Shown here: one piece after another, positions 1 through 48,344 of the stretch | How positions within the stretch are numbered: position 1 is the first letter of the stretch | Layout: the number at the start of each line of letters is the position of its first letter | DNA from: Promethearchaeota archaeon | Lineage (GTDB): Archaea > Asgardarchaeota > Lokiarchaeia > Sigyniarchaeales > SOKP01 | Length of the DNA: 48,344 nt | NCBI GenBank assembly: GCA_048938445.1 | Contig: JBHLME010000017.1 | Span: 1-48,344 of the forward strand | Direction: 5' to 3' | Notes under the pieces: model-generated | Told to the model about the DNA's origin: nothing | Seen by the model: only the letters and a program-made list of their open reading frames with translations | Database searches by the model: none | Program-made: the position numbers and the translations under genes

Positions 1-292
1 GATACCCCCCGCAATTAGCTTCCCCCCAGACACCAGTATAATGTGATTTTGCGCACACGACAAATTTAGAACCACTTGGAACACTCGATCCGGTAAATGG
101 TCCCGTCATGAACATTAATATATTTTCGGGTGATAAAGGATCGGTATTTTTATTTAAGCGATCATATAAGTACCTGGCACAATAACCTGCGCCTCCTAAG
201 AAATTTTTTGAAATAGTTTCATCAAGAGGTTCCTCTGAAATTTCTTTCGTGCTTAAATTCACTTTTAATAATTTTCCTATGAATCCTTTCAA
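1..292 (-). CDS. aor: Aldehyde ferredoxin oxidoreductase family protein, N-terminal part (runs off the window)
   Basis: Not in the ORF track. Manual translation from TTG at 292 gives MKGFIGKLLKVNLSTKEISEEPL...FLGGAG..ARYLY...DPLSPENILMFMTGPFTGS..P...K..V.AKS..TG.WGEANCGG, a classic AFOR_N sequence. A GGTG motif lies about 10 nt upstream. Confidence 0.9.
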   Translation of the reverse strand, partial: MKGFIGKLLKVNLSTKEISEEPLDETISKNFLGGAGYCARYLYDRLNKNTDPLSPENILMFMTGPFTGSSVPSGSKFVVCAKSHYTGVWGEANCGGY

Positions 293-331
293 ATCTTAAA
301 ACACCATTTTTTTTTAAAATTTCTTTTTTTT

Positions 332-1528
332 TTAAAAATCTATATCTTTACCTTCATACGCATACATGAACATTTTTCTGAAATCATCTCCAGATGCAGA
401 TCTTGGGCTCATTGCAGCAATAGCACTTTCAAAGCATAACTGCACTAATAGGTCTAGGTTTTTTTCATATTCTTCTTTTGAGATACCTAACTCCTGAACC
501 TTTAAAGGTAAATTAATTTCTTTAGCAAGTTCCTTGATCTTGGTTACTAAGACATTAGCAGCAATTTTATCATCGTCAGTCCATTGTGCCCATCCAAGTT
601 GTTTAACAAATTTAGCAACTCTTTGAACCGTATCATCTTTTTCATCTGGATTATTCAAACAAAATTTCAAGATATATGGTAAATACATTCCTACACTTTG
701 TCCATGTGCAATGTGGAACACGGCACCTAAGGAATGACCCATTGAATGACCTATATTAGCTTGAGAATTTCCAAAAGCTAAACCTGCAATCGTTGCTGCT
801 TGATGCATGTAATCACGGGCTTCCTGATTTTGACCATCTTTTACAGCAACAGGTAAATATTTAAAGATTAATTCAACAGCTTTAAGGCTCATTGCATCAC
901 TAAATTCATTTTTCCAAGTACCAATCAACCCTTCAATTGAGTGGGCAAGGGCATCAAAACCAGTTTCTGCAGTCAATTTTGGTGGCATGCCCGTAGAAAA
1001 AATTGGATCGACAATTGCGTAGCGAGGAATCATTCCCTTATGAGCTTGTTCTAATTTTATCCATACATCATTCTGAAGCCTCGAGACAACTACTGCCATA
1101 GTTGTTTCAGCACCAGTTCCTGAAGTCGTGGGAATTCCCACTAATATTGATTTTTTCATGTTATAGAGGGCTGGTTGGAAAGGATGCAAATCATCTATGG
1201 TAAAATCAGGGTATTCATACAATGCATAACACGCTTTTGCTGTATCTAAAACTGAACCCCCACCAAGACCTACTATCATATTAGGGGCAAATTCTATGCA
1301 TTTTTTAGAAGCTTTAAGTATATCATCTTCATGAGGATCAGGAACTACATCGGTAAAAATTTCATATTTTCTCCCAAATTGGTCAAGCTTATCCGTGAGA
1401 ATTTTTATATAACCTAATTTCTCTAAAATCTTATCAGAAATGATAAATATTTTTTCTCCAGGGATATTTTCTATGAAATCCAATGCGTCCTCCCCATATA
1501 TTATATTTGGACTAAAAAAATACCACAT
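332..1528 (-). CDS. Iron-containing alcohol dehydrogenase
   Basis: GLGGGSVLD, PTTSGTGAE, DALAHSIE, GHSMGH and HG metal-ligand motifs. Confidence 0.93.
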   Translation of the reverse strand: MWYFFSPNIIYGEDALDFIENIPGEKIFIISDKILEKLGYIKILTDKLDQFGRKYEIFTDVVPDPHEDDILKASKKCIEFAPNMIVGLGGGSVLDTAKACYALYEYPDFTIDDLHPFQPALYNMKKSILVGIPTTSGTGAETTMAVVVSRLQNDVWIKLEQAHKGMIPRYAIVDPIFSTGMPPKLTAETGFDALAHSIEGLIGTWKNEFSDAMSLKAVELIFKYLPVAVKDGQNQEARDYMHQAATIAGLAFGNSQANIGHSMGHSLGAVFHIAHGQSVGMYLPYILKFCLNNPDEKDDTVQRVAKFVKQLGWAQWTDDDKIAANVLVTKIKELAKEINLPLKVQELGISKEEYEKNLDLLVQLCFESAIAAMSPRSASGDDFRKMFMYAYEGKDIDF

Positions 1529-1797
1529 TCTTATTTCCTATATATTAGTAATTATTAATTTTAATATTTTAAAAAAAAGCCATAATGCTATATCCTTTTT
1601 AATTCCTTAAATATATTTCTCCCAGATTTATTATCTAACAGTAAGTGTGCCAAATGAAAGTAAAATGTGATATTAAACTCTGCTTTTGACATTTTTGTAA
1701 AATCTATCCAATTAATTTTAAACAAATCTTAGATTTAATAAATTATAAGTTTCATATTACGAAAGTAATAACAATCAATAATTAATAGTGAAATAAC

Positions 1798-2205
1798 ATG
1801 TTAGTGTTTAGTGAAGAATGGGTTACGGAGTTTTGTAAAAAAATTAATGGAAATGCAGCTTATGCAGAAGCTGCCTCATGGTGGGAGGGGGATTTTCTTT
1901 TTGTATGTACGCCAAGCGGAAATTGTCCTGATACAATAACAATGTTTGTTGGATTACTTCATGGGAAATGTACTGGTTCAAAAATTATTAAACAAGGGGA
2001 AGAAGCTCCTAAAACAGAATTTGTGGTCCAAGGAACTTACGATAATTGGATGAAAGTCTTGAAAAAAGAAATGGATCCAATTCAGGGAATGATGGCTGGA
2101 AAACTTAAATTAACGGGTAATATGGCAAAGATAATGAGAGCTGTAAAAGCAGCTCAAGAATTAGTAAATAGTACAGCAATGGTAGAAAATGTAGAATTTT
2201 ACTAA
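1798..2205 (+). CDS. SCP2 sterol/lipid-binding domain protein
   Basis: FSEEW...NGNAAY start; W..VL...MDPIQGMMAGKLKLTGNM..IMR, typical of SCP2. Confidence 0.88.
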   Translation: MLVFSEEWVTEFCKKINGNAAYAEAASWWEGDFLFVCTPSGNCPDTITMFVGLLHGKCTGSKIIKQGEEAPKTEFVVQGTYDNWMKVLKKEMDPIQGMMAGKLKLTGNMAKIMRAVKAAQELVNSTAMVENVEFY

Positions 2206-2281
2206 ATAATTTTTCTTTTCTTTTTATTTTTCTAAAGGATATATAAAATTTAACTTACATATTACTTTTAATCTAGTTATA

Positions 2282-3079
2282 ATGTTAAAAAACTCTAAAG
2301 ATCTCTCCAAATTAAGAGAAAAAAAATCATTTTTCTTTGATTTAGATGGAACCATTTATTTAGGTAATAAGATATTTACTGGTATTCTTGAATTAGTTGA
2401 TCTATTAAAGAGCAAAAATAAAAATTTTTATTTTCTTTCAAATAATTCAAGTAGATCTACTTCGGATTATCTTAAAAAATTGGAAAATTTAGGTTTAGAA
2501 GTTTCTCGTGAAAATGTTATTTTATCACAACATCCCACCATTGATTATCTCAAGAATAATGGATATAAACGGATCTTTTTAATGGGAAATCAGTCACTTA
2601 AAGAAGAATTTATGAGTGAAGGATTTCAATTAACTGAAGAAAATCCCGAGATCTTAGTGCTTGCTTTTGATCAGGAATTAACCTATCAAAAACTAGTTAA
2701 AGCAACTGGCTTTCTCCTAAATGATATCCCATATATTGCAACACATTTAGATGATAGATGTCCTACTGAAGATGGATATATACCAGATGCGGGAGGAATT
2801 GCCTCTCTATTATATAAAGCTACTCAAAGGATGCCAAAAGTTTTTGGGAAGCCAAATAAAGAGATGATTTTATTTAAATTAAATCAATCTGGAGTGTCTC
2901 CTAAAGACGCGGTGATGTTTGGAGATCGACTTTATACTGACATAAAAATGGGAAGAAATGCGGGAATTATAACTTGTTTGGTATTATCCGGAGAATCTAC
3001 CCTCGAAATGGTAGAAAATAGCGAAAATAAACCCGATTTTATAATTAATGGTGTTTGGGAATTATTAAAAGTCCTTTAA
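2282..3079 (+). CDS. HAD-IIA (NagD-like) phosphatase
   Basis: FDLDGT, LSNNS, GKP and GDRLYTD motifs. Confidence 0.92.
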   Translation: MLKNSKDLSKLREKKSFFFDLDGTIYLGNKIFTGILELVDLLKSKNKNFYFLSNNSSRSTSDYLKKLENLGLEVSRENVILSQHPTIDYLKNNGYKRIFLMGNQSLKEEFMSEGFQLTEENPEILVLAFDQELTYQKLVKATGFLLNDIPYIATHLDDRCPTEDGYIPDAGGIASLLYKATQRMPKVFGKPNKEMILFKLNQSGVSPKDAVMFGDRLYTDIKMGRNAGIITCLVLSGESTLEMVENSENKPDFIINGVWELLKVL

Positions 3080-3149
3080 CATTAAATATATTCATAAAGA
3101 ATTATCATTTCAAGAATTTATCATAAATTATATTACGTGAGATTCCAAC

Positions 3150-4187
3150 ATGGTATTGACACTTGAAGATAAAATATCTCTATTAAAAGAAGTAGGTGAG
3201 GAAATTGTTGAAGAAGGAGAATTACGAAAGATGCTTCAATGGAAAATTGAAAATAAAAATGAGATATTTGCTTATGATGGATTTGAGCCTTCAGGACAAA
3301 TACATATTGCCCAAGGCCTATTGAGAGCTATTAATGTAAATAAATTGATTAAAGCAGGAATAAAATTCAAATTTTTAGTTGCTGATTGGCATGCCGCGGC
3401 AAATCAAAAATTTGGGGGCGATCTTGAAAAGATAAAAGAAGTTGGAGATACTTTTATAGATGTTTGGAAAGCTTGTGATATGGATTTGAATAATGTTGAA
3501 TTTTTATATGCTTCTGACATTGTACAAGATCCTTCTTACTGGGAACTTGTTTTAAAAATATCCATTAATAGTACTTTAAAAAGAGTTAAGCGTTGCACTC
3601 AAATTATGGGTAGGAGTGAATCGGATAAACTAAACGCCTCACAAATCCTATATCCATTAATGCAAGCTGCAGATATTTTTTATCTTAACGTAGATATCTG
3701 TCAATTAGGTCTTGATCAAAGAAAAGTAAATATTCTAGCTAGAGAACTTGCAAAAACACTTAATAGACCCAAACCCGTATTAATTCACCATCACATGCTA
3801 ATGGGATTGAACAAACCTCCAGACAGTAGTTTATCTGGAGTTGATAGAATCATTGAGCTTAAAATGTCAAAATCCGATCCTGATTCAGCAATTTTCATGC
3901 TTGATTCTCAAGCAGACATTAAACGCAAAATTAACAAGGCTTATTGCCCTCCAAAAGAAATTAAAGAAAATCCTATATTAGAATACTGTAAATACATTAT
4001 TTTTGAGAGAATTAAAGAATTTTCAATCAATCGACCCGAAAAATATGGAGGAAATGTTGAATATTTATCTTATAATGATCTTGAATCTGATTATCGCGAA
4101 GGAAAGTTAAATCCTCCAGATTTAAAACCAACAGTAATAAAATATTTAGACGAATTGATTGCTCCCATAAGAGAGCAATTTATTTAA
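3150..4187 (+). CDS. tyrS: Tyrosine--tRNA ligase, archaeal/eukaryotic type
   Basis: YDGFEPSG.IHIAQG, YPLMQAAD, GLDQRK, KMSKS, AYCP. Confidence 0.96.
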   Translation: MVLTLEDKISLLKEVGEEIVEEGELRKMLQWKIENKNEIFAYDGFEPSGQIHIAQGLLRAINVNKLIKAGIKFKFLVADWHAAANQKFGGDLEKIKEVGDTFIDVWKACDMDLNNVEFLYASDIVQDPSYWELVLKISINSTLKRVKRCTQIMGRSESDKLNASQILYPLMQAADIFYLNVDICQLGLDQRKVNILARELAKTLNRPKPVLIHHHMLMGLNKPPDSSLSGVDRIIELKMSKSDPDSAIFMLDSQADIKRKINKAYCPPKEIKENPILEYCKYIIFERIKEFSINRPEKYGGNVEYLSYNDLESDYREGKLNPPDLKPTVIKYLDELIAPIREQFI

Positions 4188-4241
4188 AATTTTTAAGAAT
4201 TTAAGAATTATAAAAATAATATAAAATATCTACTAATTATT

Positions 4242-4871
4242 ATGGTTAAAATTCTTGTTTTGGGAGATTCTCACATACCAAGAAGAGCAAAATCTATTCC
4301 AGAGGAAATAATTGATAAGATAAACAAATTGACTGAAAATTCTCTATTTGATATTGTTTTATTTACTGGAGATGTAATTAAAGCTCCGGATTTAATAGAA
4401 TTCTTAAAATCTAAAGCAAAAAGGGGTTTTTATAAAGTATTAGGAAATATGGATTATTATGGTGGAGACACAGATGCGCCATTATACCAAAAGCTACATT
4501 TCAAGACTTTAGAGGATAAAGAACTTGTTATTGGATTGAGTCATGGTGCTGAAATTGAACCTAGAGGTGATCTTTTAAAATTAGAAGCACTCGCTCTTGA
4601 AAAGCAATATAGCATTCTAATATTTGGACATACGCATAAGGAAGAAATCTTTTTGTCCGAAAATGGAATCTTGCTTATCAATCCTGGAAGTATAACAGGT
4701 GCTTGGAGCTTTTTAGCAAGTCAAACTCCTTCATTTATAATGATAAATCTGATGGAGAATAACCAAAAAATTACAATTAAACTATTTCAGCTATTTAAAA
4801 ATATAAGAGAAATAAGAGAAACCAATTTTCAATTCAGATTTCAAAAAGGACGGATTTCGAGCTATTATTAA
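4242..4871 (+). CDS. YfcE/Vps29-family metallophosphoesterase
   Basis: GDSHIP, TGD, GNMD, SHG, GHTH, NPGSITGA and PSF motifs. Confidence 0.9.
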   Translation: MVKILVLGDSHIPRRAKSIPEEIIDKINKLTENSLFDIVLFTGDVIKAPDLIEFLKSKAKRGFYKVLGNMDYYGGDTDAPLYQKLHFKTLEDKELVIGLSHGAEIEPRGDLLKLEALALEKQYSILIFGHTHKEEIFLSENGILLINPGSITGAWSFLASQTPSFIMINLMENNQKITIKLFQLFKNIREIRETNFQFRFQKGRISSYY

Positions 4872-4923
4872 CTTTTTAGAAAAAATATATATTTATTGGA
4901 ACTTTTAATTTTTTGAATATAAA

Positions 4924-6051
4924 ATGTCCGAAGTTCATTTTAATAAAGAAAAAGGCTCTCAAATAAAATTATTTACTCCCGGGCCAGTTTACGTGCCAGA
5001 GCGAGTTTTAAATGAGATGGCAAAGCCTAATGATACGCATAGATCGGAACCATATTCTGAAATGCATCAAATCGCAGTTGAAGGACTTCAAAAGGTATTG
5101 TATACCAAAAATGAATGCCTATTATTCACATCAAGTGCAACAGGAATCATGGAAGCATGCGTTAGAAATCTTATCAAAGATGACGAGAAAGCACTTTTTA
5201 TTTCAATAGGCGCTTTTGGTGATCGTTGGCATCAAGTTGGAATTTCAAATGGAAAGAATTCTGTAAAAAAGGAAGTGGAATGGGGAAAACCAATAAAACC
5301 AGATGACCTTCAAGAAGAATTATCAAAGGATAAATATTCTGTTGTTTTTCTTCAATCAAATGAAACATCTACAGGTGTTTATAATCCCGTTGATGAAGTC
5401 ATACCAATAATCAAAGATTCTGGTGCATTAGTTTGTGTAGATGCTACATCATCAATGGCCGGAGTAAAAATTGAAGTAGATAAACTTGGTATTGATGTTT
5501 GCTTGGCTTCAGTTCAAAAATGTTTTGCTTTACCACCAGGTTTGGCAGTTGCTTCTGTTTCAGATGCTGCTTTCGATAAAGCATCTAAAGTAAAAAATAG
5601 AGGATTATATTTTGATTTTGGTGAGCTTTTAAAGAAAAATAAAGCAAATCAAACCCCAAACACGCCATCAATTCCGCAAATTAGAGGTTTAGTTGCCCAA
5701 TTGGATTATTTTTTTAATCAAGAGGGTTTAGAAAACAGATTCAAGAGACACGAGCAACTTGGCAAGAGGACAAGAATATGGGCACGGGATATCAATCTCG
5801 AAATGTTCCCTGAAAAAGGTTATGAGTCTGATACCGTATCTACTATGAAGAACTCACTAGACATTGATTTTAGTGAGATGGTTAAGATGATGTTAGCCAA
5901 TGGTTATAGGATAGTAAATGGCTATGGTTCACTTGTGAATAAAACATTTAGGATTGGACACATGGGAGAAATTACTGTACAACAACTCGAAGAGATGCTT
6001 ATTGTTCTCTCTGATATAATTGCACAACTACAATTAAAGAAATTTAAATGA
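4924..6051 (+). CDS. Class V PLP aminotransferase (alanine-glyoxylate/serine-pyruvate family)
   Basis: FTPGP, HRS, NETSTGV, VDATSS, SVQKCFALPPG (PLP Lys), FRIGHMG. Confidence 0.92.
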   Translation: MSEVHFNKEKGSQIKLFTPGPVYVPERVLNEMAKPNDTHRSEPYSEMHQIAVEGLQKVLYTKNECLLFTSSATGIMEACVRNLIKDDEKALFISIGAFGDRWHQVGISNGKNSVKKEVEWGKPIKPDDLQEELSKDKYSVVFLQSNETSTGVYNPVDEVIPIIKDSGALVCVDATSSMAGVKIEVDKLGIDVCLASVQKCFALPPGLAVASVSDAAFDKASKVKNRGLYFDFGELLKKNKANQTPNTPSIPQIRGLVAQLDYFFNQEGLENRFKRHEQLGKRTRIWARDINLEMFPEKGYESDTVSTMKNSLDIDFSEMVKMMLANGYRIVNGYGSLVNKTFRIGHMGEITVQQLEEMLIVLSDIIAQLQLKKFK

Positions 6052-6302
6052 TTTATTCAAAATTAAAATTTATAATATCATTAATTTTTATTTTTTTTTA
6101 TTCATTCTTTACTTATTCCTTTAAATAATAAAGCAAATGAGTTAAATTTGAATTTTGACTTTCAAAAATTATGAAAACTATTATACATTAATAAATAATA
6201 TACATGTATTATTAAATAATAAAATAGCTTTATATATTATAAAGACTAATATTAAAAAATAAGCGAATTATATTATCCAATATTTATATAGGGACATACT
6301 TA

Positions 6303-7466
6303 ATGGAAGAGTCTGAAAAATCTAATCTTTTTGAAACACTTAAATCTGTAGTTGGCAGTATAATTGAAGAAAAACGCAATAATCCAAAATATACTAATAA
6401 GTTAAATGAATTCAATGCAAGTGTTAATTTAGGATTACAAATGACTGCTGATTATTTTTTTTGGTTAAATCTGACTGCTAATGATGGTAAATTTAAACTT
6501 GCCCGGGATAAACTCCCTTCCTATGATCTTGAACTTATAGCTGCTCCCGAGGATTTATTATATTTTCTCAATCGGCAATACTCTGTCATTCACATGGTCA
6601 CAAAGAAAAATAAATATGGAAATAGAAAATTAGTAATTGGAAAAGGAACTACTGGACGCAATCTTGGAAAATTATTACGCTTATCAAAAATCCTTGTACT
6701 ACAAAAAATCAAGTATCCCAAAATATTATCTACAGAAGAATATAAAAGTCCTAAAGTAGCACCTAAGCCAAAACAAGATACGCTTTTTAAAAAGAAATAT
6801 AAATTATTGACAGCTACACTCTTGGGTATTTTTTTACCATCTTTCTTAACTTTCCTTTTCATGTTAGCGTTAGAGCAAATACCTCAATTATGGCATTTAG
6901 TTGATGGTGATCTAGGCGTATTTTATTCAATGATATTATTTAACACATTTAACTTGATTTATGATATTCCCTTATTGGGGTATGGATATTGGATAGTATT
7001 CATTGTATGGGCTGTAACAGGAATCTTTATAGGTTTAATCTGTCGAGATATTCTCAAAAGCCTAATTATTGATGGAATCGCTATTGGAATAAACATTATT
7101 TTATATAGTATATTTGTATTTATATATTTTCCATCATATCCGTCCAGTTTTGTTTTTCTCATAGAACAATTTAGTAAATGGTATCCTGGACTTGCTAGTG
7201 GATTGTTTATACCCTTTTTTCTAATGATTCATATTATACTCGATTCATTTGCATTACCCATGTTAGTGTTATTTACATTAATTGGTGGTTTAATCAATCC
7301 GAGACCAGAAATTTATACAATTTTTGATGCTAAAATGGCATCAAAGGTTAAGAATAAATATAAAGGAGCGCCTGTATCAAAAAAGAGATTTTCTAAGGGA
7401 AAAATTGAAACAACTCCTCCAGCAAGCAATAAACCAAGTCCATCTATACAAGATGGAGATAAATAG
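6303..7466 (+). CDS. Hypothetical membrane protein: SCP2-like N-terminal domain plus about 5 C-terminal TM helices
   Basis: Long ORF. The N-terminal pattern WLNL...DGKFKL......YDLELIA..EDLL...N...S.......L.I resembles SCP2; hydrophobic segments run from about aa 168-330. Confidence 0.6.
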   Translation: MEESEKSNLFETLKSVVGSIIEEKRNNPKYTNKLNEFNASVNLGLQMTADYFFWLNLTANDGKFKLARDKLPSYDLELIAAPEDLLYFLNRQYSVIHMVTKKNKYGNRKLVIGKGTTGRNLGKLLRLSKILVLQKIKYPKILSTEEYKSPKVAPKPKQDTLFKKKYKLLTATLLGIFLPSFLTFLFMLALEQIPQLWHLVDGDLGVFYSMILFNTFNLIYDIPLLGYGYWIVFIVWAVTGIFIGLICRDILKSLIIDGIAIGINIILYSIFVFIYFPSYPSSFVFLIEQFSKWYPGLASGLFIPFFLMIHIILDSFALPMLVLFTLIGGLINPRPEIYTIFDAKMASKVKNKYKGAPVSKKRFSKGKIETTPPASNKPSPSIQDGDK

Positions 7467-7503
7467 TAATTAAGTATTTCTTATTTATCATTTGTTAAAA
7501 GAC

Positions 7504-8634
7504 TTATATTCCAATTCCAATTGTATTTCCAATTCCCGCTATAATAATTTTTGTACCTTTTTCAGTTCGCTTGCGAATTGCCATCTTGATTTTTTCTACG
7601 ATTAATGGCACAGAGTTTGTTATTGAACGCTTCATAGTCGTTATTGCATCTTCAAGCGATTGTTTACATATTAAAGCATCAATGGGTATACCTTTATTTG
7701 TAGAGGAGTCCTCGATAAATGATTTTTCTACCCCTATCCCTCCTATTGCAGCACCAACACCGATAGCTATGGAACCTGTCTTGTCTCCAGATAATTTTAA
7801 TCCCGCATCAATCATGATTATCCTTGAAATCGCATCACCATGTTGTTCAATTAATTTTTTAATAGCTTTTCCAGGTTTACCCACGGTACCTCCTGGTCCC
7901 TTTGCTCTGACAACATAGACAATCCTATCCTCAAATTCGACTTCTTGGTAAATAGTATCTCGAGCAATATCGACAGCTTTTATATCATCTTTAGTAACAT
8001 CACGAACAAAATGACCAGCAACCATTGGACCGAGAGCATCACCAATCGGACTTCCTTCGGAAAAAGCCTTGGTTGCATAATAATATGATTTCGCCATAGC
8101 CATAACAAGACTTAATTGCATCGCAATTTGCATTAATAATATCATGGATTTTGACTTCTTTCCTAAAATTAAATAGTGTTTGATTAATCGATAAATAAAG
8201 TTCACTGCCATCGCAGCTTCTATTAAGTTTTCTAAATTACTTCTTTGAATACTATCTGCATTTGGGGCTAACATTTTTACTTCTTCTTCAAATCTATTGT
8301 CCCGAATATCGACTATATGGTCAATTTTTGGAATGAGTCCGTATGGATCAAGAGTTACAGGCATTATCTCAACAAACGTCATGAAATTTTCCAATTTCAA
8401 CATTAAATCCTTTTCATTTTCTTTTTTATCCGCAAATTGTTTATATTGTTTAAGTAATATCTGTTTGCACTCTTCATCCCATTTTTTAAGTTTTTCTAAT
8501 GCTGTTTTTATCTGATTTGAGGCCATAAAACCTTGAAGTTTTTGTCCATAAAACATGGATATAAATATAAGTACAAAAAACAGTAAATTAAGGATTAAAC
8601 TAAGAGGATCAGTTTGTTGTTGAGTTAGACCCAT
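7504..8634 (-). CDS. DUF1512 family archaeal protein
   Basis: N-terminal TM; P..LDP.G...K, PIGDALGP, A.GPGGTVGKPG, IDAGLKL.G..TG.IA.GVGAAIGG.G.EK, GIGNTIGIG. Confidence 0.88.
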   Translation of the reverse strand: MGLTQQQTDPLSLILNLLFFVLIFISMFYGQKLQGFMASNQIKTALEKLKKWDEECKQILLKQYKQFADKKENEKDLMLKLENFMTFVEIMPVTLDPYGLIPKIDHIVDIRDNRFEEEVKMLAPNADSIQRSNLENLIEAAMAVNFIYRLIKHYLILGKKSKSMILLMQIAMQLSLVMAMAKSYYYATKAFSEGSPIGDALGPMVAGHFVRDVTKDDIKAVDIARDTIYQEVEFEDRIVYVVRAKGPGGTVGKPGKAIKKLIEQHGDAISRIIMIDAGLKLSGDKTGSIAIGVGAAIGGIGVEKSFIEDSSTNKGIPIDALICKQSLEDAITTMKRSITNSVPLIVEKIKMAIRKRTEKGTKIIIAGIGNTIGIGI

Positions 8635-8816
8635 TAATAATCATTTTTTCTATCTTTTTTTCAATAATAAATTAAAACAGTTTAACTTTTTGAATTTTAT
8701 TCTTTTAAAGAATAATTTTAATGGAATTTATGATTTTTTCTATTGATTATAATAAAAAAAAATTTATTTCTTATTGTTATATATTATTTAGTAAAGAATT
8801 ATGGAGATTACTGGTT

Positions 8817-9251
8817 TTGATTGATGAAGAAGATGACGAGGAAATTTTAACGAAACGAGTGAGCTTAAAAACAATTTTAAAAACTATTTTTGTAATATTA
8901 TTGATTCTTTTAGGAGCGGTGATAATATATGTTGGTATATTCCCTGGAGATCAAATATTAAATTTTATAATTGGTTTCACACTAATATGTGTTGGAACAA
9001 CGATCATTCAATATCAAACAGAACCTGCAGAACCAAATAGACAAACATTAACAATATTAAAATGTTCTTTATGTGGTTTAACTAAGGTTCGGAATCATAA
9101 ACAAGGAGATTTTGTATATAAAAAAATGGATAATTGCGATAAATGCAATGATATTATGCAGATAAATCAAATTTACTCTGTAAAATTAAAAACTCAAACT
9201 AAAAAAGAAAAAAAACAAGAATTATTAACTCAAAAATCTTCTAAAAAGTAA
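8817..9251 (+). CDS. Membrane-anchored zinc-ribbon protein (hypothetical)
   Basis: Two TM helices followed by CSLC...R....GDFV.....CDKC..IY. TTG at 8817 preceded by GGAG is a more likely start than ATG 8721. Confidence 0.7.
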   Translation: MIDEEDDEEILTKRVSLKTILKTIFVILLILLGAVIIYVGIFPGDQILNFIIGFTLICVGTTIIQYQTEPAEPNRQTLTILKCSLCGLTKVRNHKQGDFVYKKMDNCDKCNDIMQINQIYSVKLKTQTKKEKKQELLTQKSSKK

Positions 9252-9351
9252 TTGAAATAGAAAAATTTTTTAGAGATTCTAGTTTATAGAATTTAAAATC
9301 GTAAAACATGCTTTAGTAGAAATGCACATGAAAATAATATCTCACAATGTA

Positions 9352-9417
9352 ATGTTCACATGTAAGCAAAATTACGATTTATTCTTCTTTAAATTTTTTA
9401 TCCTGCCAAGGGAATAA
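9352..9417 (+). CDS. Putative Phe-rich leader peptide MFTCKQNYDLFFFKFFILPRE (in-frame ATGs also at 9322 and 9328)
   Basis: Manual translation gives 5 Phe in 6 consecutive codons (9382-9399), upstream of pheS-pheT-pheA. Could be chance in T-rich DNA. Confidence 0.3.
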   Translation: MFTCKQNYDLFFFKFFILPRE

Positions 9418-9453
9418 TATATTTTAGAAAGTTCTCTTGGCTGCGGATTTTTT
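9400..9453 (+). terminator. GC-rich stem-loop followed by a T-tract (terminator/attenuator-like)
   Basis: GCCAAGGGAA (9405-9414) pairs with TTCTCTTGGC (9432-9441, one G-U). ATCC/GGAT extends the stem past a bulge, and TTTTTT follows. Confidence 0.5.
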
Positions 9454-9616
9454 GTTGAAATTATAACTTTTTAAACATAAAAAAAAAATTATGATAAATT
9501 TTATTAACCTAATTCAAAATCGGGTAAATTGAAACGATTTTACCGACAAAAAATTTAAATAAATTACAGTTTTAGAAAAAATATAGCGCCTATTAAAATA
9601 ATTAGTAATTTTGATC

Positions 9617-11158
9617 ATGACTATCAAACTTAAAAAGCAGGTAATCTCCATTTTAGAATTTTTACAGGAAAAAGATGGAGAATATTTAGCATCAGAATTA
9701 GCCAAAGAACTTAAGGTTGACTATATCGTCTTTATGTCTGCTGTTAATGATTTAAAAGATAACAATTTGGCGGACTTTAAAGAGCAAGATGTTGATCAAA
9801 TCTTTTTGAATGAAGAAGGATTGAATTATATTGAAAACCTTTTACCTGAACGACAAATTTTAATGCACTTAGAAACTAAAGGAATAAAAGAAATTACTGT
9901 AGAGGAATTAAAAAAACAAATCAAATCATTAGATGAAAAAATTTTTTATATTGGTATCAATAACATGAAAAAAAATCGTTGGATTTCAATTAGTAAAGCA
10001 ACTGGCGAAAATACCCTTTTTGTTATTTATGAGAAATATCCTTCAGATACCAATTTAGAAAAATTCTTAAAAAAATTTAATGTAGAAAAGAATTTAGATT
10101 ACTCCAAACTTTCAAAAGAGGAATTGGTTCAATATAATACGTTAAATAAAAGAAAATTAATTAGTAGGGAAAAAAAAACTCAAAGAATAATATTTTTAAC
10201 TGACAAGGGAAAAAAATTAGATATATCTAAAATTAAAGAATTAAAACAAGTAAGTAAGATAACGTCGGAAATGCTAAGTTCTGGAACTTGGCAGGATTAT
10301 GAACTCAAACCTTTTGATGTAACAAAACCAGGACCACTTTTAAAGGGTGGAAAAATCCATCCCGTTATCGCTCTAATAAATGATATTAGAGAGATATTTA
10401 TTTCATTAGGTTTTACAGAGATTCGAGGACCTATCATTGAAAGTGCATTTTTCAATTTTGATGCGCTATTTCAACCTCAGGATCATCCTGCACGTGAAAT
10501 GCACGATACATTCTATTTAAATAATCCAAAAAATGCAAGATTACCTGAAAAAGATAGGATAAAAGCAGTAAAAGATACGCATGAAAACGGTGGAGATAGT
10601 GGTTCTTTAGGTTGGGGCTATAAATGGGAAGAAAATATTGCAAAAAAAACATTATTAAGAACCCATACTACAGCAACCACCATAAGGCGATTAGCAGAGT
10701 ATTATAAAAATAATGATATCCCTCCCATTAAAGTTTTCTCAATAGATCGAGTATTTAGAAATGAAAAGGTTGATAAATCTCATTTAGCAGAATTTACTCA
10801 AATTGAAGGAATTGTCATTGGAGAGAGAGTAACCTTATGCGATTTAATTGGAGTAATCTCTGAATTTTACAAGAAAATGGGATTTCAGAAAGTAATAACT
10901 CGACCCGGCTTTTTTCCTTATACAGAACCAAGCATGGAGATCGCAGTTTATTATGATAAAATAGGAGAATGGTTAGAAATGGGTGGTTCGGGGATATTTC
11001 GACCTGAAGTGACCTACCCATGGGGAATTAAAAATCCTACAAGAGTGCTTGCTTGGGGTTTAGGTCTCGAAAGACTAGCAATGCTAAAATTTGGTCGTAG
11101 TGATATTAGAGATTTATATATTAATCCTATAAAATGGTTAAGAAAAGAATCTTATTAA
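9617..11158 (+). CDS. pheS: Phenylalanine--tRNA ligase alpha subunit, archaeal type with N-terminal winged-helix extension
   Basis: FNFDALFQPQDHPAREMHDTF, LRTHTT, FRNE..D..HLAEFTQIEG, FFPYTEPS, WGLGLERL. Alternative TTG start at 9611. Confidence 0.97.
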   Translation: MTIKLKKQVISILEFLQEKDGEYLASELAKELKVDYIVFMSAVNDLKDNNLADFKEQDVDQIFLNEEGLNYIENLLPERQILMHLETKGIKEITVEELKKQIKSLDEKIFYIGINNMKKNRWISISKATGENTLFVIYEKYPSDTNLEKFLKKFNVEKNLDYSKLSKEELVQYNTLNKRKLISREKKTQRIIFLTDKGKKLDISKIKELKQVSKITSEMLSSGTWQDYELKPFDVTKPGPLLKGGKIHPVIALINDIREIFISLGFTEIRGPIIESAFFNFDALFQPQDHPAREMHDTFYLNNPKNARLPEKDRIKAVKDTHENGGDSGSLGWGYKWEENIAKKTLLRTHTTATTIRRLAEYYKNNDIPPIKVFSIDRVFRNEKVDKSHLAEFTQIEGIVIGERVTLCDLIGVISEFYKKMGFQKVITRPGFFPYTEPSMEIAVYYDKIGEWLEMGGSGIFRPEVTYPWGIKNPTRVLAWGLGLERLAMLKFGRSDIRDLYINPIKWLRKESY

Positions 11159-11170
11159 GGAGAAAAAAAA

Positions 11171-12847
11171 ATGCCAACATTAGATTTAAAATTGGATCGT
11201 TTAGAACGTTTAGTTGGACGAAAATTAAGCATTGAAGAATTGGAATATGATTTACAATGGATTAGTTTAGATTTAGAAGATATTAATATGGAAGAACGTA
11301 GTATTAAAGTAGAATATAATCCAAATAGACCTGATTTTTCAAGTCCCGAAGGCATCGCTCGTGCACTTAAAGGATATTATGATATCGAGCTAGGTGTTCC
11401 AACATATGAAATTATTGAAGGAAAAATTCAAATGAATGTAGAAGAGAGTGTCAACGAAGTAAGACCATATGTAGTATGTGGAGTAATTCATGATATTGAT
11501 TTAGATGAAGATGAGGTTGCTACTCTCATGAATATTCAAGAACAATTACATTGGGCAGTAGGAAGAGATAGAAAGAAAGTAGCGATTGGAGTTCATGATC
11601 TTGATAAAATTAAACCTCCATTTAGATATCTTGCTTTAGAACCCAATTCAATAAGTTTTATTCCATTACATGGTGATGGAGATCAAATGAATTTAGAAGA
11701 AATCCTCAAATATCATGATAAGGGGAAAGAATATGCTCATATTTTAGAAGGAAAGGAAATTTATCCAGTCCTCTTAGATAGTAATGACGAAATAATTTCT
11801 TTTCCGCCAATAATTAATGGAATTCTTACAACTGTCACTGACGATACCAAGAATTTATTTCTCGAACTTACAGGAACAGACCTAAAAGCTGTAAATTTAG
11901 CATTAAACATCCTTTCTACAATGTTGGCGGATACAGGAGCTAAGATTGAAAGTGTCATAGTAAATTATCCTGATAGTGAGAAGTTAATTACACCAAATTT
12001 AGAACCAGATAAATGGGAAGTTAAGATTGACTATATTAACGATTATATAGGATTAAATTTGAACGCAAACGAAATGATAAAATGTTTCCAAAAAGTAAGG
12101 ATGAATGCTAAAAAATCCAAAAAACAAGGACATTTAGATGTATGGGTACCTGCATATAGAGGAGATGTAATACACCCCGTTGATTTTACTGAAGATTGTG
12201 CCATAGGATACGGGTATTTTAATTTACCTCTCACAATTCGAGAAGGATGTATAGGATCTTATCATCCTATTCAAGATTTCTCGAACAAGATTAGAACAAT
12301 ATTGATAGGAGCAGGATATTTAGAAGTTTTAAATTTCATATTAACCAATTCTGAGAGACATTTTGATTACATGAGACAGAAATATGAAGAAAAAAAAGCA
12401 ATTCAAATTGCTAATCCTGTTTCGAAAGAATATGATACAACAAGGACAAAAATTTTACCAAAACTAATGGAAACCTTGCTTTTTAATCGATCTGAAGAGA
12501 AACCGATTAAGATTTTCGAAGTTGGAGATGTGATATTATTATCAAAAAATGAAGAAACGGGTGCGATTAGAAAATTGCATGTATCTGCCGTGACATATCA
12601 TGATGATGCAAATTTTACGGAAATTAGGTCGACTCTTGATTTCATGATCATCGCTTTAGGAGAATATGATAATATTGAAATTAGACCCGGAAAGAATCCT
12701 ACATATATCAATAACCGGTATGGAGATATCTACTGGAAAGGAAATAAAATAGGTGAAATTGGAGAAATTCATCCCGAAGTAATAATGAATTATAAATTAG
12801 AATTTCCTGTTGCAGCTTTAGAATTAGACTTACAGGAATTAATATAG
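11171..12847 (+). CDS. pheT: Phenylalanine--tRNA ligase beta subunit, archaeal type
   Basis: MPT start, PNRPD...EGIARAL, QE.LH...GR.R.K.AIG.HD, PPIIN, GEIHPEV; AGGAG RBS. Confidence 0.97.
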   Translation: MPTLDLKLDRLERLVGRKLSIEELEYDLQWISLDLEDINMEERSIKVEYNPNRPDFSSPEGIARALKGYYDIELGVPTYEIIEGKIQMNVEESVNEVRPYVVCGVIHDIDLDEDEVATLMNIQEQLHWAVGRDRKKVAIGVHDLDKIKPPFRYLALEPNSISFIPLHGDGDQMNLEEILKYHDKGKEYAHILEGKEIYPVLLDSNDEIISFPPIINGILTTVTDDTKNLFLELTGTDLKAVNLALNILSTMLADTGAKIESVIVNYPDSEKLITPNLEPDKWEVKIDYINDYIGLNLNANEMIKCFQKVRMNAKKSKKQGHLDVWVPAYRGDVIHPVDFTEDCAIGYGYFNLPLTIREGCIGSYHPIQDFSNKIRTILIGAGYLEVLNFILTNSERHFDYMRQKYEEKKAIQIANPVSKEYDTTRTKILPKLMETLLFNRSEEKPIKIFEVGDVILLSKNEETGAIRKLHVSAVTYHDDANFTEIRSTLDFMIIALGEYDNIEIRPGKNPTYINNRYGDIYWKGNKIGEIGEIHPEVIMNYKLEFPVAALELDLQELI

Positions 12848-12881
12848 ATTTAAATTTATATCTTGCTTTAAATGAATTAAC

Positions 12882-13985
12882 ATGAGTGAAAATGAAAAAA
12901 ATGAGAAGGAGTTAAAGAGAAAAAGAGAAGAAATTTCATATATTGATGATGAAATTATTAATCTCCTTAATAAGCGTGCTATTATATCCTCTGATATTGG
13001 AGAGATAAAAAAAAAACTAAATTTAGAGGTTTATCAACCTCATAGAGAGGCAGAAGTAATAGAATATGTGAAAAATAAATCATTAAAATTAAAACCTTCT
13101 CATCTTGAAGCAATTTGGAAGGAAATTATAGGAGCATGCAAAGATATACAAGGATCTATAGTTAAAATTGGATATTTAGGACCAAAAGGAACATTCACTC
13201 ATCAAGCTGCATTGGATTTCTTTCCTAAAGCAGGTTCAGAATTCATAGCATTTAAAAACATTCTTGAAATATTTGAAGGCATTGAAAAGGATATTTTAGA
13301 ATTTGGAGTAGTTCCAATTGAGAATAGTCTCCAAGGAACTGTAAGAGAAACGTTAGATCTCTTGATTGAGAAAAATTTAGTAATTTATGGTGAAGTAGAA
13401 TTAAGAATTATCCAAAACTTAATAGCAATGGAAAAATCTAATTTAACAAAAATAAACAACTTATATTCCCATCCACAAGGATTTGCTCAATCAAGGACTT
13501 GGATTAAAGCTAATCTACCGAAAGCAAAGTTAATTAATACAAGTTCTACTGCTGAAGCTGTTAGAATGGTTAAGGAATTAAATGATGAAGCAAATGCGGC
13601 TATTGGTGCAGAAATTGCGTGTAATATATATAATTTAAAAATCTTGAATTCAAAAATTGAAGATAATTCTTTAAATTTTACGAGATTTCTGATAATTTCG
13701 AAGGAAGAAAATAAGATTCAATCTGGTAAAATAAGAAGTTCTATAGTCTATGTTACAAAACATGTTCCAGGTGCTTTATTCAATGTTTTAAGACTTTTTG
13801 CAGAGGGGGATGTTAATTTATTAAAGATTGAATCCCGTCCAAGAAGAAAAGGTCGATGGGAATATATATTTCTGATGGATTTTGAAGGAGATGCCAGAAA
13901 TGATCCAAAAATTCATAAGATTTTTGAAGAAATGAATAAAAGTGTGATATGGTTTAAGATATTAGGGGCATATCCAATGAATTAG
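12882..13985 (+). CDS. pheA: Chorismate mutase / prephenate dehydratase (P-protein)
   Basis: N-terminal CM_2 (R..I..ID..I..LL..R), YLGP.GTF, VPIENS..G, SHPQ, N.TRF, ACT domain with IESRP. Confidence 0.95.
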   Translation: MSENEKNEKELKRKREEISYIDDEIINLLNKRAIISSDIGEIKKKLNLEVYQPHREAEVIEYVKNKSLKLKPSHLEAIWKEIIGACKDIQGSIVKIGYLGPKGTFTHQAALDFFPKAGSEFIAFKNILEIFEGIEKDILEFGVVPIENSLQGTVRETLDLLIEKNLVIYGEVELRIIQNLIAMEKSNLTKINNLYSHPQGFAQSRTWIKANLPKAKLINTSSTAEAVRMVKELNDEANAAIGAEIACNIYNLKILNSKIEDNSLNFTRFLIISKEENKIQSGKIRSSIVYVTKHVPGALFNVLRLFAEGDVNLLKIESRPRRKGRWEYIFLMDFEGDARNDPKIHKIFEEMNKSVIWFKILGAYPMN

Positions 13986-14080
13986 AAAATTTATGAAATA
14001 ATTTATTTTTCTAAAAGTATATTAATAAATTCTTTTATTATTAATTTATTATTTTTATCTAAATATGGATTGGGTTTAAA

Positions 14081-14794
14081 ATGCTTAGAATAGATGGAAG
14101 AAAACTTGATGAAATTAGAAAGACGACCATTGAACGTGATTACTTGAAACATCCCGAGGGATCTGTTTTGATTTCTCAAGGAAACACGAAAGTTATTGTT
14201 ACCGCTTCAATTCAAGAATCAGTGCCAAGATTTTTACAAGATACGGGTTCAGGATGGATAACTGCAGAGTACAGCATGCTGCCAAGAGCAACCCAATTTA
14301 GAAATAATAGAGAGAGACAAAAAGTAAAGGGTAGAACGTATGAAATTGAAAGACTAATAGGGCGAAGCATGCGCGCGGCCTTTAACTATGAAAAAATTGG
14401 AGAACGGACTATTAAAATTGATTGCGATGTCATTCAAGCAGATGGGGGTACTAGATGTGCCTCAATAACCGGTGCGTTTATAGCAGTATTTGACGCGATT
14501 AATTACCTTTATAATGAAAAAATGATATATGAGTTTCCAGACTATACTACTACTGCGGCAATTTCAATAGGAATAAAAAATAATGAACTTCTAGTTGATT
14601 TAAATTATGAAGAAGACTCTAAGGTTGACGTTGATTTTAACATCATCATGAACGAAAATAAAGAATACATTGAGATTCAAGGTACTGCTGAGGGACATCC
14701 CTTTAAAAAAGCTATTTTTTCTGAATTATTAGATCTAGCTGAAAATAGCATAATGGAACTTGTTAGTATCCAAAAAAAGGTATTAAATATATAA
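14081..14794 (+). CDS. rph: Ribonuclease PH, bacterial type
   Basis: GWITAEYSMLPRAT, GRT.EI.RLIGRS.RA, DCDVIQADGGTR.ASITGA, DLNYEEDS, IEIQGTAEG.PF. Confidence 0.93.
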   Translation: MLRIDGRKLDEIRKTTIERDYLKHPEGSVLISQGNTKVIVTASIQESVPRFLQDTGSGWITAEYSMLPRATQFRNNRERQKVKGRTYEIERLIGRSMRAAFNYEKIGERTIKIDCDVIQADGGTRCASITGAFIAVFDAINYLYNEKMIYEFPDYTTTAAISIGIKNNELLVDLNYEEDSKVDVDFNIIMNENKEYIEIQGTAEGHPFKKAIFSELLDLAENSIMELVSIQKKVLNI

Positions 14795-15090
14795 TATCTA
14801 TAGTTAAACTAACATATTATTGATAAATATTTTAGAAATTCATCATCTCAATTTACTATTAATCTTATTAAATCCTTAAACCTATTAACATTGTTTTTCA
14901 AATAAAGGATTTGACATTCTCAATTAAAATGATTAAGTTCGTTTATCTATTCTAGTTAATTTTATGAATAAAAAAGATAATAAACTTTTGTAAATATTCT
15001 TATTTAATATAATTTAACACGTTAAAATTATTCATCTTGTAAAATAGTTAAAAATCACATGTCTTTTTTTAAACAAGAAATGATAAATAG

Positions 15091-16281
15091 ATGAAAATGA
15101 TAAAAGTTCTTATAATAAGTTTCAAATATGATAAAAAATCCCCTGGGGGTGCTGCTAAAAGTTTTTTAAACATATCTGAAGGTTTAAAAAAAGATAAGGA
15201 GTTCCATGTAAGCATTTTATTTTTAAATGCTATTAGAAATATATTTAATCCATTTGGTTTGAGTTTATATTTGAAAGTTCTAAAAATTATAAGAATGATT
15301 AAAAAAACTAAGCCTCATGTAATTTTAGTTCAATCTGATTTAGCATTTCCTGGAATAATTGCTGCGTCTATAATGAATGTACCAATTATTAATTTAATAA
15401 GAGATACCCATTTATTTTGTCCAAAAAATGTAGATATCATTAAATATGGAATCGCATGCTCTGGTTTAAAAAATAGAAAAGAATGCTATGAGTGTATTAA
15501 TTATTGGAGATCTTTAAGAATTTTAATTGGAAATAAAGGTGATGGATGGCAGAATAGTAGGGAATCAAGATTAACGACAATTGCTTATAAAATTAGATAT
15601 ATTATATGTAAGATTAACATTTTTCTTTGTAATAGAGCCACAATTAATTTAATCGCCTCTAATTTAATGAAATCATACCTCTCATTAAGTATTAAATCCG
15701 AGAAACTTATGGTCGCAAATATTACTCCAATTAAAGAGATTGACTTTAATATTCAAAAAATTGAAAAAAAAAACAATATATTATTTATAATCCCAAAATT
15801 CGACGCATCATATAAAGGATTAGATTTTGTATTAAGACTATCTAAATATATTCCAGAAAAATATCATATTTTAATTGTGGGTAATCTTTTAAAAATAAAG
15901 GAATTAAAAGATAATAAAAAAATAATTAATATTGAAAAGGTTTCAACCAATATTTTAAATGAATTATATCAAACTTCACTGGTTACACTTGCTCCTTCGT
16001 TTTGTAATGATGCTTTTGGTAGAGTAATTATTGAAAGTCTTTTAAACAATACACCTGTCATTGCTGCCCCTAATTGTGGAGCAGTACATGAGTTAAAAAA
16101 TAGTAATTTTTTAAGGATTGTTCCAATTAATATTAATTTATGGATAAAAGAAATTGTAGATATTATAAAAAACCAAGTCCAAATACCAGAAAAAGAAAGA
16201 ATCATTATTTTTAATCAATATTCAATAGAAAATAGTTTATTGGGATTAAAAACTATAATAAACGATCTCCTTAATAAATAA
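15091..16281 (+). CDS. GT4 glycosyltransferase
   Basis: GGA at N-terminus, Cys cluster (CP..C..C..C), KG, DAFGRVIIES. Confidence 0.85.
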   Translation: MKMIKVLIISFKYDKKSPGGAAKSFLNISEGLKKDKEFHVSILFLNAIRNIFNPFGLSLYLKVLKIIRMIKKTKPHVILVQSDLAFPGIIAASIMNVPIINLIRDTHLFCPKNVDIIKYGIACSGLKNRKECYECINYWRSLRILIGNKGDGWQNSRESRLTTIAYKIRYIICKINIFLCNRATINLIASNLMKSYLSLSIKSEKLMVANITPIKEIDFNIQKIEKKNNILFIIPKFDASYKGLDFVLRLSKYIPEKYHILIVGNLLKIKELKDNKKIINIEKVSTNILNELYQTSLVTLAPSFCNDAFGRVIIESLLNNTPVIAAPNCGAVHELKNSNFLRIVPININLWIKEIVDIIKNQVQIPEKERIIIFNQYSIENSLLGLKTIINDLLNK

Positions 16282-16482
16282 TTCATACAAATCATTACTT
16301 ACTTTTTTAAGGAATTTGAATTTAATAAAAAAAAGTATTAAATTATTGATATACTTTGAAAAAACTATTTAATTTTTAGTTCCTTAATAATTTTTACTAC
16401 TTCATTAATCTTAATCATTCAAAACAGAAGTAAATATTAATTTAAATTATTAAAAAAATCAATTATATTGTTTTTGGTTTAG

Positions 16483-17742
16483 ATGAGAATTCTTTTAATT
16501 ACGGATGATTTTTATCCTAATTCCGGAGGAATTGCTTATACTTTAAAAACGTTATGTGAAAATATAAAAAGAACAGACCATAAGCTTTATATTATTAATC
16601 CTTATTATGAAGGAAAAAACATTTTTAAGAAGTATGTACTAAAGAATAAGAAATTAATGAAAGATTTCTTCAATTTTAAAGATAAAAAATTTATAAGAGT
16701 CTTAATATTCTCAACAATTTTATTAATCAGAAATAAAACTTTAAAATTGAAACATAGAATTAATTTAATCTTATATTTATTAATGAGACCTAGCTTATTT
16801 TTTGCTGTTTTTAAAAATATTGAAATAATTCTTCCATTAATTGAAAAATTAAAAATTGATTTACTATTAACTGGACATTCTGGTGATCCTCTATACATAG
16901 CTCTTATTATTGGAAAATTAAAAAATCTAAAAGTTATAACCCTACTTCATGGTTTAGAATTAGTTATTCGAAATATTTTTTCATTAAGAACATATTATAT
17001 ACAGAATGCAGATAAAATTATCATAAGTAATCCATGGATAAAGAAACTAGCAATAAAAATCCACAATATTGAAGAATCAAAAATCGAAATCATACATCGA
17101 GGAGTAGTAGTAAAGCAATTAGAAATAAGAAAAACGAAAGAAGAGTTAAGGTTAAAATATAACATACCAAAAAGCCAATTTGTTTTATTAAGTGTAGGAC
17201 GACACGTTGAGAGAAAGAATTTTAATTTAGTCATACTTGCACTAAAAGCAATTAAAGAAAAAATACCTGATATAAATATTAAATATTACTTAATTGGAGA
17301 TGGCCCTGATACAAATAAATTAAAGAATCTTGCTGAAAGATTAAATTTAAATGACAATATTACATTTTTAGGAAGAGTTGATATAAAAACTAGAAATGAG
17401 TTTTACAAATTATCAGATTTATTTGTCATGCCTTCTCTTTCTCAAAAGAACAGTATAGAAGGATTTGGAATCGTATTTATAGAAGCAAATTTTTACAAGG
17501 TTCCTGTAATTGGAACTCGATCTGGTGGTATTAAAGAAGCGATTGTTGACGGGAAAACTGGATTTTTAATCAATCCTAATGATTTAAATCAGTTAATAGA
17601 GAGAATTTTATATTTATATAAAAATCCAGAAGAATGTATAAATTTAGGTTTAAATGGATATAATAGAGTAATAAAAGAATATAATTGGGATACTATTATA
17701 AACGATTATATTAATATTTTCGAGAGTAATGTAAATATATAA
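16483..17742 (+). CDS. GT4 glycosyltransferase (PimB/RfaB-like)
   Basis: DFYP..GGI, HG.E, VGR.V.RK, EGFGIVFIEA, SGGI.EAI.DG.TG. Confidence 0.92.
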   Translation: MRILLITDDFYPNSGGIAYTLKTLCENIKRTDHKLYIINPYYEGKNIFKKYVLKNKKLMKDFFNFKDKKFIRVLIFSTILLIRNKTLKLKHRINLILYLLMRPSLFFAVFKNIEIILPLIEKLKIDLLLTGHSGDPLYIALIIGKLKNLKVITLLHGLELVIRNIFSLRTYYIQNADKIIISNPWIKKLAIKIHNIEESKIEIIHRGVVVKQLEIRKTKEELRLKYNIPKSQFVLLSVGRHVERKNFNLVILALKAIKEKIPDINIKYYLIGDGPDTNKLKNLAERLNLNDNITFLGRVDIKTRNEFYKLSDLFVMPSLSQKNSIEGFGIVFIEANFYKVPVIGTRSGGIKEAIVDGKTGFLINPNDLNQLIERILYLYKNPEECINLGLNGYNRVIKEYNWDTIINDYINIFESNVNI

Positions 17743-17882
17743 GAAAAGTGAATTTCTTATAAAAGCATCCTCTCTTCTCAGCAATCTTATTATAGTAAAT
17801 TTTTATTAAAAATGAAAATATTAATTGAACAAAAATCTAGATTAATATAATCTTGACAAAATATAATTATAGATTATTTAAA

Positions 17883-18671
17883 TTATAGCGTTATATCCCA
17901 TAATTCTTTAATCTTTAACATTAATTCTTTATTTTTTGAAGCAATACCTAATCCATAAGAATGAGTAAAGTAATATTTTGGTAACTCTAATTCATTAAAG
18001 AATTTTTCAACACCATCATATATATAAATATCATGGAACAAGACAACAGATGTCTCATCCAAGAATTTTTTCCAAGTATGATAATCTTCTTTTACATCCT
18101 CATAGGAATGAGCACCATCAATATGTAAGATATCAATTTTTTTATTCCATTTCTCCACTACATCAAAAAATTTACTTTTAATGATAGTTATATTAGTAAT
18201 ATTAAACTTTTTCTCCATTTTTCTTTTATATCTCATAACGGGGTAATAATCGTCAATCGGGTTTTTAAGAAAATTATATCTTTTAAACCAGTCAATACCG
18301 TACACTTTTCCTATGTTTTGAACACCAAACATAAATGTTGAGAAACCTCTATCTACTCCAAGATCTACAATAGTAACTGGCTGCAATTCTTTAACTAACC
18401 AGAGAGCAAAATAATGATGCCCTTTCCACGCACTTTTCATTTTCTCTTCTGAATATTTGATAAATGCTTTTATTCTATCATTAGAATAATTTGTAATATA
18501 GAATTTTTTAAACTTAAGAATTATTTTTTCATTATTTTTATTAGTTTTATTTGAACTTTTACCAATATAATGTCTTATATTGAAAATTTTAAAGAGATCA
18601 AAAATATTAGACTCAATTTTTACAAATATATTTCTAATAAAGGGAATATTAAGTAATAATCGCTTTATCAT
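17883..18671 (-). CDS. Class I SAM-dependent methyltransferase (Methyltransf_24-like)
   Basis: VDLGVDRGFS, GIDWF, IDILHIDGAHSYE.V..D, FHD. ATG 18671 is preferred over TTG 18698. Confidence 0.85.
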   Translation of the reverse strand: MIKRLLLNIPFIRNIFVKIESNIFDLFKIFNIRHYIGKSSNKTNKNNEKIILKFKKFYITNYSNDRIKAFIKYSEEKMKSAWKGHHYFALWLVKELQPVTIVDLGVDRGFSTFMFGVQNIGKVYGIDWFKRYNFLKNPIDDYYPVMRYKRKMEKKFNITNITIIKSKFFDVVEKWNKKIDILHIDGAHSYEDVKEDYHTWKKFLDETSVVLFHDIYIYDGVEKFFNELELPKYYFTHSYGLGIASKNKELMLKIKELWDITL

Positions 18672-18941
18672 ATGATATATATAGACTTCAAACCTCAATG
18701 ATTAACAACTCATTTTTCGATAATAATAAATTTATATAATAATCTACATAATAAATCCATTATTCCGTAAATTTTTTATTATTAAAATTGATAAAGGTTC
18801 AATTAACAAATACTTTTATTAGATAATCTATGTCTTTAACACCAAAATTTAATAGAAAAGTAGAATTTAAAAATATCAACACTTTAACATATCATCCTTA
18901 TAGTTAATTCATAAATAAATTCTAACAAATACTTACTTGGA

Positions 18942-19775
18942 ATGGTAACCAAAAAATCTTTAAGGACTAATATTAAGCAAATTAATGCTTTTGCTGAAAG
19001 AAATCTTTATCTTGCAGGTAGATTTAGATTAAGAATAATCACATATTATTTTGGTCCTTTAATCCAAACTTTAATGCCAATTATAATTTTTGGTGTAATT
19101 TTTACAATAAATGAGGATTATCAGTTTGGATATTGGACGGGTCAAACCTACCTTCTTTTCTTATTTATAGCCTTCTGTGTTCAATTTTTAAGGAAAATTA
19201 TACCTAATTTCGTGGCTTTATTTAATAATGAGAAGTATTGGAAAACTTTGCAGGCTTTAATGGTTGCCCCTGTAAATCGCTATGTCGTTTTATTTGGTTA
19301 TCTCATATCTGAACTAATATTATTGAGTATTCCATTTATTATTTTTTTTATTATAGCATTTATTTTATTTCAAATAAACATTATTTCTCTCTTTTTGGTG
19401 ATATTATCATTTATATCAATAGCTATCTTATTTGCATGTTTTGGTTTAATAATGGGAATACTGATTATCACGAAAGAAGGTGTTTATAATTTAATAAATT
19501 TTGGATTAACATTATTATTTTGGTTGAGTTGCATTAGCTACCCTTTACAAATTTTCCCTGAACTTATCCAAACCCTAATTCTACTAAATCCTATATATTA
19601 TTATATTGATACAATACGGATTTTTTGGTTAATGGGAATTGATTATAACTTAGCAATAAGTTATCTATCCCCAATTCACATTATTGTAGTTGTTGGAGGT
19701 ACAATACTTTTACCAATTTTTTCAGTTTATTTTTTTAATATATTTTATGATAAATTTGGAATATCTGGATATTAA
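18942..19775 (+). CDS. ABC-2 type transporter permease
   Basis: About 6 TM segments; EK...TL..L.VAP, YP...P.......NP motifs; directly followed by the ATPase. Confidence 0.85.
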   Translation: MVTKKSLRTNIKQINAFAERNLYLAGRFRLRIITYYFGPLIQTLMPIIIFGVIFTINEDYQFGYWTGQTYLLFLFIAFCVQFLRKIIPNFVALFNNEKYWKTLQALMVAPVNRYVVLFGYLISELILLSIPFIIFFIIAFILFQINIISLFLVILSFISIAILFACFGLIMGILIITKEGVYNLINFGLTLLFWLSCISYPLQIFPELIQTLILLNPIYYYIDTIRIFWLMGIDYNLAISYLSPIHIIVVVGGTILLPIFSVYFFNIFYDKFGISGY

Positions 19776-19776
19776 C

Positions 19777-20733
19777 ATGACATTATATAGTAAAAACGAG
19801 TCAATGGATGACAATTATGTTATTGAAACATATAATTTAACAAAAAGATACAAATTGAAAGGGAAAAGTGAAAAACTTACTGCATTAAATAAAATAAATT
19901 TCAAGGTTAAGGAAGGAGAAATTTTTGGACTACTTGGACCTAATGGAGCAGGTAAGACTACTTTAATATCTATCCTAACGACTTTATTGCAACCATCAGA
20001 GGGTTATGCTAAAATTCTTGGTAGAAATATTCTAAAAGAAAAATATTTCATAAAAAAGAATATAGGCTTGATGCTTGGAAATGAAATGATTTATTACAGA
20101 TTAACAGGTTATAGAAATTTAAAATTCTTCTGTAAAATCTATAATATCTCCAATTGTGAGGGAAAAATCAAGGAAATAGGTGATTTATTAGATCTAACAA
20201 GTAAATTAAATCAATATGTAGAGACTTATTCAAGTGGTATGAAGGTTAAATTAGCATTAGCGAGGATTTTATTAATAGATCCAAAAATTTTATTTTTAGA
20301 TGAACCTATGTTAGGATTGGATCCAATAATGGTTAAAGAAATGATAACTTTTCTAAAAAATCTTAATAAAACAATATTTATTACTTCGCATCAGATGAAT
20401 GTAGTAGAATCATTATGTAGTAAGATTGCTTTTCTTAAAGAAGGGAATATTATAAGAATTGATACAATCGATAATTTTGTAAAATTCCTTCAAAAAGAAA
20501 TAAAAATCCAAATAAAGATAGGATTGGATAAAATTACTGAATTGACTGAGGAATTAAGTACTCACAATTTTATAGGCAATATAGAAACCAATAAAGATAT
20601 TGTTTATTTTAACATTAAAGATCGAAATAATTACCCAAAAATATTTAGCTTCCTCCAAAAATATCCTGTTTCACAAATTAATGAAATAGAATTAAATTTA
20701 GATGATCTTTTTTTAAAATTAGCACGTAAATAA
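19777..20733 (+). CDS. ABC transporter ATP-binding protein (DrrA/NodI-like)
   Basis: GPNGAGKT, YSSGM, ILFLDEP, TSH. The ATG at 19777 lies 1 nt after the permease stop. Confidence 0.92.
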   Translation: MTLYSKNESMDDNYVIETYNLTKRYKLKGKSEKLTALNKINFKVKEGEIFGLLGPNGAGKTTLISILTTLLQPSEGYAKILGRNILKEKYFIKKNIGLMLGNEMIYYRLTGYRNLKFFCKIYNISNCEGKIKEIGDLLDLTSKLNQYVETYSSGMKVKLALARILLIDPKILFLDEPMLGLDPIMVKEMITFLKNLNKTIFITSHQMNVVESLCSKIAFLKEGNIIRIDTIDNFVKFLQKEIKIQIKIGLDKITELTEELSTHNFIGNIETNKDIVYFNIKDRNNYPKIFSFLQKYPVSQINEIELNLDDLFLKLARK

Positions 20734-20777
20734 CAAAAAATCTCATTTAAAAATCTATTTTCAAATTTAATAAGTAT

Positions 20778-21911
20778 TTATTTAAATAGTATTTTTTTAA
20801 CAATTCTTAATAAATTACTTCTATACACCAGAGATTTCATAAATTTTTTAATTATGACAAGTAAATTTATAATTCGCGCTTTGTAGATGATTGAAATAAG
20901 AATAATTATAATTCTTTTCTTAATATTAGCTTTACTCTTTATAAATTCTAAAGCATTTATTGGTAAGAAAAGATCAACAATCTGCAAATATAACATTATA
21001 TTATTAATATTTTCTTGGTATGTGGTGTTTTTATAATTTTCATTAGTTTTTTGAAAAAGTGCCCATATCTTTTCAGTCCCAATTATTAATTTAAATCCGT
21101 TTTGTGTCATAATTTTATTTAAAGAGTTTAAATTAAAGTAGTATAAGTGTTCAATTACGAAGTAAGGAAGAAAGCTATGATAAACTTTATGTACATTAAA
21201 TAATCCAGGCAATTCTATAAAAATATATCCATTATCTTCTAAACATAGCCATAATCTTCTAATATAATCATCTATATTATGCAGGTGTTCTAAAATATGA
21301 GAAGCAATTATAAGATTAGCTTTCTTTGGATATTTCAATAACTCATCTATGCTTCCTAATTTTAAATTTAATCCTTGAGATACTCCATAATTTAAAAATT
21401 CTTTATTAACATCAACCCCAAATATTTCAAATCCCTCATTTTTAAAAATATCTAAAACACCTCCCGTACCAGTTCCAAAATCAAATACTACTCCTTTTTT
21501 AAGTGGTGTATAACGTGAAATTATATTCAGTTGTCGCTTTCCAGATTCTTTTTCTTTCTCAAAAACGATAGCATGAGTCTCTATATTTTCATTTTTTTTT
21601 GAAGCAGAAGATAAATCTCTATAAAATTTCTCATAAAATGTTAATATTGTATCTTCTGAAATTCTAGGATTTTGACGAACTAATCCACAATTTTTACATA
21701 AAACAATTCTTATATTTAATCCTCTTCGTTCTTTTAAAGATAAAACAATATCATCATTAGTTGAACATCTACATCCATAATTCTCCCACCTTAGAACACC
21801 TTTTTTGAAAGCTAAAAATATTTCTTTTTTTGTTTTTTCCTGCTGTTTATTTAATACAAAAAATGACTTTTGATCAGGTTTGTATAAAGAAGATAAGAAT
21901 ATTTTTGACAT
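20778..21911 (-). CDS. Class I SAM-dependent methyltransferase with N-terminal Cys cluster
   Basis: CRC...C..CGL...NPR, FDFGTGTG, GVD, HILEH, IELP, EHLYYF. Confidence 0.85.
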   Translation of the reverse strand: MSKIFLSSLYKPDQKSFFVLNKQQEKTKKEIFLAFKKGVLRWENYGCRCSTNDDIVLSLKERRGLNIRIVLCKNCGLVRQNPRISEDTILTFYEKFYRDLSSASKKNENIETHAIVFEKEKESGKRQLNIISRYTPLKKGVVFDFGTGTGGVLDIFKNEGFEIFGVDVNKEFLNYGVSQGLNLKLGSIDELLKYPKKANLIIASHILEHLHNIDDYIRRLWLCLEDNGYIFIELPGLFNVHKVYHSFLPYFVIEHLYYFNLNSLNKIMTQNGFKLIIGTEKIWALFQKTNENYKNTTYQENINNIMLYLQIVDLFLPINALEFIKSKANIKKRIIIILISIIYKARIINLLVIIKKFMKSLVYRSNLLRIVKKILFK

Positions 21912-22027
21912 TGTTTTATATCTATTTAAAATATTTTTTCATTTTATTCTAATTATTAAAATAGTTAAATATTAATAATCCTCTTTTTCTAGTATAAAAT
22001 TACTAATTGACACTATTTAATCCCTTT

Positions 22028-23113
22028 TTATTCAAAAATTAGGTTAATAATTTTTTCCATTATTTTTTCCCATGAAAAATTATTTTTTACAAATTCATAT
22101 CCTTTTTGAGCAATATTCTCTCTTAATGCTGGATTTTGAATATAATATTTAATCTTTTCTAACATGTTGTCCATATCTTGAAACCAATCTAAATGCTCTT
22201 CCTTTTTAAAGAACTTTTTTAAATCATGACAATATTCACTAAGTAAAAAAGAACCTGTTCCCATTGCTAATAATACTCTATCTGAAAAACCAGAGAGATC
22301 TCGAACAAAATTTAAAACTATTTTAGATCTTCTATAAACATCTGCTAATTCATAAAGATAAACTGAGCTATTTTTCCAACCCGATCCATAACAAATAACA
22401 CTAATTCCATTTTTTTTAAGAAAATTTATAAATCTTTCTCTTTTTGGTGATTTGGAACCTGCAAATACCACATCTATATCCTTTTCTGAAGATTTTATGT
22501 CTGGTTTATATATATCAATATCATAGCCCTCAGTAATATGGAAGGCTGTTGCCCCTCTTTTTTTAAACAATTTTGTTACATTACTAAAGGTTGCACTAGA
22601 TCCCGTACATAAGGATGCATATTTATCAGCATTTATTTCTAATGCTGTCTTTAGGGGATCCATGATAAAATACCATGTTTTTGAGAAATGATTGAATTTT
22701 TTTATTGAGTGATAATTTATTGTATCTGACTTAGCAAGGAATATGAGATCATATTTATTCATTTTAATTTCTTGTATTAATTGTTTATTCATTTTCCAAT
22801 TTCCATTTAAATAAAACTTCTTTATTTCTAATATTTTTTGAAAGAATGGGATATTTTGAGGAATTTTTAACAATATCAATCGAATTAATTCTCTAAAAAT
22901 CAAATCTGTTTTTTTTAAAATTCGGATTATTATTTTATTATTATTTAACTTTTTATCTTGGTAATCATTTAAGATAACGGGTAATTTTTTGTTATATCTA
23001 TAATAAAATTTAAATACTCTATGCCCTAATTTTTTAAAACCCCTTGCTCTTGAATGATCTGCTGACCATGGCACTGAAAAATAACCAACATACAAAATTT
23101 TCAAATTTGACAT
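22028..23113 (-). CDS. Glycosyltransferase (CgeB / Glyco_trans_1_2-like)
   Basis: DVVFAG....R, SKIVLN, SDRV...G..LLS, I..KGY...W. Confidence 0.82.
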   Translation of the reverse strand: MSNLKILYVGYFSVPWSADHSRARGFKKLGHRVFKFYYRYNKKLPVILNDYQDKKLNNNKIIIRILKKTDLIFRELIRLILLKIPQNIPFFQKILEIKKFYLNGNWKMNKQLIQEIKMNKYDLIFLAKSDTINYHSIKKFNHFSKTWYFIMDPLKTALEINADKYASLCTGSSATFSNVTKLFKKRGATAFHITEGYDIDIYKPDIKSSEKDIDVVFAGSKSPKRERFINFLKKNGISVICYGSGWKNSSVYLYELADVYRRSKIVLNFVRDLSGFSDRVLLAMGTGSFLLSEYCHDLKKFFKKEEHLDWFQDMDNMLEKIKYYIQNPALRENIAQKGYEFVKNNFSWEKIMEKIINLIFE

Positions 23114-23327
23114 AGTTATTACAATAAAAAAAAATTTTAATAAATGCTTTACGTCATTAATTTACTTATTATGAAATTGCATTAAATTTTAGCATTATTT
23201 TATATAATCCTTGATATTTAATAGAGTTTTTCAGTTTTGCAAATTAAATCTATTACAATAATAAATTAAAAAATAAATGTATCTTTTTTGAAATACAAAG
23301 TAAAATCAATTTAGTATTAAATCTGAA

Positions 23328-24383
23328 ATGAAATTTTGTTTTTTTGGTTGGAACTTTCCTATATGGATTGGTAAAGCTCTAGAAAAAGAAGGGCATTATG
23401 TTTTATTTAACCAATTTTCACCAGACGTAGATGTGGTTGTCACCCAAGGTTTAAAATATATTTATGGTGCTTATAGAAATATAAAATCAATCAAAAAAAA
23501 TAAAATAAAACTAATAAATTTTTTTCATGATGTTCCTCCATGGAGAGTTCAATATAATTATGATGAGAATTCCCTTAAAAATTATGTGAGAATGTTATTA
23601 TATGACTATTTAAATAGAAAACAGTTTCTTTATGATAAAGTAAAAAATCTACATCCTTCAATTGAGAACGGAAAGTTTAAAAATCTAATTTTGGATTATA
23701 TTCACAGACTTTTTGATACTCGCCTTACAAATAGATTCACATATTTAATAATATATAAAAAATTTATGAAGAAAGCTGATCTTAATCTATCAATTTCAAA
23801 ATATGCCCAGGTTCTAGCAAAAAAGATATTGAGTTTAGACACAGAACTCTGTTATCTTTGTGTGAATTCAGATCTCTTATTATCTATACCTAAATTTCCA
23901 ATAAAATATGATGCTATTAATATAAGCAGAATAGCAAAAAATAAAAGACAAGAACTATTTGTTGAAGCTGCTATTAATTGTGGATTAAATATTGCTGTTT
24001 TCGGAGCATATGAAGATAGATCTATAAAGCTAAATTGTCCACATTATTTTATACCCGATCATAGAACAGTACTGGAAGAATTAAGTAAAGCGAGATTTTA
24101 TGTAGATCCTTCTACACACGAAGGATTTGGAATGACCCCTGTAGAAGCAGCATATTTAGATAAAATTACTATTGCATCTGATATCCCTATACACAAAGAA
24201 ATTTTAGGTGATTACCCTCTTTATTTTAAAAAAGACAATTTAAAAGATTTAGAAGAAAAAATGAGAATGGTTATAAATGGAGATTTTACTAAAGATAAGG
24301 ATTCAGTTAATTTGATTAAAGAAAGATACTCGATTCAAACTATGAAAAAAAACTTCTTAGAGCATGCTGAATCGCTTTTATAA
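23328..24383 (+). CDS. GT4 glycosyltransferase
   Basis: ISR...K, PS.HEGFGMTPVEA, SDIP..KE. Confidence 0.87.
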   Translation: MKFCFFGWNFPIWIGKALEKEGHYVLFNQFSPDVDVVVTQGLKYIYGAYRNIKSIKKNKIKLINFFHDVPPWRVQYNYDENSLKNYVRMLLYDYLNRKQFLYDKVKNLHPSIENGKFKNLILDYIHRLFDTRLTNRFTYLIIYKKFMKKADLNLSISKYAQVLAKKILSLDTELCYLCVNSDLLLSIPKFPIKYDAINISRIAKNKRQELFVEAAINCGLNIAVFGAYEDRSIKLNCPHYFIPDHRTVLEELSKARFYVDPSTHEGFGMTPVEAAYLDKITIASDIPIHKEILGDYPLYFKKDNLKDLEEKMRMVINGDFTKDKDSVNLIKERYSIQTMKKNFLEHAESLL

Positions 24384-24385
24384 TT

Positions 24386-25858
24386 TTATTTGAACCTGAT
24401 TTTGTGAATAATTCGTTTAAATAATATATTGAGATATTCAAAATATTTCATCATTTTGAGTATAATTCTATGAAAATAATCACTTTTTATGTTTAATAAA
24501 GATTTTATCTCCTTTTGAGTTGGAATTGAACTTAACCACGAATTATTTTTAAAATCTCTGATAATCCAGTCAATTCCATTAGTTATTATACCAAATCTAG
24601 CTAAACTTGAATCTGGATTTTCCGTTAGATAAAAAATCTTCTTTAATGCATTCCATTCATTATCGTTTATTTCAGAATGATTTGCAAACTTTATTATAAT
24701 CCTTATTTTACCATAAATTTTAACAAAATAGAAATTACTCAAATCTAATTTATATCTAAATACATTATTTTTTATTTTTATATCAATTGATTCTTTTTTC
24801 TTTAAACTTCTTTTATGATATCCTAAAATTGAAAGAACTTGGATTATTCGTTCAGATAATTCCATATCCAAATGAACAGATGAAATCTTATTCATATCTA
24901 ATATATTTTCAGTATTTATTATAAAGGGTGTAAAATCTATTTTTTTTTTATTTTTTAAAATTTGAAAAATATATTCAAATCTTTTTTTCCAAGTATGATT
25001 TTCCTTAGCTCGTTTATATCCCTGATTGGCAATTTTAACTCTTTCATCTTCATTCTCTAAAAAATATATGATCTTGTTATATAAGTCTCGTTTATTTTTC
25101 CAACAGACAATTTCCTTATCAATTTCAAAATATTCCTCAACACAGGGAGTATATTGCATTAATTGGAAATTTCCTGACATACAAATTTCAAAAGTACGTT
25201 GATTTACAATTCTTCCGGGTGGTTCTTTAGGAGCGAAAGATATGTTGATTTTTGATTGATTATATATTTTATTAATTTCTTCTAAAGAAAAAAACATCTT
25301 TACTCCATCTCCTAAAGGAAAAAAACATTTTAAATTATTTTTATATGAAAAATTATATAGATTCTTTAAATAATAACCCCTTTCACCATAATGTCTTCCT
25401 ATAAAAGAGATATGAAATTTTTTCTCAATTTCAAGTGGATAAAAAATAAAAGGATTTGCAGCCATTCCCGCATAAATTAAATTCTCTCGATTATATTTCT
25501 CCATCAGTGATTTAGCATAAAATTCAACATACCATAAATTCATAAAAATCGACATTTTACCTATATGCGGTCGATTTATTGCATTAGTAAAACAATTAAG
25601 TAATGGAATTGTTATTTTTCTTCTCTGCCATCTTATTAAATGATCTAATTCCCCATAAAAACCAAAGATTAATGATGTATCTGGATGTTTTTTAATAGTT
25701 TTTTCTAAAATATTTAAATCACCCCAATTTTCCTCAGGAGCTTTAATTTCATAATTCTCCGGTAAAATTACATCATAATAGCGACATAATTCGTCATAAA
25801 TCTGGATCCACCAATCAGATAACGTATGATTAAATATTATTTTCGCTTTCTTTTCCAT
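24386..25858 (-). CDS. Glycosyltransferase (CgeB-like) with an extra C-terminal domain
   Basis: ISFIG...R, SKINI, R.FEI..SG, IA..GY.RA...HTW..R, followed by about 170 extra aa containing FGIITNG..W. Confidence 0.8.
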   Translation of the reverse strand: MEKKAKIIFNHTLSDWWIQIYDELCRYYDVILPENYEIKAPEENWGDLNILEKTIKKHPDTSLIFGFYGELDHLIRWQRRKITIPLLNCFTNAINRPHIGKMSIFMNLWYVEFYAKSLMEKYNRENLIYAGMAANPFIFYPLEIEKKFHISFIGRHYGERGYYLKNLYNFSYKNNLKCFFPLGDGVKMFFSLEEINKIYNQSKINISFAPKEPPGRIVNQRTFEICMSGNFQLMQYTPCVEEYFEIDKEIVCWKNKRDLYNKIIYFLENEDERVKIANQGYKRAKENHTWKKRFEYIFQILKNKKKIDFTPFIINTENILDMNKISSVHLDMELSERIIQVLSILGYHKRSLKKKESIDIKIKNNVFRYKLDLSNFYFVKIYGKIRIIIKFANHSEINDNEWNALKKIFYLTENPDSSLARFGIITNGIDWIIRDFKNNSWLSSIPTQKEIKSLLNIKSDYFHRIILKMMKYFEYLNILFKRIIHKIRFK

Positions 25859-26068
25859 TTTTAACTTAATTGAAAATTATAAATCAATTCTTTTTTTTTA
25901 TATATAATTAAAATAACTAATTTAATTTTAAGTCATATTCATCGCTTAATTTGGTAAATATTTGATTGAATTAATTTAAAAGAATATTTATCTTATTATT
26001 ATTATTTAATCATAATAATGAATTTAAAGTATTAATCAAATTGATAGAAATTCTTATTAAAAAAAAAA

Positions 26069-27184
26069 ATGAAAAAAGTACTCGTAACTGGTTCTAGTGG
26101 ATTAATTGGATCAGCTGTCTGTGAAAAATTTGCAATGATGGATTGGCAAGTAATTGGAGTAGACAAATATTTAAGAAGTATTTTATTGCAATCTAAAGAT
26201 GCTGAAACCAAGGGCCAGATTAAAAAAATACAAGAAACATATTCTAACATCACTGAATATGAATATGATATTAACGACACTAAAAATATGGGTCAATTAA
26301 TCAATGATGTTGATGCTATAGTCCATTGCGCTGCCCAAGTAAGCCATCCAAGATCACTTGAAATTCCTCTCGAAGATGCAAAAATCAATATTATGGGCAC
26401 TTTGAATCTACTAGAATTAACAAGAGAAATTAATTCAGAAATTCCTATAGCATTTTTATCTACTAATAAAGTCTATGGTGATTATCCAAATTTTTTTAAT
26501 TATAAAATTTTAGATGATGGAATTTATAAAAGATATGAAAATACTTTATATGATTCTTTTGATGAAACACTCCCCATTGACCGATGTGGTCATACACCTT
26601 TTGGAGTGAGTAAAACAGCAGCAGATCTTTACATGCAGGAATATGCGTGGAATTATGGAATGAAAACAGCAACATTTAGAGGTGGTTGCTTAATTGGTAA
26701 AAATCAAAAAGCCGTAGAAACCCACGGATTTCTAGGTTTTTTCACAAAACAAATTCTTTTAAAAAATAAAATTTACATTTATGGTGGAGGTTATAGGGTA
26801 CGAGATAATATTCATTCAAGTGATGTTGCTGATGTAATATATTTATGGATAACTTCACCAAAACCAAATCAATTTGGGATATATGGAAAACCATATAACT
26901 TAGGAGGGATGAGAGAAAACTCTGTTAGTATTTTTGAAACAATAACTGCTATAGAAGAAAAAACAGGGATTAAAGCATTATATGAAGCAGCTCCTGAAAG
27001 AGAAAGTGATCATATATGGTGGATTTCTGATATGTCAAAATTTAAGCGGGATTATCCTGAATGGAAAGGATTAACAAAAGATTTAGATTTTATTTTTAAT
27101 GAACTTCTTGATAATTGGATTGAAGTATATAATCTAAATATAAAATTAAAAGAGCAATCGTATTTTAAAACCCATAGAACTTAA
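26069..27184 (+). CDS. Extended SDR nucleotide-sugar epimerase (CDP-paratose 2-epimerase/RfbE-like)
   Basis: TGSSGLIG, HCAAQ.SH, STNKVYG, FGVSK, FR.GC..G, VRD.IH..D. Confidence 0.85.
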   Translation: MKKVLVTGSSGLIGSAVCEKFAMMDWQVIGVDKYLRSILLQSKDAETKGQIKKIQETYSNITEYEYDINDTKNMGQLINDVDAIVHCAAQVSHPRSLEIPLEDAKINIMGTLNLLELTREINSEIPIAFLSTNKVYGDYPNFFNYKILDDGIYKRYENTLYDSFDETLPIDRCGHTPFGVSKTAADLYMQEYAWNYGMKTATFRGGCLIGKNQKAVETHGFLGFFTKQILLKNKIYIYGGGYRVRDNIHSSDVADVIYLWITSPKPNQFGIYGKPYNLGGMRENSVSIFETITAIEEKTGIKALYEAAPERESDHIWWISDMSKFKRDYPEWKGLTKDLDFIFNELLDNWIEVYNLNIKLKEQSYFKTHRT

Positions 27185-27278
27185 TCACTTAAATTAATCT
27201 ATAAACCTTATTTCATTTTAATAAATATTTATTATCATCTAATTTAAGAAAAATTTTTAAAAATAATAAATCTAAAGC

Positions 27279-28925
27279 ATGTCATTAAAAGACCTTACTA
27301 AATATTATCTCGATAAAATACCTAATATTGTACTTATACCTGTACATTCTAATATAGAAATATTTCCCTCATATCCACTTTTTGGAAAACGCGAAATATT
27401 ATGTGGTCCTAAACTGCAAAATATAGATACAGGAGAAAGAAAATGTATTCGTACAAGTGGACGTTTTTTTGATATAGATGAAGTGCTTTCACAACTCAAT
27501 GAAAATGATAGAAATATTGATTTAGTTGTCTCAGTTCTCCAAACATCTACGACTTGTTTTCCTAAAAATTTATATAAATTAGATTGCCCTAAAATTGCAA
27601 TTATTGCTGATACACACCATTTATTATATGCTATTAGTCCGATAATTCAATATATAAAACGTGAGAATTATGCGCATATTATAAAGGCATCTCAACCGGC
27701 TCATTTGCATTTTTTTTATGAAGCGGGGATTACACATTCTGCATTTTATCCACCTATTGCGCTACAATTTAAAAATGTGAAAAATAAAAAAAATGGCGTA
27801 ACTTTTATTGGAAAGAGGTGGAGTTCCCCCCAACTAAGGAGAAGCAGAATGGTTCAGTTTTTAGAGAAAAAGTTATCTCAACATAATATTCCATTTCATC
27901 ATTATGATCGCTTACCCTATTTTAAATGGCTCAAAGTCTTATCCCGTTCGAAAATGATCGTGATTAGTAGTCTAAATGGGCAATTCACACCTCAGATACA
28001 TAGTTGTCTCTTTGCAGGAGCATTGTGTTTTATTGACGAATTAAGTTCACAGACATTCCTTTATCAATTTTTTGAACCTGATAAACATTTGGTTACATGG
28101 TCTAGTTTTGAAGATTTACTTGAAAAAATTATTTATTATTATAATAATCCAACAGAAGCTGAAATAATTGCGAAAGCAGGTAAATTTCAAGCTGAAAATA
28201 ATTTTCCAACTTCTGAAAGTTTTGCATTGACAATCTCAAAATTTGTATTTGAAAATATGATTGATCCGAGGATGTTAGCCATTAATGATGCTAGAAGTCA
28301 GCAGAAACGAGTCGAATCTCCAGAGTATTTTAATGCGCGAGTAAGATTATATGAAAATATTCAAGAATTGCATCGTATTCATGAATCTTTAACACTTATT
28401 TCCCTTACAGAAAAGAATCTTAATCCATTAGCAGATTTGGCGGATTTACCACGATTAAAAATAACTAATGCTTTTTTTTCTGATAATTCCAAAAAGATTG
28501 CAGATCTTTATTTTCATAGGGTTGGAGTGAATCATCAAATAGAAACTATCATAATAAATAAACTCCATAAATCTCATTTATACAATATTGGCATTTTAGA
28601 GAAACAAGAAGATAATATAAAATGGAAAATGTCCATAAAATTAATTTCAAAATTTCTAAAAAAGAATTCATTACTATGGATTCTAGGAAATATATCCACA
28701 TCTGATATTGAAATTTTGAGTAAAGAAGGTTTCAAACTTTATGTGTTTAAAAATAATCATATAACTTTAAAAATAAAAAAATTAAGCAGAAAAGTTTGTT
28801 ATTTTTTTTGGAAAATTGGTAAATTTCCTTTTCCATATTTAACTTTAAAGCCAGCCATGGGAATGGCCCCTCATTTAAATGTATTTTTAAGAGGTTGGCA
28901 AGGTCATTTTCCTCAATGCTATTAA
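27279..28925 (+). CDS. Putative glycosyltransferase (Glyco_trans_1_2-like core) with an unassigned C-terminal region
   Basis: ADTHH, VTFIG...R, SLNG, F....HLVT......LLEKI.YY....EA..IA.AG. Confidence 0.65.
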   Translation: MSLKDLTKYYLDKIPNIVLIPVHSNIEIFPSYPLFGKREILCGPKLQNIDTGERKCIRTSGRFFDIDEVLSQLNENDRNIDLVVSVLQTSTTCFPKNLYKLDCPKIAIIADTHHLLYAISPIIQYIKRENYAHIIKASQPAHLHFFYEAGITHSAFYPPIALQFKNVKNKKNGVTFIGKRWSSPQLRRSRMVQFLEKKLSQHNIPFHHYDRLPYFKWLKVLSRSKMIVISSLNGQFTPQIHSCLFAGALCFIDELSSQTFLYQFFEPDKHLVTWSSFEDLLEKIIYYYNNPTEAEIIAKAGKFQAENNFPTSESFALTISKFVFENMIDPRMLAINDARSQQKRVESPEYFNARVRLYENIQELHRIHESLTLISLTEKNLNPLADLADLPRLKITNAFFSDNSKKIADLYFHRVGVNHQIETIIINKLHKSHLYNIGILEKQEDNIKWKMSIKLISKFLKKNSLLWILGNISTSDIEILSKEGFKLYVFKNNHITLKIKKLSRKVCYFFWKIGKFPFPYLTLKPAMGMAPHLNVFLRGWQGHFPQCY

Positions 28926-29047
28926 ATATAATCCTAGAAAATTCTATTTATGATTCACTTTAAAATTATTGAAAGAATGGATAAAAATTTAGATTAATAT
29001 ATCAAAACGATTTAAAGAATTAATTTACACCGATTATTAATATATTT

Positions 29048-29866
29048 TTATGGAATAAAATTATAATCTTTCCTTATAATTAACCAATTTTGATATTGGA
29101 AGTTCTCAAATCTAAAATCATATGACTTGATATAATTTATATACTTTGGGAAAATTTTATAAAAATTATAATTTAAACCTTCGAATAAATCAAAAATATC
29201 TTTTAAAAAAATATGAGCATCGATATAACATCCACCATATTCAAATTGAATAATATCAACTTGAGAATTTTCAAACATTTTTTTTCCACCTTTTAACACT
29301 TCATACTCATGTCCCTCTACATCAATTTTAAGAAAATTTATATGTTCTATGTTTTGTAGATTACAATAGTTATCTAGTGTATCTAAGCGGATTAGCTCAT
29401 TTTTTAATTCTGAATCTATGTTGATACGATCTTTAAACCATTTTCTTTTATAAAGTGAGCTTAAAGTTGATCCTTTTTCTGTAGAATATAATAGTTTCTC
29501 CTCTTTTATTGAACTCAATCCAAAATTATTACAGATAACATTACTTGGGAAATTATTGTTTATTAATTGTCCAAAAGAAACAATACTAGGTTCAAAACAA
29601 TGGAGATATATTTTTTTTTTAAAATTTAATGCTTGTTTTGTCCACTCACCAATATTTGCACCAACATCAAATATTACATCATTATCCTTCAGATTATTTC
29701 TTAAAAAACGTATTTCTCCATTAAGATGCATATTATCATTGTTATCACCATTATACATATCAATATATCTTCTGAAAAAGTTATATATCTTATAATAGCG
29801 AGGGATTAGTTCCAATATTAAGTTTAATGCTCTCTTTTTAAAAAGTATTGATTTATTCATAGACAC
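29048..29866 (-). CDS. FkbM family methyltransferase
   Basis: FDVGANIG, FEP, TLD, LKIDVEG.E..VL.G, QFEY. Confidence 0.92.
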   Translation of the reverse strand: MSMNKSILFKKRALNLILELIPRYYKIYNFFRRYIDMYNGDNNDNMHLNGEIRFLRNNLKDNDVIFDVGANIGEWTKQALNFKKKIYLHCFEPSIVSFGQLINNNFPSNVICNNFGLSSIKEEKLLYSTEKGSTLSSLYKRKWFKDRINIDSELKNELIRLDTLDNYCNLQNIEHINFLKIDVEGHEYEVLKGGKKMFENSQVDIIQFEYGGCYIDAHIFLKDIFDLFEGLNYNFYKIFPKYINYIKSYDFRFENFQYQNWLIIRKDYNFIP

Positions 29867-29923
29867 TTTTCTTTTTTATCTTATTATTTTAATCAATCAT
29901 TAATATAAAATTAATATTTATTA

Positions 29924-30694
29924 TCATTTTTTTTTAGTAAACCAAAAAAAACCACATCCATAATCACATAAATCAAGTTTGTTCTTATTGATATTTTGAA
30001 CATATCTACCACTATCATCCACACCTGAAAGCTCGACGAGTTCTAAATCTGAAAAATATTCTAAAATTTGATCAGTTGAGTGGATTCTATGACTATTAAA
30101 GCAGAGACGTGGTCTACCAATTGGTAAAGAAAAAAATAAATTTCCATCTTTTGCTAAAACTCTAACTAATTCTTTTGTAGCTTTTTTAGTTCCTAAAGGA
30201 TCTAATTTATCACCATATCTCCCAAGACCGATATGTTCCGCCACGTGAAGGCACGAAATTGACTTAATTGAATTATCTTGATAAGGAATTGAAATTATAC
30301 TTCCTTTAATTGACTTTAAATTATTTATATTAGCAGTTAATGGTCTTATATCAATGAATGTGACTTTTATAAGTACTGCTAAAAATCCTATAAAATATAT
30401 ATTTGAACCAATATCAACGTGAGAATCAGGTCCTGATTTAATAATTCTTGTAAATGCCCAAATATCTTGGTAAAAATAGTGAGGATCAAAAGGAGTTTTT
30501 GGGAGATCATCAAACAAAGCGGGTTGTAAATTTTTAAAACTCATCTCTTCTGCATATTTCATTTGGGAATAATTCTTCCAATCTCTTAAATATTTGATAT
30601 ATTTTGGAATTAAATGTTTTATATGTGAAATATTAATAATCGGTTTTATCCAATTTCTTAAAAAGAATTTGGAATGCCTTTTCTTTGTCATCAT
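29924..30694 (-). CDS. DUF268-like SAM-dependent methyltransferase
   Basis: HYFYQD.WA, HVDIGS, DIRP, SCLHVAEHIGLGRYGD.LDP.G, FN.HRI. Confidence 0.82.
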   Translation of the reverse strand: MMTKKRHSKFFLRNWIKPIINISHIKHLIPKYIKYLRDWKNYSQMKYAEEMSFKNLQPALFDDLPKTPFDPHYFYQDIWAFTRIIKSGPDSHVDIGSNIYFIGFLAVLIKVTFIDIRPLTANINNLKSIKGSIISIPYQDNSIKSISCLHVAEHIGLGRYGDKLDPLGTKKATKELVRVLAKDGNLFFSLPIGRPRLCFNSHRIHSTDQILEYFSDLELVELSGVDDSGRYVQNINKNKLDLCDYGCGFFWFTKKK

Positions 30695-30996
30695 ATTAAC
30701 ATATCATATTTTTAATATGGTTAATAGGTAATATTTAATATAATTAATTAAAACTTGCCTAACAATTTAGTTTTTTCAAGTAATTACTATATCTCTTAAA
30801 TTTCAAAAATATTTTATAATTTTAGTTAACAGAACTATATTATATCTAACTAATTTATACAACCAAATTAAATAGAAAAGAATAATTATTAGAGAGATTA
30901 ATTAACTAATAATAAATCACCGGACAATAGGCTATTGGAGTTTTTTTAAAATAATAGTGAGAAATTTTAATTAAAGAACTTTCATATAATTGATAA

Positions 30997-31027
30997 TTTA
31001 TATAAAAACAAAATCAATATTGATTTT
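30997..31027 (+). promoter_or_regulatory. TATA-like box followed by a perfect 18-bp palindrome (putative operator)
   Basis: TTTATATA at 30997-31004; AAAATCAATATTGATTTT at 31010-31027; ATG at 31040. Confidence 0.35.
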
Positions 31028-31039
31028 ATTAATAAATAA

Positions 31040-31867
31040 ATGATATCTCCATACATTAGAATTTTAAAGTTAAATGTAGGAAAGTTGATTAAGACTTTAG
31101 GGCTAGATTTTTTTTTTTTTAAACTTAAATCTATCTTAAATTGGTATTTACCATGGAATTTTAAAGAAAAACAAAAAATTATTTCTTTCTATTCATCTTT
31201 TATAGGAAAAGATGATTTATGTTTTGATATTGGAGCTAATATAGGAAATATTACAAATTATTTACTTAAAGTAGGGGCAAAAGTGATATGTGTAGAACCC
31301 GTGAAGAAATGTCAAGATAAGCTGTATTACAAATTTGGAAAAAATAAAAATATTATAATTGTTGGAAAAGCGTTAGGTGAAAAAGAAGGTACAAACCAAA
31401 TTTTAATTTCAGAGGGAGCAGAAAGCATCTCAACCTTTTCAGAAAAATGGATTAATGAAGGTCGATTTTCAGGAAAATTTAAATGGAATAGTTCTGAACA
31501 AGTTGAAATGACAACATTAGACAATTTAATAAGCAAGTATGGTAAACCAAAATTTTGTAAAATTGATGTAGAGGGTTATGAAAGTGAAGTAATCAAAGGT
31601 TTATCAAAACCAATTCCTATAATATGCTTTGAATTTACCAAAGAATTTCTAGAAGATGTTGAAAAAAATATTGAATTCTTAAAAACTCTAGGTAAAGTAA
31701 AGTTTAATTTCGTTATTGGGGCAAGTTTCAATTTTTATTTTAAAAATTTAGTTGACTCAAATTTAATTTTAAATACACTAAAAAAGATGAATAATAACCA
31801 TAAATTATGGGGAGATATTTATGTTTTTTTCATTAATATGCTAAAATCAAATTATAATGAGAAATAA
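31040..31867 (+). CDS. FkbM family methyltransferase
   Basis: FDIGANIG, VEP, TTLD.LI..YG.P.FCKIDVEGYE, WGD. Confidence 0.92.
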   Translation: MISPYIRILKLNVGKLIKTLGLDFFFFKLKSILNWYLPWNFKEKQKIISFYSSFIGKDDLCFDIGANIGNITNYLLKVGAKVICVEPVKKCQDKLYYKFGKNKNIIIVGKALGEKEGTNQILISEGAESISTFSEKWINEGRFSGKFKWNSSEQVEMTTLDNLISKYGKPKFCKIDVEGYESEVIKGLSKPIPIICFEFTKEFLEDVEKNIEFLKTLGKVKFNFVIGASFNFYFKNLVDSNLILNTLKKMNNNHKLWGDIYVFFINMLKSNYNEK

Positions 31868-32157
31868 TTTAATTACACTTCCATTAAAGAAATTATATTA
31901 GAGATCTATAATATTTCTTGATGGTATTCCAATTAAAAAAAGATCTGTTTTTTTAAATGATTTTTCCTTGATTAGCATTCGAGATTAATTTTGTTATTTT
32001 GGTTTTTATTCATTTTAATGAGAAATGGAATTTTTAATCAATAAAATTTTTAAATTGAAAATTTAAAAACATGCAATATTCTTTATTTTAAAAAAATTCA
32101 TAATAATTTTACAATTCTTATTTTTAAGATTAATAAATAATATCTAAATCAAAGACT

Positions 32158-32937
32158 ATGGAATCTATTATTTTAGCTGCAGGATTTGCAAGTCGTTTTA
32201 ATTTTAAGGACTCAACTTTTAAAAAATTCATGCTTCCATTAAGGAATTCTGTTTTGTTGAATTATGTAATGGGAGGAATGTTTATGGCAGGAATCAATAA
32301 AATTAATATAATTATTGATGAAAATGTAGATCAAAGAAGTATTATCGAATCATTCAATAATTTTATAGAAAAATCAAATTTAAACATAAATGAATTAAAG
32401 ATAAACTTTATTCCAAATTTATATCCTGAGAGAGAAAATGGATATAGTTTATTTTTAGGAGTTCGGGAGGTAAAGTCATTATATTTTATCTTATCAATGG
32501 CAGATCATATATTCTCAATAAATGTGTATTTACACTTAATTAATAATTATAATGAGGAGGATGTGGTTTTAGCTACAGATCCAATGGAAATACAAGGAAT
32601 GTATGATTTAGATGATTGTACAAAAGTATTGGGCGAATCCAAACAAATTAAGAATATAGGTAAAAAAATTCCTACATATAATAGACTTGATATGGGAGCT
32701 TTTATTATGAAAACTAGTACTATCAAAGAAAAAGCCCAACAAATCGAGAAAAAATTAAATAATTTCGGTGTTTCTGATATATTATTATCTGCCATAGAAG
32801 AAAATTTAAAAGTGAACTATTTTGATTTTCCGAATACAATATGGATTGATGTTGATAACGAAATTGAATATAATAAAGTAAAAAATACTTTTTACTTATC
32901 TTCTCTCTATAAGCCATTTGAATTAGAATTTGAATAG
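32158..32937 (+). CDS. NTP-transferase, CTP:inositol-1-phosphate cytidylyltransferase (IPCT)-like, stand-alone
   Basis: ILAAG..SR...K, ERENGYSL, MADH, D.TKV......IGK......D.GAF, WIDVD, all matching IPCT as I recall the family. Confidence 0.75.
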   Translation: MESIILAAGFASRFNFKDSTFKKFMLPLRNSVLLNYVMGGMFMAGINKINIIIDENVDQRSIIESFNNFIEKSNLNINELKINFIPNLYPERENGYSLFLGVREVKSLYFILSMADHIFSINVYLHLINNYNEEDVVLATDPMEIQGMYDLDDCTKVLGESKQIKNIGKKIPTYNRLDMGAFIMKTSTIKEKAQQIEKKLNNFGVSDILLSAIEENLKVNYFDFPNTIWIDVDNEIEYNKVKNTFYLSSLYKPFELEFE

Positions 32938-32989
32938 AATTTAATTGTAATTGTCTCCTTTTTAAAGAAAAATTTAAAAATAGTATTAG

Positions 32990-34240
32990 TTAAATTATTT
33001 TTAAAAATTTTAATAATCTTTCTGTAGAATTACCATCAATGTGTTTATGATAAATTTTTTGAGCTTCTTTTCTAAGTGATTCATACTTTTTATCTAATTC
33101 ATCTAAATTTTTAATGCATTCTAATAAACTCTTGCTATTAAAAATAAGTGGCCCTGGAGCAATTTTCTCGAAATCATAATAAAATCCTCTACTATTTTTC
33201 ATAAATTCTTCAAAATCATAAGTAAAGAAAATAATTGGTCGGTTTAACAACAAAAAATCACAATAAACAGAAGAATAATCTGTAATTAATACATTTGAAA
33301 TTATTAATAATTCTTGAATTTCTGAATTTTTATCAACATCAAAAATATTAGAATATAGCTTGAATTCTACTGATTGTTCATACATGTGAGCTTTTGCTAA
33401 TAATACGGCATTTTTTTCAATTAGCAATGTATTTAATTTCATTAGATCCTTTTCAGATAAAGCAAATTTAGCTTTATAAACGAAATCTCTAAAAGTTGGA
33501 GCATATAATAAGATTTTTTTAGTTTGATCGGGAATTTTATATTTTTTCTTAATTTGCTCTTTATAATTATTGTTTTTTGTAAATAATATATCATTCCTAG
33601 GATAACCTGTTGCTAATACTTTCCTTGGAGATATTTGAAAGTATTTTGAAATAAGATGTATGTCTTTTTTAGTACCAGAGGTTGTAATAAAATAGTTAAA
33701 AACATTATTATTTATGATATTTAATCGAAGTAATCTAGCGATTTTGCTATTAGAATATTTAACAGGACCATGTTCTGTAAGATTTCTCTTATTTTGTACT
33801 CCATGCCAAGTCTCTACATAAATGGTATTTTTAGAAAATTCAATTGGTAAAACATCTAAAATACCATGTGTAGTAAAAATGAATTTTGCTTTTTTTAAGA
33901 GCTTAATAGCTTTTAAACTAAATTTAGGAACACAATTATACCCTTTTTTTTTCAATTCTATTATTAGATCTTTGGATTTTGCCAACCATACGAGTTTATA
34001 ATCTGTATTTTTATATATATATTCAAATAAATATTTTGTATTTCCGATAAAAGCAGAACCACCAATAGCGCTCATCACTATTAATTTTTCATCAATATCA
34101 TCTTTAAGAAATTTAGAAAAATATTTTAAAAAAAGAGATATGATAATTTGTTGTATAAAGTAATAAAAATTTGTCCTTTTAATATTTGAATGTCTATTAA
34201 ATAGCTCATTTATAAAAGATAAAATCATTATTAGCATCAC
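32990..34240 (-). CDS. CDP-glycerol glycerophosphotransferase (TagB/TagF) family protein
   Basis: TWHG, TGYPRND, LYAPTFRD, K.H, LITDYSS..D, RPI.F..YD, R.FY, DG.S..R. Start position uncertain. Confidence 0.9.
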   Translation of the reverse strand: MMLIMILSFINELFNRHSNIKRTNFYYFIQQIIISLFLKYFSKFLKDDIDEKLIVMSAIGGSAFIGNTKYLFEYIYKNTDYKLVWLAKSKDLIIELKKKGYNCVPKFSLKAIKLLKKAKFIFTTHGILDVLPIEFSKNTIYVETWHGVQNKRNLTEHGPVKYSNSKIARLLRLNIINNNVFNYFITTSGTKKDIHLISKYFQISPRKVLATGYPRNDILFTKNNNYKEQIKKKYKIPDQTKKILLYAPTFRDFVYKAKFALSEKDLMKLNTLLIEKNAVLLAKAHMYEQSVEFKLYSNIFDVDKNSEIQELLIISNVLITDYSSVYCDFLLLNRPIIFFTYDFEEFMKNSRGFYYDFEKIAPGPLIFNSKSLLECIKNLDELDKKYESLRKEAQKIYHKHIDGNSTERLLKFLKII

Positions 34241-34539
34241 TAATTCTTTTAGAGATTAAATATTATTTATTAATACAATACCATCCTATTTTTAATTAAT
34301 AATTTTAGTAAAGAGATCAATTTATAAGTAATCATTTTTAACCGAATTACAATTCATAAATAACTTTTAATATTTTAACCTATTTTATAATCTGTTTTCT
34401 CCAGTTATCTAAAAGAAGGTCCATTTTTTTTAAAAAAATGTTCAATAATGATGGATATTTCAACTAAAAGTATTTATTACAAATTACGGATTTTGTATTC
34501 ATGAGATTTAATTTAAAAAATAATTGAAAATTAGAAACA

Positions 34540-35601
34540 ATGAATTCAATAAACATAGGAATAATCGGAATTGGTAATTGTGCTTCTGCGTTAATTCAAG
34601 GGATTGAATATTATAAGAATAATAGTAATAATAATGGATTACTTCATCCCTTTCTAGCAGGATTTCATATTTCAGATATAAAAATAGTTGCAGCAGTGGA
34701 TATTTCTAAAAAAAAGATTAGTAAAGACATTGCGGAAGCAATTTATGAAAATGATCTTAATGTAATTGTAGATATAAAAGAAAACTTGAATATTCCAGTG
34801 GTAATGGGAACAGTCTTAGATGGTGTTATTGATGAGACTTCTGAGAGGATTAATCCTGCAAATCAAAAACCAATAAATATGGTAGATTACTTCAAATCGA
34901 CAGGTACTGAAATAGTTTTATGTTTATTACCATCAGGAGCAGATAAAGCTGTTAAATTTTATGCTGAAGAGGCCTTAAGAGCAGGTTGTGGTTTTATTAA
35001 TGCTACACCTACAAATATAGCAAATAACGAAGATTTCGCAGAACGATATAAAAATGCAGGTTTACCATTAATTGGAGATGACTTACAAGACCAATTTGGA
35101 GCAACTATTCTACATAAAATTATTCTACTTCAAATGCTAAATCGAGGGATTAAAATAAAAGAAAGTTATGCCCTCGATGTTGGTGGTGGTTCTGAAAGTT
35201 TAAACACTATTTATAGATCAAGAGAAGTAAAAAGAGAAATAAAAAGTAATTCTGTCGCAGGAGCTTTAAATATTGAAGCACCAATTATTGCTGGGACTTC
35301 TGATTGGGTACCGTTTTTAGGAAATAAAAGAAATTCAATGTTATGGATTGTTGGAAAAGGATTTTTAGGCTCTGAAGTAATTATGGATATTAAAATTCAA
35401 ACAGAGGATGGTCCTAATGGAGGATCAATACTTGTGGATGTAATCCGAGCAACAAAAATTGCACTTAATCAGGGATTATCAGGACCTATTAATGAAATTT
35501 CTGCATATGGATTCAAAAAACCTCCAAAAACGTTTAAAAATCCTGAAGTAGCAATAAGAAATTTAGCTAATTTTATATTGGGTATGAAAAGCGGAGAGTG
35601 A
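34540..35601 (+). CDS. Myo-inositol-1-phosphate synthase-like protein, divergent paralog
   Basis: GIGNCASALIQG, LPSG, FINA.P, GDD..DQ.GAT..H, EDGPN; several canonical motifs are altered. Confidence 0.8.
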   Translation: MNSINIGIIGIGNCASALIQGIEYYKNNSNNNGLLHPFLAGFHISDIKIVAAVDISKKKISKDIAEAIYENDLNVIVDIKENLNIPVVMGTVLDGVIDETSERINPANQKPINMVDYFKSTGTEIVLCLLPSGADKAVKFYAEEALRAGCGFINATPTNIANNEDFAERYKNAGLPLIGDDLQDQFGATILHKIILLQMLNRGIKIKESYALDVGGGSESLNTIYRSREVKREIKSNSVAGALNIEAPIIAGTSDWVPFLGNKRNSMLWIVGKGFLGSEVIMDIKIQTEDGPNGGSILVDVIRATKIALNQGLSGPINEISAYGFKKPPKTFKNPEVAIRNLANFILGMKSGE

Positions 35602-35611
35602 AGAGATTAAT

Positions 35612-36781
35612 ATGAAAACGATTCAAATTTCAAAGCAAGAAAATAATATTGATGAAAAAGAGATTCGAATTGCAATAGCAGGACTAGGAAATTGCGCTTC
35701 AGCGTTAATACAAGGTTTAGAATTTTATAAAAATATTAAAGAAGAGGACATGTATATAAAAGGTTTAATGAATCCTAGTATAGGGGGTTATCTTCCCCGC
35801 CATATTAAAGTGGTTGCTGCTTTTGATGTAGCAAAAACTAAAATTTTCAAGGATATTTCAGAAGCAATCTATGCGGAACCCAATTGTTGTCAAGCAATCA
35901 TAAACCAAAAAGACATGCCTTTTTTAGGAGCAAAATGTTATCCTGGACCAATCTCAGATGGATTATATAAATCTGATGATGGAAAGATCTCTACTTATGA
36001 ATATTTCAAAGCCTATGATGAAAATGAAATTAAACCTGTAGATGTTACCCAAACATTAATTGAAAATCAAGCAGAGATTCTAATTAATTTATTGCCAGTT
36101 GGAAGTTATGAAGCATCACGATTATATGCACAGGCCGCTATAGATGCGGGATGTGGATTTATTAATGCCATTCCAGAATTTATTGTTTCTGAGCAGGTTG
36201 ATGGTGATAAAAATTGGGTAGCTGAATTCGAGAAAAAAGGACTCCCTTGTGCAGGTGATGATATCAAATCCCAAGTTGGAGCAACCCTTACTCATCGCGT
36301 TCTATCAAAAATGTTCTTAGATAGAGGAGTTATCATAACCGATACTTATCAATTAAATATTGGAGGAAATGGAGATTTCTATAACATGAAATCAGAACAG
36401 CGATTAGCAACTAAACGAAAATCTAAAACTTCAGCGGTTGCTTCTGTTCTTCCATATCCCATAAATTGTAGAATTGGACCTAGTGATTATGTCCCTTTTC
36501 TTGAGGATAAAAAAATCTGTTATATTAGAATTGAAGGTAAAACTTATGGAAACTTACCTTTAATGTTAGATTTGAAACTTAGAGTAGAAGATTCGCCTAA
36601 TTCCGCTGGTGTTATACTAGACATAATTCGAGTTATGAAACTCGCATTAGATAGGGGAATATCTGGACGATTGGAAAGTATTAGTTCTTTTAGTTTTAAA
36701 CACCCACATATTCAACCATCATCGGATTTTATAGCAAAAAAATGGGTTGCAGAATTCATAGAAAATAAAAGAGAAAGATAA
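35612..36781 (+). CDS. ino1: Myo-inositol-1-phosphate synthase
   Basis: GLGNCASALIQG, LPVGS, GDDIKSQVGAT..HR, YQLNIGGN.DF.NM...RL..K..SK, GPSDYV, EDSPNSAG, FKHP. Confidence 0.93.
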   Translation: MKTIQISKQENNIDEKEIRIAIAGLGNCASALIQGLEFYKNIKEEDMYIKGLMNPSIGGYLPRHIKVVAAFDVAKTKIFKDISEAIYAEPNCCQAIINQKDMPFLGAKCYPGPISDGLYKSDDGKISTYEYFKAYDENEIKPVDVTQTLIENQAEILINLLPVGSYEASRLYAQAAIDAGCGFINAIPEFIVSEQVDGDKNWVAEFEKKGLPCAGDDIKSQVGATLTHRVLSKMFLDRGVIITDTYQLNIGGNGDFYNMKSEQRLATKRKSKTSAVASVLPYPINCRIGPSDYVPFLEDKKICYIRIEGKTYGNLPLMLDLKLRVEDSPNSAGVILDIIRVMKLALDRGISGRLESISSFSFKHPHIQPSSDFIAKKWVAEFIENKRER

Positions 36782-36866
36782 AAATTGTATTCATGACATA
36801 GTTCATGCGAAGTAATTAACAGAAAAAATCTATTAAGTTTAAAAATTTTTAATCAATTTTTTGTTA

Positions 36867-37850
36867 TTATTCATCTTCATACCAACAAATTAAAACCAAT
36901 TCATAAATTGGAGTCAAATGATTTAACCTCCTTACAATACATTTGTAATTTGGATTTAATTTCTTGATGTAATCAAATGTTTCAAAAAACTCTTTTCCAT
37001 TATGATAAATACTAATAATTAATAGTGGTTTATCCTTTTCAATGGTTTTTTTAGCACCTTTTAAAACTTCCAATTCTAAACCTTCTACATCCAATTTAAT
37101 TAAACCTAACACTAAATTATGTTCTAAGGCATAATTATCTATAGAAATTACTTGAATTTCTTGATCTCCTTTATGTGAGATTGATGAGCTAGAAGATTCT
37201 GATGAGATTTTTAATATCTCTTTTTTCTCCCCTAATCCTAGGTTTTGAGGAATAACTTTTTTTAAATTATTTTTTTTTATAGTCTCTAATAATAATTTAT
37301 AATTATTTTGTTCTGGTTCGAAAGCAATAATTGTACGAGGAGTATATAATTTTTCATATATTAACGCAGAATCACCTATAAATGCGCCTCCATCGATAAA
37401 ATCCGTTCCTTCTAATTTTTGAATAACTTTTTTTGGTAATAATTTCAATCCCGTGTTATAATAGAAAATTGAATTATCATATTTATCAATAGGGAGAAAA
37501 AATTTGTCTTTATAATGTTTAATAGAATTTATAATCGTAGTTTTATGTTTTAAGTCATTAGAGCTCAATAATTTTTTACGTTCTAATAAATTATGAGTAT
37601 AGATATAATATATTTTATTAAAAAACTCTTCAAGAATTTTTTTACTTTCTGAATCAAATTTAGCAAAGTATGAATCTAGATCAATATGATTTATTAAACT
37701 ATACTCATAAATGTCTTTAGCATAATTATACATTAATTTATCCCTTTTATAACTAACAAAATCATTTATAAAATAGAAGATGCTAGTAGAATCATTAAAA
37801 AATAATGCTTGGATTTTCATTATTAAATTTTGAATTCTCTTAGATTTCAT
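36867..37850 (-). CDS. FkbM family methyltransferase
   Basis: IDGGAFIGD, AFEP, SID, IKLDVEG.E..VL.GA, ISIYH. ATG 37850 preferred as start. Confidence 0.9.
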   Translation of the reverse strand: MKSKRIQNLIMKIQALFFNDSTSIFYFINDFVSYKRDKLMYNYAKDIYEYSLINHIDLDSYFAKFDSESKKILEEFFNKIYYIYTHNLLERKKLLSSNDLKHKTTIINSIKHYKDKFFLPIDKYDNSIFYYNTGLKLLPKKVIQKLEGTDFIDGGAFIGDSALIYEKLYTPRTIIAFEPEQNNYKLLLETIKKNNLKKVIPQNLGLGEKKEILKISSESSSSSISHKGDQEIQVISIDNYALEHNLVLGLIKLDVEGLELEVLKGAKKTIEKDKPLLIISIYHNGKEFFETFDYIKKLNPNYKCIVRRLNHLTPIYELVLICWYEDE

Positions 37851-38144
37851 TTTGGTAATAGTTTTATGAAAAATTGAAAAAACTTTTAAGAACAAGGAAT
37901 TTTACTCTCTAAGATTGTTTTATTATTATAATATGATTTAGTTTTAAATATTTTTTATATATATTCTCAGACTTTGAAAAGTAAAATTAATATAAGTTTA
38001 CTAATTTTTATTAAAGCCTTTAGTTGAAACAGACAATATCATTATGTATATACTGAAAGAATTGAATCTACTTAATTTTTAAATAAAGAAAATAAATTAT
38101 TTATATTTCATATGATTATATTTAATTAAATATAATTAAAAGTA

Positions 38145-38393
38145 ATGAGAAAGATGTCCGAAGAAGATCATAAAGTTGAATATACGACTGTATCTATACC
38201 CAAACCATTAGCTGAAAAAATAAAGGATCGAATGAAAGGAACTGGATTTTCTTCAGTTTCAAGTTATGTAACTTATGTTTTAAGACAGGTTTTATCCTCA
38301 ATTGAAGAAGAAGAAAGGTCAAAAGAAGCCTTTACTAAAGAGGAAGAAGAAAAGGTCAAACAACGGTTAAGAGATTTAGGATATATTGATTAA
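38145..38393 (+). CDS. CopG/ribbon-helix-helix transcriptional regulator with an 'EEEEKVKQRLRDLGYID' tail
   Basis: YTTVSIPKPL..KI......GFSSVSSYV.YVLR is an RHH fold pattern. Confidence 0.85.
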   Translation: MRKMSEEDHKVEYTTVSIPKPLAEKIKDRMKGTGFSSVSSYVTYVLRQVLSSIEEEERSKEAFTKEEEEKVKQRLRDLGYID

Positions 38394-38444
38394 CTCTTAA
38401 AAAGGTCCAAAATCGATTCAATTCTTAAATGGAGGTACTTAAAA

Positions 38445-39593
38445 ATGATTCAACCACATGGAGGAAGGTTAATTAATAAAAAATTACCTAAAAGAGAAAT
38501 AGAGAGAGTTAATGAAAATTTTAATGAATTTATACATTTATCTGTTAATAAAACAACCCTAAAAGTTATTAAAAACATATCTAATGGTGTTTTTAGTCCT
38601 TTAGAAGGTTTTATGGTTGAAAATGATTTCATAAATGTTCTGGAGCATATGCATTTAGAGAATGATATACCTTGGTCAATTCCAATAGTTTTAGATGTTT
38701 CTAAAGAAGAAGCTGACTTATTTAAAGTAGGAGATCGTATTATATTATCGAATTCTTCAGATAAGCCTATTGCCCTTATGGATGTTGAAGATACATATAC
38801 ATTTGATAAAAAAAAATATGCTAAAAAAGTATTTGGAACATTAGATAAAGAACATCCGGGTGTACAAAATCTTTTTAATCAAAATGATATATTTATTGGT
38901 GGTGAAATATTTCTCGTGAATGAACCAAAGCCTATTTTTCCCGAATTAGATCTAAAACCAATAGAAACTAGAGTTTTATTTAAAGAAATGAAATGGGATA
39001 AAATTGCAGCTTTCCAAACTAGAAATCCACCACATTTAGGTCATGAATATGTTCAAAAAGCAGCTTTAACTTTCACTGATGGCATCTTTATAAATCCCGT
39101 AATTGGGAAAAAAAAAAATGGAGATTTCCTTGATGAAGTAATTATCAATGCTTATAAAGTACTTATTAAGGAATATTATCCTAAAAATAGGGCGGTATTA
39201 AGTACATTTGAAACAGAAATGCGATATGCCGGACCTAAAGAAGCAATTTTTCATGCGATAGCGAGAAAGAACTTTGGATGTGATTTTATAATCATTGGAC
39301 GAGATCATGCTGGAGTAGGGAATTATTATGGGCCGTATGATGCTCATGAGATTTTTAAGCAATTTCCAGATTTAGGGATAGAACCGATAAAATTCAGGTC
39401 CTTTTCAAAATGTAGTAAATGTGATTCCATTGTTAATGATAAGATTTGTCCTCATCCTCCAGAAATGCAAAACTTTTTTGCAGGAAGAGATATTCGAGAT
39501 GCTTTAATTGCGGGTATTCCCCCCAATTCCGAATTAATGAGGCCAGAAGTGGCAGAAATCATTTTAAAATTTAAAAATCCTTTTGTAACTTAA
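38445..39593 (+). CDS. sat: Sulfate adenylyltransferase (ATP sulfurylase)
   Basis: PHGG.L, SPL.GFM, FQTRNPPH.GH, MRYAGP.EA, GRDHAGVG, MRPEV; GGAGGT RBS at 38431. Confidence 0.97.
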   Translation: MIQPHGGRLINKKLPKREIERVNENFNEFIHLSVNKTTLKVIKNISNGVFSPLEGFMVENDFINVLEHMHLENDIPWSIPIVLDVSKEEADLFKVGDRIILSNSSDKPIALMDVEDTYTFDKKKYAKKVFGTLDKEHPGVQNLFNQNDIFIGGEIFLVNEPKPIFPELDLKPIETRVLFKEMKWDKIAAFQTRNPPHLGHEYVQKAALTFTDGIFINPVIGKKKNGDFLDEVIINAYKVLIKEYYPKNRAVLSTFETEMRYAGPKEAIFHAIARKNFGCDFIIIGRDHAGVGNYYGPYDAHEIFKQFPDLGIEPIKFRSFSKCSKCDSIVNDKICPHPPEMQNFFAGRDIRDALIAGIPPNSELMRPEVAEIILKFKNPFVT

Positions 39594-39616
39594 ATTAATT
39601 TAAGGAGAATGATAAT

Positions 39617-41002
39617 TTGAAAAAAAAGAAAAAAATAATTGTTATAGGATTAGATTGTGCAACTCCTAAAACTTTATTTGAAGATTTTATAAATGAATGC
39701 CCGAACATTAAAAAATTAATGGACGAGGGTGTTTATGGCAAGTTGAGAAGTTCCGATCCTCCTATAACCATTCCTGCATGGATGGTAATGGCAACAAGTA
39801 AAAAAGCAGGAACACTTGGATTATATGGGTTTAGACACCGAAAAGAGAATTCTTATACGGATTTTTGGGTTGCAAGTTCTTATAATATAAAAGAACCGAA
39901 AATCTGGGATATTCTTGGTGAAAAAGGTTTGAAATCTATCATTTTAGGAATACCTCCCACATATCCAATACAAGAGATAAATGGTCACATGGTTTCAGGA
40001 TTCATAACTCCAGATACTTCATCTAATTATACTTATCCTCCAGAGTTAAAAGAAGAAATACAGAATAATATTGGTCAATATATCTTAGATGCTAATTTTC
40101 GAACTGAAAATAAAGCAGATTTACTTGTTGAAATTTATCAAATGACGAAGGTTCAATTTAAAACAATAAAATATTTGCTAAAAAATAAAGAGTGGGATTA
40201 TTGTCAATTTGTCATAATTGGACTTGATAGAATGCATCATGCTTTCTGGAAATATTACGATTCTTCACACGCAAAATATGAACCTAATAACATTTTTGAA
40301 AGCGCCTTGAAAAACTATTATAAATATATAGACGAAGAAGTAGGTGAGATTCTTGATATTATTGAAAAAGAGACAATAGTAATAATTGCATCTGATCATG
40401 GCGCAAAAGCAATGAAGGGATGTATATGCGTGAACACTGCATTGGAAAAGCTAAGATTATTAAGATTTAAAAAACAACCAGAACCAGGGACAAAATTAGA
40501 AGATACTGAAATAGATTGGAATAATACATATGCCTGGGGATGGGGTGGATATTATGCGCGTATTTTTTTAAATGTCCAAGGGAGAGAACCTCAAGGAATC
40601 ATTCCCACAGAAGATTATGAAAAATGGAGAGAAAAAGTTATAAATTCTCTAAAAAGTATTAAAAATCCAGATGGCAAACCAATGAATACAATAATTTACA
40701 AACCTGAAGAATTATATGAGGAATTAAAAGGTGATTATCCTGATTTGATGGTTTATTTCGATGATCTAAATTGGAGATCTGCGGGAACTGTAGGATATGA
40801 TACCATATATCTTGACGAAAATGATACGGGTCCCGATGACGCCGTCCATGATTACTATGGTATTTTTATAATTCATGATACAAATAACAAAATTGGTAAA
40901 AAATTAGAAACTAAAAATATTTTAGATATTGCTCCAACAATTTTAAGCATATTTGGATTTGAAATTCCTAAAGAAATGCAAGGAAAAGTAATTAACTATT
41001 AA
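39617..41002 (+). CDS. Alkaline-phosphatase-superfamily (nucleotide pyrophosphatase/phosphodiesterase-type) enzyme, cytoplasmic
   Basis: IGLD, PPITIPAW (Thr nucleophile), DRMHH, SDHG, H...G, DIAPTIL. No signal peptide; TTG start with AGGAG. Confidence 0.88.
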   Translation: MKKKKKIIVIGLDCATPKTLFEDFINECPNIKKLMDEGVYGKLRSSDPPITIPAWMVMATSKKAGTLGLYGFRHRKENSYTDFWVASSYNIKEPKIWDILGEKGLKSIILGIPPTYPIQEINGHMVSGFITPDTSSNYTYPPELKEEIQNNIGQYILDANFRTENKADLLVEIYQMTKVQFKTIKYLLKNKEWDYCQFVIIGLDRMHHAFWKYYDSSHAKYEPNNIFESALKNYYKYIDEEVGEILDIIEKETIVIIASDHGAKAMKGCICVNTALEKLRLLRFKKQPEPGTKLEDTEIDWNNTYAWGWGGYYARIFLNVQGREPQGIIPTEDYEKWREKVINSLKSIKNPDGKPMNTIIYKPEELYEELKGDYPDLMVYFDDLNWRSAGTVGYDTIYLDENDTGPDDAVHDYYGIFIIHDTNNKIGKKLETKNILDIAPTILSIFGFEIPKEMQGKVINY

Positions 41003-41019
41003 ATACAAATGATGTAGAG

Positions 41020-41553
41020 ATGGAACATAAAGGATTTACGCTATGGTTTACAGGTTTAGCATGTTCAGGTAAAACTGTATTAGCTGATGCTGTTGCTGAG
41101 GAATTACGGAAGAAAGGTATGAATGTGGAAAGACTTGATGGTGATATAGTTCGAAAAAACCTTACAAAAGACCTGGGTTACTCTGATAAAGATAGAAGAA
41201 TGAACATAGAAAGAGTAACTTTTGTAGCTAAACTTTTAACACGTAATGGTGTAGCTGTACTAGCTTCTTTTATATCACCATTTAACGATATTAGAGCTTA
41301 CTCTCGAGAGGAAATCGGTGATTTTATTTTAGTCTATGTAAAATGTTCTCTTCAAGAATGTGAAAATAGGGATGTTAAAGGAATGTACGCTAAAGCTAGA
41401 GCGGGGGAGATTAAGGAATTTACTGGAATTGATTCTCCCTTTGAAGAGCCCGATACTGCAGATATTATCGTTGAATCTGACAAGCAAACTATTGATGAAA
41501 GTAAAAATATTATTCTAAATGCATTAGATAAAATGGGTTATCTCCCCAATTAA
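41020..41553 (+). CDS. cysC: Adenylyl-sulfate kinase
   Basis: WFTGL..SGKT, LDGD, SFISP, RD.KG.Y.KA..G.I..FTGIDSPFE.P. Confidence 0.96.
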   Translation: MEHKGFTLWFTGLACSGKTVLADAVAEELRKKGMNVERLDGDIVRKNLTKDLGYSDKDRRMNIERVTFVAKLLTRNGVAVLASFISPFNDIRAYSREEIGDFILVYVKCSLQECENRDVKGMYAKARAGEIKEFTGIDSPFEEPDTADIIVESDKQTIDESKNIILNALDKMGYLPN

Positions 41554-41663
41554 AATCTATTTTATGTATTTTCTTAAATAGCAGTGGTATATAATAAAAT
41601 GTTAAAATTAAATCATAAACTTGCAATTTTAATTAATTATTTGATTTGCACTTGCATTTTTGC

Positions 41664-42590
41664 TTATTTCAAAATTTCCATTACTTTTTTTTTTAAATTA
41701 TCTATATTTAAACCGTAGGCATCTAATAATACTGAAGTCTTTCCAGAAACCACAAAGGTATCATTTATCCCAATAAATTTCATAACTTTAGGTGATTTTT
41801 CAGAAATTATTCGTGCTAAAATACTCCCAATACCACAATAAATATTATGTTCTTCAATAACTATAATCCCTTTAACTTCTTCTATATTAAGAAGTAGTTT
41901 CTCTATGTTAATTGGTTTAATTTTGGATAGATTTATAACTTTAATTGAAATATTTAATTCTTTCTCTATTAATGGAGCGGAGTGATGAGCTAATATTGCA
42001 CCATAACCTGATCCAATGAAACATATATCATTTCCTTTTTTTAACAGATCAATATTCTCATCAGAAAAAACATAATCAATATCATGGATTCGCGAAAATA
42101 TTCCACGCGGTAATCTCATATAAATTGGACCTTCATTATTAAAAGCATAATCTAACATCTGTTCTAATTCTAGGTCATCTGCTGGAATAAGAATTGTTAA
42201 ATTGGGAAGAGATGCCATTAAACTTAAATCTTCAAGAGCATGATGTGTACTCCCATCTTCTCCTACAATACCACCATGAGTTGTAATTATTTTTACATTC
42301 AAATTATCATGACATGCTAATCGTATAAATTCCCATGCCCTACCTGTTGTGAATATTGTAAATCCACTTACAACGGGAATTTTTCCAGAAATGGAAAAAC
42401 CTAACGCTGTACCAACCATATTTTGTTCAGCAATACCCATATTAAAAAATCTATCTGGAAAGGATTTAGCAAATTGTGATGTTCTAGTAGAACTTGAGAG
42501 ATCAGCATCGAGAACAATTATATCTTTATTTTTTTTTCCATATTCAACTAATAAATCGCCAAATTTATCTCTTAAGGCTATTTCAGTCAA
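41664..42590 (-). CDS. Transketolase, C-terminal subunit
   Basis: DADL..ST, GIAEQNM, RAWE..R, GEDG.THH..ED, Y.R..R, EEH...G.GS. The TTG start abuts the upstream stop. Confidence 0.93.
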   Translation of the reverse strand: MTEIALRDKFGDLLVEYGKKNKDIIVLDADLSSSTRTSQFAKSFPDRFFNMGIAEQNMVGTALGFSISGKIPVVSGFTIFTTGRAWEFIRLACHDNLNVKIITTHGGIVGEDGSTHHALEDLSLMASLPNLTILIPADDLELEQMLDYAFNNEGPIYMRLPRGIFSRIHDIDYVFSDENIDLLKKGNDICFIGSGYGAILAHHSAPLIEKELNISIKVINLSKIKPINIEKLLLNIEEVKGIIVIEEHNIYCGIGSILARIISEKSPKVMKFIGINDTFVVSGKTSVLLDAYGLNIDNLKKKVMEILK

Positions 42591-43451
42591 TTAAAAATTT
42601 CCCTCCTTTACTTCTGTCTTTAAAAAATGAAGTTCTCCCATTGCTGCTTCAAATTCCTCTTTATTTGGGGGTCTTCCATGAAAAAAACGAGTATGCTCCA
42701 TAAATGACACATCAGCACCCTTTACGAGATATGAGATGATGATTTTAGGTTTTTTAATAATTTTCTTGGATTTATTAAAAGTTTTGATAAGTTCAGACAA
42801 ATTTGAACCATCTACTTCAAGAATTTCCCATCCAAAAGATTTCCATTTTGAAGCCAATGGTTCTAAAGCCATTACTTCTTCCGTGGAGCCATCAATTTGA
42901 AATCCATTCCTATCTACGATAGCTATTAAATTATCTAATTTATAATGGGCTGCTGACATTGCTGCTTCCCATATTGCTCCTTCATTTAATTCTCCATCTC
43001 CTAAAAGAATATAAACACATTTCTCATTATTTTTTTCTAATTTAGCCGATAATGCACATCCAATTCCAATAGATAATCCCATACCTAATGAACCTGTGCT
43101 TATATCAATCCCTAATTTTCCATTTTTCATTGGATGGCCTTGTAGATCAGAATTAAAGTGTCTGAAAGTTTTTAATTTTTCTTTGGAAATATAACCTAAT
43201 TTTGAAAGGACAGCATATAATGCTGGAGCAGCATGACCCTTGCTTAATATAAAAAAATCTCGTCCACTCCATTGAGGATCATCCTGTTTTAACTTTAGAA
43301 TCTTTTTATATAGGATATAAATTAAATTTGCACAAGAAAGAGAGCCACCTGGATGACCAGATTGTGAATTATAGATCATCTTGAGAATATCTTCCTTGAT
43401 ATCAAGTATATCTAACATTAATTGTTTTTCTTCTTTTTCTGATAATTTCAT
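42591..43451 (-). CDS. Transketolase, N-terminal (TPP-binding) subunit
   Basis: SGHPGGSLS, LSKGHA, LQGHP, STGSLG.G, GDGEL.EG..WEA, D.N..Q.DG, HG. Probable start is ATG 43451, not 43610. Confidence 0.93.
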   Translation of the reverse strand: MKLSEKEEKQLMLDILDIKEDILKMIYNSQSGHPGGSLSCANLIYILYKKILKLKQDDPQWSGRDFFILSKGHAAPALYAVLSKLGYISKEKLKTFRHFNSDLQGHPMKNGKLGIDISTGSLGMGLSIGIGCALSAKLEKNNEKCVYILLGDGELNEGAIWEAAMSAAHYKLDNLIAIVDRNGFQIDGSTEEVMALEPLASKWKSFGWEILEVDGSNLSELIKTFNKSKKIIKKPKIIISYLVKGADVSFMEHTRFFHGRPPNKEEFEAAMGELHFLKTEVKEGNF

Positions 43452-43470
43452 GAGATATTGGGGTAATAAT

Positions 43471-44475
43471 TTATTTTTTATGCTGTTTTGAAGAAATAAA
43501 ATTTTTAAGCCTTTCAGGATTATAAAAATTGACGGGGGGAAGTGAAGCAGTGAGTGCCGCAGAATACATTGAGATTTTAACCGAATCAGATATAGGAATT
43601 TTCGATGCATATGAAAGTCCTAATGTTGCCATAATAACACTTCCTACAGCTACGTAACTACGGATTTTATCTTCTAAAATAGGATTAAATTTTTCCATTC
43701 TTTCGCTATTTTTATTAAAGAGATACGAATCTGATTCTAAAAAGCTTAATAGAACATTTTTTGATTTTGATGAATTTATGATTTTCTTACCAGCTATAGA
43801 AACACTAGTATCAGTACAACAATCAATTAAAAAAACTTCTAAAGCTTTTTGAAGATTAATTTTTATTAAATCAATCTCTTCATATATATAATAGTTAGAT
43901 AAATTAGGACGAGCTATAATTGGAATATTAGGATAATGTTCTTTTAGAATAATTAATAATCGCTGGATAAATTGATCTGTAAATAATTCACCTATTCCAT
44001 AATCAAGAATGATAATACTATCAATATCATTTTTTTGGGATGCAGTTTTTATTACATCAAATAACTTCTGAATTGTTGATTTTTGAATATCTGAAGTATA
44101 ATCCGTTTCCAATCTTAGCAAATGTTGATTTCTCGCTTTTATTTTCGTAATTTGAGGTGTTTTTATATCTTTATCTACAACAATTCCAGAAACACTGATA
44201 TCTAATTCAATCATTTTTTTTATGAAAAAATTTCCTTCAAAATCATCTCCTACTATGGTACATACAACTGGTAATCCACCTAAAGATTTAACATATTTTA
44301 TGACACGTCCGATTCCACCTAAGAAAGCCCCTCTTTTATCAACTTTTACACAAGGAACGGGCGCATCTGGAGAAATTGTTTCCGCACGACCATATAAGTA
44401 AAGATCAACAAGAGCTTCTCCAATGATTAATACTTTTTTATCCTTCCATTGTTCTATTTCTTCGATAAGATTCAT
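43471..44475 (-). CDS. RfaE/HldE domain I-like (PfkB fold) protein with degenerate catalytic motifs
   Basis: IGE..VD.Y.YG....ISPDAPVP, GG, TIVGDD..G, K......Q.LLR, DY..G. The expected DxxGAGD reads SYVAVGS. Confidence 0.8.
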   Translation of the reverse strand: MNLIEEIEQWKDKKVLIIGEALVDLYLYGRAETISPDAPVPCVKVDKRGAFLGGIGRVIKYVKSLGGLPVVCTIVGDDFEGNFFIKKMIELDISVSGIVVDKDIKTPQITKIKARNQHLLRLETDYTSDIQKSTIQKLFDVIKTASQKNDIDSIIILDYGIGELFTDQFIQRLLIILKEHYPNIPIIARPNLSNYYIYEEIDLIKINLQKALEVFLIDCCTDTSVSIAGKKIINSSKSKNVLLSFLESDSYLFNKNSERMEKFNPILEDKIRSYVAVGSVIMATLGLSYASKIPISDSVKISMYSAALTASLPPVNFYNPERLKNFISSKQHKK

Positions 44476-44550
44476 TTTTAATGGGATTAAGTGATATCAA
44501 TTGATTTTTTTCATTTTTGATTGTATTTAAGATTATTTAAATAACAAGAA

Positions 44551-45093
44551 TTATATATTTTTGGCAAATTCTAATAGATCCTTATATATTAAATCTGGAA
44601 TGATTTCTTTGATCTTTTTTTTTTCTTCTGAACCATATCCTGTAAGAACTAATACAGTCTTACAATTAGCATTATATCCCGCTTTTATGTCATTTAAAGT
44701 ATCTCCTATCATATATGATTCTTTTAAATCAATCTTATATTTTTCTTTAGCATTTAAAATCATTCCTGGTTTTGGTTTTCTACAATCGCATTCACCTGTA
44801 AAATCAGGGTGGTGAGGACAATAGTAAATATCATCTAAAAAAATATTTTCATATTCTAAAAGATTCTTCATTTTACGGTGTATAGAATTTAAATTTTCTA
44901 TGGTAAAATAACCTCTAGCGATTCCAGCTTGATTTGTTATAAGTATTAATAGAAATCCTTTTTGTTTTAAAATTTTAAGTGCTTCTATAACACCTTCGAT
45001 TAATTTAAAATCATCTGGATTTGAAAGATAATTCATTTCTTCATTAATTACGCCATCTCGGTCTAAAAAAATTGCTTTATTAACCTCAGTCAT
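44551..45093 (-). CDS. gmhB: D-glycero-D-manno-heptose 1,7-bisphosphate phosphatase
   Basis: FLDRDGVIN, TNQ.GIARG, CPHHP...C.CRKP.PGM, IGD...D. ATG 45093 overlaps the rpe stop. Confidence 0.92.
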   Translation of the reverse strand: MTEVNKAIFLDRDGVINEEMNYLSNPDDFKLIEGVIEALKILKQKGFLLILITNQAGIARGYFTIENLNSIHRKMKNLLEYENIFLDDIYYCPHHPDFTGECDCRKPKPGMILNAKEKYKIDLKESYMIGDTLNDIKAGYNANCKTVLVLTGYGSEEKKKIKEIIPDLIYKDLLEFAKNI

Positions 45094-45724
45094 GATATTC
45101 AATTTCTTTAAGTTTTTGAATCACTTTATTTGGATTTTCTGCTTTTAAAATTGTACTAGAACTGCTTACAATATCAGCATTAATGAATCCTGCATTTTTT
45201 AGATTTATACCCCCATCAATATCAATCAAGAAACCCATTTTCATATATGCTCTATAAGCAATTAACAAATCTACTTTATCAATTGATTCCCAAATAAAAT
45301 CTTGCCCGGACCATCCGGGATTAACCGACATTATCAAAACAAGGTCCAGATCATTTAAAAATGGCATAATTTTTGTTAAAGGAGTTTCGGGATTTATCGC
45401 AATTCCTACTTGTCTTTTATGATACTTGACTTTTTTTATTAACTCTTCTTTATTTCCCTTAGATTCAAAGTGAAATACAAAAAAATCTACATCATCGATA
45501 ATTCTATTAACAAATTTTATTGGTTCATCAACCATCAAGTGAGCTATTATAGGTAAATCATATTTTGCCTTTATCTGCTTCAAAACATTAGTATTAAGAT
45601 TTTTAGATTCCACAAACTTGCCATCCATAAAATCCACGTGGATGTAATCAAGACCATCTAAATTTTCTATTATATCTGGATCAAATCTATCGATCGCATG
45701 GATCGACACAGCTACTCTCTTCAT
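45086..45724 (-). CDS. rpe: Ribulose-phosphate 3-epimerase family protein
   Basis: H.D.MDG.FV, HLM, H.E, NP.TP, MSVNPG..GQ, IDGGIN. Confidence 0.88.
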   Translation of the reverse strand: MKRVAVSIHAIDRFDPDIIENLDGLDYIHVDFMDGKFVESKNLNTNVLKQIKAKYDLPIIAHLMVDEPIKFVNRIIDDVDFFVFHFESKGNKEELIKKVKYHKRQVGIAINPETPLTKIMPFLNDLDLVLIMSVNPGWSGQDFIWESIDKVDLLIAYRAYMKMGFLIDIDGGINLKNAGFINADIVSSSSTILKAENPNKVIQKLKEIEYHD

Positions 45725-45730
45725 GTATTC

Positions 45731-46297
45731 TTAATCAAACAATTCTTTTTCTACTAAATAACAAATTATATGTCCTACAGTAATATGTCCTTCTTGAATA
45801 CGAGGAGTATCTATAGAAGGAATTTTAAGACAATAATCAACTATTTTTTCTATTTTATTCTCTTTTTGACCTGTAAATCCGATGGTTATTGCACCCAATT
45901 CTTTTGCTTTAACTAAACCTTTTATCACATTTGGAGAATTTCCAGACGTGCTAAGACCAATTACGATATCACCTTGATTAACAAATGATGATACTTGTCT
46001 TTCAAAAATCAAATCATATCCAAAGTCATTTGCCGTTGCAGTAACGACAGACGTATTGGTATGAAATGCTAGAGCAGGTAAAGATTCACGATCTTTATAA
46101 AACTTACCAACAAATTCAGCAGCTATGTGTTGAGCATCTGCAGCACTTCCACCATTCCCAAATAGAATAACTTTTTTCTTTTTCTTATATGCATTTATTA
46201 TTTCAACTGAAATCTTTTCTATTAAAGCAGCTTCATTCTTAATTTCTTGAATAATAAATGCTGTTTTCTCCAAACTTGTAATAATTTCCTCTTTCAT
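45731..46297 (-). CDS. gmhA: Sedoheptulose-7-phosphate isomerase
   Basis: GNGGSAADAQHIAAE, NDFG...F.RQ, STSGNS.N, T.RIQE.H...H. Alternative GTG start at 46306. Confidence 0.95.
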   Translation of the reverse strand: MKEEIITSLEKTAFIIQEIKNEAALIEKISVEIINAYKKKKKVILFGNGGSAADAQHIAAEFVGKFYKDRESLPALAFHTNTSVVTATANDFGYDLIFERQVSSFVNQGDIVIGLSTSGNSPNVIKGLVKAKELGAITIGFTGQKENKIEKIVDYCLKIPSIDTPRIQEGHITVGHIICYLVEKELFD

Positions 46298-46348
46298 ATT
46301 ATTCACAATAATTATTTAGTATATCTTCTATCCACATTGGTTGTATAT

Positions 46349-47350
46349 TTACCAAACTTCTACACCTTTAGGATTAAAATGAAAATTTATTATGGTACCT
46401 CCGATCTTTTTAAGTTCCTCAATAACAGTATATTTCTTATCTGGATCTGAAAACAATAGTAAATGGCCACCACCTCCCGCACCAAGTAACTTTCCTCCCA
46501 ATACACCATATTTTCTTGAAGTTAAATAAAAATTTTCTATGGCTTTATTTGAGATTTTTGTACTTAAACTTTTCTTCGCTAACCAACCTTTATGAAGTAA
46601 TTTTCCAAATTCATTCAATTTGTCAATATTGTTAGACTCGACAATTTGCCTCATTGAATGGGCAACATCTTTTAAGTCTTGCATTGACTCCATATATGAT
46701 TTTTTTTCTATTTCATATCCTTTTAATACATCATCTTGAATATCTGAAGAAAAATGAGAACCACCAATATAACATAGAATCAATCTATAATGTAATTCAT
46801 TCATTAAATCTTCTGATGTTAGAATAGGTGATACTTTTACATCCTTTGTAAATTCTATGAAATTAAATCCCCCATAAGCCGCAGCATACTGATCTTGATA
46901 GCCACCTTTCTGTTTTAATTCAATACGTTCAATTTCATATGCTTTTTGAGCAATTTCATGTTTTGAAAGACCTAATTTATAATAATTATTAAAAGCGGCA
47001 AGCACTGCAACTGATAAAGTAGATGATCCTCCCATTCCAGAGCCTGAAGGTAATTCAGAATAGGTAATAATATCAAAACCATTTTTAATATCTAAAACAT
47101 TGACTATCCCCTTGAATATCTCAAAACCATTATTATAATTAGTATCACCAATATCAAAAACAATTTCATTATTAAAATCGATAGAATTTACACGAATTTT
47201 ATTATCAGTTCTTTGCTTTATTGAAACGTAAATATGTCTATCGATTGTAGTGCTTATTACACACCCTCCATATTCTATGCAATATGGGGCCATATCTGTT
47301 CCACCCCCTCCAAAACTTACCCGAAATGGTGCTTTTGAACGTATAATCAT
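46349..47350 (-). CDS. hddA: D-glycero-alpha-D-manno-heptose 7-phosphate kinase (GHMP family)
   Basis: RSKAP.R.SFGGGGTD, P.GSG.GGSS, GG.QDQYA.AYGGFN, W..KK.L...ISN, GKLLGAGGGG. Confidence 0.88.
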   Translation of the reverse strand: MIIRSKAPFRVSFGGGGTDMAPYCIEYGGCVISTTIDRHIYVSIKQRTDNKIRVNSIDFNNEIVFDIGDTNYNNGFEIFKGIVNVLDIKNGFDIITYSELPSGSGMGGSSTLSVAVLAAFNNYYKLGLSKHEIAQKAYEIERIELKQKGGYQDQYAAAYGGFNFIEFTKDVKVSPILTSEDLMNELHYRLILCYIGGSHFSSDIQDDVLKGYEIEKKSYMESMQDLKDVAHSMRQIVESNNIDKLNEFGKLLHKGWLAKKSLSTKISNKAIENFYLTSRKYGVLGGKLLGAGGGGHLLLFSDPDKKYTVIEELKKIGGTIINFHFNPKGVEVW

Positions 47351-47537
47351 ATTTCCTTTATTTTTTTTACAACTGAATTATTAAGTTCTTTCTGCTATTT
47401 AAAATTGATTTTAAATAAATTTTTGGTAGAATATAGATTACTTAATAGATAATTCTTTCAAATTCTTTATTTTTAATTAAATATTTATATTATCAAATTC
47501 AGATTGAATGTATAAAAAGAGAAAATCAATTTATACA

Positions 47538-48344
47538 ATGGATAACATACTCATTACTGGTTCAAATGGATTTATTGGTTCTCATTTAATTGATTCTTGT
47601 CTGAACAAAGGATACGAAGTATATGCTTTAGACAAACCAGATACTTCTTTTAAAAATTTATTACATTATACAAATAAAAAAGAATATTTTTTAGAAGAAG
47701 AAAAAATGGATTTTTTTGAAGATTTAATTCAAATTCCTAATAATAACAAAAAATTGTGCCTATTGGAATGCGATATAAAAAATAGTAAGTTATTGGATAA
47801 AATTATATCAGTAATAAAACCAAATTATATTTTTCATTTTGCTGCCCAATCATTTGTTTTACCTTCTTGGCAAGATCCAGTAGAAACAATTGAATCAAAC
47901 GTTATTGGAACGATAAATTTATTTGAATCTATTAAAAGACATAATATAAAGACAAGAGTAATAGTAGCTTGTTCTAGTGCGGAATATGGAACTACTACTA
48001 GAATTAATCGTCCTTTAAAGGAAACTGATCCTTTAATGGCAATTCATCCATATGGTATAAGTAAAATTGCTGCTGAATTACTAGCAAGACAATATTATTT
48101 AAATTTTGGAATAGATATTATAAACCTTAGATTCTTTAACCAGACAGGTCCTCGAAAGGAGGGAGATGCTTGTGCAGATTTTATAAGTAAAATAGCACAA
48201 ATTGATCTAGGATTAGCAAAACCTGTAATAGAGGTAGGGAATTTAAATCCATACCGAGATTTCACGGGGATAAAAGATACAATTCAAGCAATTTGGTTAG
48301 CTGCTGAAAAAGGAAAATCAGGAGAAGTATATAATGTATGCTCA
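47538..48344 (+). CDS. GDP-sugar 4,6-dehydratase/reductase family SDR (Gmd/Rmd/DmhA-like), truncated by the window end
   Basis: Not in the ORF track. Manual translation gives MDNILITGSNGFIGSHL...FHFAAQSFV..SW.DP..T...N..GT..L...CSSAEYG...PYGISK...R.FN.TGPR...GNL...RDF. An in-frame ATG also lies at 47508. Confidence 0.88.
   Translation, partial: MDNILITGSNGFIGSHLIDSCLNKGYEVYALDKPDTSFKNLLHYTNKKEYFLEEEKMDFFEDLIQIPNNNKKLCLLECDIKNSKLLDKIISVIKPNYIFHFAAQSFVLPSWQDPVETIESNVIGTINLFESIKRHNIKTRVIVACSSAEYGTTTRINRPLKETDPLMAIHPYGISKIAAELLARQYYLNFGIDIINLRFFNQTGPRKEGDACADFISKIAQIDLGLAKPVIEVGNLNPYRDFTGIKDTIQAIWLAAEKGKSGEVYNVCS

Follow-up and report, generated by a model that had tools for sequence, protein, structure and literature searches.

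A candidate CDP-inositol-to-TagF module in a surface-glycan island of an uncultured Promethearchaeota archaeon

The di-myo-inositol-phosphate (DIP) pathway of (hyper)thermophiles combines MIPS, the synthase of myo-inositol-1-phosphate, with the cytidylyltransferase IPCT and the phosphotransferase DIPPS, the latter two often fused (NF041135; 2XME, 4MND, 4JD0). A locus from an uncultured Asgard-type (Loki-type, Promethearchaeota) archaeon, known from sediment metagenomes and ~29% GC, raises the question of which enzyme would consume CDP-inositol where a TagF-family protein accompanies MIPS and IPCT. The window analyzed, a 48,344-nucleotide stretch of a metagenome-assembled genome with 8.17% contamination, encodes a stand-alone IPCT-like cytidylyltransferase without a DIPPS domain (32158..32937, + strand, 259 aa); a TagF/TarF-family CDP-alcohol phosphotransferase comprising the catalytic region only (32990..34240, − strand, 416 aa); MIPSa, a paralog in the MIPS family whose active site is remodelled (34540..35601, + strand, 353 aa); and MIPSb, a canonical MIPS (35612..36781, + strand, 389 aa), which begins 10 bp beyond the MIPSa stop codon. 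An earlier note had described these four genes as adjacent, with no CDP-alcohol phosphotransferase, TagD or TarI in the window. All four open reading frames (ORFs) were confirmed, and profile searches of the 43 window ORFs of at least 90 aa returned no match to PF01066 (CDP-alcohol phosphotransferase), PF01467 (TagD type) or PF01128 (TarI/IspD type).

On balance, we lean toward a reading in which the four genes make CDP-inositol and the TagF-type enzyme passes inositol-phosphate to a surface glycan. They would constitute a single biosynthetic module within an ABC-transporter-dependent surface-glycan island. MIPSb would turn glucose-6-phosphate into L-myo-inositol-1-phosphate, which the IPCT-like enzyme (of clade A, below) would join with CTP to yield CDP-inositol. 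The TagF-family enzyme would then take CDP-inositol, free CMP and leave an inositol phosphodiester on a glycan or lipid-linked acceptor, the glycan being the product of neighboring glycosyltransferases. A single inositol-phosphate might be added, as a cap or primer, or a polymer might be built; the product would be methylated or sulfated, then exported via the ABC-2 transporter. Bacterial TagF-family enzymes move glycerol-phosphate or ribitol-phosphate from a CDP-alcohol to a growing lipid-linked chain; inositol-phosphate on the cell surface would, if true, be a chemistry so far undescribed for this family. The transfer of CDP-inositol to TagF, as the earlier note had proposed, appears well supported by comparative genomics because IPCT has exchanged its usual partner for TagF, MIPSa, MIPSb and IPCT recur in a fixed order, TagD and TarI are absent, and the genome has a single TagF.

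The four genes sit in a glycan island of low GC that also encodes an ABC-2 exporter. Its upstream part (15091..31867; GC 22–25% by composition) encodes, by Pfam assignment, GT1/GT4 and Glyco_trans_1_2 glycosyltransferases, SAM and FkbM methyltransferases and an NAD epimerase, together with the ABC-2 permease and ATPase (18942..20733, + strand; PF01061, PF00005), an exporter of the TagGH/Wzm-Wzt type. Exporter homologs lie a few kilobases from IPCT/TagF in three related genomes (G097, G027, G029), and a homolog of the glycosyltransferase at 15091-16281 adjoins TagF in G097 and G114 and is near it in G027 and G029. On the other side (36867..41553), Pfam assigns a sulfate-activation set: an FkbM methyltransferase, ATP sulfurylase (Sat), an alkaline-phosphatase-superfamily protein (Phosphodiest/Sulfatase) and APS kinase. 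The same Sat, phosphodiesterase-like and APS kinase trio is found directly beside TagF in G119, G093 and G115.

Across 135 genomes of the organism's family, IPCT occurs as two sister clades with 45–50% identity to each other: A, in 10 genomes including that of the window, and B, in 29. In a tree of 81 IPCT domains, clades A (10 leaves) and B (28 leaves) had supports of 0.92 and 0.97, respectively, and were sisters (0.91). A CDP-alcohol phosphotransferase is adjacent or fused to IPCT at 26/28 clade B loci and 40/43 non-Asgard loci, these last mostly from thermophile lineages, versus 0/9 clade A loci; TagF is encoded at 6/9 clade A loci versus 0/71 other IPCT loci. Clade B and non-Asgard loci usually include a MIPS gene. 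Metagenome contigs of clade A type (n = 20) carry TagF in 10 cases, MIPS in 9 and a CDP-alcohol phosphotransferase in none, and TagF is on 0/60 of the remaining contigs; the two collection scans relied on the motifs SMADH[IV]FS and RENGYSL and miss relatives without them, which may be TagF-linked in bacteria. Because clade A pairs with TagF, whereas clade B and non-Asgard IPCTs pair with a CDP-alcohol phosphotransferase, we infer a partner swap in which TagF has probably replaced the usual CDP-inositol consumer in clade A.

This arrangement sets the window beside two other inositol systems. Like the DIP pathway, the window sets a MIPS gene beside one for an IPCT-type cytidylyltransferase, IPCT being the best named relative. 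Unlike that pathway, it has no DIPPS/CDP-alcohol phosphotransferase domain or neighbor but a TagF-family enzyme instead, its genes belong to an exporter-containing glycan island rather than to a solute operon, and its ~29% GC sediment source differs from the thermophiles in which DIP is made. Clade B resembles a proposed alternate inositol-lipid cluster of Bacteroidetes, which the available text of PMC9246714 gives as an NTP transferase, a CDP-alcohol phosphatidyltransferase and a HAD protein; a CDP-inositol route to ether lipids is cited there as well. As in those lipid routes, to the extent that this text describes them, a stand-alone IPCT-like NTP transferase clusters with MIPS, and CDP-inositol would be the head-group donor; unlike in them, the clade A transferase is a predicted soluble or peripheral TagF-type enzyme, not an integral CDP-alcohol phosphotransferase, and the window neighbors are glycan rather than lipid genes.

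TagF is present in 10/10 genomes with clade A IPCT, compared with 10/28 with clade B only and 17/97 with neither, although clade A spans four genera with 6/10 genomes from one genus, and genomes of the same family are not independent. The co-occurrence of IPCT and TagF without DIPPS, put forward in the earlier note as a test, was thus borne out, no CDP-alcohol phosphotransferase being near clade A IPCT at any of the nine loci. IPCT-A lies directly beside TagF in six genomes (the window's, G097, G122, G006, G027 and G030); in G029 the two are 2.5 kb apart, separated by MIPSb and MIPSa alone, and in G025 they are 14.5 kb apart; these distances exclude G022 and G028, with contigs of 3.9 and 3.7 kb. 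G097, G122, G006 and G029 carry all four genes as a cluster, G022 carries part of it, and it is found again on metagenome contigs L219, L228 and L229; because the cluster recurs in this manner, the grouping goes beyond chance. Inositol-phosphate synthase genes are linked to the module in part: they cluster with IPCT/TagF in several genomes, but at 10/20 MIPSa loci fetched the MIPSa/b pair stands in unrelated neighborhoods without IPCT or TagF.

The two MIPS-family proteins differ in how far their function can be read. MIPSb (PF01658, 106.7 bits; M. tuberculosis MIPS 1GR0, E 1.5e-89) is canonical at 13/13 active-site positions checked and shares 70–82% identity with orthologs from other genera, in agreement with its designation as an inositol-1-phosphate synthase. 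That designation is less secure for MIPSa (57.5 bits; 1GR0, E 1.8e-65), which departs from the canonical signature at 8/13 positions, among them those equivalent to K306 and N255, while retaining GIGNCAS, the NAD motif, and the equivalents of K274, K278 and K367. MIPSa is a member of a phylum-wide paralog clade throughout which the alternative signature is strictly conserved, and it may have a different role from MIPSb, perhaps as a partner subunit or as an enzyme with a cyclitol or sugar phosphate as substrate.

The last of these roles leads to an unlikely, though coherent, alternative in which a CDP-cyclitol different from CDP-myo-inositol serves as donor: MIPSa would convert the MIPSb product or another sugar phosphate, IPCT-A would activate the resulting compound, and TagF would transfer it. 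The conserved signature and retained NAD motif are consistent with such an activity, as are the adjacency of MIPSa to MIPSb in 15 loci and the solved structure 6K96, that of a MIPS homolog whose product is another cyclitol phosphate, a five-membered one. A further point in its favor is Cys154 of IPCT, invariant in and confined to clade A, with Ala in all 71 other IPCTs checked. However, G269, G272 and G277 carry both MIPSa and MIPSb with no IPCT clade A or B homolog at E ≤ 1e-10, and since the two coexist there without IPCT, the role of MIPSa is not specific to the module; its proposed activity is itself only a candidate.

The assignment of CDP-inositol as the donor also depends on the substrate of the cytidylyltransferase. 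This protein matches PF12804 (33.5 bits, cut-off 27), and its best NCBIfam match is to the N-terminal half (positions 1–217 of 419) of NF041135, a bifunctional IPCT/DIPPS model with an equivalog cut-off of 580, above the 96.6 bits scored here. The solved relatives that match it best are 4JD0 (E 2.4e-14) and two IPCTs, 2XME (E 2.3e-9) and 4MND (E about 1e-9), and its Arg13, Lys23 and Asp116 align with three active-site residues named for 4JD0 in the available text of PMC12275187. According to that text, phosphocholine, phosphoglutamine and phosphoglycerate are further substrates activated within the fold family, and the subject of the text, CpgD, is the CTP:phosphoglycerate cytidylyltransferase of Caulobacter, which prepares the head group of a surface molecule in CDP-activated form. 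CpgD shares the IPCT-like fold family and the three named residues with the window protein, but differs from our proposal in its substrate, phosphoglycerate, and its acceptor, a sphingolipid; because it takes phosphoglycerate, the substrate is not settled by similarity of fold.

A change of substrate in clade A (e.g., to glycerol-phosphate, a phospho-sugar acid or a phospho-amine), with TagF transferring that group and the MIPS pair present by coincidence, nonetheless strikes us as improbable. The promiscuity of the fold family is compatible with it, Cys154 could mark such a change, and MIPSa/b are independent of IPCT and TagF at half of the fetched loci. Moreover, no MIPS gene adjoins IPCT/TagF in G027, G030 or G025; the pair is unlinked to them in G025 and G030 and was not found in G027 or G028 (82% and 81% complete). 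Against this stand the sister clade's occurrence in operons of IPCT, CDP-alcohol phosphotransferase and MIPS, and the retention in clade A of 24/28 positions at least 80% conserved in non-Asgard IPCTs (23/28 in clade B). MIPSa, MIPSb and IPCT also run head to tail on the same strand in G097, G122, G029 and contigs L219 and L229, and MIPSa is present in 7/9 other clade A genomes versus 11/125 remaining family genomes. No other phospho-alcohol precursor gene lies beside IPCT-A at the loci examined.

In the wall teichoic acid systems of Firmicutes, TagD/TagF act through CDP-glycerol and TarIJ/TarL through CDP-ribitol, with ABC-2 export by TagGH. The window protein is a clear relative of these transferases (PF04464, 260.6 bits, cut-off 22.1; S. 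epidermidis TagF 3L7M, E 8.8e-41), with two conserved His residues, His146 and His285, aligning with TagF positions 444 and 584, and the island likewise supplies a dedicated neighboring cytidylyltransferase and an ABC-2 exporter. It differs in that the activating enzyme is IPCT-like rather than TagD/TarI, the precursor genes are MIPS rather than glycerol or ribitol genes, the transferase misses the equivalog cut-offs for TarF (192/550 bits), TarL (106/1000) and TarB (57/500), and the host, being archaeal, lacks peptidoglycan. The window shows no TagO/TagA set.

Donor supply was assessed across the genome, where the window TagF is the one PF04464 gene. No TagD or TarI was identified when PF01467 and PF01128 matches were scored against specific models: of the four PF01467 proteins, two score best to the PPAT (134.7 bits) and NMNAT (166.4 bits) models and two, RibL-like, match only general cytidylyltransferase models (59–64 bits), one of these being encoded next to a CTP-dependent riboflavin kinase, and the PF01128 matches score best to CobY (102 bits) and archaeal GlmU (496.5 bits). 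No other candidate CDP-alcohol synthase for TagF was found in the genome. Six PF01066 proteins are present, and the two that are AIPS-like (161 and 138 bits) may also use CDP-inositol, a known DIP donor that the available text of PMC9246714 also cites for ether inositol lipids. It is nevertheless quite doubtful that CDP-inositol feeds an unlinked membrane phosphotransferase of this kind, for an inositol lipid or DIP-like solute, while TagF draws its donor from elsewhere: 0/6 PF01066 genes are linked to IPCT, the clade B partner has no ortholog in the genome (no match to its 450-aa form; best match to its 210-aa form 35%, an AIPS-like gene), no such other donor source was found in the genome, and the strict co-occurrence of IPCT-A with TagF would be left without explanation.

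Transfer of inositol-phosphate by TagF would not define one lineage of the family. In a tree of 50 TagF domains, the window's clade has nine leaves, all from IPCT clade A genomes (8/10), but IPCT-A-linked TagFs are split between two separate clades instead of forming one "inositol-specific" lineage. A search for an IPCT-TagF fusion protein found none, a weak point against the proposal; related clade A loci include double-TagF proteins of ~820 aa. TagF-like capsule polymerases of Gram-negative bacteria, which the available text of PMC5974469 associates with phosphodiester-linked surface polymers and ABC-transporter export, share with the window a TagF-like domain (8QOY, Cps3D; E 6.9e-19) and an island containing an ABC transporter; as described there, they are large multidomain proteins with glycerol-phosphate or ribitol-phosphate donors, unlike the single 416-aa domain seen here. 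Related genomes also place TagF beside other nucleotidyltransferases and the genes making their substrates, such as a PEP-mutase set, and the pairing of TagF with an adjacent activating enzyme is therefore a recurring pattern.

Pfam, NCBIfam and PDB searches bear out the earlier note's description of four adjacent genes, which encode an IPCT-like cytidylyltransferase, a PF04464-family (TagF) phosphotransferase and two proteins of the MIPS family. The first of these, a 259-aa protein with an NTP-transferase fold (32158-32937, plus strand), matches PF12804 at 33.5 bits (cut-off 27). It also aligns with the N-terminal half (positions 1-217) of NF041135, the model for bifunctional IPCT/DIPPS, at 96.6 bits, with the runner-up family at 28 bits; the equivalog cut-off of 580 is not reached, and the DIPPS half is absent from the protein. 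Named IPCTs are its nearest characterized relatives, and its PDB matches include 4JD0 (E 2.4e-14) and A. fulgidus IPCT 2XME (E 2.3e-9). A published account identifies the 4JD0 nucleotidyl transferase as the inositol-1-phosphate cytidylyltransferase of T. maritima, gives R16, K26 and D112 as critical residues, and includes phosphocholine, phosphoglutamine and phosphoglycerate (the last for CpgD) among the substrates of the fold family (PMC12275187). Arg13 and Lys23 of the window protein line up with their Arg and Lys counterparts in 4JD0, and Asp116 (SMADH) aligns with the Asp of its GD motif, the mapping of this Asp number being approximate.

We judged the substrate question from residue conservation across clades. 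The family of 135 genomes to which the window belongs contains two sister groups of the cytidylyltransferase, clade A (which includes the window) and clade B. At positions at least 80% conserved in non-Asgard IPCTs, clade A keeps 24/28 and clade B 23/28, a count that is biased in two conserved blocks by the motifs used for scanning. Only one change sets clade A apart, Ala154 to Cys, and it is invariant in 10/10 clade A IPCTs; the residue is Ala in all 71 other IPCTs compared (D-C-T-K versus D/E-A-T-K), and Cys154 may be a specificity marker. Because active-site and family-wide positions are conserved and the gene is linked to MIPS, the comparison favors, without proving, an unchanged substrate or a closely related cyclitol phosphate.

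The genomic partners of the two clades differ sharply. Strong IPCT orthologs occur in 38 of the 135 family genomes: clade A comprises 10 genomes from four genera (interrelated, with 6/10 from a single genus) at 56-64% identity to the window IPCT, and clade B comprises 29 genomes at 44-50% identity, with one genome (G097) carrying both. The test that the earlier note proposed, co-occurrence of IPCT, TagF and ino1 without DIPPS across genomes, came out in favor of its idea: TagF, found in 37/135 genomes, is present in 10/10 clade A genomes, 10/28 with clade B only and 17/97 with neither. Moreover, the clade A gene directly neighbors TagF in the window (52-bp gap) and in five related genomes (G097, G122, G006, G027 and G030). 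The two lie 2.5 kb apart in G029, with only the two MIPS genes between them, and 14.5 kb apart in G025; the contigs of the other two genomes in this count, G022 and G028, are shorter than 4 kb. TagF alone intervenes between IPCT and the MIPS pair in the window, and the order MIPSa-MIPSb-IPCT is co-directional in G097, G122 and G029, with short gaps, and on two further contigs (L219 and L229). The neighbors of clade B IPCTs are instead a CDP-alcohol phosphotransferase (CDP-OH; CDP-OH_P_transf, PF01066) and a canonical MIPS (loci L056-L066 and L125-L153). This CDP-OH protein comes in two sizes, one of 440-463 aa whose 260-aa N-terminal part is unannotated and one of about 210 aa. Judged by gene content, the clade B operons of these low-GC Asgard archaea from sediment are predicted to encode either a DIP-like (di-myo-inositol-phosphate) route or one to lipids by way of CDP-inositol.

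A motif-seeded scan of a collection with one genome per species yielded 80 loci, which we scored with custom HMMs. CDP-OH is adjacent or fused to IPCT in 26/28 clade B loci and 40/43 non-Asgard loci (from Aquificota, Desulfurococcales, Archaeoglobaceae, WOR-3 and others) versus 0/9 clade A loci, and TagF is found on 6/9 clade A loci versus 0/71 others. A FastTree phylogeny of 81 IPCT domains places clade A (support 0.92) as sister to clade B (0.97), with 0.91 at the sister node, and both are nested among CDP-OH-partnered lineages. Metagenome contigs from a motif-seeded scan add a further 20 of clade A type, assigned from identities and possibly sharing source organisms with the MAGs in some cases; TagF is on 10 of these, MIPS on 9 and CDP-OH on none, and TagF is on 0/60 other contigs. 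A search for IPCT fusions among longer proteins (455-2000 aa) gave no match at E <= 1e-5, which is weak evidence. Five closed genomes of a sister family (G269, G271, G272, G277 and G281) lack a clade A or B IPCT homolog at E <= 1e-10, and TagF is present only in G277; no closed genome of that family carries the module of clade A IPCT, TagF and MIPS pair. We regard the partner swap, by which TagF accompanies one of the sister clades and a CDP-alcohol phosphotransferase the other, as a clean natural experiment on the re-wiring of head-group activating enzymes.

DIP synthesis by IPCT and DIPPS is among the closest known systems, together with CDP-inositol lipid routes, teichoic acid synthesis by TagD/TagF and TarI/TarL, and TagF-like capsule polymerases. 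In the DIP pathway CDP-OH is fused or adjacent to IPCT, whereas PF01066 is absent from the window as well as from the clade A loci and contigs scanned. The earlier note's statement that the window lacks DIPPS (CDP-alcohol phosphotransferase) and TagD/TarI was likewise upheld, with 0/43 ORFs of at least 90 aa matching CDP-OH, TagD-type or IspD/TarI-type domains in Pfam. The genome encodes six CDP-OH proteins (two AIPS-like, one of the archaetidylserine-synthase type and three unassigned), none linked to IPCT, and we detected no ortholog of the clade B CDP-OH partner among its genes.

The TagF-family protein (32990-34240, minus strand; 416 aa) is the only PF04464 protein of the genome, and matches the Glyphos_transf profile over positions 6-364 of 367 at 260.6 bits. 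Its match to S. epidermidis TagF has an E value of 9e-41, and His146 (TWHG) and His285 align with TagF positions 444 and 584. We take these positions to be the two catalytic His of TagF; the 3L7M chain has Ala at position 584, consistent with that numbering. Scores fall below the equivalog cut-offs for TarF, TarL and TarB (192/550, 106/1000 and 57/500 bits, respectively). In a tree of 50 TagF domains (MAFFT and FastTree), the window protein belongs to a clade of nine leaves from clade A genomes only. A second TagF clade, some members of which are double-TagF proteins of about 820 aa, likewise comes only from clade A genomes, a sister branch excepted. By analogy with bacteria, a division of labor between primer and polymerase would be in keeping with the two clades and the double-TagF proteins seen in several clade A genomes.

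TagF-family enzymes move glycerol-phosphate and ribitol-phosphate, and an alternative reading is that the window protein draws on one of the corresponding conventional donors. Neither TagD nor TarI was detected in the genome (96.5% complete) when its PF01467 and PF01128 proteins were typed by best NCBIfam match, because these score best to other models. The TagD model (g3p_cytidyltrns) has a cut-off of 165 bits, and the highest score to it is 40. The four PF01467 proteins are PPAT (134.7 bits), NMNAT (166.4 bits) and two that match general cytidylyltransferase models only, and the top models for the PF01128 proteins are CobY (102 bits) and archaeal GlmU (496.5 bits). We also rejected the two small PF01467 proteins as TagD candidates: a CTP-dependent riboflavin kinase neighbors one of them, the surroundings of the other are of Fe-S/thioredoxin type, and both resemble archaeal RibL.

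Membership of the IPCT-like protein in a heptose pathway at 43-47 kb was dismissed, as the HddC model gave no match at E <= 0.01. The heptose-type sugar set itself (41664-47350) comprises a split transketolase, an RfaE-domain-I-like PfkB kinase, a GmhB phosphatase, a ribulose-phosphate 3-epimerase, a GmhA isomerase and an HddA-like GHMP kinase; within the window, no nucleotidyltransferase serving this set was found.

Neighborhoods elsewhere in the family bear on the donor as well. There, TagF lies beside other nucleotidyltransferases and their substrate genes, which supports a rule that the neighboring activating enzyme feeds TagF. The clearest case is a PEP-mutase set: at 1281-7197 of a locus from genome G003 (L087), a PEP mutase-NTP_transf_3 fusion, a TPP decarboxylase, an Fe-ADH and a second NTP transferase adjoin TagF, and the PEP mutase/NTP transferase set also lies beside TagF at four further loci (L092, L093, L096 and L098). 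This arrangement suggests a nucleotide-activated phosphonate head group passed to a TagF-family enzyme. For the window, we lean toward the reading that the clade A IPCT makes CDP-inositol for use by TagF within a surface-glycan island.

Both MIPS-family genes of the window resemble the M. tuberculosis-type MIPS 1GR0. MIPSa (34540-35601, plus strand) matches PF01658 at 57.5 bits and 1GR0 at E 1.8e-65; MIPSb (35612-36781, plus strand) does so at 106.7 bits and E 1.5e-89. NAD motifs (GLGNCAS and GIGNCAS) are present in the MIPSb/MIPSa pair, and a third MIPS gene of the genome lies on another contig (C61). Published work on MIPS describes catalysis by a lysine network, naming archaeal Lys278, Lys367 and Asn255 and listing fungal Lys432 (PMC11348189). 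Using A. fulgidus residues, we checked 13 active-site positions in a printed alignment and a 53-sequence alignment: D225, K227, N255, D259, D261, K274, K278, D304, K306, D332, K367 and two Ser. The alignment leads us to equate fungal Lys432 with K306. The earlier note had called both proteins inositol-1-phosphate synthases. This fits MIPSb, which has the canonical signature (13/13), as does the MIPS linked to clade B; MIPSa matches at only 5/13 and may have another role. MIPSa keeps D225, K274, K278, D332, K367 and the NAD motif; the changes are K227Q, S to D, N255D, 259G, D261E, D304N, K306R and S333G.

The MIPSa signature is constant in the 26 MIPSa-type sequences aligned, bar small deviations in one locus (L085), and other families of the phylum are represented among them by matches at 44-50% identity. 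MIPSa-type genes were located at 34540-35601 of the window and at loci L067-L086 and L112-L116. A canonical MIPS accompanies MIPSa in every genome checked. The two are adjacent in 15 loci; in G269, G272, G277, G314 and G389 they are unlinked, yet the b-type gene is co-present. At 10/20 MIPSa loci fetched, the pair stands alone in unrelated contexts. MIPSa is found in 7/9 other clade A genomes versus 11/125 remaining family genomes. From this pattern of occurrence, the pair therefore appears to be an older unit that was recruited by the IPCT-A/TagF module. Members of the MIPSa clade may have a new cyclitol-phosphate activity or act as non-catalytic partners, and MIPSa is a separate lead toward a new enzyme activity.

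These components suggest a route in which MIPSb would convert Glc-6-P to inositol-1-phosphate, the clade A IPCT would activate this to CDP-inositol, and TagF would attach the inositol-phosphate to a glycan that is either lipid-linked or nascent. The glycan would then be methylated or sulfated and exported by an ABC-2 transporter. We infer all of these chemical steps, in which TagF may either make a single addition or build a polymer. So far, the known roles of CDP-inositol as a donor are in the synthesis of a compatible solute and of lipid head groups. In the literature searched (few subscription journals), we found neither CDP-inositol tied to a TagF-family enzyme nor a teichoic-type polymer of inositol-phosphate. 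A cyclitol-phosphate donor, if true, would widen the chemistry both of the TagF family and of CDP-inositol. Asgard archaea are the closest prokaryotic relatives of eukaryotes, and to our knowledge their cell surface is almost uncharacterized; a genetically defined inositol-phosphate glycopolymer, if true, would be a concrete, testable component of it. We consider unlikely the fullest version of this proposal, namely a Loki-type surface bearing a teichoic-like poly(inositol-phosphate) or inositol-phosphate-heavy glycan, with CDP-inositol or a MIPSa-shaped CDP-cyclitol as the first cyclitol donor of the TagF family and MIPSa as a phylum-wide new cyclitol-phosphate enzyme.

The module lies in an island of 26 kb (about 15.1-41.6 kb) whose GC content is 22-25%, versus 29-33% in the flanks; contigs across the MAG range from 24 to 34%, with a median of 29%. 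Glycosyltransferases (GT1/GT4 and Glyco_trans_1_2), six methyltransferases, an epimerase, and an ABC-2 permease and ATPase were identified by Pfam within 15091-41553. The island starts right after a flank encoding PheRS alpha and beta, PheA and RNase PH (9611-14794). In relatives, this flank adjoins other glycan clusters with a TagF gene, confirmed by Pfam in four loci (L091, L094, L102 and L103), and six further loci there share the ORF-size pattern. Different TagF glycan clusters at one flank therefore point to a hypervariable surface-glycan island at a conserved site.

The window is one contig (C76) of a 4.63-Mb MAG in 256 contigs, with 8.17% contamination, and the runs carrying 32158-36781 are sediment-metagenome DNA runs only. 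Diverged pairs of housekeeping-type genes in this MAG (RibL-like, on contigs C214/C114; AIPS-like, on C146/C199; and 314/322-aa CDP-OH proteins, on C17/C144) are true paralogs or else come from a mixed bin.

The sulfate genes of the island (38445-41553) encode an ATP sulfurylase, a 461-aa protein of the Phosphodiest/Sulfatase (alkaline-phosphatase) superfamily and an APS kinase. These form a fixed trio, seen in the window and at three other loci (L096, L100 and L101), and the middle protein may be linked to sulfation or phosphodiester tailoring of the glycan. In three related genomes (G119, G093 and G115), TagF directly adjoins this trio.

What the first reader, a model, noticed from the sequence alone, without database searches (positions are those of the whole stretch)
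38145..41553. PAPS-synthesis operon with an AP-superfamily enzyme and no canonical sulfotransferase or reductase
Seen: RHH-sat-NPP-like-cysC are tightly linked (51, 23 and 17 nt gaps) inside a glycan region, with no cysH, apr or P-loop sulfotransferase in the window. The AP-family protein is cytoplasmic with a Thr nucleophile and a full metal-ligand set, and lacks the CxPxR sulfatase motif. Established: Sat plus CysC make PAPS, and AP-superfamily members include transferases acting through Thr intermediates (LtaS, EptA). Inference: this enzyme is a non-canonical PAPS/APS-dependent sulfotransferase for glycans or lipids, or a PAPS/PAP-recycling hydrolase.
Basis: partly seen in the sequence, partly recalled or inferred. 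Interest (0 to 1): 0.7.

Follow-up and report, generated by a model that had tools for sequence, protein, structure and literature searches.

The report
Candidate new sulfotransferase in PAPS operon
An Asgard archaeon carries a four-gene module that activates sulfate, and the uncharacterised phosphatase-like enzyme wedged between the two activating enzymes is most likely the step that puts the sulfate onto a sugar-containing molecule, which would be a new way of doing this common reaction.

Summary
RHH (38145-38393), Sat (38445-39593), a 461-aa NPP-like alkaline-phosphatase-superfamily (AP) protein (39617-41002) and CysC (41020-41553) form one co-directional cassette in an Asgard glycan region. 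The AP protein is cytoplasmic, has a Thr nucleophile and full metal-ligand set, and lacks the sulfatase motif.

The link to sulfate activation is far beyond chance:
- 55 of 56 AP-positive Asgard genomes have Sat.
- 61 of 80 metagenome loci have Sat and/or CysC beside the gene.
- All 120 best longer homologues are Sat-AP fusions.

The PAP-recycling reading is disfavoured: 15 of 109 cassettes also encode a homologue of the characterised PAP phosphatase MtPAPP. The sulfotransferase reading is favoured but unproven (about 0.45):
- 0 of 109 AP-containing sat/cysC loci have a canonical sulfotransferase nearby, against 7 of 18 AP-less loci.
- One AP-less operon type has a mini-sulfotransferase in the AP slot.
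- Neighbours are glycan genes, never assimilatory ones.
- Halobacterium Agl30/Agl31 (2025) are sulfatase-like AP-superfamily sulfotransferases.

The main rival is a pyrophosphatase that pulls the Sat reaction (about 0.2). The genome does hold one canonical sulfotransferase elsewhere. No paper found describes this family.

The parts
37896..38144 (+). AT-rich leader between the divergent FkbM methyltransferase gene and the RHH gene. It is the presumed promoter/operator region of the cassette.
   Evidence: No inverted repeat stands out from the AT-rich background, so the operator is inferred, not shown.
38145..38393 (+). Small RHH-like protein (82 aa): an N-terminal ribbon-helix-helix-like region, an acidic linker and a conserved C-terminal RLRxLGY[IL]D tail. 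It is the likely regulator of the sulfation module.
   Evidence: No Pfam or NCBIfam hit. It is 81-91% identical in five Asgard loci. 94 related small ORFs were found in fetched loci, including ahead of AP-less Sat-CysC operons and ahead of AP genes without Sat or CysC nearby.
38445..39593 (+). ATP sulfurylase (Sat), with PUA-like and catalytic domains.
   Evidence: PF14306 and PF01747. NF003166 483.9 bits against a cut-off of 387.
39617..41002 (+). Cytoplasmic NPP-like alkaline-phosphatase-superfamily enzyme (461 aa). It has a Thr51 nucleophile, a two-metal site and an inserted cap of about 120 residues. It is the candidate PAPS-consuming sulfotransferase.
41020..41553 (+). APS kinase (CysC).
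   Evidence: PF01583 200.4 bits. TIGR00455 229.3 bits against a cut-off of 138.7.

Best explanation
The cassette is a self-contained sulfation module.

1. Sat makes APS from sulfate and ATP.
2. CysC phosphorylates APS to PAPS.
3. The NPP-like AP-superfamily enzyme uses PAPS as donor and transfers the sulfuryl group to a conserved cytoplasmic acceptor. The acceptor is most likely a nucleotide sugar or a lipid-linked glycan intermediate. PAP is released.
4. PAP is then removed by an MtPAPP-type DHH phosphatase (encoded in the same operon in some lineages) or by a CysQ-like enzyme elsewhere.

In CysC-less lineages the donor would be APS. The RHH protein regulates the module, and in many loci a TauE permease beside it probably supplies sulfate.

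By analogy with the superfamily, the chemistry would go through Thr51 at the two-metal site as a covalent sulfo-threonine intermediate, with the inserted cap closing the site against water.

Shown: gene identities, the conserved catalytic set, the NPP-like fold, the genomic and fusion link to Sat/CysC, and the glycan context.
Inferred: the reaction, the donor, the covalent intermediate and the acceptor.
For: 1. Linkage.
- All five Asgard loci with flanks keep RHH-Sat-AP-CysC in the same order.
- 55 of 56 genomes with a strong AP orthologue have Sat, out of 201 Asgard genomes sampled.
- 61 of 80 metagenome loci have Sat and/or CysC within 2.5 kb, and 36 have both.
- Identity of AP and Sat to the window's copies co-varies across 74 loci (r = 0.87).

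2. Fusions.
- Sat-AP, CysC-AP and AP-PK-Sat forms exist.
- All 120 listed longer homologues are Sat-AP fusions.

3. The AP protein is not the PAP phosphatase.
- 15 of 109 AP cassettes also carry a DHH gene.
- The DHH proteins of L065 and L046 match the solved PAP phosphatase 8A8K over their full length (E 3.4e-39 and 4.1e-33). That enzyme is specific for PAP (PMC10322725, passages read).
- A PAP phosphatase in the operon implies a PAP-forming step.

4. Displacement.
- f16 operons read RHH-Sat-DHH-mini sulfotransferase-CysC, while f19 and 10 metagenome loci read Sat-DHH-AP-CysC.
- 0 of 109 AP-containing sat/cysC loci have a canonical sulfotransferase within 6 kb (0 of 52 with at least 5 kb of flank), against 7 of 18 AP-less loci.

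5. Complementarity.
- 32 of 35 Sat-positive, AP-negative genomes have PF13469, against 26 of 56 AP-positive genomes.
- 28 of the 30 AP-positive genomes without PF13469 also lack PF00685.
- Four genomes of the window's own family (94-100% complete) also lack PF01507.
- The PF01507 hits examined elsewhere are not CysH.

6. Context.
- Of the 85 nearest neighbours, none is assimilatory and none is a Sulfotransfer protein.
- They include 8 NDP-sugar epimerases/dehydratases, 5 glycosyltransferases, 3 flippases and 4 TauE permeases.
- AglB lies beside the cassette in L129, and UDP-sugar dehydrogenases, RmlD and Wzz follow it in the bacterial block.

7. Other support.
- The wider family has cytoplasmic paralogues in the same clusters and fusions to GT2, NTP-transferase and methyltransferase domains.
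- In CysC-less f17 (0 of 5 genomes) the protein keeps the catalytic core but has lost three invariant basic residues (R75, R315, R387). This is as expected if they bind the 3'-phosphate.
- Precedent: the AP-superfamily proteins Agl30 and Agl31 sulfate N-glycan sugars in Halobacterium (PMC11980604; abstract, section 17 passages and Discussion read).
Against: - There is no biochemical evidence. To my knowledge (recalled), no PAPS-dependent sulfotransferase with an NPP fold or a Thr nucleophile is known.
- The orthologue group is very uniform, with 106 linked sequences carrying near-invariant R73, R75, R162, K264, R315 and R387. The neighbouring paralogues lack these residues. This would also suit a universal small substrate such as PPi or a nucleotide.
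- Fusion to Sat rather than to CysC, and the AP-PK-Sat form, fit a helper of the Sat reaction at least as well.
- The window's genome has a canonical sulfotransferase that is 50% identical to one found in Sat-CysC-sulfotransferase operons. In addition, 26 of 56 AP-positive genomes have PF13469.
- All five 'clean' genomes checked hold PF00884 sulfatase-like genes, which could be Agl30/31-type transferases.
- 9 of the 28 metagenome loci with good flanks have neither Sat nor CysC nearby.
- The Iainarchaeum protein has CysC yet lacks R73, K264 and R387.
- Soluble PPase (PF00719) is rarer in AP-positive genomes: 14 of 56 against 21 of 35.
- The genomes counted are related to one another, so the counts overstate independence.
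Confidence: 0.45

Rival explanations
1. The enzyme is a dedicated inorganic pyrophosphatase coupled to Sat. It hydrolyses the PPi released by ATP sulfurylase, through phospho-Thr51, and so pulls the very unfavourable APS-forming reaction forward in organisms that keep cytosolic PPi high.
For: - Sat-AP fusions dominate the longer homologues (120 of 120 listed).
- An AP-PK barrel-Sat fusion would combine ATP supply, APS synthesis and PPi removal.
- AP-Sat pairs exist without CysC: family f17 (0 of 5 genomes) and loci L087, L096 and L124.
- Six invariant basic residues would suit a tetra-anion.
- PF00719 is found in 14 of 56 AP-positive genomes against 21 of 35 Sat-positive, AP-negative genomes.
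- PPi removal was rate-limiting for an archaeal ATPS in vitro (PMC10322725, passage read).
- Eukaryotic APS kinase-ATPS-PPase fusions exist (recalled).
Against: - It does not explain why canonical sulfotransferases are missing beside AP cassettes but present beside AP-less ones (0 of 109 against 7 of 18), or why the AP gene sits in the mini-sulfotransferase slot.
- It does not explain why f17, which still has Sat, lost three invariant arginines.
- 14 AP-positive genomes have an ordinary soluble PPase, and within genus g2 there is no correlation.
- A 461-aa enzyme with a 120-residue cap and many invariant aromatic residues is more than PPi would need.
- Related cytoplasmic paralogues and GT2, NTP-transferase and methyltransferase fusions point to glycan chemistry.
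- 9 of 28 well-flanked loci lack Sat nearby.
Confidence: 0.2
2. The enzyme is a nucleotide phosphatase or hydrolase of the PAPS pathway. It could be a PAP 3'-phosphatase (an analogue of CysQ), or a PAPS/APS hydrolase that controls the pool.
For: - The fold is an NPP-like nucleotide-handling fold.
- The enzyme has extra arginines beside the metal site.
- It is tightly linked to CysC and Sat.
- The window's genome has no MtPAPP homologue by tblastn.
- CysQ genes sit in or next to sat/cysC in AP-less lineages: L062 is an Inositol_P-CysC fusion and L064 has a CysQ neighbour.
Against: - The AP gene co-occurs in one operon with MtPAPP homologues in 15 of 109 cassettes, and with Inositol_P genes in L075 and L135. 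Two PAP phosphatases in one operon is unlikely.
- The window's genome has two Inositol_P genes.
- f17 has the AP protein but no CysC, so it has no PAP to remove.
- Hydrolysing APS or PAPS inside the operon that makes them would be futile.
Confidence: 0.1
3. The enzyme does sulfur-independent glycan chemistry and is merely co-regulated with sulfation. Examples would be a nucleotide-sugar pyrophosphatase, or a phospho-group transferase or phosphomutase acting on a sugar phosphate.
For: - Some loci with the full orthologue signature lack Sat and CysC nearby but keep RHH and an NDP-sugar epimerase (L104, L105, L109).
- Relatives lie beside GHMP sugar kinases and glycosyltransferases.
- ENPP3 binds UDP-GlcNAc in a solved structure listed among the matches.
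- Mutases of the superfamily also carry caps.
Against: - It does not explain protein fusions to Sat and to CysC, or 55 of 56 co-occurrence with Sat.
- The Sat/CysC-less contigs are only 7-13 kb long, so the genes may lie elsewhere in those genomes.
Confidence: 0.1

Closest known systems
Agl30 (VNG1056C) and Agl31 (VNG1057C) of Halobacterium salinarum, N-glycan sulfotransferases (PMC11980604)
   Same: They are AP-like-core superfamily proteins from archaea that lie in a glycosylation gene cluster. They have no canonical sulfotransferase fold and a proposed or shown role in sulfating glycan sugars. Like them, the family here can sit next to aglB (L129).
   Different: - The protein here lacks the C/S-x-P-x-R motif.
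- It is encoded between, or fused to, Sat and CysC.
- The donor and mechanism of Agl30/31 are undefined in the paper ('PAPS' occurs 0 times).
- I could not align the sequences directly, because none was available from a tool.
Nucleotide pyrophosphatases/phosphodiesterases (Xanthomonas NPP, ENPP1-7; PF01663)
   Same: Best fold and profile matches. The Thr nucleophile and the six metal ligands are conserved. These enzymes bind nucleotides.
   Different: - The protein here is cytoplasmic, not secreted.
- Identity is only 11-18%.
- It has an inserted cap of about 120 residues.
- The residue after the nucleophile that stacks the base in NPP is I/V here (PSLTFPNH in NPP against PPIT[IV]PAW here). 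The stacking role is recalled.
- It has extra invariant arginines.
- Its genomic partners are Sat and CysC.
Canonical PAPS-dependent sulfotransferases (Sulfotransfer_1/_3)
   Same: They occupy the same genomic niche: in AP-less Asgard loci they follow Sat-CysC or sit between the DHH gene and CysC.
   Different: There is no sequence or fold relation, and no P-loop-like PAPS-binding motif. Canonical enzymes transfer directly, without a covalent enzyme intermediate (recalled).
MtPAPP, the DHH-family PAP phosphatase of Methanothermococcus thermolithotrophicus (PDB 8A8K; PMC10322725)
   Same: It is encoded beside ATPS and APSK genes in archaea, and it is an accessory enzyme of the PAPS pathway.
   Different: The fold is unrelated. 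Its homologues co-occur with the AP gene in the same operon, so the two are not functional equivalents.
LtaS / EptA-type transferases of the AP superfamily
   Different: They are membrane-anchored, extracytoplasmic, sulfatase-like domains that transfer phospho-alcohols from lipids. They are more distant in fold than the NPPs.

Membership tests
Alkaline phosphatase superfamily, NPP/PhnA branch (PF01663) | Profile match over the curated cut-off | tested here: met
   PF01663 148.9 bits against a cut-off of 23, covering residues 8-407.
Alkaline phosphatase superfamily, NPP/PhnA branch (PF01663) | Two-metal ligand set (3 Asp, 3 His) and Thr nucleophile | tested here: met
   D13, D204, H208, D260, H261, H411 and T51 are conserved in 61-66 of 69 diverse homologues (T or S at position 51 in 62 of 69) and in 103-106 of 106 orthologues. 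D13 and T51 align to the Asp and Thr of Xanthomonas NPP.
Alkaline phosphatase superfamily, NPP/PhnA branch (PF01663) | NPP-like fold | tested here: met
   [not shown]
Alkaline phosphatase superfamily, NPP/PhnA branch (PF01663) | Phosphodiesterase / nucleotide pyrophosphatase activity | not testable with these tools
Type I (formylglycine) sulfatases (PF00884) | C/S-x-P-x-R formylglycine motif | tested here: not met
   No such motif occurs anywhere in the 461 residues. The nucleophile position holds Thr.
Type I (formylglycine) sulfatases (PF00884) | Profile match | tested here: inconclusive
   26.0 bits against a cut-off of 25, far below the PF01663 score on the same region.
Canonical PAPS-dependent sulfotransferases (PF00685, PF13469 and relatives) | Profile match or P-loop-like PAPS-binding motif | tested here: not met
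   No Sulfotransfer family at E 0.01 or better. No Walker A or PKxG[TS] motif (the motif pattern is recalled).
AP-superfamily sulfotransferases (Agl30/Agl31 type) | AP-like core, with a genetic or biochemical demonstration of sulfation | not testable with these tools
   The core fold is met. Activity is untested.
AP-superfamily sulfotransferases (Agl30/Agl31 type) | Sulfatase-like branch of the superfamily | tested here: not met
   [not shown]
AP-superfamily sulfotransferases (Agl30/Agl31 type) | Location in a glycosylation gene cluster | tested here: met
   The window is a glycan region. AglB lies beside the cassette in L129, and glycan genes are among the nearest neighbours.
PAP phosphatases (CysQ/Inositol_P; MtPAPP/DHH) | Homology to either family | tested here: not met
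   No PF00459 or PF01368 match. MtPAPP homologues are separate genes in the same operons.
Inorganic pyrophosphatases (family I PF00719; family II DHH) | Homology | tested here: not met
   No match. Functional analogy remains possible and is kept as a rival explanation.

The most novel reading that the evidence does not exclude
The protein founds a mechanistically new class of sulfotransferase: a cytoplasmic NPP-fold, two-metal enzyme that takes the sulfuryl group from PAPS onto a threonine and passes it to a glycan precursor. In CysC-less lineages the donor would be APS. The class would be widespread in Asgard archaea and in bacteria such as Anaerolineae, where it is fused to ATP sulfurylase. 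It would account for 'missing' sulfotransferases in organisms that make PAPS but have no canonical enzyme.
Probability: 0.4. Interest if true: 0.85.

Novelty: new variant of a known kind. Interest (0 to 1): 0.72.

Why it matters
PAPS-dependent sulfation is thought to rest on one enzyme fold. Archaeal sulfotransferases were unknown until two sulfatase-like proteins were identified genetically in 2025, and their donor is still undefined.

The family here is large: 2,800 representative clusters at E 1e-30 or better. It is tied to the PAPS-making enzymes by operon order and by protein fusion. No paper found in the searches run describes it.

If it is the transferase, it would give:
- a direct handle on the donor chemistry of AP-superfamily sulfotransferases;
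- an explanation of how many Asgard archaea and Chloroflexota sulfate their glycans;
- a new biocatalyst scaffold.

If it turns out to be a Sat-coupled pyrophosphatase, that would still be a new solution to the thermodynamic problem of sulfate activation in PPi-economy anaerobes. Either way the question can now be settled with one recombinant protein and three simple assays.

Tried and rejected
1. PAP-phosphatase role: rejected as the leading idea once the DHH neighbours proved to be MtPAPP homologues.

2. PPi:APS 3'-phosphotransferase (AP re-using Sat's PPi to make PAPS): considered because it would explain the Sat-AP fusions and the CysC-less loci. Rejected on thermodynamic grounds, because conserving the PPi bond would no longer pull the roughly +45 kJ/mol Sat reaction (figure recalled).

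3. Assimilatory use of PAPS/APS:
- The genome has no NIR_SIR and no PAPS_reduct over the cut-off.
- The PF01507 hits in other lineages are a PUA-domain family (PRK13795) or score below every cut-off.
- None of the 85 nearest neighbours is assimilatory.

4. RHH as a dedicated partner of the AP protein: dropped, because the same RHH precedes AP-less Sat-CysC operons.

5. Operator search in the leader: only AT-rich low-complexity inverted repeats.

6. Sequence search of the PDB with the single protein: no hit. The profile search gave only distant NPP and PhnA matches.

7. Protein atlas: generic labels only.

8. Literature searches found no description of a PF01663 protein in sat/cysC operons or of Sat-AP fusions. 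Supplements were closed and may hold gene tables I could not see.

No result exists, and I make no claim that the two proteins bind.

10. The PF03567, PF09037 and PF19798 searches found nothing in five genomes, but they also found nothing in any control genome, so those negatives are weak.

11. The first metagenome scan with the 69-sequence alignment failed for lack of conserved stretches. A 14-sequence alignment worked.


Full report
**What is there.**
The window is from an Asgard archaeon. Homologues of the central protein are named Promethearchaeota, Loki-, Hod-, Thor-, Heimdall- and Hermodarchaeota by their sources. The region has about 28% G+C.

Four co-directional ORFs lie at 38145-38393, 38445-39593, 39617-41002 and 41020-41553, separated by 51, 23 and 17 nt and flanked by genes on the other strand.
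- The second ORF is ATP sulfurylase and the fourth is APS kinase, both far above curated cut-offs.
- The third is a 461-aa member of PF01663, the NPP/PhnA branch of the alkaline phosphatase superfamily (148.9 bits). It has a marginal Sulfatase score (26 bits against a cut-off of 25) and no NCBIfam family over its cut-off.
- The first, 82 aa, has no family hit but belongs to a large set of small RHH-like proteins.

Around the cassette lie glycosyltransferases, an ABC-2 exporter, FkbM methyltransferases, a TagF-like glycerophosphotransferase, inositol-phosphate genes and a heptose pathway.

**The enzyme.**
- The metal ligands D13, D204, H208, D260, H261 and H411 and the nucleophile T51 are conserved in 61-66 of 69 diverse homologues (T or S at position 51 in 62 of 69), and in 103-106 of 106 orthologues.
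- A family profile aligns D13 and T51 to the Asp and Thr of Xanthomonas NPP.
- There is no C/S-x-P-x-R motif, no P-loop and no hydrophobic segment. The first strand starts at residue 7, so the protein is cytoplasmic.
- The AlphaFold model is very confident (pLDDT 97.0, pTM 0.94).
- The single sequence finds nothing in the PDB.

**Is the link to sat/cysC real?** Yes.
- All five Asgard loci with flanks from the species-genome collection keep RHH-Sat-AP-CysC in the same order. A sixth, short contig has AP-CysC. A DPANN genome has RHH-AP, then Sat-CysC, then a second AP paralogue.
- In a sample of 201 Asgard genomes, 66 have a match at E 1e-30 or better. I read 56 of them as orthologues (best E 1e-75 or better) and 10 as paralogue-only.
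- 55 of the 56 have Sat. The exception is 75% complete.
- In 80 metagenome loci at 45-69% identity, 61 have Sat and/or CysC within 2.5 kb and 36 have both. Of the 28 loci with at least 2.5 kb on both sides, 19 have at least one, 13 have both and 9 have neither.
- Across 74 loci, identity of AP and of Sat to the window's copies co-varies (r = 0.87; means 55.7% and 56.7%).
- Fusions exist. Among 15 long representatives scanned, I found Sat-AP, CysC-AP, AP-pyruvate-kinase-barrel-Sat, AP-PK, NTP-transferase-AP, AP-GT2, AP-methyltransferase and tandem AP-AP forms.
- All 120 best homologues of 808 aa or more (of 164 at E 1e-20 or better) are PUA_2 + ATP-sulfurylase + Phosphodiest. The named ones are from Anaerolineae.
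- The family is large: 13,131 representative clusters at E 1e-3 or better and 2,800 at E 1e-30 or better.

**What the PAPS is for.**
- The window's genome (96.5% complete, 8.2% contaminated) has no NIR_SIR and no PAPS_reduct over the cut-off.
- It has two Inositol_P genes and no MtPAPP homologue by tblastn.
- It has one canonical sulfotransferase, on contig C97, in a second glycan cluster. That protein is 50% identical to the sulfotransferase that follows Sat-CysC in another Asgard genus.
- Among the 85 ORFs nearest the cassettes in the metagenome loci, none is assimilatory and none is a Sulfotransfer protein. They include 8 NDP-sugar epimerases/dehydratases, 5 glycosyltransferases, 3 Wzx-type flippases, 4 TauE permeases, 2 sulfatase-like proteins and 5 GHMP kinases.
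- Further out lie UDP-sugar dehydrogenases, RmlD and Wzz. In L115 there are GlmU-like genes and GlmS. In L129 the oligosaccharyltransferase AglB lies directly beside the cassette.
- The module therefore serves sulfation of glycoconjugates, not sulfur assimilation.

**Separating the readings.**

(a) PAP phosphatase.
- In the closed genome G038 the operon reads Sat-DHH-AP-CysC. The same order recurs in 10 of 80 metagenome loci. Overall, 15 of 109 AP cassettes carry the DHH gene.
- The DHH proteins of L065 and L046 match the PAP phosphatase of Methanothermococcus thermolithotrophicus (8A8K) over their full length (E 3.4e-39 and 4.1e-33).
- That enzyme is specific for PAP and lies beside the ATPS and APSK genes (PMC10322725, passages read).
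- Inositol_P genes accompany the AP gene in L075 and L135.
- So PAP recycling is already provided, and the presence of a PAP phosphatase implies a PAP-forming step in or near the operon.

(b) Displacement.
- Where the AP gene is absent, sat/cysC is accompanied by one of the following:
  - a canonical sulfotransferase (L053, L054, L055, L057, L058);
  - DHH plus a 195-aa mini-sulfotransferase between Sat and CysC (L046 by Pfam, L047 by colinearity);
  - a CysQ gene (L064), or a CysQ-CysC fusion (L062).
- Counting all fetched sat/cysC loci: 0 of 109 with the AP orthologue have a canonical sulfotransferase within 6 kb (0 of 52 with at least 5 kb of flank), against 7 of 18 without it.
- Two caveats apply. 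Detection used tblastn with three Asgard queries, and the 7 positive loci come from about four lineages.

(c) Phyletic complementarity.
- 32 of 35 Sat-positive, AP-negative genomes have PF13469. The three exceptions are 69-89% complete.
- Only 26 of 56 AP-positive genomes have it, three of them with E above 1e-4.
- Of the 30 AP-positive genomes without PF13469, 28 also lack PF00685.
- 23 of those 30 have PF01507 hits, but that model also hits all 14 control genomes.
- The hits I examined are a PUA-domain family (NF010368, 673 bits; CysH score 80 against a cut-off of 154) or fall below every cut-off.
- Four genomes of the window's own family (94-100% complete) have Sat, CysC and AP but no PF13469, PF00685, PF01507, PF03567, PF17784, PF09037 or PF19798. 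Three of those negatives are weak, because their searches found nothing in any control genome either.
- All five genomes checked hold PF00884 genes, 1 to 8 each. These could be Agl30/31-type transferases, so the argument that no other consumer exists is not closed.
- In addition, 10 genomes of the family have the C97-type sulfotransferase but no Sat.

(d) Pyrophosphatase.
- PF00719 is found in 14 of 56 AP-positive genomes, in 21 of 35 Sat-positive AP-negative genomes and in 90 of 201 overall.
- The trend follows phylogeny and vanishes within genera. In g2, four genomes have both AP and PPase, three have AP only and three have PPase only.

(e) Residue signatures.
- 106 linked orthologues and 9 unlinked ones share a near-invariant set that 15 neighbouring or distant paralogues lack. 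It comprises R73, R75, R162, K264, R315 and R387 and several aromatic residues. All groups keep the catalytic core.
- The paralogues are also cytoplasmic.
- Family f17 has AP-Sat operons and no CysC in any of its 5 genomes (75-83% complete). Its proteins keep R73, R162 and K264. They have R75 changed to I, R315 to Q and R387 to G, and the R323-E324 pair is altered.
- This fits loss of a 3'-phosphate site and use of APS. It is not expected for a PPi site.
- The Iainarchaeum protein has CysC yet lacks R73, K264 and R387, and is a counter-example.

**Precedent and literature.**
- In Halobacterium salinarum, two AP-like-core, sulfatase-like proteins in the aglB cluster, Agl30 and Agl31, sulfate the third and fourth N-glycan sugars. 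This was shown by deletion and by expression in Haloferax volcanii. The donor and mechanism were not addressed. I read the abstract, passages of sections 6 and 17, and the whole Discussion of PMC11980604.
- Seven full-text searches found no description of a PF01663 protein in sat/cysC operons or of Sat-AP fusions. Supplements were closed.

**Verdict.**

The most likely function is the PAPS-consuming sulfuryl transfer of a glycan-sulfation module (about 0.45). The rivals are a Sat-coupled pyrophosphatase (about 0.2), a nucleotide phosphatase or hydrolase (about 0.1) and sulfur-independent glycan chemistry (about 0.1). The remainder is unassigned.

Measured against the 2025 precedent, this is a new variant: a different branch of the superfamily, a Thr nucleophile, and a direct tie to the donor-making enzymes. 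No function is shown, and three assays on one recombinant protein would decide.

Noticed in passing
window 38145-38393 and 94 small ORFs in fetched loci: The RHH-like protein family has no Pfam or NCBIfam hit. It has an acidic linker and a near-invariant C-terminal tail, RLRxLGY[IL]D. It precedes Sat-AP-CysC cassettes, AP-less Sat-CysC cassettes and lone AP genes. Some loci have two tandem copies, one without the acidic linker (L091, L093, L099, L120).
   Followed up: partly
P0153 (1151 aa) and P0210 (786 aa): These are fusions of the AP domain to a pyruvate-kinase barrel domain, in one case followed by ATP sulfurylase. No explanation I considered accounts for them well. ATP regeneration for sulfate activation is one guess.
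   Followed up: no
window 32158-36781: Two tandem genes resemble inositol-3-phosphate synthase (TIGR03450, 242 and 355 bits, below the cut-off of 638). Beside them are an NTP-transferase resembling inositol-1-phosphate cytidylyltransferase (97 bits, below cut-off) and a TagF-like CDP-glycerol glycerophosphotransferase (PF04464, 260.6 bits). This hints at a CDP-inositol- or polyol-phosphate-containing polymer in an Asgard archaeon.
   Followed up: partly
window 41664-48344 (minus strand): A heptose pathway block: split transketolase, an HldE-domain-I-like PfkB kinase, GmhB (210 bits against a cut-off of 178), ribulose-phosphate 3-epimerase, GmhA-like isomerase, an HddA-like GHMP kinase and an NDP-sugar dehydratase. 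The transketolase pair stays next to sat/cysC in several genomes of the same family, with or without the AP gene (L005, L048, L049, L052, L073).
   Followed up: partly
window 42591-43610 (minus strand): The listed ORF overlaps the upstream kinase ORF (43471-44475) by 140 nt, and homologues align only from residue 54 onward. The true start is probably an internal Met.
   Followed up: no
G000:C97:1-13500 (L163): A second glycan cluster surrounds the genome's only canonical sulfotransferase: two GT2 genes, a polysaccharide deacetylase, a hexapeptide acyltransferase, one radical-SAM gene and four tandem B12-binding radical-SAM genes.
   Followed up: partly
L065:12704-16280; L070; L147, L150, L145, L137: Longer cytoplasmic PF01663 paralogues (457-610 aa) lie beside the cassettes or beside GHMP kinases and GT4 genes in soil-type contigs, in the order AP, GHMP kinase, AP2. 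They keep the catalytic core but lack the orthologue-specific arginines. Their function is unknown.
   Followed up: partly
G038:C1 (L164:3263-5203) and relatives: A conserved archaeal protein of about 650 aa has a PUA domain fused to a PAPS-reductase-like domain (NF010368 'hypothetical protein', 673 bits). It explains most PF01507 hits in Asgard genomes and is probably an RNA-modification enzyme, not CysH.
   Followed up: partly
Asgard family f1, 10 genomes (G057, G077, G083, G104, G125, G135, G138, G153, G174, G195): These genomes have a Sulfotransfer_3 gene of the C97 type but no ATP sulfurylase hit (PF01747). Their source of PAPS is unclear.
   Followed up: no
L066-L068 (family f17): In the CysC-less lineage, the AP-Sat pair is followed by a 430-448-aa FG-GAP beta-propeller protein in L066 and L067 (not in L068). 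In all three loci it lies near PGI-like SIS, NTP-transferase or GT2 genes.
   Followed up: no
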